From an uncultured Muribaculaceae bacterium (GTDB taxonomy: Bacteria > Bacillota_I > Bacilli_A > RF39 > UBA660): a DNA stretch of 64,000 nucleotides. A program made the position numbers and the translations under genes. The DNA is taken from NCBI GenBank assembly GCA_964407685.1, contig CAYOWI010000003.1, positions 1,681 through 65,680 of the forward strand. Reading direction: 5' to 3'. The notes beneath the pieces were generated by a model. That model was given only the letters and a program-made list of their open reading frames with translations. It was not told where the DNA came from and did no database searches. This document shows positions 1-64,000 of the stretch, in pieces. Positions within the stretch are counted from its first letter, which is position 1. Each line of letters starts with the position of its first letter.

Positions 1-231
1 TAAACATGTATTTTTATCTATTCTTCGAATTAATATATAACCTACTATTTCTTTATCTAAATAATAGGCAAGTAATACAATATTTTCATCATTTAGCATT
101 TTATTAAAATAATCTGTAATTACAATATTTGAATCTATTGTATCGTTATATTTTCTTTCATCTAATATTAATTCTGTTAATAATTTGTCACAAGCGTTTG
201 CATCTTCAATACTTTTTACTTCTTTAATCAT
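1..231 (-). CDS. GNAT-family N-acetyltransferase, N-terminal part (gene runs off the left window edge)
   Basis: Not in the ORF track because it is truncated. Minus-strand ATG at 231..229, then 77 in-frame codons to position 1: MIKEVKSIEDANACDKLLTELILDERKYNDT...ENIVLLAYYLDKEIVGYILIRRIDKNTCL. This pattern is typical of GNAT N-terminal strands. Confidence 0.4.
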   Translation of the reverse strand, partial: MIKEVKSIEDANACDKLLTELILDERKYNDTIDSNIVITDYFNKMLNDENIVLLAYYLDKEIVGYILIRRIDKNTCL

Positions 232-334
232 AAATATCACCTATATCAATTATACCACACAAAAAGGTATTTCTTATCAAAACACCTTTCATTTGTACTT
301 ATTTTCTCTTAATATATTGGTCTATCATAAATTA

Positions 335-487
335 TCACACTTGTTCAACTTGATGACAAATGTTTCTTTCTACACATCTTTCAATTACTGGTTCAACTAT
401 TGGTCCGCATCCACATTGGTTCATGTTACCAAAACCTTCTTGTTGCCAATTGTTTTGACAACAACACTTGTTATTATTAAAAAACAT
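335..487 (-). CDS. Small Cys-rich protein (50 aa), possibly a CotD-like spore-coat protein
   Basis: Hand-translated; below the ORF-track size cutoff. MFFNNNKCCCQNNWQQEGFGNMNQCGCGPIVEPVIERCVERNICHQVEQV*. SD AGGGGGA lies 7 nt upstream of ATG 487. The GPIVEPV..C....H pattern resembles the CotD family. The overlapping track ORF 185..514(+) looks spurious. Confidence 0.35.
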   Translation of the reverse strand: MFFNNNKCCCQNNWQQEGFGNMNQCGCGPIVEPVIERCVERNICHQVEQV

Positions 488-686
488 TTAAAATCCCCCT
501 TACCTACTTTATAGTATGAGAGTTTTAAATGTTGGAATAGGTCTTTGCCAATATAGAAATAAATATTTTCTTTTTTATAAAAATAATTATTATTTCGTAG
601 GGTAATTAACTTCTTTGTCTGTATAAAATTTATTAGTCATTAAATTTTCATTAGCTCTGTCTTTCAAAATAATAACTGTTTTTCCA

Positions 687-911
687 TTATCTTTTTTTCT
701 CCTTTAAAAAAAGACCCCTCATGTTAGCTACAATACAAATGGCAGATTTAATATCATCAACATCAAACAAACCTTGATTTAATAAATCTTGTGCTGCTTC
801 TAATATTATTTTAGATTCATCACCAAATCGTTTACTATTATTTATAATTTCTATTTCTATTTCTGCATTTTTACTTTCAGGCATTGTTTTTTTTCTTCCA
901 AATAAACTCAT
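687..911 (-). CDS. Hypothetical protein (74 aa)
   Basis: ORF with an SD-like GGAGAGGA upstream; no recognisable motif. Confidence 0.35.
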   Translation of the reverse strand: MSLFGRKKTMPESKNAEIEIEIINNSKRFGDESKIILEAAQDLLNQGLFDVDDIKSAICIVANMRGLFLKEKKR

Positions 912-990
912 TTTAAATTCCTCTCCTTATTTAAAATCGGCGTAATAAGATACTTTTTAATTTATATTATTTATTTTTATATTCATTCAT

Positions 991-2298
991 TTAAAAAGGC
1001 ATTTTAAAATTTCCATTTTTCATCATTTTCATCATTTTTTGCATTTGTTCAAACTGAGTAAGTAGTTTATTCACTTCTTGTACTGTTGTTCCACTACCAT
1101 TTGCTATTCTTTGCTTTCTTGATGCTTTTATTATTTCAGGATGACGTCTTTCTCTTATCGTCATAGAAGATATTATAGCTTCTAAACTACTAAACTGTTT
1201 AGGGTCAATATTAATGTTATTAAGTCCCAGTTTTCTAGCACCCGGAAGAAGTTTAATTAAGTTTTCGAGTGGTCCTAATTTCTTTATTTGCTTTAACTGA
1301 GATAAAAAATCTTCTAAATCCATTTTACCTGACTGGATTTTTCGAGCGGTAGACATTGCTTCTTTTTCATCAATAACAGACTCTGCCTTTTCTATTATAG
1401 ACATAATATCCCCGTTGCCTAATATTCTAGATACCATTCTTTGAGGATCAAAATAATCTATACCGTCTAATTTTTCAGATACACCAATAAATTTAATTGG
1501 AACGCCCGTTAAATGTTTTGTACAAAGTGCAACACCACCTTTAGTATCACCATCCATCTTTGTTAGTATTGTACCAGTAAGCGGCAAAGCTTCATTAAAA
1601 CCAGTTATAACGTTTATTGCATCTTGTCCAATCATTGCGTCAATAACCAATATTATTTCATTTGGATTAACTACTTCGTTTATGCGTCTTAATTCTTCCA
1701 TTAATACATCATCAACATGAAGTCTTCCAGCCGTATCTACTAAAACTAAGTCATACCCGTGTTCCTTAGCATAATTAACACCGTTTTCTACTATTTTAAC
1801 AGCGTTACCTTGACCTTCTTCATATACTTCTATATTAAGCTCACGCCCAATTGTTTTAAGCTGCTCTATGGCTGCCGGACGGTATACGTCTGCTGCTATA
1901 AACATTGGTTTTTTACTATTTTTCTTTCTAATTAAATTTCCTAATTTACCAATGGTAGTTGTTTTACCACTACCTTGAAGACCAACTAACATAATAATAG
2001 AAGGATTACTAGATAAATTAAGTTCTGCTTTATCATTACCCAATAAATCTAATAGTTCATCTTTTAATATTTTTAAGAAAACATCTCCAGGTTTTAATGA
2101 CTTTTTAACTTCTTCTCCTAAAGCTTTTTCTTTAACTTTATTAGTAAATTCTTTTACTACCTTATAGTTAACATCAGCTTCTAAAAGCGCGAGTCTAACT
2201 TCCCTCATCGCATCAGAAATATTTTCTTCAGTTATTACTCCGTAGCCTTTTATCTTATTTACCGCGTTTTCCAATTTTTCTGTTAAACTTTCAAACAT
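991..2298 (-). CDS. ffh: Signal recognition particle protein Ffh (SRP54)
   Basis: 435 aa. NG domain with GLQGSGKTTT and DTAGRL; Met-rich M domain (QMQKMMKMMK). Confidence 0.96.
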   Translation of the reverse strand: MFESLTEKLENAVNKIKGYGVITEENISDAMREVRLALLEADVNYKVVKEFTNKVKEKALGEEVKKSLKPGDVFLKILKDELLDLLGNDKAELNLSSNPSIIMLVGLQGSGKTTTIGKLGNLIRKKNSKKPMFIAADVYRPAAIEQLKTIGRELNIEVYEEGQGNAVKIVENGVNYAKEHGYDLVLVDTAGRLHVDDVLMEELRRINEVVNPNEIILVIDAMIGQDAINVITGFNEALPLTGTILTKMDGDTKGGVALCTKHLTGVPIKFIGVSEKLDGIDYFDPQRMVSRILGNGDIMSIIEKAESVIDEKEAMSTARKIQSGKMDLEDFLSQLKQIKKLGPLENLIKLLPGARKLGLNNINIDPKQFSSLEAIISSMTIRERRHPEIIKASRKQRIANGSGTTVQEVNKLLTQFEQMQKMMKMMKNGNFKMPF

Positions 2299-2308
2299 TT
2301 ATATCACC

Positions 2309-2605
2309 TTATTTAAATATTTTTTCTATTTCTTTTTTTATTTTTTCATCTTTTATGGTTTTTACTAGACTTTTTAATTTCATATCTTTTTCGTATAACT
2401 TTAGTTTATCTTCATAAAGCATAAGCTTACTTTCAGTACTTTTAATATGCTTATGAACCGCATTACGACTAATACCACTATTTTCTGCGATTTCTCCTAG
2501 TGATAAATTATCAAAATAGTAATCTTCAAAATATTTTTTATTATCTTCGTTTAATAGTTCTCCATAATAGTCATATAAAATAATTAAATAATTTCTTTCT
2601 TTCAT
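2309..2605 (-). CDS. ylxM: YlxM/UPF0122 putative HTH protein of the SRP operon
   Basis: 98 aa with HTH LSLGEIAENSGISRNAVHKHIK. Sits in the canonical position between ftsY and ffh. Confidence 0.85.
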   Translation of the reverse strand: MKERNYLIILYDYYGELLNEDNKKYFEDYYFDNLSLGEIAENSGISRNAVHKHIKSTESKLMLYEDKLKLYEKDMKLKSLVKTIKDEKIKKEIEKIFK

Positions 2606-2606
2606 A

Positions 2607-3590
2607 TTACATCATATCCTTAAATAAACCATATATATATTTTTCTATATCAAAGGTTTGTAAGTCTTCTTCTTTTTCACCTAAACCGATATATCTTACT
2701 GGAACTCCTACTTCATCTTTTATAGCAAGCACTATACCACCTTTTGCCGTACCATCTAACTTTGTTAAAACAATACCAGTCAAGTTGGTTATTTCTTTAA
2801 AAGCCTTAGCTTGAGTTATACCGTTTTGTCCAGTTGTTGCGTCTATTACCAAGAACGTTTCATGTGGTGCACCAGGAATAATTTTATCACCTACGTTATT
2901 TATTTTTTCAAGTTCTTTCATTAAGTTAACTTTATTTTGAAGACGGCCAGCAGTATCTATTAATACCATATCATAATTATCTTTTAACGCCTTTTCTAAA
3001 CCTTGATACACAACGCTTGCAGGATCAGTGGTAGTGTTGTCACTTACCACCTCACAACCTATTTTACCCCCCCAAGAAATAAGTTGTTCAACAGCCCCAG
3101 CTCTAAAAGTATCCGCTGCAACAAGAAGCACTTTTTTTCCTTCTTTTTTAAATCTAGATGCAAGCTTTGCAATCGTTGTTGTTTTTCCAACTCCGTTTAC
3201 TCCCACAAACAAAAGAACGGTTGGGCCTTTTTCATTATAATTTATTTTGTTTGATAAAATTTCATCATTTACGTATATTATAAATAGTTCATCAACAATT
3301 ATTTCTGTTAACATATTAGGATCTGTTATTTTTTCTTTTGATACTCTAAGTTGAAGTTTGTCCATAAAATCCATTACGGTGTTAACGCCAATATCAGCAT
3401 TAATTAATAACTCTTCTAATTCTTCAAAATAATTATCATTTATCTCATCGTATTCCTTAGAAAGATTAGCAAGTTTATTAACGAAGCCCTTTCTTGTTTT
3501 TGAAAGACCTTTTTCATACGTTGACACACTCTTATCTTCTTTTTTAAAAGCATCTTTTATTTTACTAAATAGTCCCATAACCTTTATCAT
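2607..3590 (-). CDS. ftsY: Signal recognition particle receptor FtsY
   Basis: NG domain motifs GVNGVGKTTT, DTAGRLQNK, TKLDGTAKGG. The true start is probably MGLFSK at 3578. Confidence 0.95.
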   Translation of the reverse strand: MIKVMGLFSKIKDAFKKEDKSVSTYEKGLSKTRKGFVNKLANLSKEYDEINDNYFEELEELLINADIGVNTVMDFMDKLQLRVSKEKITDPNMLTEIIVDELFIIYVNDEILSNKINYNEKGPTVLLFVGVNGVGKTTTIAKLASRFKKEGKKVLLVAADTFRAGAVEQLISWGGKIGCEVVSDNTTTDPASVVYQGLEKALKDNYDMVLIDTAGRLQNKVNLMKELEKINNVGDKIIPGAPHETFLVIDATTGQNGITQAKAFKEITNLTGIVLTKLDGTAKGGIVLAIKDEVGVPVRYIGLGEKEEDLQTFDIEKYIYGLFKDMM

Positions 3591-4548
3591 CTTCCCTTCT
3601 ATCTAATATTTCTATTCCATTTACAATATCAACTAAATATCTTTCAAACCCGCCTTTATTCGCGAAGAAATAATCTTCAATTTGTTTAATTAGCTCACCT
3701 AAATCTAAGAACTCTGCCTTACTATTAAAGTCTCTAACGTTATTATTAAATATTTTTTGTATTATATCTAGCATATCATCATCTTCTAGTTTAGGAAACT
3801 TTTTAAACGTAAAAAACAAACTCATAATATATAAAAGTATATCAGGGTCAGTATTTTTAAACTGATTATCTACGCATAATTCTGTTATTATGCTATCTGG
3901 TAATTTTTGATTATTATTTAAAAGTTCAAAAGACACATTTTCATTATCTACTTTCTCGTCAGTATAAAAGGTATCATTATTATTTATAGTACTATCAAAT
4001 AAACCGTAATATATAACATATAAAAGATTATTTTCAAAACCTTTTGTTTTTTCTAGTAGTAAAGTAAATTTTTCTAAAGCATCTTTATTTTGTAATCTAG
4101 AAATTTTATTGATAATTAAACTTGCCCTCAACATTATTCCTAGTTGCATTTTTACCGAAAAATATGTATCAAGACGTTTTCCTAAAAAAGATATTCTCTC
4201 GTAATATGGTAGTAACATCTTACTTGGACATAACTTCATGAAGTTATTTAATATATATAATGAAGTTAATTCATTTATATTGTAATTGCCACTTGCTTTA
4301 ATTACATCTTCTTTTAATTCGTCCCTAAGCATTTTAACAAGGTAATTTGAAGATTTTGCTAAATTAGAAATACTATCTTGTATTTCCATTATACTATTTA
4401 GATTCCTAATTTTACTTCCTGTATTCATTGCTTCTTCACTATAATCTAATATGGCTTTTGCTAAATAATCAGTCTTAGCAAGTTTTTCTAAAGCTTCTTT
4501 TATTAGTCTATAATTTAAAAACGGTTTCATAATATACACCTCTGTCAA
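3565..4548 (-). CDS. Hypothetical protein (327 aa, helical)
   Basis: Long ORF co-oriented with and overlapping the ftsY start; no motif recognised. Confidence 0.5.
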   Translation of the reverse strand: MTEVYIMKPFLNYRLIKEALEKLAKTDYLAKAILDYSEEAMNTGSKIRNLNSIMEIQDSISNLAKSSNYLVKMLRDELKEDVIKASGNYNINELTSLYILNNFMKLCPSKMLLPYYERISFLGKRLDTYFSVKMQLGIMLRASLIINKISRLQNKDALEKFTLLLEKTKGFENNLLYVIYYGLFDSTINNNDTFYTDEKVDNENVSFELLNNNQKLPDSIITELCVDNQFKNTDPDILLYIMSLFFTFKKFPKLEDDDMLDIIQKIFNNNVRDFNSKAEFLDLGELIKQIEDYFFANKGGFERYLVDIVNGIEILDRREDDKGYGTI

Positions 4549-4652
4549 TTATTATAACAAACAATAGACAAAAGTTCAAAAAAATAGTATAATTTTATTC
4601 GTTAATTCTTTTTTTAATTATTAACCAAAAAGAAAGGAGTTTATAAATATAA

Positions 4653-6332
4653 ATGAAAATTTTTGATACTAATCGTGCTGAAACACTAGTAGTTGCGCTA
4701 GGTGGTTTAGGAGAAGTCGGAAAAAATATGTACGCAATAATGCACGATGATGAAATTATTATAATCGATGCCGGAGTAATGTTTCCAAAAGACGAATTAA
4801 TGGGAATAGACTACGTAATACCAGATTTTTCTTTTCTTAAGAAAAATGAAGAAAAGATAAAGGCTTTATTTATTACCCATGGCCATGAGGATCATATAGG
4901 AGCGATTGCGTTTTTACTACAAACGGTAAATGTGCCTTGTATATACGCACCAAATCAAGCTTGTGGATTAATTAAAAGAAAACTTATGGATAGAAATATA
5001 AGTTATGACAATTTAAAGGTATATGATGAAAATACAAAGGTAAAATTTAAACATTTAACGGTTGAATTCTTTGCAACTACTCACTCAATACCAGATTCAC
5101 ATGGTATTATAATAAGTACCCCAAACGGAAAAATAGTTGAAACCGGAGATTTTAAATTTGACTTAACCCCAATTGGACCCATGAGTAATATTCATAAAAT
5201 GTCAGATACTGGAAAATCAGGTGTTAAACTTTTAATGAGTGAATCAACCAATGCTTTATCTCCTGGTTTTTCAATGAGCGAATCAAAAGTAGAAGAAGAA
5301 TTACAAGATATATTTGAAAAGAAAAAAGGAAGAATAATAGTTGCTACCTTCGCATCTAATATCTACAGACTTAAACACATTGTAGAAACATGTAAAAAAA
5401 ATAATAGAAAAATTGCTTTATTTGGAAGAAGTATGGAAAACAATATTGAAATATCAATTGAAGGTGGATACATAAAAGATGATAAAATCTTTGTTTCACC
5501 AGAAATTGCTAATACTCTTGCTCCAGAAGAAATATGCTTACTTTGCACAGGTTCACAAGGAGAGCCACTAGCCGCATTATCAAGAATTGCAAATGGTACT
5601 CATAAACAAATAAAATTAAGACCAACGGATACGGTTATCTTTTCTTCTAACCCTATTCCAGGTAATAATGCTAGCGTAGCTAAAACAATAAATCAGTTAT
5701 ATTTACAAGGCGTTGAAGTCTTTGTAAACAATTCAGAAAATGAAATCCATACGTCTGGGCATGCTAACAAGGAAGAATTAAAATTAATGATAAGATTATT
5801 AAAACCAGAATATTTTATGCCTATTCATGGTGAATACAGAATGCTTAAAGCTCACCAAGATTTAGCTATAGACTGTGATATTCCAAAAGAAAAAACATTT
5901 TTACTTGAAAACGGAGACGTTTTAGCACTAAATAAAAGCGGAATAAGAAAAGTCGGCAACATAGGAGCTGATGACGTATACGTTGATGGTAATCGTATTG
6001 GAGATATTGGAAACGTTGTTATAAGGGATAGAAAAATAATGGCAAATGATGGTATATTAGTAGCAATCTGCAACATAAACATGGACACCCATAAACTATT
6101 AGGTAAAATAAATATTACTACAAGAGGTTTTATCTTAGTAAACGAAAATGAAGAACTACTAAAGCAAATAGAAGAAGTTGCAACAAACACCGTAAATAAA
6201 GAATTAACAAAGAAAAATGTCAATTATAGTGAGTTAAAAGGGCAATTAATAAGTAATTTATTAACCTTTGTTTTTGACAAAACCGGTAGAAGGCCAATAA
6301 TATTACCAGTTATATTAGATGTAAAAAAATAG
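4653..6332 (+). CDS. rnj: Ribonuclease J (metallo-beta-lactamase/beta-CASP)
   Basis: 559 aa with the HxHxDH motif (THGHEDHIG), a beta-CASP region and an RNase J C-terminal domain. SD AAAGGAG upstream. Confidence 0.93.
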   Translation: MKIFDTNRAETLVVALGGLGEVGKNMYAIMHDDEIIIIDAGVMFPKDELMGIDYVIPDFSFLKKNEEKIKALFITHGHEDHIGAIAFLLQTVNVPCIYAPNQACGLIKRKLMDRNISYDNLKVYDENTKVKFKHLTVEFFATTHSIPDSHGIIISTPNGKIVETGDFKFDLTPIGPMSNIHKMSDTGKSGVKLLMSESTNALSPGFSMSESKVEEELQDIFEKKKGRIIVATFASNIYRLKHIVETCKKNNRKIALFGRSMENNIEISIEGGYIKDDKIFVSPEIANTLAPEEICLLCTGSQGEPLAALSRIANGTHKQIKLRPTDTVIFSSNPIPGNNASVAKTINQLYLQGVEVFVNNSENEIHTSGHANKEELKLMIRLLKPEYFMPIHGEYRMLKAHQDLAIDCDIPKEKTFLLENGDVLALNKSGIRKVGNIGADDVYVDGNRIGDIGNVVIRDRKIMANDGILVAICNINMDTHKLLGKINITTRGFILVNENEELLKQIEEVATNTVNKELTKKNVNYSELKGQLISNLLTFVFDKTGRRPIILPVILDVKK

Positions 6333-6358
6333 ATGTTTTTTTACATCTATTTTTTTAT
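6327..6358 (+). terminator. Rho-independent terminator of rnj
   Basis: ATAGATGT(6329-6336)/ACATCTAT(6343-6350) stem followed by T7. The stem overlaps the stop codon. Confidence 0.6.
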
Positions 6359-6413
6359 TTAAATTATTAGTTAGATTAAAAATAATAATTATATTAATTA
6401 CTTATTTATAGTA

Positions 6414-7172
6414 TTAATTAGAATTTAATTGAACAAAATTAAGCGTAAATTTTGTTTCTACTTTAAAATTAAAACTTCCGCCAGTAGGTCCACCCCAGAT
6501 CGAAGGATAATCTGCCATAAAAAGCAAATATATACTATTACCTGGTTTTAATCTAATTACCATGTCATCTTCTGTTGAAAAATCTTTAACATCTTCTTCT
6601 GGTGCCCCGTTAAAAGGACTAATCTTTGTTCCATCTGCCTTTTCGAAACCATAAGGAAAATAAAAATCAATTATATCATAAGAATTTAGTATTGACCCAA
6701 GGTAAGCTTGATTATGCTCGGGAATAGTACTATCTAATATTTCGTCCGAATCAAAAACTCCATTATTATTACCATCGTTATAAACTTTCCAAGACTTTTG
6801 TATACCAGAATCCATATCAAAAGATGCGTCAATGGTTCCGTTATTAGTTATTTTAGCAGTAAAATACCTAGCGGCCCCAGGATACTCAAACTCAGTACTA
6901 AACGACATAGTATCTCCAGAAACCGTACAATTATCATTTTTATATCCTCCTTCTTTAACATATACTTCAGGATCCATTGATATAAAATCATCTACTGTTG
7001 CCAAAGATGAATCAACACCTGTTTGACATGTTACTCCAATATCAAATTCACCTTTAGCAGTTGCTGTTCCATTAATAGTTATATTTTGGCTAAAGTACGC
7101 ATATCCAACTGATAAAACTAGTAGTAGTGCTAAACATCCTATTAATATTTTACTTTTCTTATTATTTATCAT
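6414..7172 (-). CDS. Secreted protein with a SipW-type (TasA/camelysin-like) signal peptide
   Basis: N-terminus MINNKKSKILIGCLALLLVLSVGYAYFSQN; the G-YAYF-S motif resembles the SipW-cognate signal class. Beta-rich body. SD AGGAG lies 8 nt before ATG 7172. The track start at 7202 lies inside the predicted -10. Confidence 0.5.
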   Translation of the reverse strand: MINNKKSKILIGCLALLLVLSVGYAYFSQNITINGTATAKGEFDIGVTCQTGVDSSLATVDDFISMDPEVYVKEGGYKNDNCTVSGDTMSFSTEFEYPGAARYFTAKITNNGTIDASFDMDSGIQKSWKVYNDGNNNGVFDSDEILDSTIPEHNQAYLGSILNSYDIIDFYFPYGFEKADGTKISPFNGAPEEDVKDFSTEDDMVIRLKPGNSIYLLFMADYPSIWGGPTGGSFNFKVETKFTLNFVQLNSN

Positions 7173-7206
7173 TTTTACTTCTCCTTTTTCTATTATTACC
7201 ATGTTT

Positions 7207-7234
7207 ATAATAGCATATACCCCCCCCCGGTCAA
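7207..7234 (-). promoter_or_regulatory. SigmaA-like promoter with a G9 homopolymer in the spacer
   Basis: Minus strand reads TTGACC(7234-7229)-GGGGGGGGG TATATGC (16 nt)-TATTAT(7212-7207), about 35 nt upstream of ATG 7172. Confidence 0.4.
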
Positions 7235-7414
7235 GGTTTTTTAAGGGCTGTTTATAATTTTTTTAGACACCTTAGATAGGGGGTGTATAATAAGAGAAAG
7301 GATGTATGCATTATGATACTGAACTTAAAAAGAAACTCTGTGAAGAAATTTGTTTAAATTATGCTCCTACTGTCAAAACTGATAATATTAAATGTTAAAA
7401 AATAATTGTTAAGT

Positions 7415-8137
7415 TTATAATATGTCTTTCAAATCAGGCAATCTTTTTATTATATATGTAGGAGCATATTCTTTTGGTAACACTTCATTTTCCGCATTAT
7501 ACCAAACACTATCTATACTAGCATTCGTTCCGCCTTTTACTTCAGAACATAAAGAATCTCCAATGATTAACATCTTATCCTTTTCATAAAAGTTTAAATA
7601 TTCTTCTAATTCATCAAAAAATTCTTTTTTAGGCTTTGTAATAGTTTTTCTAGTCATGTCTGCCGAAAAAATTGAATCAATAAACTTATAACAGCCAATT
7701 TTTTCTAATTTAGTTTGAGCTGCAGATGATGGACCATTAGTCGCAATAACTATTTTATATTTTTTATTTAAATATTCTAATGTCTCATAAGCTCCTTTTA
7801 TTGGAACAACAACTTCTTTTAGACTAGATAAAAATAAATCGTTAATTTCAAAAGCTTTTTCCAAAGAAATTTTATTATCAAAATATAATTGGTACCTTAA
7901 ACTTCTAACATACTTAACAAATAATTCTTGAGATATATTATATTCATTAGGTACCACTATTTTATTATTATGAAAATCTATCCAAAATTGTTTATCTAAC
8001 TCATACCATTTTTTAAAACCTTCTAAAGTATAATCCTCATTCATATAATTAACCATTTTAGTATAAGCATATCTTACGTTTTCTAAATTATCAATTAAAG
8101 TATCATCTAAATCAAATAATAAAATCTCGTATTTCAT
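7415..8137 (-). CDS. HAD-superfamily hydrolase (YjjG-like nucleotidase/phosphatase)
   Basis: Motif I FDLDDTL; later ATNGP and GDS motifs. SD AAGGAG precedes ATG 8137; the track start at 8158 is a TTG. Confidence 0.8.
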   Translation of the reverse strand: MKYEILLFDLDDTLIDNLENVRYAYTKMVNYMNEDYTLEGFKKWYELDKQFWIDFHNNKIVVPNEYNISQELFVKYVRSLRYQLYFDNKISLEKAFEINDLFLSSLKEVVVPIKGAYETLEYLNKKYKIVIATNGPSSAAQTKLEKIGCYKFIDSIFSADMTRKTITKPKKEFFDELEEYLNFYEKDKMLIIGDSLCSEVKGGTNASIDSVWYNAENEVLPKEYAPTYIIKRLPDLKDIL

Positions 8138-8166
8138 AATCGTATGCTCCTTTTTCAATGTTTAAT

Positions 8167-8877
8167 TTATTTATTTTCTTTATATAATGCTTTTCTTTGT
8201 TCATTTTGTTTTTTATAATTATCTAAGTCCACATATAGTTTTCTATACTCTTTTAAAATATCTTCTAGCAAAATGTACATAGATACAATATACCCTTCAT
8301 TATAAGCCATCATTAGTTCATAATGTAAGGAAAGTTGAGTTCGATTTTTTGACGCATCCTCCGCTATTTTATTAAATTTAGAATACGTAGGATATTCTTT
8401 TAATGCATCATTTATTGAATCTATTTTGCTATTAGAGTAACTTAAAAATTCCTTAACTATTAAATCTCTTTGTTCTAAGTAATAAAGCTTGTCTTTTTCT
8501 AATTTTAAAATTTCATCTTCGTTATCAAAATTTTTATTAAATTCAATATCTTTGTTAACTTCATCTACTCTAGCTTCAATTATCCCAATTAAAGTTATAA
8601 AAAAAAGGTAATCTGTAACTAACTCTTCTTGGTGTAAAAACGCCGGAGTACAGCTACTACCTTTAGTAATTAAGTCTATCATACTTTGCGTATTAATATC
8701 ATTTATATCTTTTAATTTTTTCTGATTAGTTAATAATTTAAGTTTGATATTTTCTAGTTTTGAATTTTCCACGTCATTTTCTTTGATTTCTGGTTTACTT
8801 TTTTTCTTAACATATAAATTCTCCTTTAATAATTTAAATTTTGCTGTTTTTATATCATAAATTTTATAAAAATACAC
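8167..8877 (-). CDS. Hypothetical protein (236 aa)
   Basis: ORF only; no motif recognised. Confidence 0.45.
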   Translation of the reverse strand: MYFYKIYDIKTAKFKLLKENLYVKKKSKPEIKENDVENSKLENIKLKLLTNQKKLKDINDINTQSMIDLITKGSSCTPAFLHQEELVTDYLFFITLIGIIEARVDEVNKDIEFNKNFDNEDEILKLEKDKLYYLEQRDLIVKEFLSYSNSKIDSINDALKEYPTYSKFNKIAEDASKNRTQLSLHYELMMAYNEGYIVSMYILLEDILKEYRKLYVDLDNYKKQNEQRKALYKENK

Positions 8878-8947
8878 ATAATTTATAACTTCTACAAAAT
8901 ATTACTATTAACAAGGATTGGAATGATACATAACAAAAAGAAGAAAA

Positions 8948-11149
8948 CTACTCTTCTGTATTTTCTTCTTTCTTTTTAATTTCTTTCTTTTCTGACTTTT
9001 CGTCTTTTATTTTATCTTTTACTAAAACTTCTTTTCTAGATAAGTTTAGTTTACCATTTTTAAATCCTGTTGCTTTAACGATGATATCATCTCCTTCAGA
9101 TACCACATCTGATGCTTTTGCAACTCTCTTATCAGATAATTGAGAAATATGAACTAATCCTTCGCATCCTTCCCAAAGTTCTACGAAACATCCTAATTCA
9201 TCAATTACCTTAACTACACGACCAGTATAAATTTTACCTACTTCAACTTCCTTTACTACGTTTCTTATCATTTCAGCAGTTCTATCAATTATTTCTTGGT
9301 CGGTATGATAAATAATTACCCTTCCATCTTCTTCTATATCTACCTTAACAGCGTTCATGTCAGTTACTGTTTCAACGTTTGAAGACTCAAGTATTATCTT
9401 AGTAATCATTTCTCCACCCTTACCAATTACGTCTTTTATTTTTAATGGATCAATAGTAAAGACAAGAGTCTTAGGAGCATACTTACTAACTTCTTTTCTT
9501 GGTTCTTTAATTTGTTTAGCAATTACTTTTAATATTTCAAGTCTTGCCTTTTTAGCTTGTGCTAAAGCTTCTTTTAAAATTTCTTTAGTTATACCTTTAA
9601 TTTTAATATCCATTTGAAGTGCACAAATACCATCTTTTGTTCCTGCAACCTTAAAGTCCATGTCTCCTAAGTGGTCTTCCATACCTTGGATATCAGTTAA
9701 AATTGTATAATCATCACCATCGGTAATAAGTCCCATTGCAATACCTGCAACTGGTGCTTTAATAGGAACACCTGCCGCCATAAGAGCCATACAACCAGCA
9801 CAAATAGAAGCTTGTGATGATGAACCATTACTTTCTAATATTTCAGATACAACACGGATTGTATATGGGAATACTTCTTCTGATGGAATTACTTGTAAAA
9901 GCGCTCTTTCTCCTAATGCACCATGGCCTACTTCACGACGTCCTGGAGCACCATATCTACCTGTTTCACCAACAGAGAATTGTGGGAAGTTATAATGTAA
10001 CATAAATCTTTTTTGATCTTCTGGTGATAATCCATCAATTATTTGATGTTCTCCGAGTGCCCCTAGTGTTACAACAGATAAACTTTGAGTTTCACCTCTC
10101 GTGAATAACGCTGAACCATGAGTTCTTGGAAGTAAATCTATGTCTGTAGAAAGTGGTCTTATTTCGGTCATCTTTCTTCCGTCAGCTCTCTTTTTTTCTT
10201 TAACTACTATCTTTCTAAATACGTCGTATTCAACTTCTGCTAAGCAAAGTTTAACCTTAGTTAGTAACTCATTAAGCTCTTCTTTTTCCATTTCTTCATT
10301 TTCATATTCAAATTTAGCTACAACGTCTTCTTTAACTTTATCAATAGCTTCATATTTTTCTAACTTATCTTTAATACGCATAGCTTTATCAAGTGGTTCT
10401 TTAGCAAGACTTTGAATTTCTTCTTTAAGTTCGTCAGTTATTTCAAGAACGTCATATTCCATCTTTTCCTGACCAACTTCTTTAATAATCTTTTCTTCAA
10501 ATTTAATTAATTCTTTTATAGCATCATGTCCAAACATTAAAGCATCTAACATATCGTCTTCTGAAGCCTCTTTAGCCCCTGCTTCTACCATGTTTATAGC
10601 ATCTTTTGTTCCTGCTACGGTTAAATCGATATCACTTTTGTCTAACTCATCTACACTAGGATTAATAACGAATTTTCCATCTACTCTTCCTACTTTAACA
10701 CCAGCGATAGGGCCATCAAAAGGCACTTTACTTATACACGTTGCTATACTAGAACCAAGCATTGCAGTAAGTTCTGGTGAATTATCAGGGTCAACTGATA
10801 ATACGGTATTTACAACCTGAACTTCATTTCTAAAGTTTTCTGGGAATAATGGACGCATTGGTCTATCAATCATTCTTGCGGCAAGTGTTGCGTTCTCTGT
10901 TGGTCTTCCTTCCCTTTTAATAAATCCACCTGGTATCTTACCTACTGAGTATAACTTTTCTTGGTATAAAACCATAAGTGGAAAAAAGTCAGATAACACG
11001 TTAGCTGTTTTACTTACACAAACGGTAGATAAAACAACTGTATCACCATATCTTACTAACACTGCCCCATGAGCTTGTTTAGCTAATTCTCCTACTTCAA
11101 CGGTTAAAGTTCTTCCTCTAAATTCTGTTTCAAATATTCTTTTTTCCAT
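8948..11149 (-). CDS. pnp: Polynucleotide phosphorylase
   Basis: 733 aa with two RNase PH domains, a KH domain (GKGGEMI) and an S1 domain ([16 protein letters not shown]). Confidence 0.97.
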
Positions 11150-11167
11150 AATACATCTCCTTTTTTA

Positions 11168-11197
11168 TATAAAAAGACACCCAAAAAAGAGTGCCTA
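11168..11197 (-). terminator. Hairpin plus U-run between rpsO and pnp
   Basis: AGGCACTC/GGGTGTCT stem (with G-U pairs) at 11175-11196, followed by a T-run on the minus strand. Confidence 0.45.
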
Positions 11198-11209
11198 CTT
11201 TTAATAACA

Positions 11210-11476
11210 TTATTTTCTTAATCCTAAACTCTTAATTAACTCACGATATCTGTTAATATCAGTTTTCTTTAGGTAATTAAGTAAATTTCTTCTTTTACCA
11301 ACCTTCATTAACAAACCTCTTTTTGAGTGGAAATCATGAATGTTTTCCTTTAAGTGATTAGTTAAAACATTAATTTCTTCAGTAAGAACAGCAATCTGTA
11401 CTTCTGGTGAACCAGTATCGCCAACGTGTGTTGCATACTTACTTATAATAGCTTGTTTAACTTCCTTTTTTAACAT
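11210..11476 (-). CDS. rpsO: 30S ribosomal protein S15
   Basis: 88 aa; ...[20 protein letters not shown]...; SD AGGAGG. Confidence 0.97.
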
Positions 11477-11600
11477 CTTTGTTCCTCCTTATTTCTATTT
11501 ATTCGCCTTCATCCAAGATACGGTTAGGAGTACTTTCCTATACCCTAGATGAGGTAACACTAATAATATACATTAATTTAATTAATTATGCAAGCGTAAA
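11477..11600 (-). promoter_or_regulatory. Structured rpsO 5' leader (possible S15 autoregulatory element)
   Basis: Locally GC-richer. Outer stem CCUCAUC/GGAUGAAGG spans ~11505-11555 and encloses the UAGGA-aaguac-UCCUA hairpin, directly upstream of the SD. Confidence 0.3.
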
Positions 11601-11619
11601 TGCTTTAATTTTAACGAAT

Positions 11620-12120
11620 TTACACATTCTTTATTTTTTTAGTACTAATACTTATAGCATCTAAAGCATCTTCATACTTAGTATTGTTATCTTCTATCTC
11701 TTTATTTATTTCCTTTTCTAATTCTTCTACCATTAACAAGCGTTCTTCTTCATCACTAAATAGATTAGATAGCTTTAAAAATATTAAAAACTCCGTATAA
11801 CTTTTAAATTGTTTTAATACTTCATCTTTCTTCGTATGAAATAAGTAAAAATACTTGTATTGTTTGTTACTACAACTATTTAGCTTTTCTTCAAACTTTT
11901 TACCATCTTCACTACTTAGTTTATTCTTATGACAAAGTAGTAACATGTAAGTATATTTACCCGTATCACTTTCAAATATAGTATCAAGATTTTTATATAA
12001 GCCTGAGTTAATTAAGTGACTTGGATCTTTACATAAAGTAAGAGCACCCTTTATTTCGTTAATATTATTACAAGAATCAGAAAGATAAAATCCAGTAAAA
12101 CATTTAGCTGCTAAACTCAT
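11620..12120 (-). CDS. Hypothetical protein (166 aa)
   Basis: ORF occupying the position where ribF usually lies between truB and rpsO; no motif recognised. Confidence 0.45.
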   Translation of the reverse strand: MSLAAKCFTGFYLSDSCNNINEIKGALTLCKDPSHLINSGLYKNLDTIFESDTGKYTYMLLLCHKNKLSSEDGKKFEEKLNSCSNKQYKYFYLFHTKKDEVLKQFKSYTEFLIFLKLSNLFSDEEERLLMVEELEKEINKEIEDNNTKYEDALDAISISTKKIKNV

Positions 12121-12353
12121 TTTATTTTTTTAGCAAAATATACAAAAGCTTCATAATAATCAAAAGGTGGTAAATCTCGAAAAAATTCATCTATAGTTGT
12201 GCAAACATTATCAAAAGTCTGAAGACTTAATTTATCAAGAGTTTGGATATGACGAGACTCACCGGAATACTGCACAAACTTAGATATTTCATCAAAATCG
12301 CCTCCATAAGTATTTTCTATTTTTCTTAATAACATTCTTTCTTTTAATTTCAT
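12117..12353 (-). CDS. Hypothetical protein (78 aa)
   Basis: ORF whose stop overlaps the start of the next gene by 4 nt. Confidence 0.4.
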   Translation of the reverse strand: MKLKERMLLRKIENTYGGDFDEISKFVQYSGESRHIQTLDKLSLQTFDNVCTTIDEFFRDLPPFDYYEAFVYFAKKIK

Positions 12354-12368
12354 TTTTTACACTCTCAT

Positions 12369-13220
12369 TTATATAAACATCTTATATGGTTTCATTTTAA
12401 TGTTATCTTTATCATAAATTTTATATATTGCAACTACTTCATTTTTATATATAAAAGTTATTATATCTTTATCATAGATATTATCTATTAAACCACCATT
12501 TTTAATTATATTAAATAATTTGTCTTTTATTATAACACACTTTTCATCTTTTAAAACATCAGTTATAGATAACATTTTATAATTGTTATCTTTTATATCT
12601 TTTAGTGTATATGAATCTTCTATTGCAAACTTACCTTGTCTTATTCTTTGTAAATCACTCATAACCCCTATTACACCTAATTTATCATTTATATCTTTAA
12701 TTAAGCTCCTTATGTAAGTTCCTTTTGATACCGTTACTTTAAACCTATATGAATCATTATTAAACTCTAATAACTCAATATCTTTTATATCAACAACTCT
12801 TTTTGGAAGTACCACCTTCTCATTATTTCTAGCGTATTCATATAATTTTTTTCCATTTATCTTAACCGCACTATAAATAGGCACTTCTTGGTTATATGTT
12901 CCAACAAAAGAATTAAGTGCTTCTATTAATTTATTTTTATCTAATTTTATATTTTCTTTTTTTATAATAGTGCCATCAGTATCTAAGGTATCGGTTAGTA
13001 TCCCTAACTTAACAGTTGCTATATATTCCTTGTCACTACTAGTTAATATTTCAACTAATTTAGTTGCTTTTCCAACACATAAAATAAGTACACCTGTTGC
13101 AATAGGATCAAGGGTTCCAGTATGACCGATTTTTTTAGTTTCAAGTATTTTACATACATTATTAACAACGTCTCTACTTGTAATACCCTTTGGTTTATCA
13201 ACTACAATTATTCCATCCAT
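12369..13220 (-). CDS. truB: tRNA pseudouridine(55) synthase TruB
   Basis: 283 aa with the catalytic Asp motif HTGTLDPIATGVL and a PUA-like C-terminus. Confidence 0.93.
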   Translation of the reverse strand: MDGIIVVDKPKGITSRDVVNNVCKILETKKIGHTGTLDPIATGVLILCVGKATKLVEILTSSDKEYIATVKLGILTDTLDTDGTIIKKENIKLDKNKLIEALNSFVGTYNQEVPIYSAVKINGKKLYEYARNNEKVVLPKRVVDIKDIELLEFNNDSYRFKVTVSKGTYIRSLIKDINDKLGVIGVMSDLQRIRQGKFAIEDSYTLKDIKDNNYKMLSITDVLKDEKCVIIKDKLFNIIKNGGLIDNIYDKDIITFIYKNEVVAIYKIYDKDNIKMKPYKMFI

Positions 13221-13249
13221 AAAATCACCATAATTATTTTAACAGAACA

Positions 13250-13480
13250 AAAGCAAAATTAAAATTTTGCGCATTGGTCGTCACCGATCAAACATTCCTG
13301 CCTCATAGATAAAGTATCCTTTATTCTCACACAGGCTTAAATTCCGATAGTCGCTACCGTACTCGTTCTTTTAATTTTTTATATTTTTATTTTATCCTAT
13401 TTATTATTTTATATCAAGACCTCATTCATGTACATTTTTAATCCTTCAAACATTATGTTTATACTTGCATTTATATCCCT
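13250..13480 (-). ncRNA. Putative TnpB-associated omega-RNA (reRNA); boundaries approximate
   Basis: Covers the 3' end of tnpB plus a conspicuously GC-richer 100-nt block (13269-13368) in a very AT-rich background. Local hairpins include CGGUAG-cga-CUAUCG and GGU-gacg-ACC. The position matches the known omega-RNA location at the IS right end. Confidence 0.45.
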
Positions 13481-14545
13481 ATCATTCACACTTCCACAAC
13501 AATCACATTTCCAACTTCTTACGTTTAAGTTATTGGTCTTTTTTGTTTTGTTATTACAATGATTACATATTTTGCTACTCGGAAAATAACTATCTACTTG
13601 ATAATAGTATTTTCCTTTTTCTTTTGACTTCCACTTTAACATCTCGCATATCTTATTAAAACTTGCATCTAGTATATTTTTAGTTAGAGTGTGGTTGTTA
13701 TGCATATTTTGTACTTGTAATTTTTCAGAGATTATTATGTCATAATCTTTTACTAATTTATTTACTATTGTTATGATATTATGACGCCTAGCATTTTTTA
13801 TCTTACTATGAACTTTTGATATTAATATCTTTGTCTTGTTATAGTTGTTGCTTCCTTTTATTTGCCTTGATAGTTTTCTTTGTAATCTTTTTAGTTTCTT
13901 TTCTCTTTTATCTAGTTCTTTTGGATTTTTATATTTTTCTGCATCTGACGTTACTACTATATCTTTTACGCCTAAGTCTATTCCTACTATACTTGTTGGT
14001 TTTATCTTTTTTATATTTACTTCTTTTTCAGAGGCTAAAATACTTACGTAGTATTTACCTGCAGTTTCTTTTGTTATGCAAGCATTTATTATGGTTCCTT
14101 TTATATATTTTAAATTTCTATATCCTCTAATATCCACTAATCCTAGTTTTGGCAGTTTTATTTGTTTATTTTTTAAATCTAGTTTTATATTACTATATTC
14201 TTTACCTTTATAAGTACTTCTTATGGCATTTGTTCTATAGCTTTGTTTGTAATATTTACTTTTTAGCTTAGGATATGATGATCTTTTTGAAAAGAAGTTT
14301 TTAAAACTATCTTCTAGGTTAAATATGGCACATCTTATTGAACATGAATCCACCTCTTTTAACCATGGACATTCTTCTTTTAAATCCTTTAACATATTAC
14401 ACATATCATATGCCTTTATATATCTATTATCTTTACATTTATCTAAAAAATAATTATAGATGAACCTTGCACATCCAAATGTTTTATTTATCAAAATACT
14501 TTGCTGGGCACTTGGATACATTCTAAATTTATATGCTTTGTACAT
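13409..14545 (-). CDS. tnpB: IS200/IS605-family TnpB (OrfB) RNA-guided endonuclease
   Basis: 378 aa. N-terminus MYKAYKFRMYPSAQQ...FGCARFIYN. RuvC-I IVGIDLGVKD, RuvC-II IISEKL, zinc finger CNHC...CDCC, RuvC-III DRDINASINI. Confidence 0.92.
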   Translation of the reverse strand: MYKAYKFRMYPSAQQSILINKTFGCARFIYNYFLDKCKDNRYIKAYDMCNMLKDLKEECPWLKEVDSCSIRCAIFNLEDSFKNFFSKRSSYPKLKSKYYKQSYRTNAIRSTYKGKEYSNIKLDLKNKQIKLPKLGLVDIRGYRNLKYIKGTIINACITKETAGKYYVSILASEKEVNIKKIKPTSIVGIDLGVKDIVVTSDAEKYKNPKELDKREKKLKRLQRKLSRQIKGSNNYNKTKILISKVHSKIKNARRHNIITIVNKLVKDYDIIISEKLQVQNMHNNHTLTKNILDASFNKICEMLKWKSKEKGKYYYQVDSYFPSSKICNHCNNKTKKTNNLNVRSWKCDCCGSVNDRDINASINIMFEGLKMYMNEVLI

Positions 14546-14673
14546 TAAGTATCACCTGCCTATCATTTAAGTAATATCTTTTATACTATCACTCATACAT
14601 ACGTTTGTATATATTAGATTTTTCTAATTACAAAAAACGCACTTTCCTAGTATATAAAAAAAGGAAGTATTAA

Positions 14674-16281
14674 TTACTTTCCTTTAACATATACGCCTTT
14701 TTGCATAGCCTCACTATAAGCATCACTATCATAATACCTAATCACAGCATCGACTTCATTACTACTTTCTGTATTATTCATATGGTAAGGCATACCATTA
14801 TTTTCATTACGATATAAACAAATTGTTTGGATTAAATCCTTATATCCATTATATTCGCTATCAGAAAGAAGCTTTTTTTCATTACCATCCTCACTAGTAA
14901 CAGTAACGTCTTTTACTTTTTTTAAATAGTCCATAGCTTGGTCCGTGTATTTTTCATCATAAGTACCAGATGCAACTAACTCTAAATATTGGTCTAATAT
15001 CGTAATAACTCGTGATTTATCTTTTGAAATAGATTCATCCTCCAACCTTTTAGACAAACCTTTAGATAATTTTTTAGCAATTTTGTTAGTAGCCCTTGTT
15101 TGATACAATTTTTCATTGCTATTACGACCTACTTTTTTAAATCCAGAATTATTAAGTCCCTCTTTATACAATTTTGGTTTCATCTTAGCTAGTTTATTTT
15201 TTGCTATAAATAGTTTAGCATTACTTACAATATCTTTTTCAGAAATACTTTTATTTACTTTTTCTATTTTATTTTCGTACTTAGCTTTTTTCTTTTCATA
15301 CCTAGCTTTTTTCTTATCGGTTTTAGCATTATCTAATTTATTTTCATATTTTTCTAATTTATTTTTATATTTTTTTAATTTGTTTTTATTAACTTTTGCA
15401 GCTTTTTTAGTTCTTGCAAAAAAGTTAACTATGCCGCCTAACATTTCAATAAATATATCAACACGACTATATTTTTTAATATCTTTTTTAGTTAATCCTT
15501 TTTGATAATCATTTTGAACTTGATTATTATAAGTGTTTATTATATCAACATAATCTTTAATTACATCTTTTGCCATATAAGAATCATCTAAATATTGAAC
15601 ACGATCTACTAATTCATCAATTTCATCTTTAATAATATCTTTTTTATCATCGATATCCTTAAGTATTTTTTTCTTTAATTCATTAAAACGATGTTCATTT
15701 TTTTCACGTACTTCTTGTATTCTTGTAGAAAGTGCCGATTTTTCTTTACATTCAGAAAGTGAATTAACAGCATCAAACGCACGTTTAAAATCCCTTGGCT
15801 TTTCTGTTTGTTCAAGCATTTGAACAAGTTTGCTCGCCGCCTCTACCTCTTCTATTAAAGCAGTATTTTCATTCTTTTTTACAATTACCTTGTGCTTTAA
15901 ATTCCAAATTTGTTTTTCCATATCTTTTTGAATATTTATAACATCAGCTAATTCATAATCAAATATATGAATTATTATGTAATTAATTTTAGAATTAATT
16001 ACATCAATATCCTTAAGCTTTTTTTCTAAGAACGCTATTTTTTTATTATGTTCTTCTATTTTTTGATTATAATGAAGTATTAATCTTTGCTTATTTCCTT
16101 TTTCTTGAAATTTTTCGATTGAAGATTTTAATGTTTCAATTTCTTTTTCGTTTTTATTAATTTCTTCTTTATATTCATTTGTATACTCATTTAAAATCCA
16201 TAATTGTGTATTAAAAAATTCCTTTGCAGCAAGCAATTGATTTTCTTTTGCTTGCTTTAACATTTCTTCATATTTTTCCAT
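14674..16281 (-). CDS. Hypothetical Lys/Glu-rich coiled-coil protein (535 aa)
   Basis: Long ORF with heptad repeats (KLKKYKNKLEKYENKL..KKARYEKKKAKYENKIEK). Confidence 0.55.
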   Translation of the reverse strand: MEKYEEMLKQAKENQLLAAKEFFNTQLWILNEYTNEYKEEINKNEKEIETLKSSIEKFQEKGNKQRLILHYNQKIEEHNKKIAFLEKKLKDIDVINSKINYIIIHIFDYELADVINIQKDMEKQIWNLKHKVIVKKNENTALIEEVEAASKLVQMLEQTEKPRDFKRAFDAVNSLSECKEKSALSTRIQEVREKNEHRFNELKKKILKDIDDKKDIIKDEIDELVDRVQYLDDSYMAKDVIKDYVDIINTYNNQVQNDYQKGLTKKDIKKYSRVDIFIEMLGGIVNFFARTKKAAKVNKNKLKKYKNKLEKYENKLDNAKTDKKKARYEKKKAKYENKIEKVNKSISEKDIVSNAKLFIAKNKLAKMKPKLYKEGLNNSGFKKVGRNSNEKLYQTRATNKIAKKLSKGLSKRLEDESISKDKSRVITILDQYLELVASGTYDEKYTDQAMDYLKKVKDVTVTSEDGNEKKLLSDSEYNGYKDLIQTICLYRNENNGMPYHMNNTESSNEVDAVIRYYDSDAYSEAMQKGVYVKGK

Positions 16282-16406
16282 TTCAAATTTCCCCCTCTTG
16301 TTTGAATGGCTTATATGCTAACACAATTTTTCTGTTTTGTCAATATTTTTTAAAAATTGTAATTTTGCGGTTGCATTTTACTATTTAACTAACCATATCA
16401 CAATTT

Positions 16407-17306
16407 TTACTTAACAAGTCCCTGTTTTTTCATTACTTTTACAAGTCTTTTATGGTTATCAGAACTAAGATCTGTTAGGGGCAAACGTAGGGCTCCACTT
16501 TCTATTAAACCCATTTCATAACATGCTTTCTTTATTGGTATTGGATTAACCTCACAAAAAAGTACATCAGAAAGTTCTTTTTGCTCATCTTGTAATTTTT
16601 TTGCATACTCTACATCACCATCTAAGTAATGAATAACTAAATCATGTGTCTTAGTTGGAGTTATATTAGCGCAAACAGAAATAACACCTACTCCTCCTTT
16701 TTCTAAAACATTAATAACATCATCGTCATTACCAGAATATAAATCAAACTCTAATTTCTCTTTTCTTGCTAACTCAGAGATTTTTTTTACCTGCATGGTT
16801 TTTCCAGAAGCTTCTTTTATACCAACTATATTTTTGTTTTCTAAAGCTATTTTTATAGCCGTTTCCGGCTCTATGTTACACCCTGTTCTACTAGGTACAT
16901 TATACATTATTATTGGTAATTTAGTTTTTTTTGCAATTGCCTCGTAATGTTTTTCAAGTCCATACTGAGTTGCTTTATTATAATACGGGGTTACAACAAG
17001 AAGTCCATTTGACCCTAATTCTTCTGCTTTTTTACTCATCATAACAGCATGCATGGTATTATTAGAACCAGTACCTGCAATTACAGGTATTCTTCCTTTA
17101 ACTATTTCAACACATCTTTTTATAACATTTAAATGTTCGTTATCATCAAGGGTTGGTGCCTCACCAGTTGTACCACAAATAATTATTGCATCAGTTTCAT
17201 TTTCTATCTGATAATTAATCATTCTTTCTAAAGATTCATAATCAACTGTTAAATCATTTTTAAACGGTGTTATTAAAGCCACACCAGAGCCTTTAAATAT
17301 ACTCAT
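16407..17306 (-). CDS. dapA: 4-hydroxy-tetrahydrodipicolinate synthase
   Basis: DHDPS family motifs GVALITPF, CGTTGE, IVGIKEASG. SD AGGAGG precedes ATG 17306; the track start at 17345 is upstream. Confidence 0.92.
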   Translation of the reverse strand: MSIFKGSGVALITPFKNDLTVDYESLERMINYQIENETDAIIICGTTGEAPTLDDNEHLNVIKRCVEIVKGRIPVIAGTGSNNTMHAVMMSKKAEELGSNGLLVVTPYYNKATQYGLEKHYEAIAKKTKLPIIMYNVPSRTGCNIEPETAIKIALENKNIVGIKEASGKTMQVKKISELARKEKLEFDLYSGNDDDVINVLEKGGVGVISVCANITPTKTHDLVIHYLDGDVEYAKKLQDEQKELSDVLFCEVNPIPIKKACYEMGLIESGALRLPLTDLSSDNHKRLVKVMKKQGLVK

Positions 17307-17345
17307 GTAAATCCTCCTAGTTATAACATATGAAATCAAAACCAA

Positions 17346-17377
17346 TAAAAAACAAAAAGCAGGTTTTTTTACCTGCT
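17346..17377 (-). terminator. Rho-independent terminator of the GNAT-kinase gene
   Basis: AGCAGGT/ACCTGCT stem (17358-17377) followed by UUUUGUUUUUU on the minus strand. The stem overlaps the stop codon. Confidence 0.6.
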
Positions 17378-18727
17378 AGATTTAAATGCAAAATAACCAA
17401 TAACTGCGATTACAACCATGATAAACGATAATATAATTACACTAATTTTACCACTTTTATCACCAGAATCATCTATGTTTTCAGTAGTATACATTTCACT
17501 TAAATACCGTTCATAAGAATCAGTTAAATAATATCTATCCTTACCCTTAAATATATGGTCATAGTAATTTTTAAAGCTTACTGGCAATTTATTTTTATTC
17601 TTGTTATATATTCTCTCAATTTCTTGAAAATCGGCTTCATTTGGAATTTTTTTATCTATTAAAAGTTGTAAAGTAGTAATGGCAAAGGCATAAAGATCAG
17701 TTTTTTCAGATACAATTTTATTTAACGGATCCCTATACTTTTGATCCACCTCATTATTAATAACGTTATTTTTAATAACAAAGGAATCACAATCTATTAA
17801 CTTAACTTTTCCTTCTTTATCAAAGAAAATATTATCCGGATTTAAATCACATATATATATGTTTTTATCATGAAGCTTTTTCATTACTTTTTCTATTTCT
17901 TTTATCTTATCTATTTTTTCCTCAAAACTATAGTTTTCACTTCTAGTCCATAAAGCTTCCCCTTCTGGTAAATACTCCATAATGTATCCAACAAATACAC
18001 CATCATAATAAACTAAATGTTTTGGTTTTACAATTTCTGGTATATCTATATTTTTTATATATTTAAGAGTTTCTTCTCTGTCTTTAACATAAGTAAAGGA
18101 AGTCGAAGTAAACATTTTAAGAATTCTTCCGTCTTGGGTTAAATAGATGTTACCTGATCTACCTTGGGCTATTTTTTTAACTAGTTTAAGACTTTTATAA
18201 TCAACAGAATCACTTGGAATATCCCTGAATTTATCATTTAACATTCTTACCCTAACCGCTGATATAACACTAACACTTAAAAGGCTACCGTCCTCATTAA
18301 TTCCTACTTCGTAAAAGCCAAGCGATTGATATAACTTAAGCATGATAGAATCATGCTCATCTACCGTTACAACCACGTTTCGACAGCCAACTTCTCCTGC
18401 GATATATATGACTCCTTCAATTAATAAAACTTCCATGTTTTTATTTTTAAATTCATCAAGCACATATAATTTATTTATTTCGACTTGAGAAATGTTATTA
18501 TTATTTTTAAATTCAAAGGTAGCATAACCAATAAGCATCTTATTAGTTTGAATAACAATGGTAATTTTATTTCTAAAGTACTCAGGAATAACATAATCAT
18601 CTAGGTCTAATAAACAATCCTTTTTTGCTTCTTCACTAGAAAAAGTATTAACAATATCAGCAAAAACATCAAAGTCTGTTTCTAATATTCCAAGATTAAG
18701 ATTTTCCTTTTTTACTAAATTAATCAT
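17369..18727 (-). CDS. Fusion protein: GNAT-like N-domain, Ser/Thr-kinase-like domain and C-terminal TM anchor
   Basis: Residues ~60-150 are GNAT-like (LYQSLGFYEVG). Kinase-like features: GRSGNIY glycine loop, ILKMF Lys, catalytic loop ICDLNPDNIFF, LIDCDS. C-terminal TM ISVIILSFIMVVIAVIGYFAF. Confidence 0.65.
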   Translation of the reverse strand: MINLVKKENLNLGILETDFDVFADIVNTFSSEEAKKDCLLDLDDYVIPEYFRNKITIVIQTNKMLIGYATFEFKNNNNISQVEINKLYVLDEFKNKNMEVLLIEGVIYIAGEVGCRNVVVTVDEHDSIMLKLYQSLGFYEVGINEDGSLLSVSVISAVRVRMLNDKFRDIPSDSVDYKSLKLVKKIAQGRSGNIYLTQDGRILKMFTSTSFTYVKDREETLKYIKNIDIPEIVKPKHLVYYDGVFVGYIMEYLPEGEALWTRSENYSFEEKIDKIKEIEKVMKKLHDKNIYICDLNPDNIFFDKEGKVKLIDCDSFVIKNNVINNEVDQKYRDPLNKIVSEKTDLYAFAITTLQLLIDKKIPNEADFQEIERIYNKNKNKLPVSFKNYYDHIFKGKDRYYLTDSYERYLSEMYTTENIDDSGDKSGKISVIILSFIMVVIAVIGYFAFKSSR

Positions 18728-18841
18728 ATAATACCACCCTTACCTTATTACTAATACAATTATACATTGTTTTTGCTTTTATTTCTACAAAAAAAGATAA
18801 TTTTTTAAATTATATAATAATAAAAAGAAATAAACATCTCA

Positions 18842-19180
18842 TTAATCGTTTATTTCTTTTATAATTTTTTCTATTTTATTGCCGTACGATATAGACTCAT
18901 CATATATGAATCTTAAATCTGGAATTTTCCTTATTTCTAGCTTTCTTTTTGCAAGTTCAGTTTTGATAAAACCTTTAGCTGCGTTTAAATCATGCATGCA
19001 CTTATCTTTTTTTGAATCATTAAGCACCGTGCAATACACTTGTGCCAAAGAAAGATCAGTATCTACCTTACATGCAGTAATAGTTACAAATTTTATATCT
19101 TCATCATACACTTCGTTTTGCAATATATCACTAATTTCCTTTATTAATAAGTTTGCTATTCTTTCTGTTTTAACGCTCAT
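18842..19180 (-). CDS. rbfA: Ribosome-binding factor A
   Basis: 112 aa; RbfA-like sequence in the canonical position after infB. Confidence 0.9.
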   Translation of the reverse strand: MSVKTERIANLLIKEISDILQNEVYDEDIKFVTITACKVDTDLSLAQVYCTVLNDSKKDKCMHDLNAAKGFIKTELAKRKLEIRKIPDLRFIYDESISYGNKIEKIIKEIND

Positions 19181-19183
19181 AAA

Positions 19184-21340
19184 TTACCTCTTTATTTCTA
19201 CTAGTTCATAAGCTTCTATAATATCTTTTTCTTTTATATCTTGATAATTCTCCAAGGTAATACCACACTCAAGGCCAGCTTTTACTTCTTTAGCTTGATC
19301 TTTTTCTCTTTGAATAGTATTAATTGCACCATCATATATTACAACACCATCACGGATAACACGTGCTTTAGCATTTATCTTAATAACACCATCAAGTACG
19401 TAACAACCAGCGATGTTACCAGTTTTAGAAAACTTGTATATTTTTCTTATTTCAGCTTGTCCTAATGTTTTTTCTTCATACTCTGGATCAAGCATTCCCT
19501 TCATAGCTGATTCCATTTCTTCAACAACTTTATAAATAATGTTATGAAGTCTTACGTCTACCCCATATTCTTTAGCAACATCAAGTATCTTACCTGATGG
19601 TCTTACGTTAAAGCCAATAATTATTGCACTAGAGGCATTTGCAAGTACGATATCACTTTCTGTTATTGTTCCAACACCGCTTCTAATTACGTTTAACTTA
19701 CATCCTTCAACTTCTATTTTAGCAAGTGTGTTTTTAACGGCTTCTTCACTACCTTTAACATCAGCTTTTAAAACGATATTTATTTCCTTTAAACCTTCTG
19801 ATATTTTACCAAATAAATCATCCAAGCTTAACGCACTAGATAGAGTGTTTGCTTTTAGCCTAGCAGTTTCACTTCTTTGCTCCGCAATCAAGTGAGCTTG
19901 TTTTTCTGATTCAAAAGCCATGAATTTATCACCAGCCGTTGGAACTCCTGATATTCCAGTTACTTCAACTGGTGCTGCCGGAAGAGCCTCAACAACTTCC
20001 TCTCCTAAATCATTTTTAAGAGTTCTTATCTTACCAAAGTATTCTCCAATTACAACTGGATCACCTAATCTTAAGGTACCATTTTGAACAAGTAATGTGA
20101 CAACTGAGCCAACGTTTTTATCTAATTTAGATTCAATAACGGTTCCCATCGCGTACCTTTTCGGATTAGCTTTTAATTCTTCCATTTCAGCAATTAAAAG
20201 TAAGTTTTCTAATAACTTATCTATACCCTCATGGGTTTTCGCAGAAATTGGAACAAATAAAGTATCTCCGCCCCAAGCTTCTGGGGTAAGACCTCTTTCG
20301 CTCATCTCACGCATTACTTTATCTGGATTTGCTCCTGGTTTGTCCATTTTGTTTACAGCAACTATAATTGGCACTTTAGCCGCTTTAGCATGATCAATCG
20401 CTTCAATTGTTTGAGGCATAACCCCGTCATCTGCTGCAACTATTATTATTACAATATCAGTAATTGATGCACCGCGTGCCCTCATTTCGGTAAACGCCGC
20501 ATGACCTGGCGTATCTATAAAAGTAATTTTTTTATCATTATATTTAACTTGATAAGCTCCTATGTGCTGGGTTATACCACCAAACTCACCATCAACTACG
20601 CTACTTTGTCTTATGGCATCTAAAAGTGAAGTTTTACCATGATCAACGTGTCCCATTATCGTTACAACTGGTGCTCTTTCGGTTAAATCTTTAGGATCAT
20701 CATTAACTTCAAACATCTCAAAATTAGAAATATCCGCGGTTTCCTCTTTTTTTAACGTTTTGTTATACTCAAGAGCTAATACTGATGCATCGTCAAAGCT
20801 CAATAATGCATTCATATTAGCCATGATTCCAAGTCCCATTAACTTTTTAATTATTTCAGGCACCGGAATCAAAATAGACTGAGCAAAATCCTTAATCGTC
20901 ATACCATTTTTATACAAAATAACGCTTTCATCAGCCTCACTTTCATTTGAAACTAATTTTTCTTTATTTTTATACATCGCCTTTTTAGCTTCTTTTATAT
21001 CCTTGGTTTTGCCCTTATTTTTATTTTTTTTCTTCTTAGCAATAGGTTCACTATTATAAATGGTATCTTTTTTATCAATTAAAGTATCCACAACCTCGTC
21101 ATAATAGTCATCTTCCTCCATCTTTTTAATTATTTCCTCGTCTTGTTCAACAATCTCATTTAAAGAAGCATCTTCCCCTTCATTTTGAAATGCATTATCA
21201 AGTTCCACTATCGCATCATCATTTAACATATCATCTTCTTTTGATGCGTTAATTCCTAATTTTTTACACATTGCAAGAACTTCTTCATTTGTTTTATTCA
21301 TATCTAAAGCATATTCTAATACACTCATCATGACAATCAC
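19184..21340 (-). CDS. infB: Translation initiation factor IF-2
   Basis: GTPase motifs GHVDHGKTSLLD, DTPGH, NKMD; acidic/basic N-terminal region. Confidence 0.97.
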   Translation of the reverse strand: MIVMMSVLEYALDMNKTNEEVLAMCKKLGINASKEDDMLNDDAIVELDNAFQNEGEDASLNEIVEQDEEIIKKMEEDDYYDEVVDTLIDKKDTIYNSEPIAKKKKNKNKGKTKDIKEAKKAMYKNKEKLVSNESEADESVILYKNGMTIKDFAQSILIPVPEIIKKLMGLGIMANMNALLSFDDASVLALEYNKTLKKEETADISNFEMFEVNDDPKDLTERAPVVTIMGHVDHGKTSLLDAIRQSSVVDGEFGGITQHIGAYQVKYNDKKITFIDTPGHAAFTEMRARGASITDIVIIIVAADDGVMPQTIEAIDHAKAAKVPIIVAVNKMDKPGANPDKVMREMSERGLTPEAWGGDTLFVPISAKTHEGIDKLLENLLLIAEMEELKANPKRYAMGTVIESKLDKNVGSVVTLLVQNGTLRLGDPVVIGEYFGKIRTLKNDLGEEVVEALPAAPVEVTGISGVPTAGDKFMAFESEKQAHLIAEQRSETARLKANTLSSALSLDDLFGKISEGLKEINIVLKADVKGSEEAVKNTLAKIEVEGCKLNVIRSGVGTITESDIVLANASSAIIIGFNVRPSGKILDVAKEYGVDVRLHNIIYKVVEEMESAMKGMLDPEYEEKTLGQAEIRKIYKFSKTGNIAGCYVLDGVIKINAKARVIRDGVVIYDGAINTIQREKDQAKEVKAGLECGITLENYQDIKEKDIIEAYELVEIKR

Positions 21341-21354
21341 GTCCTTTCCATTAG

Positions 21355-21621
21355 TTATTTATTATTAATAACTTTTTCTAACTCACCATATAAATCATCA
21401 CTTAACATGATGTCTAAATACCTATCCAATACCTTGGTTTTCTTTGCTAACTTTAGAACTTCTAAATCTTTTTTTATATATGCTCCGTGCCCGTTTACTT
21501 TTCCAGTAGCATCAACAAATACGTTACCAAGATTATCTTTAACTATCCTTATAAGATCTTTTTTTGGCCATTTTTCCTTAGTAACAACACACGTACGCAT
21601 CGGTATTTTTTTTTGTTTCAA
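21355..21621 (-). CDS. ylxR: YlxR/RnpM family RNA-binding protein (DUF448)
   Basis: 88 aa; PMRTCVVTKE motif; lies between nusA and infB. Confidence 0.85.
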   Translation of the reverse strand: MKQKKIPMRTCVVTKEKWPKKDLIRIVKDNLGNVFVDATGKVNGHGAYIKKDLEVLKLAKKTKVLDRYLDIMLSDDLYGELEKVINNK

Positions 21622-21637
21622 TTCTAATCACCCTGCC

Positions 21638-22735
21638 TTATGATATTGCATTAGTTAAATCTATTTTTTCTTCTTTTACTTGTTCATTTGTTTTTACATC
21701 TATTTTATAGTGCGTTAAACGGGCCGCAAGACGTACATTTTGTCCTTTTTTACCAATCGCAAGTGATAAATTATCTCCCTCTGCTATGGCTAACGCTTCA
21801 TTTTTCTTCTCGTTTAGGATGTAAACCTTAACTTCTTTAGCTGGTGATAAAGCATTTTTAATAAAAGTTATTGGATCTTTATCATACATAACAACGTCTA
21901 TTTTCTCGCCACCTAATTCGTTAGTAATACGATTAATTCTAGAACCTTTTTCACCAATACAAGCTCCTACTGCATCAACTTTTTCGTCTTCTGAGTAAAC
22001 GGCTATTTTACTTCTTACCCCAGCATCTCTTGCAACGCTATACAAAATTACGGTACCATCGTTTAATTCTGGTATTTCATTTTCAAGTAATCTTTTAACA
22101 AAACCATAGTGACTTCTTGATAAAAGTACAAGTGGGCTTTTACCAGTATCATCAATTTTAGTAACATATACTTTAACCGATGACCCCATGGTAAGTTCTT
22201 CTCCTTTAATTAGCTCGGTTTTAGGAAGTATCCCATGCATTCTTCCTAAATCAACATAATAGTTTTGAGCATCCTCACGGGATAAAGTACCTACTAATAA
22301 TTCTCCTTCTTTATCTTCAAACTCAGTCATTATACTTTGTCTTTCGGCTTCTCTTACCTTCTGAACTAATATTTGTTTAGCGGTACTCGTTGCAACACGT
22401 CCAAAATCCTTTAATGATACTTCTTCTTCAATTGTTTCCCCTGGTTTTATATCAGGTACAATTTTCTTAGCATCTTCAAGAAGAATTTCAACCGTCTCTT
22501 CGCCGTCTTCTTCATCATCTTCACCATCAGTATATTCTTCTACTACCTTCTGATATGAATACCCCTTTATTTCTCCAGTATCTTTGTTTATATCTATCCT
22601 TATGTTTGGAAGACCAGTTTCTTTCGTATACGCCTTTTGCAAAGCCGTTTCCATACCATCAAAGATAACGTCCTCGCTTATCCCTTTTTCTTCACAAATG
22701 TTTTTTAATGCTTTTACAAATTCTTTACTATTCAT
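21638..22735 (-). CDS. nusA: Transcription termination/antitermination factor NusA
   Basis: S1 domain plus two KH domains (GACIGEKGSRI, AIGKKGQNVRLA). The likely start is MNSKEF at 22735, with SD GGAGA upstream. Confidence 0.95.
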   Translation of the reverse strand: MNSKEFVKALKNICEEKGISEDVIFDGMETALQKAYTKETGLPNIRIDINKDTGEIKGYSYQKVVEEYTDGEDDEEDGEETVEILLEDAKKIVPDIKPGETIEEEVSLKDFGRVATSTAKQILVQKVREAERQSIMTEFEDKEGELLVGTLSREDAQNYYVDLGRMHGILPKTELIKGEELTMGSSVKVYVTKIDDTGKSPLVLLSRSHYGFVKRLLENEIPELNDGTVILYSVARDAGVRSKIAVYSEDEKVDAVGACIGEKGSRINRITNELGGEKIDVVMYDKDPITFIKNALSPAKEVKVYILNEKKNEALAIAEGDNLSLAIGKKGQNVRLAARLTHYKIDVKTNEQVKEEKIDLTNAIS

Positions 22736-22736
22736 T

Positions 22737-22994
22737 TTATTTATCTCCTTTTTCCACAGAACATACGTCAAGTACGTATGCATCATCAAATTCATCTTCT
22801 ATTTTATCAATTAAGGGATTAATAACGTCAGTTGCGCTAACGCAAGTATCAACGTCAACAAACGGTTCCTTATCAATTACTATTCGTAAAAAATATGTTG
22901 CACCCTCCTTAACATAGCAAACGTCACAAAGTTTAACGTTAATCTTCTTAAGTGGTTCTTCAATTAACGACCTAACCTTATCAATCATAAACAT
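22737..22994 (-). CDS. rimP: Ribosome maturation factor RimP, short form (85 aa, N-domain only)
   Basis: An N-terminal RimP-like domain in the canonical position upstream of nusA. The stop abuts the nusA start. Confidence 0.65.
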   Translation of the reverse strand: MFMIDKVRSLIEEPLKKINVKLCDVCYVKEGATYFLRIVIDKEPFVDVDTCVSATDVINPLIDKIEDEFDDAYVLDVCSVEKGDK

Positions 22995-23106
22995 TCCTCC
23001 CTAATTATAAAGAGCAGGACTTTTGCCCTACTCTTTGTTGCTATAAGTATTATAACACAATTATGTACTATTGCAATATTTTTTTATACTTTTATTAATA
23101 ACTCTA

Positions 23107-23361
23107 TTAATCTTTGTTATTCTTTTTTAAATTTTTAAATATACAAGGATGAGAATTTATCTTTTCTAACAACTCATCATCTACGTAATTAACATTCTTT
23201 TTAATTTTTCTATAAGCAGATTCAACGGTGATTTCACTTCCATCAAGCATTTTTATTAAAGCTTTACTTCCTGCACCACTATTAGGCGAATATTCAAACA
23301 TTTCTAAAAAATATATAACTTGTATTGCTATGTAATCAATTTCTAAATTGCTTTTACTCAT
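23107..23361 (-). CDS. Hypothetical protein (84 aa)
   Basis: ORF only. Confidence 0.4.
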   Translation of the reverse strand: MSKSNLEIDYIAIQVIYFLEMFEYSPNSGAGSKALIKMLDGSEITVESAYRKIKKNVNYVDDELLEKINSHPCIFKNLKKNNKD

Positions 23362-23458
23362 AATAAATAATTCCCACCTTTGTCAGTTTTAGTATTATAC
23401 ATTTTACTTTTAAAAAAAGCAACCTCTATGTTATAATCATTAATAGAGGTGAAATGAA

Positions 23459-24184
23459 TTGACAGATGATTTATTCAAAAATATTTATGATAAGTATTTT
23501 AAAAACTGGTTTAAAAAGAATAATAAATTTCTAATAACTATTTTATTATACATTCTATACCAAAGTAATTTTATAATAGCTTTTATTAGCTCTTTTGGAA
23601 TAAGCATTAGTAAAATACCAAAAATACCCAGGATATTTTGTTTTTTTATAAGTGATTTAATATACGTAATAGTTTTAATACTAATATTTAAAAATGAGAT
23701 AAAAAAGGGAATAAAAGACCTAAAAGAAAATTTTAATAATAGGGCTATATTATCACTTAACTGTTGGATATTAGGTTGTCTTTTAATGACGATATCATCA
23801 GTAGTTATCAGTCTTATTTTAAAACAAGATATATCAACTAACGAAGCGCTAGTTAGACAAAGCATTAAAACAGCACCACTTTACATGTTATTTACCTGTT
23901 CTATAGTAGCTCCCATATTTGAAGAATTAGTATTTAGAAGATCACTTTACGGACTAATTAAGTTTAAATGGCTATTTATCTTGATAAGTGGTCTAGGTTT
24001 TGGGCTTTTACACGTTTTAGGTAGTTATAATAATCCACTTGATTTTTTATACATAATACCATATGGTTCAATGGGATGCGCGTTTGCCTACCTTCTTACA
24101 AAAACTAATAACATTGTTTTACCAATTATAATTCACATGCTTCATAACACCGTGCTTGTTATATCACAAATACTTGGAGGCTAA
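23459..24184 (+). CDS. CPBP-family intramembrane glutamic endopeptidase (CAAX protease-like)
   Basis: Multi-TM protein with motifs EELVFRR, FGLLHVLG, IIHMLHN. Confidence 0.85.
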   Translation: MTDDLFKNIYDKYFKNWFKKNNKFLITILLYILYQSNFIIAFISSFGISISKIPKIPRIFCFFISDLIYVIVLILIFKNEIKKGIKDLKENFNNRAILSLNCWILGCLLMTISSVVISLILKQDISTNEALVRQSIKTAPLYMLFTCSIVAPIFEELVFRRSLYGLIKFKWLFILISGLGFGLLHVLGSYNNPLDFLYIIPYGSMGCAFAYLLTKTNNIVLPIIIHMLHNTVLVISQILGG

Positions 24185-24185
24185 C

Positions 24186-25010
24186 ATGGTAAAAGAAGAA
24201 AGTAAAAAAAAGAAAAAAAAACTTAAGTGGCAAATAAAACTAATAATAATTATTACAGTAATTATTTTGTATGCATTTTTTATCGGAACAAAAGGAATTT
24301 TTATAAAAGAATACAAAATTAATACAACAAAAATAAACGTCACTATGCATGGACTTAAAATTTTACAATTTTCTGATCTTCACTATGGATCATCAGTAAA
24401 TGATAAAATGATTCAAGAATTAGTTAATAAAATAAATGAAACAAAACCAGATGTAGTTATATTTTCTGGAGATTTGATAGATGAAAGGCATAAATTAACA
24501 GATAAAGAAAAAGAGTCTGTTATAAAAAAATTATCCAAAATAAACGCTCAGTTAGGAAAGTATTACGTAACCGGAGAAGAAGACTATGAACAGGCAACAT
24601 CTATTTTAAATTTATCTGGTTTCATAAACCTAGATAATCAAGAACAATTAATATACCTAAATGATTCACTACCAATCGTACTTCTAGGGAAAGATACAAT
24701 TAAAAACTATACCGAAGCAAATAAAGAAATACCTCTTTTTAAAATGTTAATCATTCATAACCCAAATGACATAGAAGATTATAAAGATTACGATTTAGAC
24801 GTAGTAATTGCCGGTCACACACATAATGGTGGTATAAACATACCAAAAATAAAAGATCTAATAATTAATAGTAATTACAAAAAAAATTACCAAACAGTTA
24901 ATAATATTAAATTATTTATAAATCCAGGAATTGGGACAAGCAAAATAAACGTAAGATTATTTAACCATCCAACAATTTACTTATATAGATTAAATAAAAC
25001 ATCCAATTAA
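24186..25010 (+). CDS. Membrane-anchored calcineurin-like metallophosphoesterase
   Basis: Motifs SDLHYG, GDLID, GHTHNGG; N-terminal TM. SD GGAGG precedes ATG 24186. Confidence 0.85.
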   Translation: MVKEESKKKKKKLKWQIKLIIIITVIILYAFFIGTKGIFIKEYKINTTKINVTMHGLKILQFSDLHYGSSVNDKMIQELVNKINETKPDVVIFSGDLIDERHKLTDKEKESVIKKLSKINAQLGKYYVTGEEDYEQATSILNLSGFINLDNQEQLIYLNDSLPIVLLGKDTIKNYTEANKEIPLFKMLIIHNPNDIEDYKDYDLDVVIAGHTHNGGINIPKIKDLIINSNYKKNYQTVNNIKLFINPGIGTSKINVRLFNHPTIYLYRLNKTSN

Positions 25011-26221
25011 CTGGATGCTTTATTATTAATGGGAATTGTTACCCTAACCGTTGTACCCTTTGTTTCTTTCGAAAAATAAGTGACTGTACCACCATGTCTT
25101 TCTATTATCTCCTTAGATAAGCAAACCCCTAGCCCAGTACCATTTTTCTTTGTCGTATAAAAAGCCGTACCAATTTTTTTAATAGTTTCGCTATCCATTC
25201 CTATTCCGTTATCTCTTATATTTATAACATAGTTTTTATTTACAATTTTTCCTTCTAAAATAACCATTCCACTATCTTTAATAGATTCTTTAGCATTTTT
25301 AACTAAGTTTATCAATACCTGTTTAAGTCTATTATAATCGCCATCCACTAAAACTTCATCATCAAAAAAATCATACTTAAACTTAACGTTCGTATTAAAT
25401 GCTAGCAATACCTCATCACACACATCTTCCATTAACATTGTTATATCCATTATGTTTTTTTCTATCTTTATTTTAGAAATATCAGAAAAATCTTTTAACA
25501 ACATTAAAGTCCTATCTATTTCTTGGTTAATTATATTTACATATTTATTAGCTTTTTTAGGGTTTTTAATATCAAACATATCTAGGTATCCTTTGCAAAC
25601 CGCTAATGGATTTTTTATCTCATGGGTTATTTTAAATAATGATTCATATAATTTTTTTTCCTTTGTTATACCATATAACGAATAATACATATTAACAATA
25701 CTTTCCGCCTTAGTATAAAATAATATTATAAAACAAAATACAACATACATAACTATAAGTAAGGTAATAACGTATATCACGCTATTAAACCCGATAATAT
25801 AATCAGGAATTAAAAACAAAGATATAATCCCAAATAAAATTTTAAATACTAAAAAAACATTAATAGTTTTATATTTATTAAAAAATGAGAATATAAATAT
25901 TACCATATATTCAAAAATCAAAAAATACATTGAAACATTATATATTTCTGATAAAAAAACCGCTATACAAAGTGACAAAACAAATGATGGAACTATTCTT
26001 TTTTTATAAAGAGCCAACAAAAGCGGAATATTAATTAAAAACGCATACATAGCAGGAATATCCCCAAATCTACTACATATGTAATAACTAGAAAAAATAG
26101 CTAAATCCAAAAATAGGAATTTTTCTTCTTCAAATCTAACTTTACTATAAACTAAGTAAAGAAAGTAGCTCATCAAAGGAAACACCAAATAAATAATATT
26201 TAAAAACACAGAAACAACCAT
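25007..26221 (-). CDS. Orphan sensor histidine kinase (multi-TM N-terminus)
   Basis: H-box THEIKNPLAV, N-box LINLVKNAKES, G-boxes DNGIGM and GTGLGV. No adjacent response regulator. Confidence 0.85.
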   Translation of the reverse strand: MVVSVFLNIIYLVFPLMSYFLYLVYSKVRFEEEKFLFLDLAIFSSYYICSRFGDIPAMYAFLINIPLLLALYKKRIVPSFVLSLCIAVFLSEIYNVSMYFLIFEYMVIFIFSFFNKYKTINVFLVFKILFGIISLFLIPDYIIGFNSVIYVITLLIVMYVVFCFIILFYTKAESIVNMYYSLYGITKEKKLYESLFKITHEIKNPLAVCKGYLDMFDIKNPKKANKYVNIINQEIDRTLMLLKDFSDISKIKIEKNIMDITMLMEDVCDEVLLAFNTNVKFKYDFFDDEVLVDGDYNRLKQVLINLVKNAKESIKDSGMVILEGKIVNKNYVINIRDNGIGMDSETIKKIGTAFYTTKKNGTGLGVCLSKEIIERHGGTVTYFSKETKGTTVRVTIPINNKASS

Positions 26222-26314
26222 AATAATCCCCTTTCATCAAGAATTATTATATCTGTTAACTGTGTTCTTTTTTGTCGAATTTTGGTTAATAACATTAGAA
26301 TTTGTAAAATTTAG

Positions 26315-26629
26315 TTACTCTTCATTTAATTGATCAATGTATTTTTTTAGTTTTTTAGCATCATCTTGAAAAATTATTTTCATAGTATTATCTATTTCAA
26401 CAATACCCCTAGCTCCTAATTTTTGAATTCCTTCTTTATTTACTTTAGAAGGATCCTTAAGCGTAACTTTAAACCTTGAAACACTAACTTCCATATTAGT
26501 AATATTTTTTATTCCACCCAAGTATTCCACTAACTTATTGGCTTCGTACTTAAAGTCCGGTTTATTAGCTTTGATCACTACTAATGCTATTATAATAAGA
26601 ACCGCAATAATAATAATGTATTTTAACAT
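26315..26629 (-). CDS. Membrane-anchored PTS EIIB(Glc)-like domain protein lacking the phospho-Cys
   Basis: LGGIKNITNMEVSVSRFKVTLKDPSKVN...LGARGIV aligns with the EIIB consensus LGG.NI....C.TRLR..L.D; Ser replaces the active-site Cys. N-terminal TM. Confidence 0.6.
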   Translation of the reverse strand: MLKYIIIIAVLIIIALVVIKANKPDFKYEANKLVEYLGGIKNITNMEVSVSRFKVTLKDPSKVNKEGIQKLGARGIVEIDNTMKIIFQDDAKKLKKYIDQLNEE

Positions 26630-26782
26630 TTAATCACCCTAAAACAAATTATATAACATCATTAGTAAAAAAGCAATATAACAAAATACTAATAAATTAA
26701 TAAGACTAGGGCTTTTAAAGTGGTACTAATTACCATTATTTGAATAAGCTACTAATGAAAAAGATAGAAAGGGTGAAATATT

Positions 26783-27190
26783 ATGTGTAATAATTCTAAT
26801 TCTAGTTCAAAATGCAACTGTATTGCTGAAATACTAAAAGTTATAAACATTCTTCAAAGTGAAGTGTGTCCTGGTGATTCGTGCTTAGAAACATGCACAA
26901 GAGCTTTCTTTGGACCAAACTCATCAGTTGATTTTAATACTAGACCAGTAACTCTATATACATGCGATGGTAACTTAGTTCAAATACCTGTATCAAATAC
27001 ACCAGGAGAAGCAGTTACTTCAAGTACGTTTAGAGTTGAAAAAGTAGATGGATGTTGCGCAACACTTAGAGTACTAACATATAATGCAGAAACAGCAACT
27101 TATACAGCAACAAACTCATTTTTCACAATAAACACAGATTGCTTATGCGCTATAAAATGTCTAGGAGACACCTTTGTTGAAGGAGTTTAA
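26783..27190 (+). CDS. CotY/CotZ-family spore coat/exosporium protein
   Basis: 135 aa, Cys-rich. FRVEKVDGCCATLRVL and NTDCLCAIKCL match the CotZ blocks F.RVE.V.G.CATL and D.DCFCAI.CL. Confidence 0.7.
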   Translation: MCNNSNSSSKCNCIAEILKVINILQSEVCPGDSCLETCTRAFFGPNSSVDFNTRPVTLYTCDGNLVQIPVSNTPGEAVTSSTFRVEKVDGCCATLRVLTYNAETATYTATNSFFTINTDCLCAIKCLGDTFVEGV

Positions 27191-27212
27191 AAAAAGGCCA
27201 CATTGTGGTCTT

Positions 27213-27545
27213 TTATTTTATATCATAAATTTCATCGATGTATATTCTTTCTCCTTCAAAAGTTAATAAGTAATTATCTTTAATTCCTACTATTTTTTTA
27301 TTTATATTTTTACCGTTTTTGTACAAAATAGTAATATCAGCCTGATATACGTAATCAGGTCTTGAAAAAATACTATTTATTTTTTTTACAAGCGTCATCT
27401 TATCTATTTCTACGGTTTCCTTTTTTTCTATTTTCTCTTCACTCACTAAATCTTTATTATCATGATGATAATAAAACTCCTTTTGAACCTTACTCTTTAA
27501 CTTATCAACCCGATTTTTAAAAATTTCTGGAAATTTATCTTTCAT
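27213..27545 (-). CDS. Hypothetical protein (110 aa)
   Basis: SD AGGAGG precedes ATG 27545; the track start at 27599 is upstream. Confidence 0.45.
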   Translation of the reverse strand: MKDKFPEIFKNRVDKLKSKVQKEFYYHHDNKDLVSEEKIEKKETVEIDKMTLVKKINSIFSRPDYVYQADITILYKNGKNINKKIVGIKDNYLLTFEGERIYIDEIYDIK

Positions 27546-27589
27546 AAACAAAATCCTCCTATAAAAATTTATGTTATAAGGACAAAAAA

Positions 27590-28759
27590 ATGATAGCAAA
27601 GGCGGTGATTATCATAAAGAATAGCACAAAAACAAAGTACCAATTAATAACTTTACTTCTTTTCTTCTTTATAATAAGCATTATTACAATATATAGCGCT
27701 TCTTTTTCATTTTCTAACACACAGGTTTTCACAAAACAAATTATATGGTATTTAATTGGTTTTTTCTTAATCTTTCTAACTTCAAAGTTTAATTGTAGTA
27801 AAGTGTTAGATATAGCAATCGTATTATACGTTTTTATAAACATTTTACTTTTTTTACTTCTTATTTTTGGAACGGAAGTAAATGGTTCTAAATGCTGGTT
27901 TATGGTTCCTGCGATAGGTTCTATCCAGCCAAGTGAATTTGCTAAAATAATTTTAATTTTAATAAATACAAAAGCTTTTGAAATATTTAACAAAAGATAT
28001 TCTAAAAGAAGTTTTTGGGATGACGTTAAGATAATTTTTATAATTATGATAATAACACTAATTCCAGGTATTTTAACTTTTTTAGAACCAGATACCGGTA
28101 TGGTGATAATATACTTTTTAATATCATTTATAATGCTATTTATTTTTGGAATTAGAAAAAGTATATTTTTCATAATAATAGGATTAGGAGCCTTAATTAT
28201 ATCCGTTTTTTTATATTATTATTTCAATTATGAAGACAATTTTATTAGCATATTTGGCACCTCATTTTTCTACCGCATCAATAGATTATTAGACTGGTCA
28301 AATAATAGTGGTATGCAACTAACAAACGCTATAGCCGCAGTAAAAGCAGCAGGTTTATTCGGATTTGGAATTAAAGATACCCCAATATATATTCCCGAGG
28401 CACATACCGACTTTATCTTTTCTGTATATGCAAGCAACTTTGGGTTAATTGGAACGATAATTTTAATTACAATAATTCTATTATTTGACTTTACTTTATT
28501 CAAACTAGCAAAGGATACGAACGACAAAAACTACCGTTTTATAATAACTGGTTTTCTCGGAATGATCTTATATCAACAAATTCAAAACATCGCAATGAAC
28601 ATAGGATTACTACCAATAACTGGAATAACCCTACCCTTTATAAGTTATGGTGGCTCATCTCTTATTAGTTATATGATAGGTATTGCGCTCATTTTAAATT
28701 ATAATAAGACGACGTGTAAAAAAGAAAAAAGTTATGATTATAAGAAAACCATGAAATGA
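27590..28759 (+). CDS. SEDS-family peptidoglycan polymerase (FtsW/RodA/SpoVE)
   Basis: Ten-TM-type protein with motifs PSEFAKI, HTDFIFS, LPITGITLPFISYGGSS. Confidence 0.9.
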   Translation: MIAKAVIIIKNSTKTKYQLITLLLFFFIISIITIYSASFSFSNTQVFTKQIIWYLIGFFLIFLTSKFNCSKVLDIAIVLYVFINILLFLLLIFGTEVNGSKCWFMVPAIGSIQPSEFAKIILILINTKAFEIFNKRYSKRSFWDDVKIIFIIMIITLIPGILTFLEPDTGMVIIYFLISFIMLFIFGIRKSIFFIIIGLGALIISVFLYYYFNYEDNFISIFGTSFFYRINRLLDWSNNSGMQLTNAIAAVKAAGLFGFGIKDTPIYIPEAHTDFIFSVYASNFGLIGTIILITIILLFDFTLFKLAKDTNDKNYRFIITGFLGMILYQQIQNIAMNIGLLPITGITLPFISYGGSSLISYMIGIALILNYNKTTCKKEKSYDYKKTMK

Positions 28760-29549
28760 TATAAAATCATAATAGATGGAAGTTAAATGGAAGCATATGA
28801 TACTAATAAGATGCAAAGAGTATAATTAATAATAACAAACAATATGAATATAATATAAGTCGAAAAACGAAAATATTCAAACAAACGATAATATCAGAAA
28901 TAAATGATATTTTTAGGTATTATAAAGTCCTGGTTTCTTTTTCAGATATTGAAATATTAATAAATGATACATTTTTTTATATTAAAAATAACCTTGGGGG
29001 TATAAAAAGATAATGATGATAAGCGATGCAATTGGAAAACTTAGGTTCAACACCCAAAATAAAGAACAAATACCGTTCATGGTATTCAAAAAATAAAATA
29101 ATTTAAATAAAGTGATCAATGTAAAGCAAAGTTTCATTTTTTAATAATTTATATATTGACCCTACTACAATATAATAAATATTATCCACAACGAAAAGAA
29201 AACTTATGTTATTGCAAAGTGAAATTAGTAAATTAACCGACGAATATATAAAAATAAGGTGACAATAATCATGAAAAAAACTAATATTAATGTAACTTGC
29301 AAAATCAAAATACAATAAATACTTAAAAAATGTAAAAAATCAATTAGTAAACTAAAAGCAATTACTTTTTTATATAATAAATTTAATATGTGAAGTAACG
29401 CTTAAATTGATATCACAATAACTACCATCAGTAATCTAATACCTTTTGACGTTCAAAACTAGAACAGTTTTAAAAAGAAAAAATGATATTAACGATAATC
29501 TACAACACACCGAAAATTTATCATTATTTAAATAAGGTTTATCCTAAAC

Positions 29550-29586
29550 AAAAAAATAAACTCTTGTAAAACAAGAGTTTTTTTCT
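29550..29586 (-). terminator. Terminator downstream of the tRNA-Ile/tRNA-Glu pair
   Basis: AAACTCTTG/CAAGAGTTT stem (29558-29580) flanked by T/A runs on both sides. Confidence 0.55.
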
Positions 29587-29590
29587 ATTA

Positions 29591-29667
29591 TGGTGACGCG
29601 TATGGGATTTGAACCCATGAATGCCGCCGTGAAAGGGCGGTGTGTTAAACCACTTCACCAACGCGCC
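29591..29667 (-). tRNA. tRNA-Glu (UUC)
   Basis: Hand-folded cloverleaf. Acceptor GGCGCGU/ACGCGUC, anticodon arm CCGCC-CUUUCAC-GGCGG, T-loop GGTTCAAAT, encoded CCA. Confidence 0.9.
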
Positions 29668-29682
29668 AGTTTAAATATAAAA

Positions 29683-29759
<77 letters not shown>

Positions 29760-29933
29760 ATTTCATAATACTGGTAAAACTGACTATTTAATTCTACTAT
29801 ATAAAAATTAAAAATGCAATATATTTTTTAATTTTTTTATAATTTTAGTGCAACTGAAACAAAATATGTGTCGAAATTATTGATTAAACTACTAATTAAA
29901 CGCATCATACACTTTAAAGAAAGGATGGTTATA

Positions 29934-30848
29934 ATGACTACAGACATAATTGGGATTCCTAAAGGTCTTTTATATTATCAGTACGAAACTTTATGGAAAG
30001 AATTTTTTAATAATTTAAATATTAAATATATAACTAGTGGTGAAAGCAATTTTAAAATACTAAACGATGGTAAAAATAAATGCGTCGATGAGGCCTGTCT
30101 TTCTTTAAAAATATTTATTGGCCACGTTGAAGCCTTGAAAGACAAATGTAATTACGTACTTATTCCAAGAATTTATTCAATAGAAAAACATGAACAAGTA
30201 TGTACCAATTTTAATTGCCTATATGATTTAGTCAGAAACTTATACCCTAACTTAAAAATAATTAATTATAACGTTGATGTAAAACATAATGTAACTGAAA
30301 AAAAAGCCTTTTTAAAGTTAGGAAAAAAATTAGGTTTTAATAAGAAAACAGTTTTAAACGCATATGAAAACGCAAAGATAAAAGAACAAAAAAATATTTC
30401 AAGCAAAGAATTATCTGGCAAGAAAAAATTATCTTCAAATAAAAAAAAGATATTATTACTAGGACATCCATACAATTTAAAAGACTCCCTTATTGGTAAA
30501 GTGGTTAGCGAGTATCTTCATAAAAATAACATTGAAATTATTTATAGCTATGAATTACCACAAAAATGCATAAAAGATTATAGCAGTAAAATATCTCCAA
30601 GAGTACATTGGACAATGAACAAAGAATTACTTGCCTCTTTTATGTACTATAAAGAAAAAGTGGATGGCGTAATTTTAATAACATCCTTCCCTTGCGGGCC
30701 AGATTCTCTTACAAATGAAATGATCCTAAGAAAAAAAGGTAAAATCAACGTATTGTTACTTACCTTTGAAGAGCTATCTAGTGACGTTGCAATAATAACT
30801 AGACTTGAAAGTTTTCTAGATATGATAAAAGGAGGTATTAATTCATGA
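29934..30848 (+). CDS. Acyl-CoA dehydratase activase-related protein (DUF2229-like), subunit 1
   Basis: IGIPKGLLYYQYETLWKEFF and the PCGPDS motif are typical of the uncharacterised partner domain of BcrAD/BadFG activases. SD precedes ATG 29934. Confidence 0.65.
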   Translation: MTTDIIGIPKGLLYYQYETLWKEFFNNLNIKYITSGESNFKILNDGKNKCVDEACLSLKIFIGHVEALKDKCNYVLIPRIYSIEKHEQVCTNFNCLYDLVRNLYPNLKIINYNVDVKHNVTEKKAFLKLGKKLGFNKKTVLNAYENAKIKEQKNISSKELSGKKKLSSNKKKILLLGHPYNLKDSLIGKVVSEYLHKNNIEIIYSYELPQKCIKDYSSKISPRVHWTMNKELLASFMYYKEKVDGVILITSFPCGPDSLTNEMILRKKGKINVLLLTFEELSSDVAIITRLESFLDMIKGGINS

Positions 30849-31915
30849 AGCAAATAATAAGTTTTCCACACCTAGGTGATTACTATCATCCAATTAGCAA
30901 ACTTGTAAAAAATCTAACTAATTTAGAAGTATTACAAGCACCACCAATAACTAAAAAAACCATTTTTTTAGGAAGTAAACACAGTCCAGATTCCGTGTGC
31001 GTTCCGTTTAAATATAACTTAGGAAATTTTATTGAAGCTTTAGATAACGGAGCAAATATATTATTACAAGCAGGTGGTGGATGTAGGTACCGTTATTATG
31101 CGGAAGTTCAAGAAACAATATTAAAAGATTTAGGATACGATTTTAAGTTTATACAAATAATCGGAAAGGATCATTTTAGATTAAAAGAATTATTCACAAT
31201 ATTTAAAAGTCTAAATCCTAATCTCTTAAAAAGAAAATTTTTCCATGAACTATTAATGGCGTTTTTTTACATAAAATACCTAGATAACATAGATAGTATA
31301 ATAAGAAGCAGAATTGGATTTGAAAAAAAAGAGGGATCTTTTGCTAAATTGAAAGAAGAATTTCTTAATTGTTGTGATAAAACAAATAGTATCTTTAAAT
31401 TGAAGATTATGTACGTAAAATATAAACATAAATTTAAGAAGGTCCCTATTAGTAAACCAAAAGATAGGATAAAAGTAGGTATCATCGGAGAATTGTATAC
31501 CGCGATGGAGCCTTTTTCAACTTATGAACTCGAAAAAATGCTAGCTAAATATCATATTGAAGTTAAAAAGTTTACTAATCTTACTTATTTACTATGGAAA
31601 AAAGCCTTATTACTTCCCTATCTTAAATGGAAAAGTAAAAAATACTGTAAATATACTTTAGGAGCTGATGGACTTGACAATGTATATCGAGTTCTATGGC
31701 TAAAAAAACATCATTACGATGGAATAATACATACTAAACCTACTGGTTGTACACCAGAAATTGGCGCAATGCCAATTATTATGAAGGCTGCCTCGGATAA
31801 CAAAATTCCAATTATTTTCTTATCGTTTGATGAACAAACAAGTAATGAAGGTCTAAAAACTAGAATTGAGGCTTTTTATGATCTTATAAAAGCCAGAAAG
31901 GAAAAGAAGAAATGA
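30845..31915 (+). CDS. Activase-related protein (DUF2229-like), subunit 2
   Basis: Translationally coupled by a 4-nt overlap. Motifs SPDSVCVPFK and GCTPEIGAMP parallel subunit 1. Confidence 0.65.
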   Translation: MKQIISFPHLGDYYHPISKLVKNLTNLEVLQAPPITKKTIFLGSKHSPDSVCVPFKYNLGNFIEALDNGANILLQAGGGCRYRYYAEVQETILKDLGYDFKFIQIIGKDHFRLKELFTIFKSLNPNLLKRKFFHELLMAFFYIKYLDNIDSIIRSRIGFEKKEGSFAKLKEEFLNCCDKTNSIFKLKIMYVKYKHKFKKVPISKPKDRIKVGIIGELYTAMEPFSTYELEKMLAKYHIEVKKFTNLTYLLWKKALLLPYLKWKSKKYCKYTLGADGLDNVYRVLWLKKHHYDGIIHTKPTGCTPEIGAMPIIMKAASDNKIPIIFLSFDEQTSNEGLKTRIEAFYDLIKARKEKKK

Positions 31916-32862
31916 ACGGATATTTAGGCATAGACATAGGATCAATATCCACTAAAGGAGTTATAATTGATGAAGAAAAAAATATGATAGCAAGTACGTA
32001 TCTTTGGACAGAAGGTAATCCTCTCGAAGCAGTTAAAAAGGTTTTAAATGATTTAAAAAAACAAATAAGTGGTAAAAACATCAATGTTATGGGGGTTGGA
32101 ACGACTGGTTCGGCCAGAAAATTAATAGGAATCATGATTGGAGCTACCAGCATAAAAAATGAAATAACCGCGCATGCCATAGGAACCTTATCACTGCATC
32201 CTTCAGTTAAAACAATAATAGAAATTGGAGGTCAGGACTCTAAAATAATATTATTGGAAGATGGTATCGTTACCGATTATGCCATGAATACCTTATGCGC
32301 CGCGGGTACTGGGAGTTTTCTTACAAGCCAATCGAAAAGATTAGGAGTTGACGTAGAAGAGTTTGGAAAAATTGCTCTGCAAAGTAAACGTCCAACAAAC
32401 ATAGCAGCAAGGTGTACCGTATTTGCCGAAAGCGACTTGGTTCATAAAATACAAATGGGTTATCAAAGGGAGGATATTATAGCAGGGCTATGTAATAGTG
32501 TTGCATCAAATTATCTAAATAATGTTGCTAAGGGTAAAAAAATAAAAGAACCAATCATTTTTCAAGGTGGCGTAAGTAAAAATGTAGGAGTTAAAAAAGC
32601 TTTTGAAAAAATACTCAAATCACAAATAATAACTGACGAAAACGGTCACCTTATGGGAGCATTTGGGAGTGCCATTTTATCTATGAATAAAAAACTTGAA
32701 AAACCATTTAATTTTGAAGTTTCCAATAGTAATTTTGAAACAAAAGGAATAGAATGTAATGGTTGTCCTAATCATTGTGAGATAATTGTCGTTAAAAAAG
32801 ATGGAAAAAAGTTAGATTCTTGGGGTAATAGATGTGAAAAAGGAAAAGTGACAACAAAATAA
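31912..32862 (+). CDS. BcrAD/BadFG-family (HgdC-like) ASKHA ATPase activase with a C-terminal Cys cluster
   Basis: Motifs GIDIGSISTKGV, GVGTTGSA, EIGGQDSK, CAAGTGSF; C-terminus CNGCPNHC...C. Confidence 0.85.
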   Translation: MNGYLGIDIGSISTKGVIIDEEKNMIASTYLWTEGNPLEAVKKVLNDLKKQISGKNINVMGVGTTGSARKLIGIMIGATSIKNEITAHAIGTLSLHPSVKTIIEIGGQDSKIILLEDGIVTDYAMNTLCAAGTGSFLTSQSKRLGVDVEEFGKIALQSKRPTNIAARCTVFAESDLVHKIQMGYQREDIIAGLCNSVASNYLNNVAKGKKIKEPIIFQGGVSKNVGVKKAFEKILKSQIITDENGHLMGAFGSAILSMNKKLEKPFNFEVSNSNFETKGIECNGCPNHCEIIVVKKDGKKLDSWGNRCEKGKVTTK

Positions 32863-32880
32863 TCATGTTGCCACTTTTTA

Positions 32881-33548
32881 TTAAATAATAAACTCGTTAT
32901 AATTAGTAACTTTACCATTTATCATAAACATATATTCTCTATTTAAATATTGGGCTGCTTTCTTTGGAATTAACACGGCTTTATTCCAATTTTTAAGAAT
33001 GTGTTTATCAAAATCTTCATTGGTTAAATAATTTACAATCAAATAATTATTATTTATTTTAATATCTACCCTTTTAATTTTTTGAATTTCCTTGTTCATT
33101 TTATCCTGAATACTAGAATCTTTTGTTCTATGAAATGTTACGTCTAATTTATCCGCAAGTACTAATGATAAACCTATTAGTGTTTGTATGTTATCACCAT
33201 TAGAATGATCCTTAATTGCTTGCTCTAATATAATTAATTCATCTTTTTTAAAATCAGCTGGATTAAGGTACTTTTTAAAAATCCTGCTACTTTCTAAGGC
33301 ATGATCTACTTTATTTCCTTTACATAATCCTATGTCATGAAGTAAAGCTGCTACCATTCCAAGCTCAATCGTTCTTTTATCAACACCAAGTTGTGATAAA
33401 ATAATTTGTACATAATTAGCAACCCTTTTATAATGGCCTAATCCGTGCTCCCAATCCCATTTGCCATCATAATAAATTTTATATTTTCTATTTTTTTAAC
33501 AATGGTCAAATAGTTTTCATTATTTAACAAGTTTTCATATATGTTCAT
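32881..33548 (-). pseudogene. HD-domain phosphohydrolase, frameshifted at an A7 run
   Basis: ATG 33548 opens MNIYENLLNNENYLTIVKK, then the frame stops. The rest (..YYDGKWDWEHGLGHYKRVANY...AALLHDIGL...) is in another frame and joins track ORF 32881..33357. One extra A in the A7 run (T7 on the plus strand, 33491-33497) restores a single ORF. Confidence 0.75.
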
Positions 33549-33571
33549 AACTATACCTCTTATGTAATTTA

Positions 33572-33595
33572 AAACCGAGCTTTTAGGCTCGGTTT
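33572..33595 (-). terminator. Hairpin downstream of tRNA-Ala
   Basis: AAACCGAGC-ttttag-GCTCGGTTT, a perfect 9-bp stem. Confidence 0.45.
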
Positions 33596-33604
33596 ATTTA
33601 CAAA

Positions 33605-33681
33605 TGGTGGAGCTTAAGGGATTCGAACCCTTGACCTCCTCGGTGCAAGCGAGGCGCTCTAGCCAGCTGAGCTAAAGCCCC
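33605..33681 (-). tRNA. tRNA-Ala (UGC)
   Basis: GGGGCTTTAGCTCAGCTGG... with the G3:U70 identity pair; anticodon arm CCUCG-CUUGCAC-CGAGG; encoded CCA. Confidence 0.9.
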
Positions 33682-33768
33682 ACAAAATATGCATTTAATT
33701 AATGCATATTAATAATATCAAAAAGATTAATAAAAATCAATACCTAAATTAATTTTTTTTATTGTTAA

Positions 33769-34083
33769 TTATAATTGCTGAAATTCTTGCTCTATCATGT
33801 TTAGTTTTTGAGTGATTTTATTTTGATCTGATTGTTCTAAGCAATACCAACCTTTCTTAAACATTAAATTATATATTTCTCTTTGAAGATCACTCACATC
33901 ATTAAACATGTCACAATAATCTTCATATAAATCATTATTACTAGCTTCCGTTAAAGCTACCGCATAATCCTTTACCATTGCCTTTTCAATAGTAAGTACA
34001 GTTGTAATGTAATCTTTGTCATTCATTTCTTTAGTTTCTGGAACTTCTGTTTTTGGGTTGCTTATCTTATTATTCACTTTCAT
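33769..34083 (-). CDS. CotF-family spore coat protein
   Basis: 104 aa; the Coat_F-like sequence DKDYITTVLTIEKAMVKDYAVALTEASNNDLY... Confidence 0.7.
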   Translation of the reverse strand: MKVNNKISNPKTEVPETKEMNDKDYITTVLTIEKAMVKDYAVALTEASNNDLYEDYCDMFNDVSDLQREIYNLMFKKGWYCLEQSDQNKITQKLNMIEQEFQQL

Positions 34084-34088
34084 TCTCC

Positions 34089-34295
34089 TTATCCTAAAAT
34101 ATTTAATACTGCCCTGCAGTGTTCTTTATGAACCTCTGCTACTTTTATTAACAATTGCTTTATTTCTTCATCTTCTACTTCATTTACAAAATGATTGCAT
34201 AGTTTACAAGCGTTAAAGTTCCAATTATAAATATCACTTAAATAATCTAAATCCTTTCCTGAAATCATACTTGGAACACTTTCATAATTTTGCAT
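34089..34295 (-). CDS. Small protein co-transcribed with cotF-like gene (68 aa)
   Basis: The ORF ends 5 nt upstream of the CotF-like gene; no motif recognised. Confidence 0.4.
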   Translation of the reverse strand: MQNYESVPSMISGKDLDYLSDIYNWNFNACKLCNHFVNEVEDEEIKQLLIKVAEVHKEHCRAVLNILG

Positions 34296-34374
34296 ATTTT
34301 TTCCTCCTTCACTTTTATTATGTGAATAATAATTATTTTATAAACAACAAAAAGAGCATTTTTAGCCCTTCTTG

Positions 34375-34722
34375 TTATAAACAATTAACCGCACTTTCAA
34401 TTAAGATTTCCAATTCCGTATCACTAACGTTTATCTTCTTTTCTTTCATCCATTCCAACGACTTTTCTAGAGCCTTGTTCTTTTTTTCAGCACAACTTAA
34501 ATCTTTACCTACTTGTTCAACATATTTAACCGTTTTTTCAACTATATCTCTTTTAACTTTATCCTGAATAAAGTCCTGATATAAGTTTTTAATCCTTATT
34601 CCTAAATACCCAATAACACCGGTAATTACTGTACTTACAATTTGAATAAGATTATCAGAAATTAAACCAATAATATCACTCAAGCCAAACTCCCCCAAAT
34701 TTAAATAAAGATGCATCTTCAT
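34375..34722 (-). CDS. Phage holin, LL-H-like family (single N-terminal TM)
   Basis: TM VSTVITGVIGYLGI followed by a charged helical tail (VKYVEQVGKDLSCAEKKNKALE), as in LL-H holins. Isolated gene beside tRNAs. Confidence 0.5.
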   Translation of the reverse strand: MKMHLYLNLGEFGLSDIIGLISDNLIQIVSTVITGVIGYLGIRIKNLYQDFIQDKVKRDIVEKTVKYVEQVGKDLSCAEKKNKALEKSLEWMKEKKINVSDTELEILIESAVNCL

Positions 34723-34796
34723 TATTATTTTATTCTAAACAAAAAACAAGGCCATTACTTATGTCCATTGTTTTTACTTTTTATGTTTTATAATTA

Positions 34797-34873
<77 letters not shown>

Positions 34874-34878
34874 ATAAA

Positions 34879-34925
34879 TGGCGCTCACGATGAGAGTTGA
34901 ACTCATGACCTTTACCTTCGGAGAA
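34879..34925 (-). other. 3' fragment of a tRNA-Arg(CCG)-like gene: candidate att junction of the ICE
   Basis: The minus strand reads CUCCGAA (anticodon loop)-GGUAA-AGGUC-AUGAG-UUCAACU-CUCAU-CGUGAGC-G-CCA. No matching 5' half (anticodon-stem 5' strand, D-arm, acceptor 5' strand) follows. The integrase gene starts its 3' end 240 nt away. Confidence 0.6.
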
Positions 34926-35166
34926 CTTCGGAAAACAATTGTCATAATTTCAAACTCTCTTTGTTTTTTCTAAAAGCCTTATTTTATTTATAAAAAAGGC
35001 TTCTTTTTTTTACTTATTTTTTTAAACTTTTGGAGTTTTTGAAACCTTTTTTCTAAATATCGCGACAAATTCGCGAATTTAAATTTAAAATTTCTATCCT
35101 AATACTTAGAAGCCTTTTTATAATTAAATTATAACATAACTCTTCCTCTTAATACAATTGCAAACA

Positions 35167-36936
35167 TCATTTTATAGAGCATAATATAAATTCAGAACCA
35201 TACATTTCTTCTTGTTCCTCTAACCAATCAAATACATTATCTAAACTAACATTTGATATATTTATACTCTTAAATATCGGATATCTATTATCAATATAAT
35301 CCTTTATTAAAGAATATTTATAATCATTCTTATCATCTGAATTAACAGCAAAATTTAGCAATTCATTTATTTCATTAGTAGATGTAAATTTGACTCTTGT
35401 ATATAATGAAAGCATTTGATTAAATCCTACTTTTTGTTCTCTATTCGTATTATAGTATTTATCAAAAATCGACACTGCATCCTCTTTTTTATCCTTATTA
35501 GAATGAGTATAATGAAATGTTGTAGTTAACTGAGAGTGTCCCATTAGGCGTTTAACATCAGCAGGGGCTAAGTTAGGATTTTCATTCATTTGAATTGTAC
35601 AATAACTATGTCTCAACCCATGTAGAGAAACATTTTTTATATATGGATATTTTTTTCTGAAATCTAACCATTTACTACTAGGTGTATCAGGAAACATAAT
35701 ACCTCCAGTTTTACTTAAAAATAAATTTTTTGGAGGTATATAACCTTTAATTTTTCTTTTAAATCTAGTTATTATTCTTAAACGTAGTTTTAAATATTCC
35801 TTAATAACTTCTGTACAGAAAATTGGAATAGGAATATCACGGACACTGCCTTTTGTTTTAGTTTCCTTCTCTATTACTTTACGTTTTTTTTCGTCCCATA
35901 CAACTGCCCTTCTAATACTAATAACATTATTATTAAAATCTATATCATCAGTATGAAGTCCGATTAATTCTCCTCGTCTTACACCAGTGCATATCGCAAT
36001 AGTAAACAAAGTTTCAGTTAAAATATCTTCAGTTTTTAATAGTTCTAATACTTCTAATAATTCCTCCCTATTATAAGATAATTTTTCTTCTTTAGATACA
36101 CCTGGTGCTTTAACCTTTAAAACTGGATTCTTTTCTATATAGTCCCATTCTTGTGCTTTATTTAATATCTTTCTCAACAAACAATAAATATTATTTATTG
36201 TTGATAATGATAACTTAACTTTATTACCATTTTTATCTGGTCTTAAACTATATTTTTCTTTAAGTGAATTAACTATTCTTTGAACTGTTAATACGCTTAT
36301 TTTATCTAAATATACATTTGCAAGTTCAGGAAGTATATAATTTTTCAAATCTACTTTTCCACTCCTTACTGTTGTAGGGCTAAGTTCCTTTTCTGCATAT
36401 TCTTTATAATAAATTCTTGCAAAATCAATAAACTTAATATTCCTACTATTATTTTTCTTTAACTTTAATTCTGCTAATTTTTTATCTCTTTCCTTTCTTG
36501 ATTGTGCTAATGTTCCCTCAAATACTGCAGAATAATAATCTCCTTTTTTTCCATTAGAGCCTCCTTTTCTAATGAATATTCTATATTTCTTTCCTTTTTC
36601 AATTTCATATATATATTTATCAACTTTTTTTGTATTTGTTATAGTTGTTTTATTATTTGGCTTCTTTGGTTTGTTATTTACTTTCTTAGATTTATCTTTA
36701 TTATAATCTTCCAAAATACAAGTAATTTCACTCTTTTTTTCTAAAAATAAACCATTTTCCTCTAACTTCTTATCTCTTAAAAATATAGCATCTTCAAGTG
36801 ATCCATCTATATATTGATCAAAGTTAATTCTTTTATTGTTTTTTTTATCAACTTTTAAAAATTTAACTCTATATTTATCTTCAGATACATAATAAATATA
36901 TTTTTCTACTCTTTCTTGCATAATTTCTCCGTTCAA
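35167..36936 (-). CDS. int: Tyrosine recombinase/integrase (589 aa, extended N-terminus)
   Basis: Catalytic-domain signatures TGVRRGEL (Arg), HGLRHSYCT, GHSQLTTTFHYTH (His/Tyr). Confidence 0.9.
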   Translation of the reverse strand: MNGEIMQERVEKYIYYVSEDKYRVKFLKVDKKNNKRINFDQYIDGSLEDAIFLRDKKLEENGLFLEKKSEITCILEDYNKDKSKKVNNKPKKPNNKTTITNTKKVDKYIYEIEKGKKYRIFIRKGGSNGKKGDYYSAVFEGTLAQSRKERDKKLAELKLKKNNSRNIKFIDFARIYYKEYAEKELSPTTVRSGKVDLKNYILPELANVYLDKISVLTVQRIVNSLKEKYSLRPDKNGNKVKLSLSTINNIYCLLRKILNKAQEWDYIEKNPVLKVKAPGVSKEEKLSYNREELLEVLELLKTEDILTETLFTIAICTGVRRGELIGLHTDDIDFNNNVISIRRAVVWDEKKRKVIEKETKTKGSVRDIPIPIFCTEVIKEYLKLRLRIITRFKRKIKGYIPPKNLFLSKTGGIMFPDTPSSKWLDFRKKYPYIKNVSLHGLRHSYCTIQMNENPNLAPADVKRLMGHSQLTTTFHYTHSNKDKKEDAVSIFDKYYNTNREQKVGFNQMLSLYTRVKFTSTNEINELLNFAVNSDDKNDYKYSLIKDYIDNRYPIFKSINISNVSLDNVFDWLEEQEEMYGSEFILCSIK

Positions 36937-37256
36937 ATATTGTATTTAATTCTTTCATTTTTTGTCTTAGTTTCTTTATCTAACCATTTATCAATTTCTT
37001 CTTTATTAAACATTCTTCTATTTCCAATAAAAAAGTAAGGTAAGTTATCTTTTTCTATTGCTTTATTTATGTTATATCTAGTAAAAAAAGGATATTTCTC
37101 TATCAGTTCATCTATTGTATAAAGAATTTTATGGTTTTCGTTATTGATTTTTTTTCTATCTTCTTTTTCATCTTCAGAGCGATCAATAAGTATTAAAACT
37201 AATTCTTTTAACGTCATATTCTTTAAAGTTCTATAAAGATCATTCTCCCTTGTCAT
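36933..37256 (-). CDS. xis: Excisionase-type HTH DNA-binding protein
   Basis: YTIDELIEKYPFFTRYNINKAIEKDNLPYFFIGNRRMFNKEEIDKWL (MerR/HTH_17 excisionase pattern). A 4-nt overlap with int. Confidence 0.75.
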   Translation of the reverse strand: MTRENDLYRTLKNMTLKELVLILIDRSEDEKEDRKKINNENHKILYTIDELIEKYPFFTRYNINKAIEKDNLPYFFIGNRRMFNKEEIDKWLDKETKTKNERIKYNI

Positions 37257-37873
37257 CCAAAAAAATCATCCTTTCTATTTATTTTTAATTCATATTCACA
37301 TATTCTATTTTTTAGATTTATTGGTCTACTATTACTTTCCAAAATATCTTTTTTGGTTTTTGAAAAATCTGAACACCAATATATTGCATCAAGCTCATTA
37401 TTAAATGTTTCTGATTCAACTTTATTTCTATACTGTCTTACTGATTTGTATTTATTTTTAAAATGGCAATAATAATTATTAAAAAAGATTCTATTGATAT
37501 TTTTCGATTCATCATAAATTTTCAAAAAATCCCCAATTGAAACTTTAAAAACAATCGGAAATATCCCATCATCAAATATTTTTATTACATTTGTATCTAT
37601 ACTAAAAAAGTCATAATTTTTTTTGTAACATTCCATTATATTTTTAGAATAGATATTTCCACATTTAGGTTTTAAAATAAAACTCATTTCATCATTCGTT
37701 CTTATCAAGTACCAAACTTCATTAAAATCATTATCTATAATTTCATATATTTTTCTTATTACATTAGATTTGTGTAACTCCTTAAGTTCCTTCTCCCATA
37801 TAGTAGGAACTTTACTTATTCCAAAATAATAACTCCACATTACTTCAATTTCTCTTTTTTCCATCTTTATCAC
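37253..37873 (-). CDS. Hypothetical protein (206 aa)
   Basis: ORF coupled to xis by a 4-nt overlap; no motif recognised. Confidence 0.5.
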   Translation of the reverse strand: MIKMEKREIEVMWSYYFGISKVPTIWEKELKELHKSNVIRKIYEIIDNDFNEVWYLIRTNDEMSFILKPKCGNIYSKNIMECYKKNYDFFSIDTNVIKIFDDGIFPIVFKVSIGDFLKIYDESKNINRIFFNNYYCHFKNKYKSVRQYRNKVESETFNNELDAIYWCSDFSKTKKDILESNSRPINLKNRICEYELKINRKDDFFG

Positions 37874-37982
37874 TCCTAATTTTCAAAGTAAGTAATGCAA
37901 TTTATATTTTTATTAAAAAAGGAATCGCATTACAGAAACATAATACTAATTCCATTTCTTTTTTACGAATGTGTAAAATCGT

Positions 37983-38198
37983 TTATTTACCAATTTTTAT
38001 AGATTTGACTTTTTTTATTTTTTTAGCTTTATATTTAAATTCATAAGAACCATCAAAAATGAAGTTTATATCTTTATTACTATTACTATAATTTTTTAGT
38101 AAAGATTTAACTTTTTTTAATGCGTCTTTTTTGCAAGATGCATTTACCATCATATTTGTACTTTGAATAAATTTAACGTTCACTAAATAATTCTTCAT
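37983..38198 (-). CDS. Small hypothetical protein (71 aa), tandem paralog B
   Basis: MKNYLVNVKF...; shares its N-terminal pattern and length with the upstream gene; 4-nt overlap. Confidence 0.45.
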   Translation of the reverse strand: MKNYLVNVKFIQSTNMMVNASCKKDALKKVKSLLKNYSNSNKDINFIFDGSYEFKYKAKKIKKVKSIKIGK

Positions 38199-38419
38199 GC
38201 ACTCACCTTAATAAACTGAATAGATAAATTTTCTTTTTTCTTTGATCTTAGTTCTTCCTTTTGAAGTCTGTATTTTATATTATTACTATTATTAATATTT
38301 AAAATAACATTATTTTCGATCATGTCTTTTACCATGTTAATGGCTGATAGCTCATCATTAGCTATTACTTTAAAATTAATATTCTTACATAATCTAACTT
38401 TTATATTAAAATTTTTCAT
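38195..38419 (-). CDS. Small hypothetical protein (74 aa), tandem paralog A
   Basis: MKNFNIKVRL...INFKVIANDELSAINMVKDMI; the pattern is similar to paralog B. Confidence 0.45.
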   Translation of the reverse strand: MKNFNIKVRLCKNINFKVIANDELSAINMVKDMIENNVILNINNSNNIKYRLQKEELRSKKKENLSIQFIKVSA

Positions 38420-38575
38420 TACAAAATTTCCTTTCTTTTATTTTTATATTGTAATTAATGAGGGTTTTAGTTTACCCACAACTCCCGTGCTAATAGGGAT
38501 TGACTACCTAGCTTTTTTTAAGTGCTAACATATCGGTGATTTTTAACACTGCCAAATTGTCAAAGATCAACCTGT

Positions 38576-38615
38576 AAAAAAAACAGGTAAAAGGAAATAA
38601 TATCCTCTCACCTGT
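38576..38615 (-). terminator. Rho-independent terminator after sigma-like gene 1
   Basis: ACAGGU(38615-38610)...ACCUGU(38588-38583) followed by U7 on the minus strand. Confidence 0.55.
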
Positions 38616-38645
38616 TTCCTCACTAATAAGCACTTTTACGAAGTC

Positions 38646-39116
38646 TTATTTTAAAGTTTCTTTTAATTTTTTTAATGCAATATTTAAAGTGTATTGAATT
38701 GATCTAATATCTACATTTTCTTCATCTGCTATTTGTTTCTGTGTCATATCTTCAAAATAATACTTTTTAATTCTCCTTTTTTGTATTTCTGGAAGTAAAT
38801 CTATCGCTTTCTTTAAATCTTCAAAAGTAGATTTCTGAATGACATAATCTTCTAATCCAATAGACTTATTCAATGCTCTTGCTTCAAGATTATTTTCAGT
38901 TAGTTCAGAATGTTCAATATGACGATCAAATTCATTCATTTCACATATATCATCAAGTTCAAATCCATCCATAACATTAAAAACCACTTCACTTACGTCC
39001 ACCATTCTTAAAATTCCCATACCGTCTTTAAATAAAACTCTAAAGCTATCCTTATCGTCTATATACTCCAATGTATAAGGATTATCATTCTTTTTACGCC
39101 TTTTTGGTCTTTTCAT
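38646..39116 (-). CDS. ICE sigma-70 region-4-like HTH regulator, copy 1 (156 aa)
   Basis: C-terminal region-4 pattern LPEIQKRRIKKYYFEDMTQKQIADEENVDIRSIQYTL..ALKKL. N-terminal RRKKNDNPY and HIEHSELTENNL motifs are typical of the sigma-like proteins of Tn1549/CTn-type ICEs. Confidence 0.7.
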   Translation of the reverse strand: MKRPKRRKKNDNPYTLEYIDDKDSFRVLFKDGMGILRMVDVSEVVFNVMDGFELDDICEMNEFDRHIEHSELTENNLEARALNKSIGLEDYVIQKSTFEDLKKAIDLLPEIQKRRIKKYYFEDMTQKQIADEENVDIRSIQYTLNIALKKLKETLK

Positions 39117-39123
39117 TTGCTAT

Positions 39124-39154
39124 CCTTTCTATTGATTTATTTCAATAGAAAAGG
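39124..39154 (-). promoter_or_regulatory. SD-sequestering hairpin upstream of sigma-like gene 1
   Basis: Minus-strand RNA CCUUUUCUAUUGA-aauaaa-UCAAUAGAAAGG (12 bp plus 1 bulge). The 3' arm contains the SD GAAAGG, 7 nt before ATG 39116. Confidence 0.5.
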
Positions 39155-39181
39155 TGGCCCTCTAGAAAAATAAAAAGGTAC

Positions 39182-39225
39182 AAAAAAAATCCCAGATGGG
39201 ATATTACTAATATCACACCCAGGAT
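39182..39225 (-). terminator. Intrinsic terminator inside the leader of sigma-like gene 1
   Basis: A 16-bp stem (AUCCUGGGUGUGAUAUU-agu-AAUAUCCCAUCUGGGAU, with 3 G-U pairs and 1 mismatch) followed by U8. It lies 27 nt upstream of the SD hairpin. Confidence 0.55.
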
Positions 39226-39407
39226 TTAAAGTTAAAAATACAAATAAAAACCAAAACCCACTAATCATAGCAGCACACCCCATCAATGCCACAACAATTT
39301 ACTGCAATAGTAAAAGTGTTTAGATGTACTGCTAAATATCTAATCCTTATACCTAAAAAATATTATAATTTCCTATTATAAAAGCATTGTCTCCTTTTTT
39401 GCTTGCT

Positions 39408-39436
39408 ATTATATATTTTTATGGTATAAATGTAAA
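39408..39436 (-). promoter_or_regulatory. SigmaA-type promoter for the sigma-like gene 1 leader
   Basis: Minus strand TTTACA(39436-39431)-17 nt-TATAAT(39413-39408). Confidence 0.5.
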
Positions 39437-39513
39437 TGAGAATTTTCTAATATAAAAAAACAACACAAATATAATATTTAAATTATATTTCTTTTTCAAG
39501 TTTAAAATAATAT

Positions 39514-39542
39514 AAAAAAATCTGGTTAAAAATTTAACCAGA
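39514..39542 (-). terminator. Rho-independent terminator of the 39574..39906 gene
   Basis: UCUGGUUAAA/UUUAACCAGA stem followed by U7 on the minus strand. Confidence 0.6.
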
Positions 39543-39573
39543 TTAATCCTATATTGCATATAATTAATTTTAT

Positions 39574-39906
39574 TTAACAATCATTATTTTTTTCAATATT
39601 CTCTCTAACCTTTTCTAGTACTTGATAGTAATCAATTTCTTCTATAATATTACTGGTATATAGCAAGAATTGAGAAATAATATCAATTGCTTCATTTATA
39701 TATAATCTTACATCTATTTCTATATCATTATTAATATTCCTTGGTACACTATACCTTAATAATTTTTCCTTAGTTAACTTTGCTAAATCTCTTTCATTTT
39801 CATCAATTTGCTTTTCAATATTTTTTGTTAATACACCTATTAAATTATTATATTCTTTTTTATTTAACATTAATTTTATTGGTGGTATTCTCTTTGAATA
39901 TGCCAT
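39574..39906 (-). CDS. Hypothetical protein (110 aa)
   Basis: ORF between the two sigma-like genes, with its own terminator. Confidence 0.45.
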   Translation of the reverse strand: MAYSKRIPPIKLMLNKKEYNNLIGVLTKNIEKQIDENERDLAKLTKEKLLRYSVPRNINNDIEIDVRLYINEAIDIISQFLLYTSNIIEEIDYYQVLEKVRENIEKNNDC

Positions 39907-40010
39907 TTTTTATTCTCCTTTTCCGATCAATTTGTTGTGTAACTTTTAGCCATATTTTTTTAAATATAATTATATTTTTGCATTATAGGATAAAAGAGAA
40001 AAAATCCCTT

Positions 40011-40529
40011 TCACTTATTTCCCCACTCATAAAAGAAATTGCAGACACTTTTTTTATTTTTTAATATTTTTTTTAAATTTTTCTTAGCCCTCTCTAAAAT
40101 AATATGTACTGATTGATGAGTACTATTTTCTTCTTTAGCAATTTCAATTTCGTTTTTACCTTCAAAATAATATTTTTTTATTCTTCTCTTTTGAATAATA
40201 GGTAGTTTTTCAATAGCCATATATAGTTCGGAAAAAGCTATTTCTTTAATAACTTGTTCTTCTACACTTTCAACTTTATAATTTGTTCTTTTATATAATC
40301 TCTCATCGTCTAATTCAGAATGCTCTATATGTCTTTCATATTCATGCATTTGTGATATATCAATTAATTCAAAACTATTAAATGCATTATAAACTTCTTC
40401 ACTTATCTCAACTGTTTTATTTTCTTTAATACCATTATTAAAAGAAATAATATATATTTTCTCATTTTTATTATATTGTAATATATAAGGATTATCTCTA
40501 TCCTTTCTTCTTTTTGGATGATTATCCAT
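40011..40529 (-). CDS. ICE sigma-70 region-4-like HTH regulator, copy 2 (172 aa)
   Basis: Paralog of 38646..39116. Shared motifs RRKDRDNPY, ERHIEHSELDDERL, LPIIQKRRIKKYYFEGKNEIEIAKEENSTHQSVHIIL.RAKKNL. Confidence 0.7.
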   Translation of the reverse strand: MDNHPKRRKDRDNPYILQYNKNEKIYIISFNNGIKENKTVEISEEVYNAFNSFELIDISQMHEYERHIEHSELDDERLYKRTNYKVESVEEQVIKEIAFSELYMAIEKLPIIQKRRIKKYYFEGKNEIEIAKEENSTHQSVHIILERAKKNLKKILKNKKSVCNFFYEWGNK

Positions 40530-40534
40530 TTTTT

Positions 40535-40571
40535 CCTCCTATCAATAATTTTTTTAATTATTGATAGGAGG
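40535..40571 (-). promoter_or_regulatory. Perfect 16-bp SD-sequestering hairpin (or operator) upstream of sigma-like gene 2
   Basis: Minus-strand RNA CCUCCUAUCAAUAAUU-aaaaa-AAUUAUUGAUAGGAGG-aaaaa-AUG. The SD AGGAGG is fully paired with the anti-SD CCUCCU. Confidence 0.55.
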
Positions 40572-40597
40572 CGAACGTTCCTTCATCAAAGTGTATG

Positions 40598-40650
40598 AAA
40601 AAAGACTATATTTCATATTTTTTTTAAAACGAAATATAGTCTTTTTTAAT
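40598..40650 (-). terminator. Intrinsic terminator in the leader of sigma-like gene 2
   Basis: AAGACUAUAUUUC/GAAAUAUAGUCUU stem (40598-40647) followed by U6 on the minus strand. It lies 26 nt upstream of the SD hairpin. Confidence 0.55.
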
Positions 40651-40907
40651 TTAATATCAAATAATATTATTATTAGAAAAAAGTAGTATTTCATATTTCG
40701 CAATCCTCAAAATTGCAAATACCATAATTATTGGTAGAGAAAATACTACTTTAGATTCAGTCCAATAAGCATAACTTGTAATATATAACTGAAGAAAGAA
40801 TTTACTTCTATACTACTTATATTAATACTAATTATTACTTAATTTTTAAAACAATGCTACTTACTTTCCCCCATATATAATACATGCATAGGCATTGCTA
40901 CTCCTAC

Positions 40908-40935
40908 ATTATACTACAAAATTCTACATAATCAA
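40908..40935 (-). promoter_or_regulatory. SigmaA-type promoter immediately after the holin stop codon
   Basis: Minus strand TTGATT(40935-40930)-16 nt-TATAAT(40913-40908). Confidence 0.45.
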
Positions 40936-40941
40936 TTAAAT

Positions 40942-41346
40942 TCAGTTATTTTTATCACTCTCTTCAGAATTTAACTTTTCTAATGATTTATATAGAGCTT
41001 TTGGTATTTTTATTCCCATTTCACTACCATTTTCTAAAATAGAAAGCATTTCATTAAAAATAAATGATATTATTACTAATGTTCTTAATCCGCCATTTAT
41101 ATTAAGTAATTGATCTAATAAAACTGATAATGCAATTATACATAAATAGGCAACTTTCTTTATAATTCCTTTAGCACCAATACTACTATTTACCTTATTT
41201 TGAATAAAAGACTTACAAACACCAGTTATATAATCTAGCAACATTAACGCAAGTATTGTTTTTAATAAAAAATCAAAATCACCAAACAAAAATACGAAAA
41301 AAGTTCCAATAGCACTGCTTAATTTAATAATAATACTTTTCATCAT
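40942..41346 (-). CDS. Holin, phage_holin_4_1 (toxin-secretion/phage-lysis, TcdE-type) family
   Basis: Three TM segments. Family pattern LLDYITGVCKSF...NSSIGAKGIIKKVAYL...LLDQ...FIFNEMLSILENGSEMGIKIP. SD AGGAGA precedes ATGATG at 41346/41343. Confidence 0.85.
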   Translation of the reverse strand: MMKSIIIKLSSAIGTFFVFLFGDFDFLLKTILALMLLDYITGVCKSFIQNKVNSSIGAKGIIKKVAYLCIIALSVLLDQLLNINGGLRTLVIISFIFNEMLSILENGSEMGIKIPKALYKSLEKLNSEESDKNN

Positions 41347-41437
41347 ATCATCTCCTTTCAACAATAAATAAAATTTTAAAATTAAATATACATCTAATAT
41401 TTTATTATTACATACATTAACAAATCATATTTCAACA

Positions 41438-42031
41438 TTAAATTTCTAAAATTTGTCCTGGCTTAATTAAATTAGGATTTTCTCCAATAATAGCTTTATT
41501 TTTTTCATAAATTTTATTCCATGTAGTTTCAAATTTTTCTGCTATATCGTATAATGTATCCCCATAAACAACTTTATATCTTATATTTCCTTTTGTTTTA
41601 TTTGGTTGATAATCATAACTATGTGGGTCTTGGTAGTTATCCCCATCACTATCTTTCATTCCTAAATGTAAGTGGATTCCAGTTGCTTTTCCAGTCATAC
41701 CGGTATATCCTAATATGGTTTCTTCATCCACTTTTTCTCCAGTTTTAACACAAATACTATCTAAATGATAGTGTAAAAGTTTTTTATTAATTCTCGGATA
41801 ATTAACCCAAACAAACTTGGCACCATCACTTGCAATCCCACAGCTAATTATTACCCCATCTTCTAATGCATATTGTGGCCATTTTTCTCTATTAGTACCA
41901 TAATCACAACCATAATGATATTTACCAGTAATACCATTTCTTGTAATAATGCTTTTTCTATTTCCGAATGATGATGTTACATACCAATCGTCTCTTTTAA
42001 AGATTTTACTTGCTAATTTCAATTTAATCAC
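41438..42031 (-). CDS. M23 (LytM) metallopeptidase plus C-terminal LysM, no signal peptide
   Basis: HxxxD (HYGCDYG) and HxH (HLHLG) zinc motifs. LysM YKVVYGDTLYDIAEKF...IKPGQILEI. The N-terminus is hydrophilic. Confidence 0.85.
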   Translation of the reverse strand: MIKLKLASKIFKRDDWYVTSSFGNRKSIITRNGITGKYHYGCDYGTNREKWPQYALEDGVIISCGIASDGAKFVWVNYPRINKKLLHYHLDSICVKTGEKVDEETILGYTGMTGKATGIHLHLGMKDSDGDNYQDPHSYDYQPNKTKGNIRYKVVYGDTLYDIAEKFETTWNKIYEKNKAIIGENPNLIKPGQILEI

Positions 42032-42096
42032 CTCTTATCTCTTATTTTAATAATCAAAAAAATCAAATCATAAAACTCTTTTTCAACATTAGCAAT

Positions 42097-42138
42097 ATAA
42101 AAAAAGAGGAATGCATTATTATCAAAATGCATTCCTCT
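42097..42138 (-). terminator. Strong rho-independent terminator after the lipoprotein gene
   Basis: Perfect 13-bp stem AGAGGAATGCATT/AATGCATTCCTCT (42105-42138) followed by U7 on the minus strand. Confidence 0.7.
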
Positions 42139-42161
42139 TTTATAATTTTCTATGGTAATAA

Positions 42162-42731
42162 TTAAGTTTCTACTTCACAAATGGTAGATTCTAAAGAGCA
42201 TTTTACATATTTAATTTCACCAGAGAAATCACCTTTTTCTCCTTCGAAATATATATAACCATTTTGTATTTTATAAATTCTAGCGTTGTATAAATTTACT
42301 TTTGTAGTTAAATCCCTTCTCTGAGTATTTATTCCATCTAAAGTATACTCGTAGATTTTACCACCAGAGCACCTAGAAATATATAATTTATTACCTGAAA
42401 AATAAGTATATTTTTCAGAACTATAAGCATTTGCATTACAAGACTCGTATTCATCTATTTTAATATAATCATTTTCTTTAACTTTCATAAATATACCATC
42501 TTTTATCATTTCACTACCCTCTTGAGAAATATCAGTAACAATATAAATTTCTTTTTCTTTTGTCTTATCACTTATAGTTTCATAAACCATAGATTTAATG
42601 TCTCTATTTTTTAAATCATAATGCTTAATATTTGCATATCTATTTTTATTACATCCAAAAACACAAAAAGTTAAAATAAAAATTAAAATCGCTTTTTTCA
42701 CACATATCACCATAATCATTATATCATACAA
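42162..42731 (-). CDS. Lipoprotein (candidate immunity/accessory protein)
   Basis: Signal peptide KKAILIFILTFCVFGC with a lipobox Cys. It starts 20 nt after the 747-aa gene. Confidence 0.65.
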   Translation of the reverse strand: MYDIMIMVICVKKAILIFILTFCVFGCNKNRYANIKHYDLKNRDIKSMVYETISDKTKEKEIYIVTDISQEGSEMIKDGIFMKVKENDYIKIDEYESCNANAYSSEKYTYFSGNKLYISRCSGGKIYEYTLDGINTQRRDLTTKVNLYNARIYKIQNGYIYFEGEKGDFSGEIKYVKCSLESTICEVET

Positions 42732-42751
42732 TGCAAATTAATTTAATATAA

Positions 42752-44995
42752 TTAATACCATGCACGGTTTACTCCTGAACTAGCATATTCTAGTCCAACG
42801 CATGCATATCCAGAGAAAGTTGTAAAAGTACTACTTCCTTTACGTTTTATTCCATTAATTCGTGTAGCCCACGGTCTTGTCCCTCCTGGATTAACTAAAT
42901 TACTTCGATTTATTCTAATATAATCTCCATTTTGAAGAGTCCCAACATAATTACCATTTGGATCTATGTAAACTACTGGTTTATTAATATAAAAATCACG
43001 ATATGATGAACTATCATAATTATGAAGAATATAACTATCAGTAGAAGGTACATATTCAACGCAAGTAAATGGTTCATGCCCTACTAATATTTGAGCATCA
43101 ACAACATCGTCATTAGCTGGGTCATCTTGCATACCTGCGGGAATATATTGTTCTCTAATATATCCCGTTTTTACATCTGTTCCATCATTAAACATAACCT
43201 TATGAACATTATCATTTTGAGGTTGCTCAACCGCATATCTTACATACATATCATGTGGTCTTATATATCCAATAATATTACCAGCTGGATTATATTCAAA
43301 CACTTCTGGTTCAGAAGGTAAATTAATCTCTTTTCTTTCATATACTGGAACCGATTCTTGAGTCATATTGATTAAAATTCTACAATGTCTTTCTAATGTG
43401 TGTGAATTATCATTAGTTTTAGAATATTCTTGAGATATTCCACTATATTGCCCTGAATATCCGTTTTTATCTATTTCTATAGATTGACCATTTGAAGAAA
43501 TTGTCGTCGTTGCAAACTGATCTAATGCCCAATTATCTGGTATAGAAAATCCAAGGTTTCCACTATAACCAGTAGACATATCGCTAACAAAACTACTACA
43601 AGCATATCCAGCTTTGCATACTCTAGAACATACATTTCTAGTTCCATAAACCCCAATCCTATATTTTGCTTTACCATTGAAAACCAAAGATTTACGAACA
43701 GCTTCAAAATAAGGAAGTATATTATTTGTAATTTCAGTATCTGTTGCATCATAATCTACCGCAAAATAAATAATTGTACCAAACTGTAATTGTAAATTAT
43801 CAGCTGCTATTGCCGCTGCCGATGCATCTGTTGTTCCTTGCGTCGCATTAAAATATGAAAGATATGTCCCAGAAGTTTGGAATATAGGGAATAATCTAAT
43901 TCCATTTCCAAACAATACTTGAATTTCACTTGAGGTTATTTTTTTATCTTTCCCTCCAGAAGCATTTGTTAAATATCTTGCAATATATCTATAATTTTTA
44001 TTTAATAATACCTGAACATTACTGCTATTAATTTTAGTCATACAGTCGCAGGCAATAGCATTTCTATCTGTGTCACCACAACTTACTAATAAAGATAACC
44101 ATGTAGTATAATCAAGATTCCCTGTTTGTGGTATTCCATACTTTGATTGAAATGCTTGAATAACACTTACTGTTAGATTCGATGTTATATCTCCATTACC
44201 AAATCCATTAAAATATAAAGCAATATTAGCTATTTTTTTGAATTTATTAATTTTATCGGAACTATAATTTTGTCCACTATAATTAGTTCCAGAATATGAA
44301 CCATTTGATAAAATTGTTGGTAAACAATTTTTTGTTGATGGGCCACAATTTCCATTAGCAACAGAAGTCGGCATTCCCTCTTCCGCTTGAACCGCATATA
44401 GTACCGCTTTACTTGTATTTCTTCCATATATTCCGTCGCACGGTGATAGTCCAATATATGCTTCATAATTAGCATTCAAATATCTTTGCATGGAAATTAT
44501 GTTTTGTATTCTCTCGGATTGATCATATGAATAAAAATAATCCATAGACATTAAAGCCTTCATAACATTAAGTGTTACAGTTGAAGAAGATGCATTAATT
44601 CCAGCATCTTGTTTTAGTTTTTTTATAGCAGAACCTGTTCCTGAATAAAAATTACATGTTGGAGCTCCAGTTCCTATAGAATATCCTTTACATAATAAGC
44701 CACCTTGAATAATTCCATAAATATTTTTCTTTGTCTCATCATCGTCAGCCTGTTGCTGAACACCATTTGGATACTTATTATTAAACGCTGATATTGTACC
44801 AGCACCAAAATTATCTGCTGTTGCAGTAATACCTAATTCAATTTGTAATGCATGAAGCAATGCATAAATTGTAGGCCACCCTGTTTTTCCGTTTTCTTGT
44901 ATTTCAGTATATCCAGTTTTACCTCGATATGTTTCATTAACCCACTCTTGTACTGCGAGTACATATGGATCTCCAGTTGTAGCTTTTTCAGCCAT
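42752..44995 (-). CDS. 747-aa leaderless multidomain cell-wall protein: PG-binding repeats, a DUF1906/Rv2525c-like glycoside-hydrolase-like domain and an unknown ~200-aa C-terminal region
   Basis: Starts MAEKATTGDPYVLAVQEWVN with no signal peptide or TM. PG_binding_1-type repeat VSVIQAFQSKYGIPQTGNLDYTTWLSLL. GH-like core YRYIARYLTN..KKITSSE..GIRLFPIFQ...IIYFAVDYD...RIGVYGTRNVC...DNWALDQF. Confidence 0.75.
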   Translation of the reverse strand: MAEKATTGDPYVLAVQEWVNETYRGKTGYTEIQENGKTGWPTIYALLHALQIELGITATADNFGAGTISAFNNKYPNGVQQQADDDETKKNIYGIIQGGLLCKGYSIGTGAPTCNFYSGTGSAIKKLKQDAGINASSSTVTLNVMKALMSMDYFYSYDQSERIQNIISMQRYLNANYEAYIGLSPCDGIYGRNTSKAVLYAVQAEEGMPTSVANGNCGPSTKNCLPTILSNGSYSGTNYSGQNYSSDKINKFKKIANIALYFNGFGNGDITSNLTVSVIQAFQSKYGIPQTGNLDYTTWLSLLVSCGDTDRNAIACDCMTKINSSNVQVLLNKNYRYIARYLTNASGGKDKKITSSEIQVLFGNGIRLFPIFQTSGTYLSYFNATQGTTDASAAAIAADNLQLQFGTIIYFAVDYDATDTEITNNILPYFEAVRKSLVFNGKAKYRIGVYGTRNVCSRVCKAGYACSSFVSDMSTGYSGNLGFSIPDNWALDQFATTTISSNGQSIEIDKNGYSGQYSGISQEYSKTNDNSHTLERHCRILINMTQESVPVYERKEINLPSEPEVFEYNPAGNIIGYIRPHDMYVRYAVEQPQNDNVHKVMFNDGTDVKTGYIREQYIPAGMQDDPANDDVVDAQILVGHEPFTCVEYVPSTDSYILHNYDSSSYRDFYINKPVVYIDPNGNYVGTLQNGDYIRINRSNLVNPGGTRPWATRINGIKRKGSSTFTTFSGYACVGLEYASSGVNRAWY

Positions 44996-45073
44996 ATTTT
45001 TTCATCTCCTTTAGTATTAAAATAATCATTTAATATATAGAAAAATCAAAAATACCGTATTTAAATCCGTTCT

Positions 45074-45144
45074 AATTCACAATATTAAATTAATTGACAA
45101 TTAAATTTATGAACATGCGATTAATGTACCTTATTGTCCGGACA
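45074..45144 (-). promoter_or_regulatory. Conserved cargo-operon control module, copy A
   Basis: 28-nt box AATTCACAATATTAAATTAATTGACAAT (45074-45101; contains the 11-bp palindrome AATTGACAATT, 45092-45102), then 33 nt, then the perfect palindrome TGTCCGGACA (45135-45144). The box starts 78 nt upstream of ATG 44995. It is near-identical to copy B. Confidence 0.6.
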
Positions 45145-45332
45145 TATAAAGTTATATTAATATACTTTTATAAATAAAAAACAGTGCTAGTCAATTAAAA
45201 CGTAAGTTTAAATATTAACTAACACCGCATATTCACCATATCTATTTGTCAATATAATGATATAATATTTTTCATATATAAGTCAATCTTTTTTTATATT
45301 TTTTAATAATATTTTTTCACATAATTAAATCA

Positions 45333-46400
45333 TCAACTATCTTTAATCATTTTTATAATAGTTATTCGTTTTATTTTAATATATATTAAAGTAACAACTA
45401 ATACAAGCATAAGTAAAATAGCAAAAAAATTTTTCATTATTATAATAAAGTCAAATAAATTTTTTATATCTAACAATGAAATAAATAATAAATTTATAAA
45501 CCCAATAGTAATAGTTGAAATTATCAAGGAAAACAACAGTATAAAAATAAAGTATGATAATATCAAAATTAAAATAAATATATTACTATATCCAAATGTT
45601 TTTAAGAGCGCTATACTATAGCTTTTTTCTGCAATGTTTGAGAATAATAAAAATAAAAACATTAACAATAAAGTTATATAACATAATAAGAAAAATCCTC
45701 TTAAAATATTATTAATATCCTTGTATGTTTGTACCTCATTTTGATATGAATCATCGATAAATTCTATTGAACAATCATTATCTTTTAATTTTTTTTCAAC
45801 TTTTTTATAACTAGACCTATTATTAATTAATACAATATATCTATTACTATTTTTAATTAATTTATTGATATTGTTATCGTTAGATATATATATGTAGTAA
45901 TTATCACTCCCGGTATTAGAATATACTCCAACAATGGTTAATTCTATACTTTGATTCTCTATAATAACTTTTATTTTTTTATTTATAACATCTTCTATAT
46001 TTTTATTATTTTTACTTAAAAATTTTTCCGAAACAATGGCTTCATTATATCCTAGATTATTAATTTTTCCTTTAACTAAATTTAATTTAATTAAGGGGTT
46101 TATAAATTTAAAACTACATTTATCAAATTTATTACATTTAGCATAAAATGAGCCTGTATTATAAGATACATCTTGAACATTCGGAAGGGATTTAATTAAT
46201 TTAGATTTATCCGTCCCATCATTACTAATAACATACATTGCTCTATTCTCAATTTTATTTATTATTTGTATATCTACTTTCCTTTCAGTTGAATTTATAA
46301 TTAATGCTATAATATTTATTACAAAAATCATGAAAGAGAATAATAAAATATAATATTTAGCTTTATCTGTTTTAATAGTTTTAAATAATAAATTAAACAT
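45333..46400 (-). CDS. ABC transporter permease, FtsX/MacB-like (355 aa)
   Basis: N-terminal TM, a ~200-aa extracytoplasmic domain and three C-terminal TMs (FtsX topology). Confidence 0.7.
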   Translation of the reverse strand: MFNLLFKTIKTDKAKYYILLFSFMIFVINIIALIINSTERKVDIQIINKIENRAMYVISNDGTDKSKLIKSLPNVQDVSYNTGSFYAKCNKFDKCSFKFINPLIKLNLVKGKINNLGYNEAIVSEKFLSKNNKNIEDVINKKIKVIIENQSIELTIVGVYSNTGSDNYYIYISNDNNINKLIKNSNRYIVLINNRSSYKKVEKKLKDNDCSIEFIDDSYQNEVQTYKDINNILRGFFLLCYITLLLMFLFLLFSNIAEKSYSIALLKTFGYSNIFILILILSYFIFILLFSLIISTITIGFINLLFISLLDIKNLFDFIIIMKNFFAILLMLVLVVTLIYIKIKRITIIKMIKDS

Positions 46401-46409
46401 AAAAATACA

Positions 46410-47603
46410 TTACCATTTTTTTATTTTATATCTAAGGAAGAAAGTCATTATAAGGCAAATAATAGATGATAAGAGTAAGTTTAAGTACATGGCTATATAA
46501 TTTATTTTAATTCTTAAATCATAAAACATTATTTTTTCAGAAATATATAACCTTTGAAAAATTATTATTATAATATTATAAAATAATATTGAACATAAAA
46601 AAGCAAATATAAATTCCAACATAAGTTCTACAATATATATTTTCGTTATTTGTGAATTTGAATAACCAGTTGCTTTCATAACTGAATAATCTTTTTTTCT
46701 TTTATTTATTTTTTTTATAGACATATAAGTTATTAATGCTATTGATAAAACTACAATGATTCCTGATACTATAAATATCAATGAAATAACATTATTGCCT
46801 AGTTCTTTATTTATATGTAAAGTAGGCATAATTATTTCAATCCCGTCTTTCTTCATTTCTTGCACTACTAAATTTTCATTATCTACATTATCTATTACCA
46901 TATACACAAAATTCTTATACGGATTTTTTTCTAAAAATATATCAGGTTGATATTTTTTATTTAGTTTTTTAACAACATCTAATTTTGTATAACATACATT
47001 CCCTTCTGTATGATTTGCTTTAGCATCGTATAAACCAACAATTTTAAACCGTTCCAAACTAGTAGAAGTAAGGAACGATAAATTTATATTTTTTCCTAAT
47101 TTATTAGTTATATCTATGCTTTTAGATGTCAGATAATCCTTTTGGTATTTTTCTACAAAAGGGTAAAATTGCTTTGCACAAATAATAGGATTTTCATTTA
47201 ATGATACGCTGTTCAAGTCATTACCATATATCAACTTTATAGGATCAGAAATAGTTCCTATAAGGTGTATACTGTTATTTTCATTAACAATACCAGTATC
47301 CATCACCCGCATTGATATCATATAGGATATTTCATCAAATGCATCAACTACGTGATTATAACTTTTAATTTTTTCTATTACACTATCTATATCATACTTT
47401 TTATTATTGAATCTAACTATATACGTTCTATAATCTACTAACTTTTTTACAGTATTATTCCAATAATTATTTAACGATTTTTTAAATGAAAAGCATAATA
47501 AGGTTAAAGCAAACATAAGACCAATAAGTAAAATACTTACTATATTTTTTTTATCTCTAATGAAATTTTTAAAACCAATAGTAGCTAAATATTTATTTTT
47601 CAT
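46410..47603 (-). CDS. ABC transporter permease, FtsX/MacB-like (397 aa)
   Basis: Same topology as the downstream permease; 4-nt overlap with the ATPase gene. Confidence 0.7.
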   Translation of the reverse strand: MKNKYLATIGFKNFIRDKKNIVSILLIGLMFALTLLCFSFKKSLNNYWNNTVKKLVDYRTYIVRFNNKKYDIDSVIEKIKSYNHVVDAFDEISYMISMRVMDTGIVNENNSIHLIGTISDPIKLIYGNDLNSVSLNENPIICAKQFYPFVEKYQKDYLTSKSIDITNKLGKNINLSFLTSTSLERFKIVGLYDAKANHTEGNVCYTKLDVVKKLNKKYQPDIFLEKNPYKNFVYMVIDNVDNENLVVQEMKKDGIEIIMPTLHINKELGNNVISLIFIVSGIIVVLSIALITYMSIKKINKRKKDYSVMKATGYSNSQITKIYIVELMLEFIFAFLCSILFYNIIIIIFQRLYISEKIMFYDLRIKINYIAMYLNLLLSSIICLIMTFFLRYKIKKW

Positions 47604-48274
47604 CTTTCTTCACCTCTCAATACTCCGCTTTCAATATATATAATTTTATCAGCATATTTAGTAATTGATTCACTATGACTTACTACAACTACACATTTAC
47701 CTATTTTAGATAACTTTTTCAATAAGTTAAATATTATTTGCTCATTTCTATTATCTAAATTCCCGGTTGGTTCGTCAGCGAGAATCATTTGTGGATTATT
47801 TACCAACGCACGAGCAATAGCAACACGTTGCTTTTCTCCTCCAGATAATTCTTTGGGAAAGTGATTTGCTCTATCACACAAATTAATCATATTTAATAAA
47901 TCTTTAACTATTTTTCTCTTTTCTATTATTAATAAATCATTATTTATTAATAAAGGTAACATAATATTTTCATATACCGTTAAATTTTCATTTAAATAAC
48001 ACTCTTGAAAAACAAAACCGATTTCACTTAGTCGTAATATGTTTTTTTCTTTTTCTGTAAGAGTAGAAGTATTATGACCATTAATACATAAAATACCAGA
48101 AGTGGGCTTATCTAAAAGCCCACTTATATTAAGCAATGTAGATTTCCCACTTCCTGAAGGTCCAATTATTGCGTAAAATTTACCGGTTTCAAATTTCATA
48201 CTTACATTATTTAATGCTAAAATTTCTTTTTTTGAATTTGTAAATTTTTTATATATACCATTTAATTCAATCAC
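47600..48274 (-). CDS. ABC transporter ATP-binding protein (MacB/LolD-type)
   Basis: Walker [13 protein letters not shown], signature [15 protein letters not shown], Walker [12 protein letters not shown]. Confidence 0.92.
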
Positions 48275-48288
48275 AATATTTCCTCCTT

Positions 48289-48738
48289 CTATGCTGCTGG
48301 ATACATATAGACTTCGCTAGATTTTACGCCATCATAATAGTTTCGTCCACCAGTAGAACTATTATAAATATCACTAAAGAAAGTATAAGATCTATAACCA
48401 GCTTCATATGTTCCCATTCGTACTTCTTTACAAGTACCGTAAGTATACACAGACGTATTATATTTGTAAGCACGTCCTGTAGCCACATCCCATAATCCTA
48501 GTTCCATAGTTGTAGAACCACTTTTTCGTACACTACCACTTGAAGTATTAAAACCATCTACAGCAACACTAATTTTATTTAATCCTTGGGCATAATTACG
48601 TGATGCGCCATTATGTATAGTACCATACGGCATATTAAGAGTTGATTTCCATCCAGCAGCACTAACACTACCAGTTAATGATAAAGATGTAATTATACCA
48701 AGTAATAATACAAATACCATGTTTCTTATTCTTTTCAT
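48289..48738 (-). CDS. Secreted beta-rich protein (149 aa), candidate bacteriocin-like or ABC-associated factor
   Basis: Sec signal MKRIRNMVFVLLLGIITSLSLTGSVSA/AG. The mature ~120 aa is rich in G, S, T and Y. It is the first gene of the ABC operon. Confidence 0.6.
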   Translation of the reverse strand: MKRIRNMVFVLLLGIITSLSLTGSVSAAGWKSTLNMPYGTIHNGASRNYAQGLNKISVAVDGFNTSSGSVRKSGSTTMELGLWDVATGRAYKYNTSVYTYGTCKEVRMGTYEAGYRSYTFFSDIYNSSTGGRNYYDGVKSSEVYMYPAA

Positions 48739-48807
48739 AATTTACCTCCTTTCTTAATATTTTTATTTAATATTTAGAAAGAACCAAATCCGAAATATAA
48801 CCATTAT

Positions 48808-48877
48808 AATTCATAATATTAAATTAATTGACAATGAAAAACTTAAATATTTTTTATTTTCTATTACTGTCCGGACA
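48808..48877 (-). promoter_or_regulatory. Conserved cargo-operon control module, copy B
   Basis: AATTCATAATATTAAATTAATTGACAAT (48808-48835; 27/28 identical to copy A), then 32 nt, then TGTCCGGACA (48868-48877). The box starts 69 nt upstream of ATG 48738. Confidence 0.6.
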
Positions 48878-48976
48878 AGTAATATTAAAATAAAAAGTAT
48901 TGATCATTAATAATCTAAATCAATAGAATTATAATAATCAATACCGTATATTTTCCGTTCTTTAATTGTCAATTTT

Positions 48977-49005
48977 ATAATAGCATTTTTATTTTTTATT
49001 GTCAA
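48977..49005 (-). promoter_or_regulatory. SigmaA-type promoter upstream of the secreted-protein/ABC operon
   Basis: Minus strand TTGACA(49005-49000)-17 nt-TATTAT(48982-48977). Confidence 0.45.
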
Positions 49006-49018
49006 TGTCAAAATTTAT

Positions 49019-49549
49019 TTAATTAATATAATTTAATTTTAATTTTTCTGTTTTGCAAATATCATTCCTGTAACAATATTTTATTTCAAATTTAAATGAA
49101 CTTTTAAAATCATCTTTCGTTGTTTCTAAAAATGAGTCTGATTCCCCATATTTATCTTTACTGTATTTACCAGTTTCTTCTATAGACAACTCTTTGATTT
49201 TATTTTCAAGACTCGATTCATTTAAGTCAATAAATTCGTTGGTAAACATTGATATATCATTAAAACTTAAATTAACAGAAAATTTTTCAATTTCGTTTTG
49301 TTTATCTATATTTTTTATAATTTTAAAGTTAGTAAGTAAAATATACCGTTGATCTTCATCTCCATAATATACTTTACCTGTTTCGAATCCGAAATGTTCA
49401 GATGTTCCTGTAAATTTATAAGTAACATTACTAGGGGTATCATAACCAAAATCATCTTTGAAATTTATAAAACATTTGGATTCATTACTACATCCTGAAA
49501 TAATTAATACACTAAAAATCACAACTATACTTAATAAAATTTTTTTCAT
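49019..49549 (-). CDS. Lipoprotein (176 aa)
   Basis: MKKILLSIVVIFSVLIISGC lipobox. SD GGAGA precedes ATG 49549; the track start at 49579 is upstream. Confidence 0.65.
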   Translation of the reverse strand: MKKILLSIVVIFSVLIISGCSNESKCFINFKDDFGYDTPSNVTYKFTGTSEHFGFETGKVYYGDEDQRYILLTNFKIIKNIDKQNEIEKFSVNLSFNDISMFTNEFIDLNESSLENKIKELSIEETGKYSKDKYGESDSFLETTKDDFKSSFKFEIKYCYRNDICKTEKLKLNYIN

Positions 49550-49751
49550 AATTTTTCTCCTCTGATAGAAATATATCATAACTACTTATTTTTTTCAACC
49601 TAGAAAAAGATTTCCAAATAAAAAGAGCACAAATATTTTCATCATTTTTACTATATATATTTTGAAAATACTTTTAATTAAATCAATATTCGACAAATTA
49701 ATACAAACAAATTTGTTATTATACAAAACTTGTAAGGGGGATTATTAAAAA

Positions 49752-49910
49752 ATGAAGCAATTAAACAGGAAAGAATTAGAAAAATTCACAAAAAAATACT
49801 TTAGGAAATATGGTAATGACATTAAAAAAGTTACATATTTTACCTATGGTAATAAAATAGAATACTTAATAAATGATCATTACATATATATAAAAATAAA
49901 AAAGATTTAG
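49752..49910 (+). CDS. Small hypothetical protein (52 aa)
   Basis: Hand-found. SD AAGGGGGA lies 9 nt before the ATG. MKQLNRKELEKFTKKYFRKYGNDIKKVTYFTYGNKIEYLINDHYIYIKIKKI*. Confidence 0.3.
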   Translation: MKQLNRKELEKFTKKYFRKYGNDIKKVTYFTYGNKIEYLINDHYIYIKIKKI

Positions 49911-49942
49911 ATATACCCTATAACGTTATATCCAAATCTTTT

Positions 49943-50107
49943 TCATTTTTGTTTTAAGCATTCTTCTATCATTGAAATTACAACATTATTAAAAGAAGTA
50001 TTATTGTCTTTTGCTATTTTTTCTAATTTATATAAAAGTTTCTTTTTTATATATAAGGATTTATAACTAGAAGGCTCCTTATTTTTTGTTGATTTAGGTA
50101 CAAACAT
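49943..50107 (-). CDS. Ribbon-helix-helix (CopG/Arc-like) small DNA-binding protein (54 aa)
   Basis: Hand-translated. MFVPKSTKNKEPSSYKSLYIKKKLLYKLEKIAKDNNTSFNNVVISMIEECLKQK*, with a beta-strand (SLYIKKKL) followed by two helices. It lies directly downstream of 50115..50324. Confidence 0.45.
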   Translation of the reverse strand: MFVPKSTKNKEPSSYKSLYIKKKLLYKLEKIAKDNNTSFNNVVISMIEECLKQK

Positions 50108-50114
50108 AATATAA

Positions 50115-50324
50115 TCACCTATCCATTTTCATTTTATCAAATTTACTGAAATTCATTTTATTTTTAGAATCATTACCCATAACTTTTGATAGTTCTAAGT
50201 AACCATTATATATAATATCCTCTAGTTTTTCTTCTACTTCTGGAGATACTTTTTCGGATTTTAAAATATCCTCAATATTTTTTATGAAAGTCATAATTAT
50301 CCTCTCAATACTGCTATATTTCAT
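50115..50324 (-). CDS. Hypothetical protein (69 aa)
   Basis: ORF forming a two-gene unit with the RHH gene. Confidence 0.4.
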   Translation of the reverse strand: MKYSSIERIIMTFIKNIEDILKSEKVSPEVEEKLEDIIYNGYLELSKVMGNDSKNKMNFSKFDKMKMDR

Positions 50325-50375
50325 TATTATTCCTTTTTACTCTTTCCATATTTATTATATAACTTCTACTCTTAA

Positions 50376-50570
50376 TTCAAATGTGAATTTTATCGCACTC
50401 AAAGAGGCTGGTCAAAAGAGAAATTAGCTGAAAAAGTTAATGACAGCAGAAATAATATCTCTGATATAGAGAATGCTAAATATCTGCCAACTTTAACTAA
50501 AGAAGAAGATATAGCCAATGCGCTAATATTGAAATTTATAAATTGTTTTTCCATAAAAAGCACGCAATAA
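50376..50570 (+). pseudogene. XRE-family HTH gene remnant lacking a start codon
   Basis: Open frame FKCEFYRTQRGWSKEKLAEKVNDSRNNISDIENAKYLPTLTKEEDIANAL...* with a complete HTH_3-like core. TAA lies immediately upstream and there is no ATG, GTG or TTG. Confidence 0.35.
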
Positions 50571-50673
50571 TTATGATTGTGTGTTTTTATTATACCTCAT
50601 GTATAGGGGTAATACAAGTATCTTATTTACAAGTATTATATTTAGTACAATTCTAATATAGGATGGTGATAAT

Positions 50674-50874
50674 TTGGTAAAATTAAGAATAGAAGAGCGC
50701 TTACAAGAATTAAATAAATCTAAATATTGGTTATGCCAAGAAATGAATATAACAAATAAAAATTTAAACAGAATAATTAATGGAGAAACAATATCAATTT
50801 CATTTAAATATATAGAACTTTTTTGTAAAATACTTAAGTGTTCTCCTGGAGATTTAATAATTATTACAAAGTAA
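50674..50874 (+). CDS. XRE/Cro-type HTH transcriptional regulator (66 aa)
   Basis: LQELNKSKYWLCQEMNITNKNLNRIINGE...ELFCKILKCSPGDL. TTG start with SD AGGATGGTGA. Confidence 0.7.
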   Translation: MVKLRIEERLQELNKSKYWLCQEMNITNKNLNRIINGETISISFKYIELFCKILKCSPGDLIIITK

Positions 50875-50888
50875 TTTTAAAAAGACTG

Positions 50889-50927
50889 TAAAATTAAATT
50901 AAAATACAGTCTTTTTATTATAATTCT
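50889..50927. terminator. Bidirectional terminator between the XRE gene and the CHAP hydrolase gene
   Basis: AAAAGACTGTA/TACAGTCTTTT stem flanked by A and T runs. Confidence 0.6.
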
Positions 50928-50943
50928 TTAAATTTTTTTGGGG

Positions 50944-52407
50944 TTAATACTTAGGAATACCATATCCATAAATATATTTGCTATTTATAGAATATTTTTT
51001 CTTCTTTACCGCATCACGTGAGTTACCTTCAACAGTGTATATATCTTTACCATCACTTTTTTCAACAATACCAACATGATCAGTATGGCCATCTTGTTCC
51101 CAATCAAAGAAGATTATATCACCCGATTTAGGAACATAGCCTTTTTCTCTCCATAAACCAAAGGTTTTAAACCATGGTACACCTTGCGGGTGACAGGTAG
51201 AAAACTTAGGTACTGCTATATTAAGATAACCAGCTTGATTATAAACCCAGCTAACAAATACTGCGCACCATTCTATCCTAGAGTTAAAACCATACCAACG
51301 CCAGTATGGTTCTCCACCAATGTTACCTACCTGCGATAATGCAATATCAACTACGTTTGAGTTACCAATGCTACCTCCGTATACTACGTTCGACCACATA
51401 TCTTCATACTTATCACTAAGTAATTCATTCATTTGCTTTTGCTGAACTTGATTAAGACTATACTCTGTGATCATATCATTAACAGTTTTACCATCAATAT
51501 TTATATATAGTATTTTTTTAATGTTACCAAACTCATCTTGTTCTTCCCCAATATTATATGTAACAATATTCATCTTCCAGAATACATCTTTAAGTATATT
51601 AGCTTTATTTTCATTTACAGTAATAACATCTGTTGCATTATCTCCATTTGCAACAATGACGGTATAAATAGATAAAATATATTTCCAATCTGTCCTATTT
51701 AAATTTAATACGTAATCATCATGAGGATTATCATTTTGAATAGTTGTTATCTTTTCAGCAAGTTCATTATCCAGATCGGATATAACACTACTCATTGTTT
51801 TATCACCTGTATTTTCACTACTCAGAAAAATACCAAAAACAGAGTTTAATAATAATGCGATTACACATATAACAATTATTATAACTACTACTATCCAACC
51901 AACAGCAATTAAAGCAGATATTATTGCTTTAGTTCCAATAACAATGGTCTTTATAGTTTTTATAGTTACTTTTATAACAGCTTTAGTTGTTTTAACTAAT
52001 CTCTTTAAATTATTAACAATTCTTTTAGGCGTTTTCACAGTTTCCTTAACAACCTTTTTACTAGCTTTTGTTGCACCTTTAACTGCAACTTTACTACTTT
52101 TCTTTATAGTTCTCTTTTTAGCAAGTTTTTCCTTCAATAATTTAACTTTATTTTTAAGTTTAATCATATTATTCTTAGTAGTTCGAACTGATTTATTACC
52201 TATCTTTTTAGAACGATTAACAAATCTTTTAGCAGCATAATTACTCGCATATTCAATTTTATTACTACCATATTCAGAAACAGAAGATTCATTATCTTTT
52301 TCTTTTATATCAAATAAATTTTCTTTATATTTCGATGAGGCGATATTTCTTTTATTTAACGTTTTAATAGATTTACCTTTAAAATCTCTAAGCTTTATTT
52401 TAGTCAT
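50944..52407 (-). CDS. Conjugation-associated cell-wall hydrolase (basic N-terminus, TM, C-terminal CHAP/NlpC-P60 domain)
   Basis: Catalytic Cys context EWCAVFVSWVYNQAG and His HTDHVGIV. TM IGTKAIISALIAVGWIVVVIIIVICVIALLL. Confidence 0.85.
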   Translation of the reverse strand: MTKIKLRDFKGKSIKTLNKRNIASSKYKENLFDIKEKDNESSVSEYGSNKIEYASNYAAKRFVNRSKKIGNKSVRTTKNNMIKLKNKVKLLKEKLAKKRTIKKSSKVAVKGATKASKKVVKETVKTPKRIVNNLKRLVKTTKAVIKVTIKTIKTIVIGTKAIISALIAVGWIVVVIIIVICVIALLLNSVFGIFLSSENTGDKTMSSVISDLDNELAEKITTIQNDNPHDDYVLNLNRTDWKYILSIYTVIVANGDNATDVITVNENKANILKDVFWKMNIVTYNIGEEQDEFGNIKKILYINIDGKTVNDMITEYSLNQVQQKQMNELLSDKYEDMWSNVVYGGSIGNSNVVDIALSQVGNIGGEPYWRWYGFNSRIEWCAVFVSWVYNQAGYLNIAVPKFSTCHPQGVPWFKTFGLWREKGYVPKSGDIIFFDWEQDGHTDHVGIVEKSDGKDIYTVEGNSRDAVKKKKYSINSKYIYGYGIPKY

Positions 52408-52409
52408 GC

Positions 52410-54728
52410 TTACCTTTCTGTTGGCTTAGTAGTCATTAATTTATATAGCTTAGTATCTTTAGGAAATTTATTAACAAACGGAACAAGTGAGCTACCATAT
52501 TTTATAAGGCCACAACCTGCATCTGAATTAGTTATATAAGATAATTGTTCATCTGATATGTTTAATAGTCTAGCTAACTCTTGTCTATCTGAAGAAGCTT
52601 GATTAAGCATTACTATAAATTCACTATTAGAAAGCATAGTTGATGCATCAACTGATGATAATAAATATTCAACATTTTGTGTAATAGCAGTTGGATAAGC
52701 ATTTCTCTTTCTAAATTGTCGCCATGCACTATTAAAGAATGCTGCTGAATACTCATTTTCAAACATAACGTGAATTTCATCTATAAAGATATGTGTTCTT
52801 TTACCTTTTTTATAATTTTCTGCAACACGGTTAATCATTGCATCGGTAATTACTAAAAGTCCCATAGTCTTCAATTGTTTACCTAACTTATAAATATCAT
52901 AAGATATAATTCTACTGCTTGTATTGACATTGGTTTCATGTGAAAAAACGTTTAAAGAGCCACTTGTAAATAGTTCAAGTGACAAAGCTAACTCACTAGC
53001 TTCTTTTTCAGGTTGTTCTAATAACTTTTTTCTTAAGTCAATAAGTGTAGGCATTACGTTGGTTTTATAGTAATCATCATAAACTAAAGCGGTACACCTA
53101 TCAATAATTGATTTTTGTTTAGGTCCTAAGCCTTTTTTATCCAATTGTTCAAATAGGGATAAAATAAACTCCGATTTGTCACTAACCGGATTAACTCCAT
53201 CACCATATCCTTCCAACATATCCATAGCATTTATGTGATCCCTACTACTTGCTGATATTTCTACTACTTCCCCACCCATGGCGGTAACAAGTGCAGAATA
53301 TTCCCCTTCGGGATCGCATACTAAAATATCATCATTGGTAGATAATGAAAGGAAGGTAATAAGTTCCTTAGCACTAAATGACTTTCCTGATCCAGGTACA
53401 CCAAGTAAAAATGAAGATTGATTTAAAAGATTTTCTTTATTAACCATAATTAAATTATGTGATATAGCATTTTCACCATAATATATTCCGCCTTTATCAA
53501 TTATTTCCTGTACTCTAAAAGGATTTAGTGTCGCTAAACTTTCAGTAGTTAATGTTCTTAACGTTTCAATTTTTCTAACGCCAATCGGTAAAACGGTATT
53601 AAGTCCATCCATTTGTTGATACTTTAATGGTACTATCTGGCAAAGATGCTTTCTAGCGGTAATCAATACCGTTTCAGTATCTGCATCTAATTGTTCCTTA
53701 CTATCAGCGGTAATAACTAAGGTAAGATTAGCAAACATCATACGTTGATCACGGGTTGTTAAATCATCTAAAAATTCTTTACTTTCTTTTCTTTGTTGCT
53801 CCATGTCATAAGGTATAACTGCACTAAAGTTATTATTAGCATTTTGCTTGCGTTGCCAATTAGTTATATTAGTTTCAACACCAAGCAATCTATTTTCAAC
53901 TTCCTTAACCGCTTCATCAGTAGGTATTGGAATAATATCTATACTAAGCATCATATTTTGATTCATATCTGTTAGTTCCGAAATCATACTATCTTTAATA
54001 TATGAAGCATATTCCTTTAAAAATAAGACTCTTCCATACTTATTACCCATTTCAAAATAATCTTTTTCAAAAGAAAATCCATCAGGGCATATATAGTCTT
54101 TAAAATTATGTCCTTTACGTATTAGGGTTTTTAAATCTAAATTATAGTTTGATTCTTCGCCTATTCTATAAAAATCATGTAATATTCTCAAATGTTCTAC
54201 TGCATCTAACGAAACACACTTAGATCCTAACTTAGCTAAATGAGATACTATATCACTTGATATTCTTCTAAAATAACTCTTTGCTTCTTCATGATTCTTT
54301 TTAAATACTGATATAGTAAGGTAAATTTCTCTAACCATTCCATTACTATTAACTGCTTTATCAAGTAACATCTGATTATACTCTTGTCTATAAATATCTA
54401 ATCCATCTTGTTTGAATTTTAATAAAATATCCTCTTCAAAATTCTTCTTATTAATTCTTCTAAGTGCAATGGTTATCTTTGTAGTTGCCACACTATCAAA
54501 AGAATTAAGTAATTCCGAATAATCTAAAAACATAACTTCTTTATCTTCTTTAGAAGCAACAGCATAATTAATATCGGTAAACTTATATGTTAAAGAGTAT
54601 TTATTTTTACCCACCAAAAATATACCATCTTGCCATATCTTTTTTATAGGGATCAACTGCTGAACACTTTTAGGAATTGTAAAATTATCTTTTTCCATTC
54701 TTTTAATATTCTTTATTGTTTTTATCAT
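52410..54728 (-). CDS. virB4: VirB4-like conjugative transfer ATPase (CD1110/TcpF-PrgJ type)
   Basis: 772 aa with Walker A LGVPGSGKSFSAKE and Walker B region HIFIDEIH. Confidence 0.9.
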   Translation of the reverse strand: MIKTIKNIKRMEKDNFTIPKSVQQLIPIKKIWQDGIFLVGKNKYSLTYKFTDINYAVASKEDKEVMFLDYSELLNSFDSVATTKITIALRRINKKNFEEDILLKFKQDGLDIYRQEYNQMLLDKAVNSNGMVREIYLTISVFKKNHEEAKSYFRRISSDIVSHLAKLGSKCVSLDAVEHLRILHDFYRIGEESNYNLDLKTLIRKGHNFKDYICPDGFSFEKDYFEMGNKYGRVLFLKEYASYIKDSMISELTDMNQNMMLSIDIIPIPTDEAVKEVENRLLGVETNITNWQRKQNANNNFSAVIPYDMEQQRKESKEFLDDLTTRDQRMMFANLTLVITADSKEQLDADTETVLITARKHLCQIVPLKYQQMDGLNTVLPIGVRKIETLRTLTTESLATLNPFRVQEIIDKGGIYYGENAISHNLIMVNKENLLNQSSFLLGVPGSGKSFSAKELITFLSLSTNDDILVCDPEGEYSALVTAMGGEVVEISASSRDHINAMDMLEGYGDGVNPVSDKSEFILSLFEQLDKKGLGPKQKSIIDRCTALVYDDYYKTNVMPTLIDLRKKLLEQPEKEASELALSLELFTSGSLNVFSHETNVNTSSRIISYDIYKLGKQLKTMGLLVITDAMINRVAENYKKGKRTHIFIDEIHVMFENEYSAAFFNSAWRQFRKRNAYPTAITQNVEYLLSSVDASTMLSNSEFIVMLNQASSDRQELARLLNISDEQLSYITNSDAGCGLIKYGSSLVPFVNKFPKDTKLYKLMTTKPTER

Positions 54729-55083
54729 TTTCTATAACCTCCTTTTCTCTAGTTTTTAAATACGGTGTTAAAATTTGATAATAAATATTTTCAGAAACAA
54801 ATTTTAAATGCTTAGGTACTAACACTTCTGATTTAACCCATGCCAATATAAACTTTTCAATAGTCATTCCGTTATATTTTATAAAACCAAGAGCTGCGAA
54901 AGGAGCAGCACCTAAAATACATATCCAAGATGTAACTTCCATACCTAGTTTTTGCTTAAATAAAAAATATAATATTACTGCTACTATACAAGCTAATACA
55001 GAAAAAATGAACTGTCTTAAAGACAGTCCAAAAAATATGCTTTCTGTATAGTTTCTAATTTCTTTATTTATTTTTACTTCCAT
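54703..55083 (-). CDS. PrgI/VirB3-like small T4SS membrane protein
   Basis: 126 aa with two TMs (FIFSVLACIVAVILYFLF; ICILGAAPFAALGFI). It overlaps the virB4 start. Confidence 0.65.
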   Translation of the reverse strand: MEVKINKEIRNYTESIFFGLSLRQFIFSVLACIVAVILYFLFKQKLGMEVTSWICILGAAPFAALGFIKYNGMTIEKFILAWVKSEVLVPKHLKFVSENIYYQILTPYLKTREKEVIENDKNNKEY

Positions 55084-55084
55084 A

Positions 55085-56098
55085 TTATCTTTCCCTTTCC
55101 TTAGATTTTTTACTTTTTACATAATCATTTTTTTTATATAACTCTCTTCCTCTATACATAATAGAAGTTATATGTGAAAATTCAAAATCTTCTTTCCATC
55201 TATTATTTTCTTTATTTAATGAATTTTCTTTTATAAAATCAGATACTTTATAATAAGCAGCACCAAAGCCATATCCATTATTTTCATCGTTTGCTAAAGC
55301 CCGTTTTAATATAGGGTAATCATATTTAAAAGTTAAAGTTTTCTTATTATACATTATTGTTATATTTAGCTTTTTTGCATCAATATTTTTAATAGAATTA
55401 TACATTTTCTTTTTCATATATAAATCATTAAACTCATAACCATAATTCGTTTTAATTTTATTTAAAAGCTTAATTGCATCATCATATAAAAGCAATGCTA
55501 CTCCTAAACTTTCTTTATTATTGTCAATAATAAGATTCGCATATTTACTAATCGTTTTATCAGCATTATTTAAATATTCAATAAAAATATTTCCGTTTTT
55601 ATAATCTTTTAAACAGGTGACATCGCTCTCTGAATAAAACTTTGGTAGTTCAATCTCAGTATCATCATTTGTTATAAAAAAACGTCTTACATCAGAATTA
55701 TACCTTTTAACTCTATAATCATCTGAATTGCTATATTCATATGAAGCTAATCTTTCAAGTTCTTCCTTGTTTTCAAAAGAATATTTTTCAATATATTCTT
55801 CTATTTTATTGGTAAACTCTTTTTCTAAATCATCAAAACTTTTTATAGATATAATAGTTTGGCCTGAAAAAAGTTTTCTTAATGTATAATCGCATCCATA
55901 TATTATTTTATCCTTAGTATCAAAATACCCACCGACCGTATAGTCATCTTGCATAAGTCCTTCATTATAATGCTTCTCATATAAAATAGTAAATCTATCA
56001 TCAAATTTTTCTTTATGAATTTTCACTTTCCCATAAACTACATCAAATATATTGTCATTTAGTTCTTCATTAATCAATAAATTTTCTATACTACTCAT
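55085..56098 (-). CDS. Hypothetical protein (337 aa) within the T4SS operon
   Basis: ORF only; tightly packed with its neighbours. Confidence 0.5.
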   Translation of the reverse strand: MSSIENLLINEELNDNIFDVVYGKVKIHKEKFDDRFTILYEKHYNEGLMQDDYTVGGYFDTKDKIIYGCDYTLRKLFSGQTIISIKSFDDLEKEFTNKIEEYIEKYSFENKEELERLASYEYSNSDDYRVKRYNSDVRRFFITNDDTEIELPKFYSESDVTCLKDYKNGNIFIEYLNNADKTISKYANLIIDNNKESLGVALLLYDDAIKLLNKIKTNYGYEFNDLYMKKKMYNSIKNIDAKKLNITIMYNKKTLTFKYDYPILKRALANDENNGYGFGAAYYKVSDFIKENSLNKENNRWKEDFEFSHITSIMYRGRELYKKNDYVKSKKSKERER

Positions 56099-56106
56099 AA
56101 ACTCAC

Positions 56107-56637
56107 CTATCTATCATCTCTTTCATAATCTCTTTTGTTAAACATGTTATTTTCATGTTCTTCAAATTTATTAGATTCCCTTACTACATGAGCTTGCAAT
56201 GCTGGGTTATCTTTAGCTTCTTTAAATGCTGATATAATATCTTCATTTAAAAAGTGAAAATCCTTTTTTTCTACTGATTTCTTATCATCAATAAATTCTT
56301 TAGTATATTCAATAGCTATTTGTTCATCCACTCTTAAATCTTTTGGATTAAGTCCTAAATCCATGCATAATAAAGCCTGATTAAAATACTTTTCATCTTC
56401 CTTTTTTAAGTTATTTAATTGCGTATACATAATGGTTAAAAATTGTCTACTCGTAATATCACTCATATATTTTTCTGTTACTTGATCCAATATTTTTTCA
56501 TAATGAATAGCAGGTACTCTAGTAGGTACCTGTGTTTCAGGATTTATATATTTATAAGTCATATCACTTATACTCTTACTCATATCTTTAATTTTTAATT
56601 GCGTAAAATCATCATATTGTCTTCTCATAAAAACCAT
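56107..56637 (-). CDS. Hypothetical protein (176 aa) within the T4SS operon
   Basis: ORF only. Confidence 0.5.
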   Translation of the reverse strand: MVFMRRQYDDFTQLKIKDMSKSISDMTYKYINPETQVPTRVPAIHYEKILDQVTEKYMSDITSRQFLTIMYTQLNNLKKEDEKYFNQALLCMDLGLNPKDLRVDEQIAIEYTKEFIDDKKSVEKKDFHFLNEDIISAFKEAKDNPALQAHVVRESNKFEEHENNMFNKRDYERDDR

Positions 56638-56643
56638 CTCCTA

Positions 56644-56970
56644 TCATCTTTCTTTTGTCTTCTTTATTTTTTCCATTTGATTTGCAATATTTATGTATTC
56701 TGAAGCTATACTAGAAAAAGCCCAATATTGGTAATCATTTTTCATTTCTTTAGATATATAATTTATTATTTTTTTTATTTGTTTTGTGGTTAAAGGCTTT
56801 TCATAAAATATTTTTAATTCTCTCTGTTGAAATTCTGTACCCAAAGATAATTGTAAAGGAGTATCACTTAAATATTTTAATTTCACTAGACTATGTGCTA
56901 ATACATCTCTATATACTGAATCTAAACTATATAAACTATTTTCAATATTATCTACTGTAATTTTTATCAT
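56644..56970 (-). CDS. Hypothetical protein (108 aa) within the T4SS operon
   Basis: ORF only. Confidence 0.45.
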   Translation of the reverse strand: MIKITVDNIENSLYSLDSVYRDVLAHSLVKLKYLSDTPLQLSLGTEFQQRELKIFYEKPLTTKQIKKIINYISKEMKNDYQYWAFSSIASEYINIANQMEKIKKTKER

Positions 56971-56981
56971 AAATTTTTCTC

Positions 56982-57818
56982 CTATAATCCCATCATCTCT
57001 TTAACTACTCTATCAGCTAGTTTCACCGTTCCTACTAAAACCAACATATTAAATATTAATTCACTTACATATTTCCATGCTTGAGTTACTGCTGCTGCAT
57101 TTGAGTCCACTACTGGCGGTGAAGATGCAAACAAGGTAAAAATTATACACGCAAGTACTATAATTGCACCCTCCATACAAACACCAATATATGATTTTAT
57201 AAAACTACGCCCAACATTCTGAGTTGTTTCACCCGCAAAGGTTGATAACGGTACTGGTGCAATGGCGGTATATAAATACAATTTAAAAAATCTTCCATAA
57301 ACGGTCATTATCATAATAAATGAAAGAACGGTTATAACTAATCCACCTACTAAAGTAACAACCCATAGCGGTATAGAATCCATAAAACTACAACTTTCAA
57401 TAGTAGCTATAAGACTATCTGGAAGTACGGTATTTGATGAAAACCTTATACCAGCATTTTTTATAATAGTTGATATAATACCTTGAACTATTTTAAATAT
57501 TGCAAGCATTAACTCTAAGCCATAAGTAACAATTCCTTTTGCAATTGCAAATCTTATGAAATGTTTTAAAGCATGTTCTGGCTTTTTTATATCCTGAAAA
57601 GACGTACAAGTCTTAACAATACTTACTACAAAAAACAAAACTAAAAGAGCTAGGCCAATTGCTTGCATAGCTCCATGAATATCTTTAATAACATTCCATA
57701 TAACACCATCTTTAAAAGTTTCAGGTGTTTCCATAATTAAATTCCATATTTCACTTAGCTTAGAATCCCAAGTTGATAAGGCATTTTGTAAGTTCTGAAC
57801 GACCCAATTATCACTCAT
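56982..57818 (-). CDS. VirB6/TrbL-like polytopic T4SS membrane protein (CD0415/CD1112-type)
   Basis: 278 aa with at least 5 TM segments; positioned between Maff2 and the VirB4 block. Confidence 0.65.
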   Translation of the reverse strand: MSDNWVVQNLQNALSTWDSKLSEIWNLIMETPETFKDGVIWNVIKDIHGAMQAIGLALLVLFFVVSIVKTCTSFQDIKKPEHALKHFIRFAIAKGIVTYGLELMLAIFKIVQGIISTIIKNAGIRFSSNTVLPDSLIATIESCSFMDSIPLWVVTLVGGLVITVLSFIMIMTVYGRFFKLYLYTAIAPVPLSTFAGETTQNVGRSFIKSYIGVCMEGAIIVLACIIFTLFASSPPVVDSNAAAVTQAWKYVSELIFNMLVLVGTVKLADRVVKEMMGL

Positions 57819-57849
57819 GATGTATCACCTCCTCATAGCAATAAAAAAA

Positions 57850-58170
57850 TTATCCAGCAATCATATTTATTATTTCTTTTGAGAACGTAATAATAATTCC
57901 TCCAGCAACAGTTAAAATACTATTTGCTCTCTGTGATGGATCATGACTTTTTAATGATAGTCCAAATTGAACAACACCAAAGCCTAACATAATCATTCCT
58001 ATTGCTCTCATTAGTGTAAAAATAAAATCAGACAGATTATTTACAACAGCAATCGGATCATCAGCTGCAAAAACTGGTGTCATAGTTCCAAACATAATAA
58101 AAAAGAGCAAAACCCCCATAACATAAATTCTATAAACTTTGTATAATTTTTTTTCGTATTTATTTTTCAT
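57850..58170 (-). CDS. Maff2-family small membrane protein
   Basis: Signal/TM region, then FAADDPIAVVNNL..., and two further TMs (GMIMLGFGVVQFGLSL; ILTVAGGIIITF). Confidence 0.65.
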   Translation of the reverse strand: MKNKYEKKLYKVYRIYVMGVLLFFIMFGTMTPVFAADDPIAVVNNLSDFIFTLMRAIGMIMLGFGVVQFGLSLKSHDPSQRANSILTVAGGIIITFSKEIINMIAG

Positions 58171-59965
58171 TTCTTTCCCTCCTAATTAAATACTCTTCAA
58201 TATTTTCCGAAGATATAACTTCATAATCACTATCCGTATCATTATTTAAAGTAGCTTTTTGCTCCTCTAATAAAACATCATAATTAATATTAATAGAAGC
58301 AACCGCTTTATCGCATTCTCCATGAATATATGGTTTAGCACCACCTATAAGTGACTTTTTAACGTTAATATGCCGTAATACATCATACTTTAAATCTTTT
58401 ATTGGCCTTTCACCCCGTATAAAAAGAAGTGCATACTTATTATCAAGCCTGGCTAATTCATCAGGTGTCATTAGTTCTCTACCACTTATTTGATAATTAG
58501 TAGAATAATTACCAGAACGTCCACTACTTTTACCATACGTATTCATATCTATTGTAGCTTTTCCTAACAACTCACTTGCATATTTATGCACAGATTGCTC
58601 ATTTCCACCAAGATATAAAAATTCATCGCAGTTACCAACTATACTTTCCCATTGTTTTTCAAATAAAGCCTTAATTTGAGCTAAATTTTGTAATATTATT
58701 GATACGAAAATCTGCCTAGATCGAATCACAGACAAAATCTTTTCAAAATCATTAGGAAGACTTACGTTATTAAATTCATCCATTAAAAAATGAACTGGAA
58801 TTGGTAAACTACCACCGTACTTATAATCAGCCAAAAAAAACAACCGTTGAAACAGTTGTGTGTATAATATACTAACTAAAAAATTAAATGATGAATCATT
58901 ATCTGGAATAATAGCAAATAATGCTACCTTTTTATTACCAAATGAATCTAATTCTAATTCATCGGTAGCTGTTAAAGAAGCAACACTATCCAAGTTAAAT
59001 TTTTCAAGTTTAGATACTAACGTAATCTGAATAGATTTTAAAGTTTTCGCAGAGCCACTACGGTAATTTTTATAATATTTAACCGCAATATGATTAGGTT
59101 CTCTTTCCTCTAACCTTTCAAATAATAAATCTAGTGGACTCGAATACATATCATCGTCTTCCTTAACATCTCCATAGCGAATCATTTCCATTACCATCGA
59201 AAAATTTTGTTCTTCTTCTGGAGCTTCGTGCTTTAGGTAAAAGATTAAAGCAGATAATAGCATACTAGCAGCAGTATCCCAAAAAGGATCTGATGCCGTG
59301 CCTACTTTAGGCGTAGTAGATTTAAATATATTAGTTACTAACCTTTGAACGTCATTATCATTAGTTACATATACGATTGGATTATAACAATGACTACGTT
59401 CCATATTTATTAAATCAAGAACCTTAACTTCATAACCTTCACTTTTTAAAAAACCCCCAGTTGCTCTTATTATCTCTCCTTTAGGATCTAAAATAACGTA
59501 TGAAGTATTAGCTTGTAAAATATTAGGTATAGCATAAAACCTTGTTTTCCCAGCACCTGATCCACCTATAACCAGTGTATTAAGATTTCTTCTATGGATT
59601 CTACCATCTAAACCAATTGATACATTATTAGTTAATAGTTTATTATTACAAGATGGAGCTTGATAATACTTCTTTTTAATAGTAGATATATTCCCCCATC
59701 TCGCAGAACCATGCTCTTCACCTTTACGGTAATTTCTTTTGGTAGCAATATATACACCTATTCCCATTAAATAAATAAAACTGAATATACATATTACTTT
59801 AAAACTATCATTACACCAAATAATACGGAATGGATTATCTATTAAACTCGGAAATATTTTTATTATTCCAAATAATCCTTGATTTATATAAGGTGCTGTT
59901 AAAAGAGCCAACCAAATACATGGTATTAAACCAAATATATATAATAAAATATTACTTTTATTCAT
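58160..59965 (-). CDS. virD4: Type IV coupling protein (VirD4/TraG family)
   Basis: 601 aa with N-terminal TMs, Walker A VIGGSGAGKTRF and Walker B region HFLMDEF. Confidence 0.9.
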   Translation of the reverse strand: MNKSNILLYIFGLIPCIWLALLTAPYINQGLFGIIKIFPSLIDNPFRIIWCNDSFKVICIFSFIYLMGIGVYIATKRNYRKGEEHGSARWGNISTIKKKYYQAPSCNNKLLTNNVSIGLDGRIHRRNLNTLVIGGSGAGKTRFYAIPNILQANTSYVILDPKGEIIRATGGFLKSEGYEVKVLDLINMERSHCYNPIVYVTNDNDVQRLVTNIFKSTTPKVGTASDPFWDTAASMLLSALIFYLKHEAPEEEQNFSMVMEMIRYGDVKEDDDMYSSPLDLLFERLEEREPNHIAVKYYKNYRSGSAKTLKSIQITLVSKLEKFNLDSVASLTATDELELDSFGNKKVALFAIIPDNDSSFNFLVSILYTQLFQRLFFLADYKYGGSLPIPVHFLMDEFNNVSLPNDFEKILSVIRSRQIFVSIILQNLAQIKALFEKQWESIVGNCDEFLYLGGNEQSVHKYASELLGKATIDMNTYGKSSGRSGNYSTNYQISGRELMTPDELARLDNKYALLFIRGERPIKDLKYDVLRHINVKKSLIGGAKPYIHGECDKAVASININYDVLLEEQKATLNNDTDSDYEVISSENIEEYLIRRERNEK

Positions 59966-59971
59966 ATTAAA

Positions 59972-60748
59972 TTATCTTTCCATATCTCTTTTTTTATTTG
60001 ATAATGCTATATTCTTAAAATGCTCTTGCATTTGGAAATTTATATCTCCCATAACATTTCTCATAGAATTTAACTCTGCTCGTATTTGCCATTGATCAAA
60101 TTTAGAAAACTCTTTAGGTACACTTAAATTATTAAAACAAGAAGTGTCTATATTATACCTATTACAAATCATATAAGATATAGATTGTCCTTTAAACTCT
60201 AGGAAAGGATCATTTACATTAAGTTTAGACTTCGCGTACTCGCAAGCTATATCTCTAAAGACAACACTTGCTCTAGGGTCTCTTTTAATATATAAAATTT
60301 TATCATTCCAATCCCATAAAGCATTTTTATCACTACCACTAATATCATCTAATACTTTAATGTCTTTTTCAATAGCATTTAACAAAGCTGTTAACTTAAT
60401 TCTATTATCATAATTTATTCGTGGTTTATAATTTGATGTAGTTTGGGATATATCATACATTTTAATAGCCGAATAAGATGTTGCCCCACCATCATCAGGT
60501 ATTAATTTTAATATATACCTATCATCTATAACATCAACAGCTAATCTATTCCATTGGTCTTCTGTCTTTACTTGTTTTGCTTTAGGAAATTGAGACGCTA
60601 CTAATAATGAATTACCTACCGAATCAATATCTAAATTACTTTGCACATTAAGATAATCAAAATATTTATTTGTATCATTTGTTATATCTATCGCCATTTT
60701 ACCGATTATATCATACGCCTTTTCTTCTAAACGTAAATCATCATTCAT
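59972..60748 (-). CDS. Hypothetical protein (258 aa)
   Basis: ORF between pcfB and the T4CP gene; no motif recognised. Confidence 0.5.
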   Translation of the reverse strand: MNDDLRLEEKAYDIIGKMAIDITNDTNKYFDYLNVQSNLDIDSVGNSLLVASQFPKAKQVKTEDQWNRLAVDVIDDRYILKLIPDDGGATSYSAIKMYDISQTTSNYKPRINYDNRIKLTALLNAIEKDIKVLDDISGSDKNALWDWNDKILYIKRDPRASVVFRDIACEYAKSKLNVNDPFLEFKGQSISYMICNRYNIDTSCFNNLSVPKEFSKFDQWQIRAELNSMRNVMGDINFQMQEHFKNIALSNKKRDMER

Positions 60749-60765
60749 AATCTATCACCTTCTTA

Positions 60766-61488
60766 TTATTTTGTTCTGGTATTTGATTTTATTTTTTTTA
60801 CCGTCTCTTTAGGATCTAAAATTTGATTATCCTTTGAATCAGCAAGTTTCTTTCGATCTATTTGCTTTTTTAAATTTTTTAAAGCCCTTCTAACAGACGG
60901 TTTTTTTCTTTTTTTAGAGCCCTCTTTTAAATGCTTCGAGATAGAATCGGACTGAGGGCTTTGTTCCGATTCTCGGTTGGGGTTTACTATAGGTTCATTA
61001 TCCTTTTGTCTATTTTTATTTTTCATTAAAATATCATCAACGACTTCTTCTTTAGCTTTATATTTTTCATCCTTAACCTTTTCTTCTTCCTTCTTAACAG
61101 AAGCCTTTTCAAATGCTGAAAATTTAAATCTTTCAAAAATACGATTTATTTTTGCTGCATCCTCTGCTCTTACAATAATATCAACTAATCCATCTTTTTT
61201 ATACTGCTTATTATTAACAATGACGGTATACAAAACTCCATATTTTTTTGCTTCTTTTGCAAACTTTTTTAAATCATCCTTACTTAGTGTAAATACTTTT
61301 AGTTCTTTACCAGATCTAAGCATATTGTTTAAAGTAGATTTCCCTCTAGTTTTTGTTTTACCTTTAGAAATTGCTAGTAATGCTGCCCCTACGTTTTTAG
61401 CTGCCGACCCAGTTATCCGAAGTGCAACTTGGGTACCTTCTAAAGTCATCTTTACCATTGATTCAGCTGCGTCACTTGATGAGTTCAT
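60766..61488 (-). CDS. PcfB-family (DUF3801) conjugation protein
   Basis: N-terminal domain ...EGTQVALRITGSAAKNVGAALLAI...ELKVFTLSKDDLKKFAKEAKKYGVLY; basic C-tail. Confidence 0.7.
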   Translation of the reverse strand: MNSSSDAAESMVKMTLEGTQVALRITGSAAKNVGAALLAISKGKTKTRGKSTLNNMLRSGKELKVFTLSKDDLKKFAKEAKKYGVLYTVIVNNKQYKKDGLVDIIVRAEDAAKINRIFERFKFSAFEKASVKKEEEKVKDEKYKAKEEVVDDILMKNKNRQKDNEPIVNPNRESEQSPQSDSISKHLKEGSKKRKKPSVRRALKNLKKQIDRKKLADSKDNQILDPKETVKKIKSNTRTK

Positions 61489-62821
61489 TTATACATTCCT
61501 CCTTTTCTTTTTCATTTTCAAAATCTTTTACATTCTTTTCTATTACTTTAGATTTCTCTTCTATTTCAACACATAATTTCACCTCCTCTCTTAGTTTTAC
61601 TATTTCCTTAAATAAGGAAACAATCTTAGTTTTAATTACTTCCTTATCATTATTATTGGCTTTCTTATGTTGATACCATAATTTACTGCGTTCATATAAT
61701 AATAGATCCAGCTTATTTTTAAGAGTATTACTATAAGAAAAAAATTGCTCATAAGTTTTAATTTTATTACTTACAAGCAAGTTAGTTTGTTTAGATATAC
61801 TTTCCATTTTATTAACATCTGCCCTTATTGATGCAGATAATCTTTGTCTAGGATTTTGCTGTGGAAAAACTTTTAATAAATAGCAATAATATAAGTATAA
61901 ACCATACAACCCTTTATGTTTATCCCTTACCCGTATACTTTTAGCCTTACTTTTTCTTTTAATTCCATATTCTTCTATGAATGGTATTCCTTGCTCATAG
62001 GTGTCATTAATACGTTCTTTTATTCTATCCATACTATATTCTTCACCAAAGTTTCTCTCAATCCTAATATTTTTTTTATAAGGTTCTCTTCTTATACTCA
62101 TAATATTCTTGCCTCGGTATATAATTTCATAATCCATGGCCTTCATAAGATTTTCAAAATCTTTATATGAATAAGCCTGTGCAATAGCTCTGTCAATATC
62201 ATTTTTTGCGGTTACATAATATGTATCATTTGAAACATAATTACCATAGTAATTAGCATAATTTATCTTACTACGTCTACAAGGTTTTTCTTTTAAAACG
62301 CTAAGTCCATATTCTTCACATAATGAATCTGATAGTTGTCTTAATTTAGCATAATTAACTCTATTATCATAATATTTTTTGCCATCCTTAAAAGATACAG
62401 AATTAATAACAAAATGATTATGGATATGATTTGTATTAATATGCGTTGATACTACAACTTCAAATCTATCTCCCCACATTTCTTCAGCTAGTTTAACACC
62501 AATAGCATGAGCTTTTTCTGGAGTAACTTCTCCCTCTGCAAAAGATTGAAATGCATGAAAACCAAGTATACCATTAGTTTTATTATATTGTTTTTTAGAC
62601 AATGTCATTTCCTCATAAGCACTTTCAACATTACAGTTTATACCTGAGGTATAATACTGTTCTTCACTTATAAAACCCATTCCATCATACTCATTAAGGT
62701 TATGTAAAACTTTGTAAGTTTCTTTACCATAGTTTTCATTGATTGTTTTTTCTATGTTAGTTACATAATCTATTACATGATCTAATCTTTTTTCTATTTT
62801 CCATATACCTGTTGTAGCCAT
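61472..62821 (-). CDS. Relaxase/mobilisation nuclease (MobA/VirD2 superfamily)
   Basis: N-terminus MATTGIWKIEKRLDHVIDYV, His-triad HINTNHIHNHFVINSV, coiled-coil C-terminus. Confidence 0.88.
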   Translation of the reverse strand: MATTGIWKIEKRLDHVIDYVTNIEKTINENYGKETYKVLHNLNEYDGMGFISEEQYYTSGINCNVESAYEEMTLSKKQYNKTNGILGFHAFQSFAEGEVTPEKAHAIGVKLAEEMWGDRFEVVVSTHINTNHIHNHFVINSVSFKDGKKYYDNRVNYAKLRQLSDSLCEEYGLSVLKEKPCRRSKINYANYYGNYVSNDTYYVTAKNDIDRAIAQAYSYKDFENLMKAMDYEIIYRGKNIMSIRREPYKKNIRIERNFGEEYSMDRIKERINDTYEQGIPFIEEYGIKRKSKAKSIRVRDKHKGLYGLYLYYCYLLKVFPQQNPRQRLSASIRADVNKMESISKQTNLLVSNKIKTYEQFFSYSNTLKNKLDLLLYERSKLWYQHKKANNNDKEVIKTKIVSLFKEIVKLREEVKLCVEIEEKSKVIEKNVKDFENEKEKEECINELIK

Positions 62822-62827
62822 AGTTCA

Positions 62828-63157
62828 TTATTCGTTTTCTTTTGGTAATAAAAACTCTTTTTTTACCTTAATCATAAATCTATTCCAATTTTCAGCTTCT
62901 TTTTTATATGATGAATAATCTATAAAATTAATTGAATTGGCTTTTCGTGCTATTTGATTAAGGTTATTACCAATTTCTCTCATTTCTTTCATTACATCGT
63001 AAAACCTATCGTCAGGTTTTTCTTTTGGTTCAAAACCAGTTATTAATTGTCTTATCAGTTCTGATTCTTTAAAACCTACCTTCTTAGCCTTCTTCTTTAA
63101 AAGCATGGCTTCTCCTCTATTTAACCATACCTGTTTTTTTATTTGTCTTTTTCTCAT
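62828..63157 (-). CDS. mobC: MobC-like relaxosome accessory protein
   Basis: Characteristic EMREIGNNLNQIARKAN motif. Confidence 0.8.
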   Translation of the reverse strand: MRKRQIKKQVWLNRGEAMLLKKKAKKVGFKESELIRQLITGFEPKEKPDDRFYDVMKEMREIGNNLNQIARKANSINFIDYSSYKKEAENWNRFMIKVKKEFLLPKENE

Positions 63158-63287
63158 CTTCTACCTCCTCATTATCTTTTTTATTATCAAGTTCATATAT
63201 TCTATTTATTTGTAATAAACACATAAGCGTTGTAGCAAATAAACCGCCTACCATCATTCCTAAAATAAAAAATAATAATTCTTTCAT
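63117..63287 (-). CDS. Small single-TM protein (56 aa), DUF3789-like
   Basis: Hand-found. SD GGAGA, then MKELLFFILGMMVGGLFATTLMCLLQINRIYELDNKKDNEEVEDEKKTNKKTGMVK*. It overlaps the mobC start by 41 nt. Confidence 0.45.
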   Translation of the reverse strand: MKELLFFILGMMVGGLFATTLMCLLQINRIYELDNKKDNEEVEDEKKTNKKTGMVK

Positions 63288-63313
63288 ATACAATTTCTCC
63301 TTTCAAAATATAT

Positions 63314-63348
63314 AAAAAGTTAGTACTAACATAGCACTAACTTTTTTT
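63314..63348 (-). terminator. Hairpin terminator between the 66-aa ORF and the DUF3789-like gene
   Basis: AAGTTAGT/ACTAACTT stem flanked by A5 and T7 runs. Confidence 0.5.
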
Positions 63349-63356
63349 ACATAAAA

Positions 63357-63557
63357 TTAATCTTCTATTAAATATATCTTTTTATGATAAACTAAAATTT
63401 CTTTTATCACTCTATTATTACCATCATATATACGGTAATAAGTACCCCAAAATCTTTTCCAATGCCACCAAAAAGATTTTTTATTCTTTTGTTTATTTCT
63501 ATTTATAGTCATAACTAATAACCTTTCAATATTATCTGGGGATTGGGGTTTCCCCAT
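63357..63557 (-). CDS. Hypothetical basic, Trp-rich protein (66 aa)
   Basis: ORF only (KKSFWWHWKRFWGTYYRIY). Its 5' end overlaps a GGGG-aaa-CCCC hairpin, so coding status is uncertain. Confidence 0.3.
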   Translation of the reverse strand: MGKPQSPDNIERLLVMTINRNKQKNKKSFWWHWKRFWGTYYRIYDGNNRVIKEILVYHKKIYLIED

Positions 63558-63560
63558 TTA

Positions 63561-63613
63561 TGAATATTTGCGGGAGTAAATATTCAGTGCTGGCTAGGAC
63601 ATAAAGGCCTAGC
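63561..63613. promoter_or_regulatory. Candidate oriT: two adjacent inverted repeats
   Basis: IR1 TGAATATTT-n8-AAATATTCA (63561-63586); IR2 GCTAGG-n9-CCTAGC (63593-63613). GC-richer intergenic DNA between the Toprim gene and the mob genes. Confidence 0.3.
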
Positions 63614-63622
63614 AACATAACT

Positions 63623-64000
63623 TTATATTCTGTCCCTATCACTTATCTTTTTTAATGTATTATCTTGTAATGTCCTTAAAAGATAGTCATTATAATCCTT
63701 TCCATATAATGGTGGATCATTAATTACTTCATAAAAAGGAGATAATGCAATTTTTATTGCACGTGCTGAAGAAATTCCAGCAGCATCATTATCTAAATGG
63801 AGTACTATTCTCTTAATATCCTTATAATGATCTAAATATGTAGTTAGTGTAGATGGTGCTTTACTATCTTCTATATTTTTAGAAGGACTATAAACACCAG
63901 CTAATGATATTAAAGTATCTCTTCTCCAATCTTTATTAACCATTTTAAGTAAAGTAGCATAAGATAATAAATCTATTACACTCTCAAACACATGAACTGT
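63623..64000 (-). CDS. Toprim-domain protein (DUF3991/Toprim primase-like), C-terminal part; gene continues beyond the window
   Basis: The frame is open to the window edge (..TVHVFESVIDLLSYATL..). Toprim acidic motif LHLDNDAAG. Confidence 0.7.
   Translation of the reverse strand, partial: TVHVFESVIDLLSYATLLKMVNKDWRRDTLISLAGVYSPSKNIEDSKAPSTLTTYLDHYKDIKRIVLHLDNDAAGISSARAIKIALSPFYEVINDPPLYGKDYNDYLLRTLQDNTLKKISDRDRI

Follow-up and report, generated by a model that had tools for sequence, protein, structure and literature searches.

A probable Bac41-like effector/immunity cassette on a conjugative element of a low-GC gut spore-former

What does a block of four genes, encoding a holin, a leaderless peptidase, a putative lipoprotein, and a leaderless 747-aa protein, do on a conjugative element? 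We analyzed this block in a window of 64,000 nucleotides (the whole stretch of DNA considered here) from an uncultured-type, low-GC gut spore-former. An earlier note on this DNA had read the block as a bacteriocin module with an immunity partner, or as a system for holin-dependent export of the 747-aa protein; all features that it listed were found in place.

Results

Genomic setting of the cassette

Positions 1 to 34.7 kb of the window are chromosomal (ffh, ftsY, rnj, pnp, infB, nusA, spoVE, and cotZ/cotF) and are followed by an ICE, which extends from 34.9 to beyond 63 kb. Its right end is formed by a tRNA-Pro and a tyrosine integrase (34797..36936, minus strand), which mark the element boundary, followed by a xis-like gene, sigma region-4 regulators, the cargo, CHAP, VirB4, PrgI, T4CP, DUF3801, and a MobA-type relaxase. 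All four cassette genes are located on the minus strand as intact ORFs with good ribosome-binding sites. Phage structural genes were not detected among the ORFs scanned in the window (mostly ≥ 90 aa), in line with the earlier description of a conjugative element without capsid, tail, terminase, or portal genes nearby. The module recurs in related ICEs, with 42–67% protein identity in the closest one (L005) and with some parts missing in others.

The 747-aa protein is related to BacA

The 747-aa protein (42752..44995, minus strand) starts with MAEKATTGDPYV. No 19-residue window reached a mean Kyte–Doolittle value of 1.5 (maximum 1.15) and no in-frame start was found upstream of the ORF, which bears out the reported lack of a signal peptide and transmembrane (TM) segment. 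Helical peptidoglycan (PG)-binding repeats occupy residues 1–305 (nt 44081–44995, minus strand; Pfam PG_binding_1, E = 8e-13) and an Rv2525c/GH25-like TIM barrel residues ~310–520 (nt 43436–44068, minus strand; Pfam Rv2525c_GlyHyd-like, E = 5.9e-46), both as recognized previously. In Foldseek, the AF2 model of the effector (pLDDT 88) matched Rv2525c (PDB 4pmn, TMt 0.73) and, furthermore, the GH25 enzymes Psm, SleM, and LytC. The remainder is predicted to form a rare all-beta C-terminal domain (residues ~533–747, nt 42755–43399, minus strand). Modeling of this C-terminal region, as proposed in the earlier note, gave the all-beta structure with a pLDDT of 87, but no confident fold match among the structures compared: the best PDB match, NlpC2 (6biq), was weak (E = 4.6e-3, TM-scores about 0.2), SH3b-repeat-like matches were faint, and no recognized toxin fold was found. 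Residues ~535–747 had no match in Pfam, NCBIfam, or PHROG, and a search of 1.84 billion proteins with the C-terminal profile yielded no more than 27 representative clusters. The effector as a whole matched phrog_15213 (function unknown) and, weakly, an endolysin PHROG, and it matched only 2 of 50,697 phage records.

By sequence similarity, the 747-aa protein is no orphan, but a relative of BacA from the Bac41 system of E. faecalis: residues 9–535, spanning the whole N-terminal module, are 41% identical to BacA (E = 5e-109). As this is homology and not analogy, it supports the reading as a bacteriocin module with an immunity partner, which is further upheld by the similar logic of the Bac41 locus. 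BacA-like proteins combine a conserved N-terminal module (PG-binding repeats plus Rv2525c/GH25-like barrel) with interchangeable C-termini. The module of ~520 aa is common to 98 BacA-like ORFs, which are 700–2045 aa long and fall into 12 or more C-terminal classes, including one protein (L057) whose C-terminus consists of DUF6531 and RHS repeats, i.e., an RHS toxin shell. A preprint also describes TelC lipid-II toxin domains attached to the PGBD plus Rv2525c-like architecture, next to genes that evolve rapidly (10.1101/2025.01.14.632903). Proteins of a ~1770-aa branch from Oscillospirales carry genuine Sec signal peptides, which we count as support for an extracellular function of BacA-like proteins. 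Hydrolysis of PG by BacA itself has never been detected (bioRxiv 10.1101/2020.11.20.391417). BacA homologs were present in 567 plasmid records (384 from Enterococcus); together with the recurrence of the cassette in related ICEs, this means that the earlier description of such cargo as unusual on a conjugative element was overstated.

The downstream gene changes together with the C-terminus

The gene directly 3′ of the effector gene encodes a putative lipoprotein of 179 aa, the candidate cognate immunity protein (42162..42701, minus strand; ORF 42162–42731). Its likely start is GTG 42701, with alternatives at 42719 and 42731, and the spacing of 20 nt from the effector stop described earlier applies if the first TTG is used. 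Read from GTG 42701, the N-terminus MKKAILIFILTFCVFGC constitutes a lipoprotein signal with a V-F-G-C lipobox. The protein had no match in Pfam, NCBIfam, or PHROG. The effector–lipoprotein operon is closed by an intrinsic terminator (42102..42141, minus strand) with a 16-pair stem, a GC-containing core GAGGAATGCATT, an 8-nt loop, and a T-run, as had been suggested for this position.

Across BacA-like loci, the gene directly 3′ of the BacA-like gene changes class together with the C-terminus. Lipoprotein homologs with an [LVM]-[CF]-G-C lipobox and a (K/E)HY(D/N)L motif directly follow BacA-like genes with the window-type C-terminal class in six loci (L005, L006, L007, L010, L012, and L022); the partner in L020 clusters with this class, but has an N-terminal TM segment and no lipobox. 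Altogether, eight of eight members of the partner class (seven with lipobox, L020 with TM) follow the window-type C-terminus and none follows any other class. Other C-terminal classes come with membrane-anchored partners of their own, and a single ICE (L085) carries two cassettes that differ in both C-termini and partners. This class-level co-variation is partly confounded by common ancestry, and inside the lipoprotein class co-evolution of lipoprotein and C-domain did not reach significance (partial Mantel r = 0.34, p = 0.07, n = 8). Mean pairwise identity decreased from 61% for the N-module over 43% for the C-domain to 35% for the lipoprotein. The lipoprotein is probably the immunity partner of the effector.

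Peptidase, holin, and control regions

The third gene (41438..42022, minus strand; ORF 41438–42031, likely start TTG 42022) encodes a leaderless M23 metallopeptidase of 194 aa with a C-terminal LysM domain (Pfam M23 and LysM, E = 9e-11 and 8e-10). Its zinc motifs H36xxxD40 and H117xH119 are intact, and among solved structures the protein comes closest to LytM, lysostaphin, and zoocin A (E = 1e-9 to 1e-6). Neither a hydrophobic N-terminus nor any other hydrophobic segment was found, in agreement with the signal-less peptidase described before. The fourth gene (40942..41346, minus strand; ORF 40942–41364, likely start ATG 41346) encodes a holin of 134 aa, which matches the TcdE/Phage_holin_4_1 family (PF05105, E = 1.7e-36) as well as TIGR01593 “toxin secretion/phage lysis holin” (103.7 bits, cut-off 40.2). 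With three to four hydrophobic segments, it fits the three-TM holin of this type assigned earlier. It is 29% identical to the holin of the Bac41 locus (E = 8e-11) and 37–43% identical to holins from phages of Streptococcus, Clostridium, and Bacillus; both the holin and the M23 protein match PHROG lysis families.

Within ±10 kb of BacA-like genes, all eight non-redundant PF05105 holins were located within 2 kb of a leaderless BacA-like gene, and they belong to four independent lineages (the ICE family of the window, Bac41 plasmids, L048, and the RHS fusion L057). None was found near the branch with Sec signal peptides, and many close relatives lack one too. Neither a PF05105 holin nor an M23 gene was found within 10 kb in six loci that have the window-type C-terminus and lipoprotein (L006, L007, L010, L012, L020, and L022), some of them chromosomal. 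The family can thus do without the holin, and holin-dependent export, as proposed earlier, is not established. [quoted passage not shown]

The upstream control region of the effector operon (45040..45145, minus strand) comprises a palindrome TGTCCGGACA, a promoter-like element, and a GAACGG-N8-TACGGTATT motif. These elements are repeated only at 48796–48960, upstream of an ABC operon; the chance expectation is zero for the two longer motifs, and the 10-nt palindrome gave two matches in 1 of 100 shuffles. This operon (45333..48738, minus strand), which may be regulated jointly with the effector operon, encodes two FtsX-type permeases, an ABC ATPase, and a 149-aa protein with a signal peptide, according to Pfam. 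Orthologous ABC genes adjoin BacA-like genes in L005, L016, L017, L018, and L021. On the other side of the cassette, a sigma-70 region-4 protein (172 aa) and a 110-aa protein are encoded (39574..40529, minus strand). Such sigma-like and ~110-aa genes accompany the holin in related elements, and the order holin, sigma-like, ~110 aa is kept in L005/L085, L011/L091, L017, and L021. Control of the cassette by the sigma-like genes, as previously proposed, is not established: Pfam and NCBIfam matches cover region 4 only, no TcdR/UviA/BotR-family model reached the cut-off, and no similarity to BacL2 was found.

Discussion

We consider it probable (about 0.6) that the cassette is an ICE-borne, Bac41-like antibacterial effector/immunity system attacking the cell wall. 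The N-module of the effector would bind or open peptidoglycan, and the interchangeable C-terminal domain would set the specificity of target or activity; this domain may be a toxin or only a binding domain. The M23-LysM endopeptidase would be a co-acting lysin, in the role of BacL1 in Bac41, and may also open the producer's own wall, while the TcdE-family holin would give both leaderless proteins passage through the membrane. The lipoprotein, encoded 20–50 nt downstream in the effector operon, would serve as cognate immunity protein on the outer face of the producer membrane. ICE carriers would be protected and ICE-free neighbors killed, which would favor maintenance and spread of the ICE. Killing of neighbors without the element is the most likely function.

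Part of the evidence also fits a different arrangement, in which the holin, M23-LysM, and adjacent sigma-like genes are a phage-derived block of the ICE backbone, functionally unlinked to an effector/lipoprotein pair that was inserted beside it and uses another release route. The M23, holin, sigma-like, and ~110-aa genes are kept as a unit with BacA-like cassettes on either side, a terminator lies between the effector operon and the M23 and holin genes, and the upstream motifs are shared by this operon and the ABC operon but not by M23 or holin. Several relatives also combine effector and lipoprotein without a holin, and the holin resembles genuine phage holins. However, four unrelated settings, among them Bac41 plasmids and the RHS fusion, have a holin less than 2 kb from a leaderless BacA-like gene, and no alternative role is apparent for an ICE holin and a leaderless hydrolase, as the T4SS has its own CHAP hydrolase. 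We regard such a backbone block as rather unlikely.

The location between the transfer and regulatory modules could also suggest that the cassette remodels the donor or recipient wall for conjugation (mating-pair formation or DNA entry) and kills no competitors, all the more as BacA-like genes directly follow VirB4 and CHAP in L007, L011, and L023 and are often found on conjugative plasmids. Yet effector/lipoprotein pairs of the same kind are also encoded in chromosomal, non-ICE loci adjoining housekeeping genes (L012, L020, and L022), a dedicated T4SS hydrolase (CHAP) is already there, and Bac41, the nearest characterized relative, acts as a bacteriocin and includes a gene for immunity. Joint swapping of C-termini and partner genes is moreover typical of conflict systems and not of housekeeping hydrolases. 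A role in conjugation is distinctly improbable. Hardly credible is a functionless prophage lysis remnant (holin plus endolysins) trapped in the ICE: the PHROG matches of holin, M23 protein, and effector are what it would predict, but the four ORFs and the catalytic motifs are intact, the ribosome-binding sites are good, and the module is kept in L005 and, with parts missing, in others. Furthermore, no phage structural genes were found among the ORFs scanned in the window, and the effector matches just 2 of 50,697 phage records.

An antibacterial cassette of this kind can be compared to several known systems. The effector has the same catalytic-like barrel as Rv2525c of M. tuberculosis, which is, however, single-domain and Tat-exported, and the whole N-module in common with B. 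subtilis YbfG/YkuG, which are encoded on the chromosome, end in Ybfg_C, and lack a PF05105 holin in the 10 kb around their genes. Clostridial Bcn5 loci (UviA sigma factor, UviB/BhlA holin, and amidase) are likewise carried by mobile elements and encode a holin, a hydrolase, and a small regulator of sigma type besides a large leaderless bacteriocin that targets the wall (PMC9527704), but their holin is BhlA instead of PF05105, their effector M14-like instead of Rv2525c-like, and the sigma-like proteins of the window match region 4 only, with TcdR/UviA/BotR models below cut-off. Type 10 secretion systems (Serratia ChiWXYZ, Salmonella typhoid toxin/ChiA, and C. difficile TcdE-TcdL) resemble the cassette in the non-prophage combination of TcdE-family holin, signal-less PG hydrolase, and signal-less cargo, and such gene sets are known outside prophages (PMC9527704, PMC12150058, PMC13284979). 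Their cargo is a host-directed toxin or chitinase, whereas the wall-binding, hydrolase-like cargo of the window would be aimed at bacteria and may be set free by lysis. For TcdE, too, lytic versus non-lytic release is still debated (PMC12485765). Polymorphic toxin/immunity systems (Rhs, LXG/TelC) likewise pair a conserved N-terminal part with swappable C-termini, followed directly by a class-matched gene, and are further linked by the BacA-like member with an RHS shell and by the reported TelC fusions (10.1101/2025.01.14.632903). In contrast to them, the BacA-like N-module is no known secretion-targeting domain (not LXG, PT-VENN, or similar), no T7SS genes lie near the cassette, and its C-terminal domain shows no recognized toxin fold.

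In Bac41, BacL1 and BacA are secreted co-effectors and BacI confers immunity (bioRxiv 10.1101/2020.11.20.391417; PMC13532309; PMC7476776). The locus, on pheromone-responsive plasmids of E. faecalis, has the order bacL1, bacL2, holin, orf, bacA, bacI, and neither BacL1 nor BacA has a hydrophobic N-terminus. The C-terminus of BacA together with BacI reportedly determines immunity specificity, as a 2016 study by Kurushima et al. (J Bacteriol 198:2379) is said to have found. The window differs in its lysin (M23 plus LysM; BacL1 is an unrelated Phage_lysozyme, Amidase_5, and SH3_5 protein), in its all-beta C-terminus (Ybfg_C plus hydrophobic tail in BacA), in its candidate immunity lipoprotein without similarity to the 4-TM BacI, in two sigma-like proteins without detected BacL2 similarity, in gene order, and in its carrier, an ICE in a low-GC spore-former instead of a plasmid. 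Common to both loci are a homologous N-module (41% over ~530 aa), a PF05105 holin, an effector accompanied by a second leaderless PG hydrolase, a membrane-associated gene directly 3′ of the BacA-type gene, and a location on a conjugative element.

An ICE-Borne Cassette Between Regulatory and Transfer Modules

The four intact minus-strand genes at 40942–44995 encode a 747-aa BacA-like effector, a lipoprotein, an M23-LysM protein, and a PF05105 holin. Judged from sequence, they are best explained as an ICE-borne antibacterial effector/immunity system resembling Bac41, the plasmid bacteriolysin of Enterococcus faecalis. The first 34.7 kb of the window (1–34.7 kb) belong to the chromosome of a spore-former with low GC (~27%) and include ffh, ftsY, rnj, pnp, infB, nusA, spoVE/ftsW, cotZ, and cotF. 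The ICE integrase is immediately followed by a tRNA-Pro(cgg) gene (34797–34873), which probably serves as the attachment site. From this tRNA gene, the element comprises a tyrosine integrase, a xis-like gene, two sigma-70 region-4 paralogues, the cassette, and the ABC/FtsX operon, followed on the transfer side by CHAP, VirB4, PrgI, T4CP, DUF3801, a MobA-type relaxase, and a NikA/MobC protein. This gene order places the cassette, as cargo, between a regulatory and a transfer module of an ICE, as an earlier note on this DNA had proposed; the ICE is integrated at a tRNA gene. A search up to position 64000 revealed no direct repeat matching the tRNA-Pro end; the left end of the element therefore probably lies outside the window, past that position. 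Two further genes were observed in the surroundings: an IS605-family OrfB/TnpB gene with a Cas12f-like TNB domain in the chromosomal part (13409–14545, minus), and an orphan Holin_LLH gene (PF09682, phrog_608; 34375–34722, minus) between cotF-like spore-coat genes and tRNA-Pro, just outside the ICE and with no adjoining endolysin or phage genes.

The same genes could also represent the lysis cassette of a prophage, a reading that we consider very unlikely. No phage structural domains or genes occur within the window, in agreement with the claimed lack of capsid, tail, terminase, and portal genes nearby. By tblastn, the effector matched 2 of 50,697 phage records, as opposed to 567 plasmid records, 384 of them from Enterococcus. 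The enterococcal plasmid match is bacA of the Bac41 locus.

A Leaderless Effector from a Large Modular Family

The effector gene (42752–44995, minus) starts with MAEKATTGDPYV and has the ribosome-binding site AAGGAG. No longer in-frame start is possible upstream, and no stretch of the protein reaches the hydrophobicity of a signal peptide or TM segment. Pfam matched PG_binding_1 (E 8e-13) and Rv2525c_GlyHyd-like (E 5.9e-46) and gave no match for residues ~535–747. The earlier description of a leaderless ORF without TM segment, with PG-binding repeats, an Rv2525c-like core, and about 200 unassignable C-terminal residues, therefore holds throughout. In the AF2 model, built on a 39-sequence alignment (pLDDT 88), residues 1–305 form helical PG-binding repeats, residues ~310–520 a beta/alpha barrel, and residues 533–747 an all-beta domain. 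Foldseek placed the barrel close to Rv2525c (TMt 0.73) and to GH25 muramidases (Psm, SleM, and LytC), and the acidic residues D317, D414, D416, and D492 of the barrel are invariant across the family alignment. A profile of the whole BacA-like family had one match among PDB sequences, the weak match 1sfs.

The structure prediction that the earlier note had suggested for the C-terminus yielded an all-beta model when the domain was modelled by itself (pLDDT 87), but only weak structural matches. Foldseek comparisons with PDB and BFVD were weak throughout (E 4.6e-3 or worse, TM about 0.2), among them T. vaginalis NlpC2 (6biq, E 4.6e-3) and two phage proteins, one with a CHAP and one with an SH3b domain; no fold was assigned. 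The domain is rare, its profile recovering only 27 representative clusters among 1.84 billion proteins. Relatives include leaderless stand-alone proteins of ~200 aa (P0137, P0139, P0141–P0145). Among the loci of BacA-like genes fetched for comparison (numbered L), stand-alone genes for this window-type C-domain adjoin BacA-like genes whose own C-termini belong to other classes (L026:6229–6843, L034:9647–10270, and L004:5993–6493).

The N-terminal module is widespread: a database search with the effector returned at least 1,670 homologues, and 80 loci were found when species-representative genomes were scanned, in gut 'Bacilli/Mollicutes' MAGs, Oscillospirales, Bacillus (YbfG/YkuG), and Actinomycetota. 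The 98 BacA-like ORFs compared range in length from about 700 to 2045 aa. Their first ~520 residues are conserved (40–67% identity), whereas their C-termini form at least 12 clusters that are unrelated to one another. One C-terminal class, Ybfg_C, is carried by BacA and Bacillus proteins, and a second corresponds to PF27189. Oscillospirales proteins of ~1770 aa possess genuine Sec signal peptides and C-terminal CARDB, Big_2, and InlB-B-repeat domains, which indicates that the N-module works outside the cell. At these loci (L031, L035, L037–L044, L047, L049, L052, and L056), each gene is followed by one for an N-terminally anchored protein of ~170–190 aa. The longest fusion, of 2045 aa (L057:9998–16135; MAG JAEZCO010000009, Bacillota), joins the N-module to DUF6531 and 18 RHS repeats, a part that is a polymorphic-toxin shell; a divergent PF05105 holin gene lies 350 nt upstream (L057:9229–9648). 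Fusions of TelC (lipid II-cleaving) domains to a 'PGBD plus Rv2525c-like TIM barrel', with fast-evolving neighbour genes, have been described (preprint 10.1101/2025.01.14.632903). The Ybfg_C or the PF27189 class may correspond to these fusions; as sequence queries, neither Ybfg_C nor the PF27189/YkzU class matched a TelC structure.

C-Terminal Classes and Their Partners

The gene downstream of the effector (most likely start GTG 42701, minus) begins with MKKAILIFILTFCVFGC and encodes a lipoprotein signal with a V-F-G-C lipobox. Directly after it, a hairpin of 16 pairs with a T-run (42141–42102, minus) closes the effector operon before the M23 and holin genes, so that both the lipoprotein and the terminator noticed earlier were confirmed. 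We defined the partner as the first same-strand ORF downstream of each BacA-like gene and clustered the partners, whereupon partner clusters corresponded class-to-class with C-terminal clusters. The partner class of the lipoprotein (Dcl2) has eight non-redundant members, all eight downstream of a window-type C-terminus. Seven of them (window, L005, L006, L007, L010, L012, and L022) have an [LVM]-[CF]-G-C lipobox and a conserved (K/E)HY(D/N)L motif; the L020 partner falls into the same cluster, yet lacks a lipobox and instead has a TM segment at its N-terminus. Partners of the PF27189 class are N-terminally anchored proteins of ~190–230 aa, and the giant, Bacillus, and Actinomycete classes each have a partner class of their own. 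In the ICE of L085/L086, two cassettes flank the M23-holin-sigma block, one per side, with similar N-modules and different C-termini and partners.

Such a correspondence between C-terminus and partner is the pattern expected of effector/immunity pairs and makes the lipoprotein a candidate immunity protein of the effector. It also agrees with the work of Kurushima et al. from 2016, in which the BacA C-terminus together with BacI is reported to set immunity specificity. Within the window-type class, mean pairwise identity decreases from the N-module (61%) over the C-domain (43%) to the lipoprotein (35%). A mirror-tree comparison of C-domain and lipoprotein in this class was positive but not significant (r 0.35, partial r 0.34, p 0.07–0.10, n = 8).

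In the ICE of L085, the ribosome-binding regions of the two BacA-like genes are identical over 31 nt, and the next 108 nt are 82% identical (7969–8129 versus 13941–14100). Together with the unrelated C-termini of these genes, this is consistent with cassette exchange by recombination inside the N-module. In L088 (4055–4609; also L089, L090, and L021), a 184-aa remnant of a window-type C-domain, with neither N-module nor lipoprotein gene, precedes the M23-holin block. This remnant is a decayed first cassette, and the same ICE retains a second one of the PF27189 class.

Holin, Hydrolase, and Their Probable Role in Effector Release

The M23-LysM protein (194 aa; likely start TTG 42022, minus) has intact HxxxD and HxH motifs, with zinc ligands H36xxxD40 and H117xH119, and no signal peptide; it matches LytM, lysostaphin, and zoocin A at E 1e-9 to 1e-6. 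The holin (134 aa; likely start ATG 41346, minus) has three to four hydrophobic segments and is a member of the TcdE/Phage_holin_4_1 family, scoring 125.2 bits for PF05105 (E 1.7e-36; cut-off 22.2) and 103.7 bits for NCBIfam TIGR01593, 'toxin secretion/phage lysis holin' (cut-off 40.2). Pfam, NCBIfam, and hydropathy thus agree with the earlier identification of both proteins. The genetic layout of a T10SS (holin/peptidoglycan-hydrolase secretion) is thereby present: a holin, a signal-less PG hydrolase, and a signal-less cargo occur together, outside a prophage.

We surveyed the ±10 kb flanks of BacA-like genes at non-redundant loci for PF05105. All eight holins found sit less than 2 kb from a BacA-like gene, which is leaderless in every case. 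They represent four independent contexts: this ICE family (window, L005/L085, L011/L091, L017, and L021/L088), Bac41 plasmids, the RHS-fusion locus L057, and L048, an Oscillospiraceae element with a Tn916-type HTH_16/sigma pair. Under uniform placement, four such cases would have a probability of 0.2^4, about 2e-3, as a rough estimate. No PF05105 holin occurs near the genes of the Sec-signal branch (about 17 loci). As to whether the four cassette genes travel together, a survey suggested by the earlier note, the holin link recurs in four lineages, but PF05105 holin and M23 genes are both missing within 10 kb of many leaderless BacA-like genes. Among these are six loci with a window-type C-domain and the same partner class (L006, L007, L010, L012, L020, and L022). 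Taken together with the terminator before the M23 and holin genes, these data describe a link that is recurrent and non-random, but not obligatory. Release of the effector is probably helped by holin and hydrolase, in a lytic or a non-lytic mode, which sequence does not distinguish; for TcdE itself, lytic versus non-lytic release is still debated (PMC12150058; PMC12485765).

Small one-TM ORFs at L025 and L081 had been considered by eye as BhlA/UviB-like holins and were dropped; Pfam gave no match for the L025 peptide. Several holin-less loci (L006, L007, L010, L025, L053, and L082) share a conserved set of genes upstream of the BacA-like gene, which encode a protein of ~373 aa that has an HTH at the N-terminus and a single TM segment, a signal-peptide protein of ~250 aa, and an HTH protein of 72 aa. 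The set may constitute an alternative regulatory or sensing module.

Shared Upstream Elements and Sigma-Like Proteins

The regions upstream of the effector operon (45040–45145) and of the operon with a 149-aa protein gene and ABC/FtsX (48796–48960) have three elements in common that are absent from the rest of the window: a perfect palindrome, TGTCCGGACA, a promoter-like element of 26 nt identical at 25/26 positions, and GAACGG-N7/8-TACGGTATT. This suggests that the effector/lipoprotein and ABC/FtsX operons are under a common regulator, and the ABC system could possibly have a part in immunity or sensing. Except for an identical contig, the palindrome and the promoter motif are absent from all other fetched loci. 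The matches of the two sigma-like proteins are limited to sigma-70 region 4; models of the TcdR/UviA/BotR family all stayed below their cut-offs. In related elements, one sigma-like gene and a ~110-aa gene accompany the holin. The regulatory region 38000–40530 contains a tandem paralogous duplication with sigma-r4 genes of 156 and 172 aa, similar flanks, and repeats ~1.4–2.0 kb apart.

Wider Reading and Comparison with Known Systems

Bac41 has so far been treated as an enterococcal curiosity in which the role of BacA is undefined. The present locus makes BacA part of a large modular family, found in Bacillota and Actinomycetota and often on conjugative elements, whose C-termini are exchangeable and come with matching partners. 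A more far-reaching joint proposal, which we regard as tentative (probability roughly 0.3), is that the N-module serves as the common trafficking and wall-penetration head of widespread polymorphic Gram-positive effectors, whose leaderless members would be exported via TcdE-type holins and a partner hydrolase. This family would unite Bac41 BacA, YbfG/YkuG, and the fusions with RHS and TelC; ICEs and plasmids would spread this export route, and the all-beta C-domain would be a new specificity or toxin module neutralised by the surface lipoprotein. Holin and partner hydrolase provide a concrete candidate exit route for leaderless wall-active proteins. If export occurs in this way, T10SS-type export would reach from host-directed toxins to interbacterial competition, and it would help to explain how ICEs of gut bacteria enforce their own maintenance. 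Together, the rare C-domain and the lipoprotein would be a novel effector/immunity pair that could be relevant to narrow-spectrum lytic agents.

Polymorphic toxin/immunity systems combine a conserved N-terminus with variable C-termini and a partner that co-varies by class, and both features are seen in the BacA-like family. The window-type C-domain, which may act in targeting, in killing, or otherwise, has no Pfam match and only weak Foldseek matches. The M23 bacteriolysins lysostaphin, zoocin A, and enterolysin A share the zinc-ligand M23 domain with the cassette protein, but have a Sec signal peptide or pre-pro form, whereas the latter has no hydrophobic N-terminus and no possible upstream start.

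Bac41 is a two-component bacteriolysin with secreted BacL1 and BacA, in which BacL1 is an endopeptidase, BacA is needed for lysis with an activity that is undefined, BacI confers immunity, and BacL2 activates transcription (bioRxiv 10.1101/2020.11.20.391417; PMC13532309; PMC7476776); bacI1 and bacI2 types are also mentioned (PMC11808071). Its annotated gene order is peptidoglycan amidohydrolase (bacL1), bacL2, 'phage holin family protein', hypothetical, glycoside-hydrolase-domain protein (bacA), and hypothetical (bacI). The word 'holin' is absent from the three Bac41 papers searched for it. The sigma-like proteins and the lipoprotein were tried as homologues of BacL2 and of BacI or Bac41 orf10, respectively, and rejected for lack of similarity. 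BacA and the effector are 41% identical over effector residues 9–535 (E 5e-109), with like Pfam domains in that region; the holins are homologous (29% identity, E 8e-11), and BacL1 and BacA, like the effector, have no hydrophobic N-termini. Beyond residue 535, in contrast, there is no similarity: BacA ends in Ybfg_C (PF21015), which the effector does not have. Likewise, BacL1 consists of Phage_lysozyme, Amidase_5, and SH3_5 and had no tblastn match across related loci, whereas M23-LysM is the sole hydrolase of the cassette, and BacI is a 4-TM protein, whereas the immunity candidate here is a lipoprotein. The cassette is best explained as a variation on the Bac41 plan, in which the lysin has been swapped for M23-LysM, the C-terminal specificity domain is a rare one, and the candidate for immunity is a lipoprotein.

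Follow-up and report, generated by a model that had tools for sequence, protein, structure and literature searches.

The block shared by two cargo operons is probably part of a folded 5' leader RNA with its own promoter and early terminator

In the Firmicutes, the LicT/SacY-RAT, PyrR, and TRAP attenuators combine a constitutive promoter with a promoter-proximal intrinsic terminator whose 5' base is overlapped by a short conserved motif, so that a bound protein could decide termination; in some leaders of these types, a hairpin over the Shine-Dalgarno sequence adds control of translation. In the lambda PR'-tR' (Q) system, a strong constitutive promoter with a close terminator yields a short RNA ahead of lysis-type genes. 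The 5'-terminal stem-loops of the Bacillus aprE leader and of ermC shield mRNA from 5'-end-dependent RNases. On the conjugative element pLS20, conAn2 combines terminal inverted repeats with stem-loops and a short GC-rich tract (PMC8191782), and a zipper-type attenuator uses long-range pairing around a central hairpin (PMC13401043). Enterococcal Bac41 joins two wall-active effectors with immunity and a positive regulator (bioRxiv 10.1101/2020.11.20.391417).

Here, we analyzed a block shared by the regions upstream of two operons in a 64-kb stretch of DNA, the whole of which we call the window. The block probably belongs to a conserved 5' leader RNA that folds and that has a strong promoter and an early terminator of its own, rather than to the DNA operator set proposed in a sequence-only reading of the same DNA. 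Like the Firmicutes attenuators, the leader has the promoter-terminator pair, the conserved motif at the terminator base, and the hairpin over the Shine-Dalgarno sequence. Its parts form a compact set: consensus promoter, early terminator, 5'-terminal closing helix, and invariant 8-nt loop.

Extent, context, and conservation of the shared block

The shared elements were recovered where they had been described. A 28-nt box lies at 45074-45101 (copy A) and 48808-48835 (copy B), identical at 27 of 28 positions, 33 nt (A) and 32 nt (B) from the palindrome TGTCCGGACA (45135-45144 and 48868-48877) and 78 nt (A) and 69 nt (B) from the start codon; a AATACCGTAT..TCCGTTCT segment is also found in both copies. 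These are the sole two TGTCCGGACA sites in the window, even with 1 mismatch allowed, compared with 0.26 expected, and 1 of 100 shuffles reached two. The homology is wider than first noted, as both intergenic regions align over ~300 nt with 77% column identity. A covariance model built from relatives matches the window exactly twice, at 48826-48970(-) with 87 bits and at 45092-45250(-) with 76 bits.

The 11-mer AATTGWCAATT within the box is not enriched in the whole window (6 sites at <=1 mismatch versus 7.1 expected). A further palindrome copy claimed at 38555-38565 does not match even at 1 mismatch, falls outside the covariance-model matches, and is not a copy of the element. Palindrome sites at 48964-48974 and 45244-45253 do exist and are the 5' ends of the two leaders; that at 48997-49007 is likewise present and is the -35 hexamer of the copy-B promoter.

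The proposal of a dedicated control region, common to both operons and conserved in position, held. Conservation in related elements, which had been set as a test, was found: the block is kept upstream of the corresponding genes in gut-metagenome relatives, ~25 distinct members of which show a leader of roughly 200 to 260 nt (~235 nt in copy B, 258 nt in copy A). The description of the two operons as otherwise unrelated did not hold, since both belong to one co-inherited module that encodes a glycoside-hydrolase lysin, an M23 peptidase, a holin, a secreted protein with ABC/FtsX components, and a sigma-like protein. This module appears to be of the cell-wall-lysin/immunity type carried on mobile elements of gut bacteria. 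Leader copies number exactly two in the window and up to three in relatives, always directly upstream of module genes, and in some relatives the M23 peptidase gene is also preceded by one. Homologues of the 747-aa protein are common on Enterococcus plasmids; the leader was absent upstream of two distant homologues examined, which are encoded on plasmids of Clostridium argentinense and Melissococcus. Module-bearing mobile elements are very common in human-gut metagenomes, with one module protein indexed in 468 blocks of a metagenome collection.

Searches of the window with Rfam 15 at the gathering threshold returned tRNAs only, and at E<=10 the two intergenic regions gave only chance-level matches of 14 to 15 bits. 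If our reading is correct, the leader would be an uncatalogued structured RNA with no Rfam family. A blastn search of plasmid and phage collections with the leader gave short AT-rich chance matches or nothing, and a protein scan of viral contigs found no relatives of the 149-aa protein. The pattern TGTCCGGACA-N26-38-ATTGWCAATTA matched twice among 185,579 species genomes, both times by chance in GC-rich DNA, and none of the 17 matches from a pattern scan of viral contigs fit the covariance model.

Promoter, terminator, and folded structure

In relatives, the box is preceded, at a distance of ~150 nt, by a near-consensus sigma-A promoter. TTGACW-17/18-TAnnnT is conserved in ~20 distinct leaders, mostly with TG, and GACAA begins exactly 6 nt past the -10 element in all leaders; the G of GACAA (45250 in copy A, 48970 in copy B) is the predicted transcription start. 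The box palindrome had been thought to sit on a -35 element, but the box reads TTGTCA on the gene strand and the conserved promoter lies further upstream. The box does not overlap a core promoter, as the TTGTCA-to-TAATAT spacing of 3 to 12 nt is incompatible with a -35/-10 pair. A second promoter with TTGTCA as its -35 or TAATAT as its -10 element is ruled out by this spacing and by the lack of a conserved partner element. The promoter and the two strands of the closing helix, P1, are as follows.

45257..45286, minus strand: copy A promoter P1, with -35 TTGACT (45286-45281), 18-nt spacer, and -10 TATCAT (45262-45257); promoter scan 10/12; a counterpart of the form TTGACW-17-TAnnnT in every relative
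48977..49005, minus strand: copy B promoter P1, TTGACA-17-TATTAT with TG; promoter scan 11/12, the best of the region
45240..45250, minus strand: copy A predicted +1 and 5' strand of helix P1 (GACAAAUAGAU), paired with 45096-45108 in the minimum-free-energy and centroid folds; formerly the partial palindrome site 45244-45253
48959..48970, minus strand: copy B predicted +1 (48970) and 5' strand of helix P1 (GACAAUUAAAGA); formerly the 11/11 palindrome 48964-48974
45096..45108, minus strand: copy A 3' strand of helix P1 (AAAUUUAAUUGUC), overlapping the AATTGACAATT box; from covariation and fold
48830..48842, minus strand: copy B 3' strand of helix P1 (GUUUUUCAUUGUC); from cognate pairing and fold

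Helix P1 joins the 5'-terminal nucleotides to the box (..UUGUC). The AATTGWCAATT symmetry, on which the view of the box as a conserved palindrome depended, is broken in the relatives L014, L006B, and L027A, whereas complementarity of the box to the first 8 to 15 nt of the leader is kept through compensatory and G-U changes. In L014, A1-U replaces G1-C, and in L053A a 15-bp helix from nt +1 has a wholly different sequence (GAUGAUUGAGUUUUA / UAAAAUUUGAUUAUC). If the RNA reading is correct, short "palindromes" in raw sequence can be two strands of one long-range RNA helix.

Between the strands of helix P1 lie the terminator-like hairpin T1 and a second hairpin, P3. T1 begins at about nt 22 and, across 20 leaders, has the sequence features of an intrinsic terminator, with dG of -11 to -21 kcal/mol and 7 to 9 U in the next 9 nt; a simple terminator scanner missed it because its loop exceeds 8 nt. 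Compensatory changes occur at 6 of 8 pairs of its stem. At its 5' base lies a motif, X1, that recurs downstream as X2.

45172..45227, minus strand: copy A hairpin T1 (45227-45182) and U-run (45181-45172), terminator-like; dG -18.8 kcal/mol, 8 U in 9 nt
48887..48945, minus strand: copy B hairpin T1 (48945-48897) and U-run (48896-48887); dG -17.7 kcal/mol, 8 U in 9 nt; from covariation
45225..45239, minus strand: copy A X1 motif YGG-N8-CGG (AUGGUGAAUAUGCGG), whose second CGG is the base of T1; GG and CGG invariant in alignment A3
48944..48960, minus strand: copy B X1 motif GAACGGAAAAUAUACGG; from the alignment
45055..45072, minus strand: copy A X2 motif GAACGG-N8-ACGG, the AATACCGTAT..TCCGTTCT segment described above; same-sense similarity to copy B X1
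48790..48805, minus strand: copy B X2 motif (AAUGG-N8-UCGG); from motif comparison among leaders
45127..45152, minus strand: copy A hairpin P3, seen in the copy A fold, with apex GUCCGGAC at 45136-45143, which corresponds to the TGTCCGGACA site at 45135-45144
48850..48896, minus strand: copy B hairpin P3, with apex GUCCGGAC at 48869-48876 and the U-run paired to an A-rich tract further downstream

In the second CGG of X1, both G's are invariant while the pairing partner of each varies between C and U, which suggests sequence recognition besides pairing. L053A and L057A lack the first YGG of X1, and X2 is degenerate in several B-type leaders. Two identities for these motifs were dropped: A-type X1 as an RfaH ops element, as no NusG paralogue was found, and the X motif as a CsrA site, as YGG does not fit the A(N)GGA consensus.

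TGTCCGGACA had been regarded as a free-standing operator, but its flanks covary as a hairpin stem: in P3 they pair at -5.4 kcal/mol with cognate and -2.3 kcal/mol with non-cognate partners (permutation p<5e-5). The dyad symmetry of the GTCCGGAC core is conserved among relatives, and pairing alone does not explain why GUCCGGAC and GACAA/UUGUC are invariant. Many leaders have a mini-ORF (M-S-G-Q/L-stop) that spans the palindrome, but it has no Shine-Dalgarno sequence, lacks a start codon in several alleles (AGTCCGGACA types), and was set aside as incidental. Pairing between the P3 loop and the X motifs was rejected, being of just 3 to 5 bp and inconsistent between alleles.

The structure as a whole is recovered from the alignment of relatives, in which RNAalifold finds helix P1, T1, and the P3 apex. 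In the named structure, 90 to 91% of cells pair, versus 80% in shuffles (0 of 500 reach the observed value) and 34 to 53% with slid partners, and double changes occur at 13 pairs, although the clade sampled is narrow and some covariation counts therefore reflect shared ancestry. In the P1 extension (p=1e-4) and in the T1 arms (p<5e-5), as in P3, pairing is better between cognate than between non-cognate strands. Differences of the G-U/U-G kind outnumber A-C/C-A by 30 to 4 in the helices, which points to an RNA from the gene (minus) strand. Whole-leader folding z-scores are -3.99 (copy A) and -4.94 (copy B), with all helices in both the minimum-free-energy and the centroid folds; the AT-rich leader sequence also permits many weak alternative pairings.

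Downstream of the closed domain, a further hairpin covers the ribosome-binding site, and most leaders whose 3' half is present pair the Shine-Dalgarno sequence in their minimum-free-energy fold. A short element between the domain and this hairpin, UUUAAUAUU, is conserved in nearly all leaders, 6 to 8 nt ahead of X2.

44993..45054, minus strand: copy A hairpin sequestering the ribosome-binding site, with UUUUUCU (45045-45039) paired to the Shine-Dalgarno sequence AAAGGAG (45012-45006) and UAUUUUU to the start-codon region; ATG 44995-44993; in the minimum-free-energy and centroid folds
48736..48789, minus strand: copy B hairpin sequestering the ribosome-binding site, with CUUUCU (48781-48776) paired to AGAAAGGAGG; Shine-Dalgarno sequence 48751-48745; ATG 48738-48736
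45081..45089, minus strand: copy A UUUAAUAUU ("b"), complementary to AAUAUUAAA in the downstream hairpin
48815..48823, minus strand: copy B UUUAAUAUU ("b"); from motif comparison

A b:b' switching role for UUUAAUAUU might be envisaged; its complementarity to AAUAUUAAA is weak evidence because AAUAUU is self-complementary.

Proposed mechanism and competing explanations

Each copy probably acts in cis as a structured 5' leader RNA transcribed from the minus strand by its own near-consensus sigma-A promoter, and this structure is the well-supported part of the reading. T1 would form ~22 nt after the start and, being a canonical intrinsic terminator, should end most transcripts as a 65- to 85-nt RNA. 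Polymerase that reads through would then make hairpin P3, with GUCCGGAC at its apex, after which the box would pair with the 5'-terminal nucleotides as helix P1 and close a three-helix domain. The downstream hairpin would occlude the Shine-Dalgarno sequence and, in copy A, the start codon as well. Tandem YGG..CGG motifs are placed right at the 5' base of both regulatory hairpins, X1 at T1 and X2 at the sequestering hairpin, and a trans-acting factor, encoded by the module or the host, that bound them would relieve termination and open the ribosome-binding site. The 5'-terminal helix would meanwhile shield read-through mRNA from 5'-end-dependent decay. Because the same leader precedes both, the lysin and the secreted-protein/ABC operons would be switched jointly. 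The leader most likely serves attenuation combined with translational control.

L027A lacks X1, T1, and the sequestering hairpin, which leaves the promoter, the 5'-terminal helix, and GUCCGGAC as the only universal features, so the attenuator may be an add-on. Of the regulator candidates named in the sequence-only reading, the sigma-like protein alone is linked to the module in the loci of ten relatives, together with a neighboring 110-aa protein. The former matches sigma region 4 only. The latter was considered as a candidate RNA-binding factor with a type I KH fold: its AlphaFold2 model (pLDDT 88) has the topology strand-helix-helix-strand-strand-helix, its best Foldseek matches are KH1 domains (E=0.36, TM 0.3 to 0.4), and no GXXG loop is visible between the first two helices.

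If this reading is correct, the leader would gate potentially self-lethal cargo (signal-peptide-less wall hydrolases and a holin) together with a presumed immunity/export operon and would offer a testable handle on how bacteriolysin modules stay silent and then switch on together. A bolder proposal, which we regard as rather unlikely, is a new regulatory RNA class in which a three-way junction closed by the transcript's own 5' end, with an invariant self-complementary GUCCGGAC loop, would sense a ligand or protein or dimerize by way of that loop with the sister leader and so couple read-through, mRNA stability, and translation of the lysin and immunity operons in a bacteriolysin module widespread in gut Bacilli.

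The original operator explanation, in which AATTGWCAATT and TGTCCGGACA are double-stranded DNA sites and an ICE-encoded XRE, RHH, or sigma-like regulator on the -35 element represses both operons, now seems improbable. Set in AT-rich DNA, the GTCCGGAC core is perfectly palindromic and invariant, and such invariance without covariation is typical of a protein site, but the palindrome flanks covary as a stem; in L027A, in turn, the palindrome lies at +14 with little flank pairing. What is conserved of the box is its complementarity to the 5' end and not its palindromy, the strand differences are mostly of the G-U type, which is meaningless for DNA sites, and the box lies away from the -35 element of the conserved promoter. 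An Arc-like RHH protein is encoded nearby, but neither it nor the XRE candidate has a homologue in the ten relatives' loci compared (limited flanks).

We give comparably little weight to the stretch from promoter P1 to T1 being a 65- to 85-nt RNA gene of its own, whose 5' seed (GACAAUUAAAG...) would pair in trans with the box on mRNAs from another promoter, reached by upstream read-through or from a weak TAATAT -10. Covariation cannot tell cis from trans pairing, and with its strong promoter, its 5' tail of 22 single-stranded nt, and its Rho-independent terminator the stretch is laid out like a trans-acting small RNA; moreover, the copy B 5' end matches the copy A box region over 10 nt, and a scan found no terminator between the upstream genes and the leaders. 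However, L027A has the 5'-terminal helix without T1, so no small RNA could be made there. The second promoter would have no -35 element and no TG, with TTGTCA at a variable 3 to 12 nt from TAATAT, and a transcript begun after TAATAT would be without the box.

Also doubtful, and to a similar degree, is a sensor in which the three-helix domain is a riboswitch aptamer or protein platform, T1 is mainly a structural arm, and the stability of helix P1 decides whether UUUAAUAUU pairs with the sequestering hairpin. The order of P1, UUUAAUAUU, and sequestering hairpin resembles the layout of translational riboswitches, with the conserved UUUAAUAUU directly 3' of P1 and complementary to AAUAUUAAA, and the domain covaries as a three-way junction with conserved junction and loop nucleotides. 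Those junction nucleotides are few, though, T1 is a textbook terminator with 7 to 9 U, the regulated genes suggest no candidate ligand, and L027B retains the domain without UUUAAUAUU or the sequestering hairpin.

Very unlikely is a role of the domain as a processive antiterminator RNA acting in cis, of the kind of put, EAR, conAn2, or canT, by which polymerase resists downstream terminators, including the T1 of the next leader. The leaders do lie within a single long array of co-directional genes, an antiterminator RNA acting in cis is known from Tn916-type elements (PMC11658703), and conAn2 of pLS20 shares the terminal inverted repeats, the stem-loops, and a short GC-rich tract that is essential there (PMC8191782). 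Nevertheless, there is no sequence or Rfam relation, and a Pfam scan of 20 proteins (35 to 51 kb) found no ConAn1 (PF17362). The domain could not suppress its own T1, because T1 lies inside it and is transcribed before P3 and the box.

The least credible explanation, and an extremely improbable one, is an invertible switch of the type of Clostridioides difficile cwpV, where inverted repeats surround an intrinsic terminator between promoter and gene: the box and 5' site would be recombinase repeats that flip an orientation-dependent terminator, and they do flank one between promoter and gene on elements that encode recombinases, yet the ~25 distinct alleles, which come from independent samples, all share one orientation, the repeats match well as RNA with G-U pairs but are short and imperfect in DNA terms (8/11 in L005B), and the module is found with tyrosine recombinases, with serine recombinases, or without a recombinase close by.

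Comparison with known regulatory systems

The preferred reading, a cis-acting leader with attenuation and translational control, places the locus nearest to the Firmicutes attenuators, from which it differs in several respects. It is without RAT, PyrR-box, or (G/U)AG repeats; the 22 nt ahead of T1 do not allow an alternative antiterminator hairpin to be drawn; and the LicT/SacY-RAT, PyrR, and TRAP systems have nothing that corresponds to the 5'-to-3' closing helix or to the GUCCGGAC hairpin.

Lambda PR'-tR' offers a possible analogy in that both it and the leader precede holin/wall-hydrolase-type genes, with a regulator that would come from another part of the element. Neither a Q-like protein nor a qut site was recognized here, however, T1 spans about +22 to +85 rather than lying at +194, and the structured RNA downstream of the terminator in the leader is absent from lambda.

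Like conAn2, Tn916 canT, and the zipper attenuator, the leader is a long structured leader on a Gram-positive conjugative element, but those RNAs control conjugation operons and this one controls cargo operons. The zipper attenuator pairs its upstream strand with the terminator, whereas here the 5' end pairs downstream of the terminator, and no sequence similarity between the pLS20/Tn916 RNAs and the leader was detected. As in the aprE and ermC stabilizers, the helix starts at nucleotide +1; unlike theirs, it is long-range, with ~130 to 150 nt between strands, and encloses the terminator and a second hairpin.

In the module itself, wall hydrolases without signal peptides occur together with a holin and a small sigma-70-like protein, and the module shares with the TcdR/TcdE and UviA/UviB loci a dedicated sigma factor-like protein alongside a holin, although the leader promoter looks sigma-A-dependent and not TcdR-type. 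To enterococcal Bac41 the likeness may be that of a multi-part wall-lysin set.

Anatomy and distribution of the shared upstream region

All genes surrounding the two copies lie on the minus strand, and each copy occupies an intergenic gap.

Upstream regions and their promoters
Copy A: 337-nt gap, minus strand, from the 355-aa FtsX-type permease gene (end 45333) to the 747-aa gene (ATG 44995)
Copy A promoter: 45286-45257, minus strand, from a promoter scan
Copy B: 280-nt gap, minus strand, from the 186-aa lipoprotein-like gene (end 49019) to the 149-aa secreted-protein gene (ATG 48738)
Copy B promoter: 49005-48977, minus strand, 11/12 match with TG, the top match of the region

The shared upstream block is real and significant. 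The 28-nt box and TGTCCGGACA palindromes described by the sequence-only reading, with gaps of 33 and 32 nt and start-codon distances of 78 and 69 nt, were all exact, and TGTCCGGACA has only 2 sites in 64 kb at ≤1 mismatch (0.26 expected). The homology stands; its proposed extent of ~100 nt does not, since both gaps align over their whole length. AATTGWCAATT, the palindrome within the box, is not enriched across the window (6 matches at ≤1 mismatch versus 7.1 expected), and the further copy claimed at 38555 has no match even allowing one mismatch.

We compared about 25 distinct upstream regions, including loci of relatives from metagenomes (L numbers; suffixes A and B give the leader type). On the gene strand, the 5'-to-3' order is promoter, start, X1, T1, P3, box, UUUAAUAUU, X2, and sequestering hairpin. 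The promoter consists of TTGACW, a 17-nt spacer (18 in copy A), and TAnnnT, usually with TG ahead of the -10. In every leader, GACAA follows exactly 6 nt past the -10 (AACAA in L014, GAUGA in L053A), so that transcription likely starts at its opening purine (copy A, 45250; copy B, 48970). X1 is a YGG-N7-9-CGG motif, and within its second CGG opens the 5' arm of T1, a terminator-like hairpin (-11 to -21 kcal/mol) with 7 to 9 U in the next 9 nt. P3 carries GUCCGGAC at its apex, and its stem is often formed by the T1 U-run and an A-rich tract downstream. The conserved core of the box is merely ..UUGUC, and UUUAAUAUU is a separate conserved element between the box and X2. The latter, a second YGG..CGG motif, corresponds to the AATACCGTAT..TCCGTTCT segment noticed earlier. 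Within the sequestering hairpin, the partner of CUUUCU is the AGAAAGGAG ribosome-binding site, and A-type leaders have a further pairing, of UAUUUUU with the start-codon region. Weaknesses of the proposed mechanism are that some alleles have incomplete X1 and X2 motifs and that L027A has only the promoter, helix, and palindrome.

A covariance model finds exactly two copies within the window. The control region is conserved in related elements, with one to three copies in each, every one immediately ahead of module genes; L006, L024, and L048 have a third copy, in front of the M23 gene. The third copy of L006 (3429-3700; also in L007 and L009) is visibly a duplicate of an A leader, joined to a 65- to 68-aa hydrolase N-terminal fragment, with both the palindrome (GTTCGGAC) and the X1 motif mutated. 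The A and B leaders of L014 (999-1109 and 5048-5158) are identical over about 190 nt though their downstream genes differ, which indicates gene conversion between leader copies of one element; the same process probably accounts for the 27/28 identity of the two boxes in the window. In L005 and L018-L022, a leader intact with all features accompanies a module remnant (lipoprotein-like and 149/134-aa genes and an ABC gene that is truncated and continues into an ArsC-like reading frame) inside an ordinary chromosomal neighborhood. There was no leader match in Rfam, and no copy in phage and plasmid collections, in viral contigs, in a pattern scan of species-representative genomes, or upstream of two distant hydrolase homologues on plasmids.

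Action as RNA or as DNA

Comparison among relatives favors an element that acts as RNA from the gene strand rather than as DNA. In reverse complement, the box matches the first 8 to 15 nt of the predicted transcript, with which it would form a 5'-terminal helix, P1. In L014, L006B, and L027A, the palindromy of each site is lost and complementarity between the sites is retained: G1-C is replaced by A1-U in L014, and the L027A strands read GACAACAU/AUGUUGUC. The sequence of L053A is entirely different, yet a helix of 15 bp beginning at nt +1 is still formed.

RNAalifold on 18 leaders recovered the 5'-terminal helix, T1, and the apex pairs, with double changes in 7 pairs. In the named 22-pair structure (double changes in 13 pairs), 90.3% of cells pair, compared with 80.4% in column shuffles (0/500 reach the observed value) and 34 to 48% with slid 3' partners, controls that have known limits when sequences are related. 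A covariance-model alignment including one nonseed sequence gave the same pairing picture. Cognate strands pair better than noncognate ones in the P1 extension past the invariant core (-1.9 versus -0.8 kcal/mol, p=1e-4), the P3 flanks (-5.4 versus -2.3, p<5e-5), and the T1 arms (-12.1 versus -5.8, p<5e-5). Non-Watson-Crick cells comprise 30 G-U/U-G against 4 A-C/C-A, an excess expected of RNA from the gene strand and not of DNA inverted repeats. Relative to dinucleotide shuffles, the folds of both leaders in the window are more stable by 4 to 5 standard deviations, with all named helices present in their minimum-free-energy and centroid folds.

The invariant GUCCGGAC loop may be a protein or RNA contact, and could still be a double-stranded DNA site. 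The palindromic-operator reading is otherwise largely wrong, given the covarying helices and the loss of palindromy in relatives that keep strand complementarity. A cwpV-like invertible switch is unlikely because the leaders are uniformly oriented and the repeats are imperfect as DNA.

The gene module and its candidate regulators

The two operons had been taken as unrelated; on relatives' metagenome contigs, the same gene set co-occurs in several orders. The 149-aa protein has 17 homologues (52 to 100% identity), encoded on contigs from human-gut and other metagenomes.

Genes of the module
~750- to 800-aa protein with PG_binding_1 and an Rv2525c-like glycoside-hydrolase domain
~180-aa lipoprotein-like protein
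M23/LysM peptidase
Second lipoprotein-like protein
149-aa protein
ABC ATPase and two FtsX permeases
Phage-type holin
Sigma-70 region-4 protein; 110-aa protein

Module neighbors include a tyrosine integrase (window), serine recombinases (L010, L053-L056), and ordinary chromosomal genes (L048). Shortly beyond the end of the window's element that carries the integrase (35167-36936) are four tRNA genes (29594-34873; nearest, 34800-34873), consistent with integration beside a tRNA gene. A simple terminator scan of 44900-49700 reported a single site, 48100-48125 (minus), a terminator-like hairpin of 10 pairs (5 GC) with a T-rich tail within the ABC ATPase gene.

The 747-aa protein (42752-44995) matches phrog_15213, an uncharacterized phage family (E=1.5e-161, residues 9-534 only), as well as endolysin families; its C-terminal ~210 residues have no family match. 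Neither it nor the M23 peptidase has an obvious signal peptide in translation. Homologues of the 747-aa protein were found in 567 plasmid records, including 384 from Enterococcus; the Bac41 effector BacA may be one of them. By analogy with Bac41 (bioRxiv 10.1101/2020.11.20.391417), which offers a lead, the gene set looks like a bacteriolysin-plus-immunity module.

Judged by co-occurrence, only the sigma-like and 110-aa proteins qualify as candidate factors; the XRE and Arc-like RHH proteins proposed earlier have no homologue in the ten relatives' loci compared, with limited flanks. The sigma-like and 110-aa genes come after the holin wherever it is present and the fetched sequence reaches past it, and L027 has a 110-aa homologue inside the module with no holin or sigma-like match. 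These two proteins may regulate the module that encodes them.

Candidate regulator genes in the window
38646-39116, 39574-39906, 40011-40529: two sigma-like paralogues and the 110-aa protein

A sigma-70 region-4 protein behind the module holin, usually with the 110-aa protein, was seen in L006, L010, L015, L023, L028, and L048-L058, spanning tyrosine-recombinase, serine-recombinase, and apparently nonmobile contexts. The sigma-like proteins match region 4 only, and the leader promoter gives no sign of requiring an alternative sigma factor. For the 110-aa protein, a confident structure model has the order strand-helix-helix-strand-strand-helix, reminiscent of type I KH domains; the structural match to KH is not significant, and no GXXG loop is visible between the first two helices. 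The intergenic region that separates the holin gene from the 172-aa sigma-like gene (40530-40941, minus) is conserved among relatives and contains TTTTTGTAGTATAAT, two more direct copies of AGTAGTAT (40743-40750 and 40810-40817, minus), an inverted copy (40682-40689), and a CCUCC...GGAGG hairpin in which the sigma-like gene's ribosome-binding site would be sequestered. This stretch looks like another control region, distinct from the leaders.

Predicted working and known systems

Sequence analysis of the leader shows a conserved sigma-A-type promoter, a predicted terminator of canonical form ~22 nt into the transcript, two more covarying helices, and a putative ribosome-binding-site hairpin. 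By default, transcription would terminate early, and the ribosome-binding site would be closed on any read-through RNA. Relief would come from a factor that acts at the YGG..CGG motif, which adjoins each of the two hairpins at its 5' base. In the second CGG the G's are constant while their partner alternates between C and U, a pattern that suggests recognition by sequence in addition to pairing. Since 5' stabilizers are established in Bacillus mRNAs, the 5'-terminal helix would be expected to protect the read-through mRNA. We conclude that the element is most likely a structured leader RNA not catalogued before, predicted to coregulate the operons of a mobile lysin/immunity module.

Its predicted working is closest to that of Firmicute leaders combining an attenuator with translational sequestration, and its logic resembles that of lambda PR'-tR' ahead of the lysis genes. 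In architecture the leader loosely recalls conAn2 (PMC8191782) and the pLS20 zipper attenuator (PMC13401043), but it belongs to neither kind, because no ConAn1 was found among the 20 proteins scanned from 35-51 kb and the pairing topology differs from that of the zipper.

Follow-up and report, generated by a model that had tools for sequence, protein, structure and literature searches.

A small secreted jelly-roll protein encoded with a MacB-type ABC system in a Bac41-like bacteriolysin island: a possible effector and immunity operon

Results

Layout of the operon

The operon described here lies within a 64-kb stretch of DNA from a gut bacterium (the window) and comprises four minus-strand genes, encoding in this order a 149-aa secreted protein, an ABC ATPase and two permeases, X1 and X2 (Table 1). 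The GTG start of the ATPase gene, with an AGGAGG ribosome-binding site ahead of it, is found exactly 14 nt past the stop of the small gene, the X1 start and the ATPase stop share 4 nt (ATGA), and X2 starts 9 nt past the X1 stop, a spacing that argues for tight coupling of the four genes. A preliminary description had proposed a Sec-secreted small protein followed by a MacB-type ATPase and two FtsX-type permeases, with a 14-nt gap after the first gene and a lipoprotein gene upstream; all five open reading frames are indeed present on the minus strand at the coordinates it gave, and both layout and spacing are correct. The lipoprotein gene, however, belongs neither to the operon nor to its regulon. 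It has its own promoter-like site (49598-49570) and no match to our leader model R1 upstream, and its relatives (42-47% identity), found in other conjugative elements that do not carry the operon, directly follow the gene of the T4SS coupling protein. In its 176-aa product, MKKILLSIVVIFSVLIISG is directly followed by the lipobox cysteine (Cys20), which is conserved in orthologs, and its AF2 model (pLDDT 85.7) has no significant fold neighbour.

Table 1. Features of the operon and of the adjoining cargo
Feature	Coordinates	Strand	Basis
Holin, Phage_holin_4_1	40942..41364	-	Pfam, 125 bits
M23 peptidase with LysM, 197 aa, no signal peptide	41438..42031	-	Pfam
Lipoprotein, 189 aa, directly after hydrolase gene; candidate hydrolase immunity protein by position	42162..42731	-	lipobox FGC
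BacA-like protein, 747 aa, PG_binding_1 and Rv2525c/DUF1906 glycoside-hydrolase-like domain	42752..44995	-	Pfam; BacA homology
Second promoter and leader copy, ahead of hydrolase gene	44996..45286	-	repeat search, alignment, R1
Second copy, promoter	45286-45257	-	sigma-70-like match
Second copy, terminator	about 45228-45176	-	leader alignment
Second copy, palindrome	45145-45131	-	leader alignment
Second copy, box B	45101-45067	-	leader alignment
Permease X2, FtsX-type, 355 aa, paralogous to X1	45333..46400	-	hhalign vs X1, topology, FtsX matches of orthologs
Permease X1, FtsX/MacB-type, 397 aa	46410..47603	-	Pfam FtsX, topology
ABC ATPase, MacB/LolD type, 224 aa, GTG start	47600..48274	-	Pfam ABC_tran
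Sec-secreted 149-aa protein	48289..48738	-	ORF, signal peptide, composition
Leader, ~235 nt, ahead of small gene	48739..48976	-	leader alignments A5, A8; covariance model R1
Ribosome-binding site AAGGAGG of small gene	48751-48745	-	leader alignment
CTTTCTAAATATTAAAT	48781-48765	-	leader alignment
Box B	48835-48801	-	leader alignment
TTGTCCGGACAGTAA palindrome	48878-48864	-	leader alignment
Terminator T-run	48895-48887	-	leader alignment
Intrinsic terminator hairpin	48946-48896	-	-18 kcal/mol; covarying helix
Box A, AATTGACAATTAAAGAACGG	48974-48955	-	leader alignment
Operon promoter: -35 TTGACA, 17-nt spacer, TG-extended -10 TATTAT	48977..49005	-	sigma-70-like match
Lipoprotein, 176 aa, unit separate from adjacent operon	49019..49549	-	lipobox, own promoter-like site

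The small secreted protein

The small protein has a hydrophobic N-terminus with a conserved cleavage site between VSA and AGW, and signal peptide and AXA site are kept across its family, which points to export by Sec, without need for the ABC system. The mature product (121 aa, 13.3 kDa, pI 9.1) is rich in G, S, Y and T. Its homologs form 17 clusters, all unnamed, and searches of Pfam, NCBIfam, PHROG and PADLOC gave no match; it is a member of an unannotated family of ~135–150-aa secreted jelly-roll proteins. The AF2 model (pLDDT 88.7) is an all-beta jelly-roll of 11 strands whose fold matches are generic (CBM36, PirA, C-CPE and phage tail-tip domains, all at TM<=0.56), with carbohydrate-binding or receptor-binding modules as the most similar folds, and a structure search revealed no resemblance to a known bacteriocin fold. 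The kinship with lactococcin 972 (Lcn972) that had been suspected was borne out neither by sequence, nor by profile, nor by fold: TIGR01653 and Pfam Lactococcin_972 matched none of 26 family members at E<=1, the family profile retrieved three unrelated chains only, and not Lcn972, from the PDB sequences at E<=10, and no Lcn972 entry is among the 50 listed Foldseek PDB matches.

The ABC transporter

The ATPase matches Pfam ABC_tran with 115 bits. Its best NCBIfam matches are LolD (top; 216 bits, cut-off 307.75), TIGR03608, to which the preliminary description had pointed, DarD and FtsE (198 bits, cut-off 264.85), and it scores under the cut-off of each. Of the solved chains, 5XU1 (a 245-aa ABC transporter ATP-binding protein), MJ0796, LolD and YtrE come nearest to it; 5XU1, which bears only this general name in the database, we take to be the ATPase of the pneumococcal MacAB-like pump (Spr0693-0695).

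X1 matches Pfam FtsX with 51.4 bits (cut-off 25.5), and X2 stays under this cut-off with 21.8 bits, while five of seven X2 orthologs pass it. The two permeases are homologous end to end (hhalign 99.1%, E=1e-18, 336 columns) and alike in topology, with TM1, an extracytoplasmic domain of ~200-230 aa, and then TM2-4. In X1 this domain, of ~230 aa, is more conserved than the TM part; X2 diverges faster than X1. Neither permease matched a solved structure by sequence, and neither matched TIGR01654, presumably a model of a single membrane protein of ~650 aa with seven TM segments.

A promoter and leader shared with a bacteriolysin

The operon promoter is the best sigma-70-like match of the region (11/12 positions plus TG), and its TTGAC is invariant across eight aligned orthologous leaders. 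In the terminator helix of the leader, nine of 13 pairs are kept through two-sided changes among eight sequences; Rfam holds no family matching the leader at E<=1. Promoter and leader recur ahead of the hydrolase gene, where covariance model R1 scores 82.3 bits, compared with 89.8 bits at the operon leader. Each of TGTCCGGACA and TTGTCAATTAATTTAATATT is present at exactly two places of the 64 kb, before the small gene and before the hydrolase gene, and TGTCCGGACA arose in none of 100 shuffles; in the related locus L009, the orthologous M23 unit has a leader copy of its own. Thus, the upstream module said to be shared with the holin and hydrolase cargo is real, a conserved promoter and leader preceding both units.

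The 747-aa hydrolase, in which no signal peptide was found, is 41% identical over 541 aa (E=1e-105) to a 726-aa DUF1906-type glycoside-hydrolase protein that adjoins an annotated bacL2 gene on an Enterococcus faecalis plasmid and that we equate with BacA; this similarity makes the hydrolase a homolog of BacA, a component of Bac41, the bacteriolysin of enterococci. The gene directly downstream of it has counterparts of 177-193 aa in the related metagenomic loci with downstream sequence available and, encoding a membrane protein of 180-182 aa, on Enterococcus and Salimicrobium plasmids, and is the fastest-diverging component (19-41%). The holin is 29% identical to that of the Bac41 locus (E=3e-9). 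For these neighbouring genes, not for the operon, the E. faecalis Bac41 locus (bacL1-bacL2-bacA-bacI) is the closest match, sharing the BacA homolog, a related holin, a gene directly downstream of the hydrolase and a conjugative element. It differs in that an M23/LysM peptidase takes the place of BacL1 and that no BacL2 or BacI homolog was found in the window; the enterococcal locus L025, in turn, has no small protein, ABC/FtsX genes or leader beside its BacA-like gene. The cargo is a Bac41-like weapon island without BacI on an integrative conjugative element, and the BacA homolog next door strengthens the theme of interbacterial competition raised earlier.

Related loci

The same ATPase and two-permease set adjoins the small gene even where small proteins are only 21–28% identical: in L015, L016 and L018-20, the small gene lies beside genes for an ATPase, a ~400-aa permease and a second, ~350-aa permease. 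In the distant L015, identity is 22-28% for the small protein, 25-31% for both permeases, 51-55% for the ATPase and 40-49% for the hydrolase; divergence of the permeases and of the small protein runs in parallel, in a comparison of five phylogenetically non-independent loci. Among close family members, the small protein is conserved like the ATPase (57-70%), and between the window and L009 it is 62% identical, the hydrolase 42%. L018 combines three paralogs of the small gene (42-53% identity, one signal peptide being common to two of them) with a single transporter set, L016 one small gene with three old transporter paralog sets in tandem, and L012-14 are a decayed remnant with a frameshift in the small gene and joint truncation or loss of the ABC genes. 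A BacA-like hydrolase is linked to the module in the window, L003, L007, L009, L015 and L018, and absent from the DNA available for L016 and L017. In a tblastn search of 72,556 plasmids, neither the small protein nor X1 was found, and a BacA-like gene on 563.

Discussion

What can be concluded about the role of this operon? Tentatively, we favour a reading in which it encodes a cognate secreted effector together with its immunity ABC system. The 13-kDa cationic beta-sandwich, exported by Sec, would act extracellularly, as an effector that is antibacterial or binds cell surfaces, and a heterodimeric type VII (MacB-like) ABC machine, built from one ATPase and two paralogous 4-TM permeases, would protect the producer, probably by ATP-driven dislodging of the small protein from a membrane-proximal target, in analogy to orf2-orf3 of the Lcn972 cluster and to YknXYZ acting against SDP. 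MacB-type systems are known to act in the extracytoplasmic space, on the external face of the membrane and not across it (PMC5985334). The operon would be one unit of the bacteriolysin island, and the promoter and leader would tie its expression to the unit of the BacA-like hydrolase and, in loci other than this one, to the M23 unit. This reading supposes that the small protein is toxic, that the ABC system confers immunity, and that there is a means of reading through the intrinsic terminator.

Several known systems can be compared with this arrangement. As in lcn972-orf2-orf3 of pBL1, the gene of a Sec-dependent, unmodified, beta-rich protein comes first and is directly followed by ABC genes, there credited with immunity (PMC4055356). 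Both clusters are located on a mobile element. However, there is no detectable relation between the two small proteins, mature Lcn972 has ~66 aa and the protein here 121, and the transporter, an ATPase followed by two 4-TM permeases, fits neither TIGR03608 nor TIGR01654. LolCDE, a type VII ABC system, likewise combines a single separate ATPase with two diverged 4-TM permeases, paralogs of the MacB fold with large ectodomains, and LolD leads the NCBIfam matches and is one of the closest solved chains. Yet the ATPase falls well short of the LolD cut-off, the permeases resemble no solved structure by sequence, and the low-GC, Firmicute-like host (28% GC; related loci carry SpoVS) is expected to lack an outer membrane and a Lol pathway. 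The lantibiotic immunity system NisI/NisFEG has a similar parts list, a lipoprotein by an ATPase and two non-identical permeases, but LanE and LanG are 6-TM ABC-2-type permeases, not FtsX-type, and the lipoprotein here stands apart from the regulon and occurs without the ABC system. YknXYZ and AS-48EFGH are MacB-family transporters that guard against, or handle, the producer's own secreted antibacterial peptide (PMC5985334); they differ in having a membrane-fusion adaptor (YknX) or another subunit set and small peptides as substrates instead of a folded beta-sandwich, and are homologous to the operon at ABC superfamily level only.

Several observations favour an effector with its immunity pump. 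The tight gene spacing with the small gene in front, the synteny held down to 21-28% identity and the joint divergence of the small protein and both permeases in L015 are what would be expected of a cognate pair. The paralog counts in L018 and L016 may be likened to multi-bacteriocin loci with orphan immunity genes, and the joint decay in L012-14 points the same way. Moreover, as the hydrolase has a positional immunity candidate of its own, its immunity can be explained without the ABC system. Against this stand the predicted fold, a generic jelly-roll unlike known bacteriocins, and the small protein being as conserved as the ATPase, thus showing no obvious arms-race diversification; in addition, hydrolase linkage and co-regulation across divergent loci suggest that it forms a functional whole with the bacteriolysin instead of being an independent toxin.

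This last point could be accommodated if the ABC heterodimer and the secreted beta-sandwich were a joint immunity device against the co-encoded bacteriolysin, replacing BacI, with the small protein as an adaptor binding the producer's wall or the permease ectodomain and the ABC motor removing or blocking hydrolases at the membrane-proximal nascent wall. We consider this unlikely. BacI is indeed missing beside BacA and holin homologs, leader and linkage tie the operon to the hydrolases, no extracellular parts are better conserved than the X1 ectodomain and the small protein, and a CBM-like fold would suit wall binding. However, it is the small protein, not the hydrolase, with which the permeases co-diverge, the ratio of small genes to transporter sets varies from 3:1 in L018 to 1:3 in L016, and the latter has the module, like L017, with no hydrolase in the available DNA; a cleaved, soluble protein would diffuse off a Gram-positive cell, and the gene after the hydrolase is a separate immunity candidate.

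It is rather improbable that the small protein is instead a third bacteriolysin component, a targeting or potentiating subunit for the BacA-like hydrolase and M23 peptidase that is non-toxic alone, with the ABC system guarding against the combined activity. Its linkage and co-regulation with the hydrolase would agree with this, its modelled fold recalls small partners that bind receptors, PirA in the binary toxin PirA/PirB being an example, and Bac41 is already multi-component, BacL1 being insufficient alone and the role of BacA undefined (bioRxiv 10.1101/2020.11.20.391417). However, the fold matches are weak, the BacA-like genes of L025 and of the plasmids have no such neighbour, and the small gene and the hydrolase differ in their histories, as seen between the window and L009.

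Two further explanations we regard as very unlikely. As an FtsEX-like mechanotransduction complex on the producer side, the transporter would activate or position the peptidoglycan hydrolases encoded with it, for instance in controlled release or lysis, with the small protein as coupling factor; FtsX-type permeases do adjoin such hydrolases under one control element, and hydrolase regulation is known for FtsEX systems (PMC5985334). The ATPase, however, remains under the FtsE cut-off, the hydrolases lack signal peptides and have a holin for their release, and the three tandem transporter sets of L016 would be hard to account for. The known FtsX partners EnvC, PcsB, CwlO and RipC, furthermore, use coiled-coil domains, whereas the small protein is an all-beta sandwich. 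Generic detoxification of an external antimicrobial peptide or antibiotic, in the manner of BceAB, YknXYZ or the pneumococcal MacAB-like pump, with the small protein unrelated or accessory, would fit with 5XU1 as the best solved relative of the ATPase, presumably from that pump, but the coupling of the small gene to the transporter, always in first place, persists down to 21% identity, the unit is regulated together with a bacteriolysin and not by an envelope-stress system, no membrane-fusion adaptor or two-component sensor gene is present in or adjoining the operon, and the permeases are separate 4-TM proteins, not of the 10-TM BceB type, so that the BceAB-like membership once considered does not hold. 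The MacB family does include many resistance modules (PMC5985334).

If the operon does encode an effector with its own immunity system, then a toxin and the pump for self-protection would be turned on jointly with a weapon next door that degrades cell walls.

A four-gene operon on an integrative conjugative element

The gene of the small secreted protein, the ATPase gene and the genes of the permeases X1 and X2 form a tight operon. The ATPase gene starts with GTG 14 nt past the stop of the small gene, with an AGGAGG site ahead of it, its own stop overlaps the start of the gene for the 397-aa X1 (ATGA), and the gene for the 355-aa X2 starts 9 nt past the end of the latter. Together with a lipoprotein gene, these are the five minus-strand ORFs of the preliminary description, all recovered at the same positions, in a window of low GC content (about 23-33%). 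The operon is cargo of an integrative conjugative element: the window is chromosomal (RNase J, PNPase, IF-2) to about 33 kb, and the element then follows, with its integrase and, between 50.9 and 62.8 kb, a CHAP hydrolase, a VirB4-like ATPase, a coupling protein and a relaxase. In a collection of 15 billion proteins, both PNPase and RNase J remain singletons at 90% identity, which marks the host lineage as poorly sampled. For a chromosomal ORF of 535 aa, Pfam gives no match at E<=1e-5. The ATPase coding sequence contains a terminator-like hairpin (10 pairs, then a T-rich tail), which is probably incidental, and RNA-flagged sequencing runs, checked for expression, gave just thin, fragmentary contigs, spread evenly.

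Features of the island and its surroundings in window positions
Feature	Position	Strand	Remark
Lipoprotein promoter-like site	49598-49570
Lipoprotein gene	49549-49019	minus	176 aa
Operon promoter	49005-48977
Leader of operon	48739-49005	minus	promoter and leader
Small gene	48738-48289	minus	149 aa
WD40-like segment	about 48466-48543		residues about 66-91 of small protein
ATPase gene	48274-47600	minus
Hairpin within ATPase gene	48100-48125	minus
X1 gene	47603-46410	minus	397 aa
X2 gene	46400-45333	minus	355 aa
Leader of hydrolase unit	44996-45286	minus	promoter and leader
Hydrolase gene	42752-44995	minus	747 aa, BacA-like
Post-hydrolase gene	42162-42731		189 aa, second lipoprotein
M23/LysM peptidase gene	41438-42031
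Holin gene	40942-41364
Sigma-region-4-like protein	40011-40529	minus	172 aa, C-terminal sigma-70 region 4 HTH
Sigma-region-4-like protein	38646-39116	minus	156 aa, C-terminal sigma-70 region 4 HTH
Integrase gene	36936-35167
Chromosomal ORF	14674-16281	minus	535 aa

Is the lipoprotein gene a member of the operon, as originally proposed? It is separable and we reject it as part of the module: it has a promoter-like site of its own, the covariance model finds no copy of the shared leader ahead of it, and relatives with 42-47% identity lie directly 3' of a T4SS coupling-protein gene in conjugative elements from which the small gene and the ABC genes are absent (L021, 9001-9531; L023 and L024, 9001-9519). 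The protein carries a classic lipobox (…LIISG/C) that is kept in orthologs, and its model is confident (pLDDT 85.7), with no significant structural neighbour found. The two lipoproteins of the window are not related and hence not paralogs. These genomic contexts suggest a role tied to the conjugative element, for example in exclusion, and not to the operon.

A secreted protein with a predicted jelly-roll fold

The signal peptide with its conserved AXA site and the composition of the small protein bear out the Sec-secreted, G/S/T/Y-rich product first described. A hydrophobic N-terminus is accompanied by a cleavage site (VSA/AGW) that is nearly invariant across the family, and the mature protein of 121 aa (13.3 kDa, pI 9.1) contains 12% each of G, S and Y, 10% T and one conserved Cys. 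It likewise holds that the protein cannot be assigned to a family, as it has no match in Pfam, NCBIfam, PHROGs, PADLOC or PDB sequences. A word-indexed search of 5.8 billion proteins matched solely 17 clusters (52-82% identity), all unnamed and nearly all metagenomic, and a further set of about 25 full-length relatives (134-166 aa, 21-43% identity) came from an exhaustive profile search of 1.84 billion representatives; all of these have a signal peptide, and none has a curated family in Pfam and NCBIfam scans. Neither the small protein nor X1 has relatives among 72,556 annotated plasmids in tblastn searches, to which remote relatives are invisible; under the same limit, viral contigs (small-protein profile only) and GTDB species representatives yielded no confirmed relatives. 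PADLOC defence models gave generic hits to the ATPase only.

The structure prediction that the preliminary description had called for, made with AlphaFold2 from 14 sequences, is a confident all-beta model of 11 strands (pLDDT 88.7, >93 over the mature domain). Its Foldseek neighbours, namely CBM36, PirA, the C-terminal domain of C. perfringens enterotoxin, Ena pilins and lambda gpJ tip domains, indicate a generic jelly-roll only (E 2.7e-4 or weaker, TM-scores <=0.56), and the best fold matches in a viral library are small uncharacterised phage proteins. The hemolysin II C-terminal domain was discarded as a relative, its match to the family profile not being significant (E=0.05). Also discarded were about 200 long proteins (450-2,600 aa) from the exhaustive search, which cover just profile positions 66-91, in many stretches; the two that were scanned, P0022 and P0023, are WD40 propeller proteins with a local 'LWDxxTG'-like motif, and the remainder are therefore treated as spurious. 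The corresponding segment of the small protein (…TTMELGLWDVATGR…) mimics a WD40 repeat motif and draws these proteins at E<1e-3, a caution for automated annotation of the family.

A two-permease ABC transporter

The top NCBIfam matches of the ATPase are LolD (216.1 bits), TIGR03608 (208.5), DarD, FtsE and MacB, all under the curated cut-offs, and the nearest solved chains are 5XU1, MJ0796, LolD and YtrE. These similarities assign it to the MacB/LolD/FtsE type, the ATPase clade of type VII transporters. X1 and X2 have the corresponding permease architecture of four TM helices, a large extracytoplasmic domain (200-230 aa) between TM1 and TM2-4, and a C-terminal FtsX domain, in 355-397 aa. Pfam FtsX matches X1 with 51.4 bits (cut-off 25.5); X2 of the window stays under the cut-off (21.8 bits), with FtsX matched by 5 of 7 orthologs. 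The Pfam comparison proposed in the preliminary description thus holds for FtsX, directly for X1 and via orthologs for X2, and fails for MacB_PCD, which matches neither permease. For both, no solved structure and no NCBIfam model was matched by sequence. The alignment of the X1 and X2 families runs over their full length and takes in the ectodomain (hhalign, 99.1%, E=1e-18, 19% identity), and the machine therefore consists of one ATPase and two old paralogous 4-TM permeases. Topology, FtsX scores and X1/X2 homology all agree with the MacB-type ATPase and two FtsX-topology permeases originally reported. The MacB family acts by mechanotransmission in the extracytoplasmic space, its substrates not being carried across the membrane; a Gram-positive member, YknXYZ, protects against the endogenous toxin SDP (PMC5985334).

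Which known system comes closest? LolCDE shares the architecture of an ATPase with two paralogous permeases, but the ATPase scores 216.1 bits against TIGR02211 (cut-off 307.75) and 186.9 against NF008639 (cut-off 360). It falls short of FtsE as well (TIGR02673, 198.3 bits, cut-off 264.85). The BceAB-like module considered earlier would have one 10-TM permease of the BceB type rather than two separate 4-TM permeases, and there is no kinase or response-regulator gene at 40-51 kb. Judged from sequence, the operon is not BceAB, FtsEX or LolCDE at equivalog level.

The lactococcin 972 cluster has a structural gene followed by ABC immunity genes (PMC4055356), and a Sec-type signal peptide is common to both. 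The weak resemblance to Lcn972 noticed initially did not survive: TIGR01653 and Pfam Lactococcin_972 are unmatched by the window protein (E<=0.1) and by 26 superfamily members (E<=1), the family profile retrieves three chains from PDB sequences at E<=10, all unrelated and none of them Lcn972, and the 50 Foldseek PDB hits listed include no entry for Lcn972. Neither permease matches TIGR01654, and the 208.5 bits of the ATPase against TIGR03608 lie below the cut-off of 254.85. The operon thus fails every sequence and structure test for Lcn972 membership, and kinship of the small protein is rejected. By analogy, it would work like the Lcn972 cluster and like YknXYZ against SDP.

A terminator-containing leader shared by two units

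The operon and the hydrolase unit share one order of upstream elements, from promoter to ribosome-binding site, in line with the common upstream module proposed at the outset. Both promoters are strong ones of the sigma-70 type (for that of the operon, 11/12 positions, with TG). Next come a conserved box (AATTGACAATT…ACGG) and a hairpin with a T-run, then a TGTCCGGACA palindrome and another conserved box, and last CTTTCTAAATATTAAAT with the ribosome-binding site; the leader contains two AATTG(A/T)CAATT…GAACGG-N9-ACGGTATT units. Leaders of this kind, about 235-290 nt long, also occur in L003, L007, L009/L010 and L012. Across 8 sequences, 9 of the 13 pairs of the hairpin stem are kept via changes on both sides, and the hairpin is predicted to be an intrinsic terminator with a covarying stem. 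The 3' half is highly conserved in sequence with no covariation, and for this reason no RNA structure is claimed there; this includes a helix sequestering the ribosome-binding site (1 of 11 pairs covarying).

A covariance model of the leader core, run on the window and the comparison loci, detects a pair of copies in each of the window, L003 and L007, and three in L009/L010, where they precede the hydrolase gene, a 65-aa gene with the M23 gene, and the small gene; two copies outside the training alignment score E about 1e-10. It detects none in the loci of the distant subfamily or in the enterococcal and Salimicrobium loci, and Rfam has no family match at 40-52 kb (E<=1). The small/ABC operon and the BacA-like hydrolase unit, joined in L009 by the M23 unit, are predicted to form a regulon that this leader defines.

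Bac41-like neighbours

The Bac41 system consists of bacL1, bacL2, bacA and bacI. Its secreted effectors BacL1 and BacA carry peptidoglycan-hydrolase domains, and BacI provides self-protection (bioRxiv 10.1101/2020.11.20.391417). The hydrolase of the window combines PG_binding_1 with an Rv2525c/DUF1906-like domain and has no signal peptide. Homologs that share 35-45% identity with it occur on 563 plasmids, of which 384 are enterococcal. On the E. faecalis plasmid NZ_CP136347 the locus reads: a 595-aa peptidoglycan amidohydrolase, an ORF annotated bacL2, a phage holin, a 175-aa ORF, a 726-aa glycoside hydrolase and a 180-aa polytopic membrane protein. Going by where the genes lie and which domains they encode, we take the amidohydrolase as BacL1, the glycoside hydrolase as BacA and the final ORF as BacI. 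The BacA equivalent is 41% identical to the hydrolase over 541 aa (E=1e-105) and the holins are 29% identical (E=3e-9), whereas blastp of all proteins of this locus against the cargo proteins found no homolog of BacL1, BacL2 or BacI. The window has instead the M23/LysM peptidase, the 189-aa lipoprotein and the two sigma-region-4-like proteins, and small protein, ABC genes and leader are all absent from the enterococcal plasmid locus examined (L025). The M23/LysM peptidase stands where a second effector would be.

Genes of 177-193 aa follow the hydrolase gene in the window, in L003 (14023-14556), L007 (7561-8142) and L009 (2785-3366), and in the enterococcal (L025, 9286-9828) and Salimicrobium (L026, 9287-9835) plasmid loci. 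Their products, which are not homologous across clades, are lipoproteins, N-terminally anchored or polytopic membrane proteins, and this gene is the fastest-diverging part of the island; the pattern looks like non-orthologous replacement of an immunity gene. The two sigma-region-4-like proteins are paralogs and adjoin the holin gene on its far side. L009 has in the same position a 159-aa protein with a faint Sigma70_r4_2 match, and on the Salimicrobium plasmid a 'sigma factor-like HTH' gene lies ahead of the BacA-like gene. Analogous in position to bacL2, the sigma-region-4-like proteins are candidate positive regulators.

Conservation and decay of the module

In loci L003-L011, with family members at 57-64% identity, the order lipoprotein, small gene, ATPase, X1, X2 is kept, with a BacA-like hydrolase (767-801 aa), the gene of 177-193 aa after it and an M23 peptidase nearby. 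L003 and L009 add a holin, and L009 also a sigma-like protein. Members at 21-28% identity still adjoin an ATPase, a ~400-aa and a ~350-aa permease (L015, L016, L018-20), with a BacA-like hydrolase near the module in L015 and L018-20. Stoichiometry varies, as counted by scanning every ORF of every locus with HMMs. In L018 there are three diverged small-gene paralogs (7492-7914, 8001-8435, 14031-14453; 42-53% identity) for one transporter set; two of them have almost identical signal peptides and differing mature domains, and an IS element lies between paralogs. In L016 (1193-9636), a single small gene precedes three transporter sets in tandem, which diverged anciently (ATPase 39-50%, X1 23-33% identity inter se); between this gene and the first of the ATPase genes is a hairpin that resembles an intrinsic terminator. 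L012-L014 (e.g. L012, 9225-10787) hold a decayed remnant among chromosomal housekeeping genes: the lipoprotein gene and the leader have survived intact, a frameshift disrupts the small gene, 110 aa remain of the truncated ATPase, and the permease genes have been lost. The frameshifted small gene is recorded on at least 22 contigs.

Which partner does the transporter serve?

Pairwise identities between loci (small sample, pairs not independent), within the close family and against the distant locus L015
Component	Close family	Versus L015
Small protein	57-70%	22-28%
ATPase	55-63%	51-55%
X1	40-56% (ectodomain 47-60%, TM part 29-49%)	28-31%
X2	30-43%	25-29%
Hydrolase	41-69%	40-49%
Lipoprotein	40-48%	absent
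Post-hydrolase protein	19-41%

In the comparison with L015, the identity of the small protein drops along with that of both permeases, while ATPase and hydrolase hold; because of this joint drop, the permeases appear to track the small protein and not the hydrolase. The two units also have different histories, the window and L009 sharing 62% identity in the small protein and 42% in the hydrolase. Wherever downstream DNA is available, the hydrolase has a positional immunity candidate 3' of its gene, and export of the small protein is predicted to be handled by Sec. Co-divergence, the separate immunity candidate, variable stoichiometry, Sec export and the extracytoplasmic action of MacB-type machines together speak for a secreted effector and an ABC system for immunity that form a cognate pair, a reading that we put forward tentatively, at slightly less than an even chance, with toxicity as the candidate function. 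A more far-reaching alternative, which we consider unlikely, is that the beta-sandwich protein and the heterodimeric MacB-type machine constitute a previously unknown self-protection or control device for a peptidoglycan-hydrolase weapon. The mechanotransmission motor would then take over the task of BacI: by means of a secreted adaptor that binds the wall, it would keep Bac41-like bacteriolysins away from the nascent wall of the producer, and the whole weapon would be gated by the undescribed terminator-containing leader.

Implications

Our literature search found no paper that describes such a module. New are the unannotated secreted family with its predicted jelly-roll fold, its invariable pairing with a two-permease type VII ABC set, the integration with a Bac41-like bacteriolysin in the absence of BacI, and the shared terminator-containing leader. 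The Bac41-type bacteriolysin, previously studied in enterococci, is thereby extended to a Clostridia-like lineage, where the parts list differs by an M23 peptidase for BacL1, the lack of BacI and an extra ABC module, and where a conserved leader with a covarying terminator ties the units together. As it is carried on a conjugative element, the island may be a maintenance or competition module of that element. If the small protein is antibacterial, it would found a new bacteriocin family of gut anaerobes, made up of unmodified, Sec-dependent proteins of about 13 kDa and jelly-roll fold and as yet without a Pfam or NCBIfam model. No type VII ABC machine with two LolC/LolE-like permeases would have been assigned to bacteriocin self-protection in a Gram-positive before its partner.
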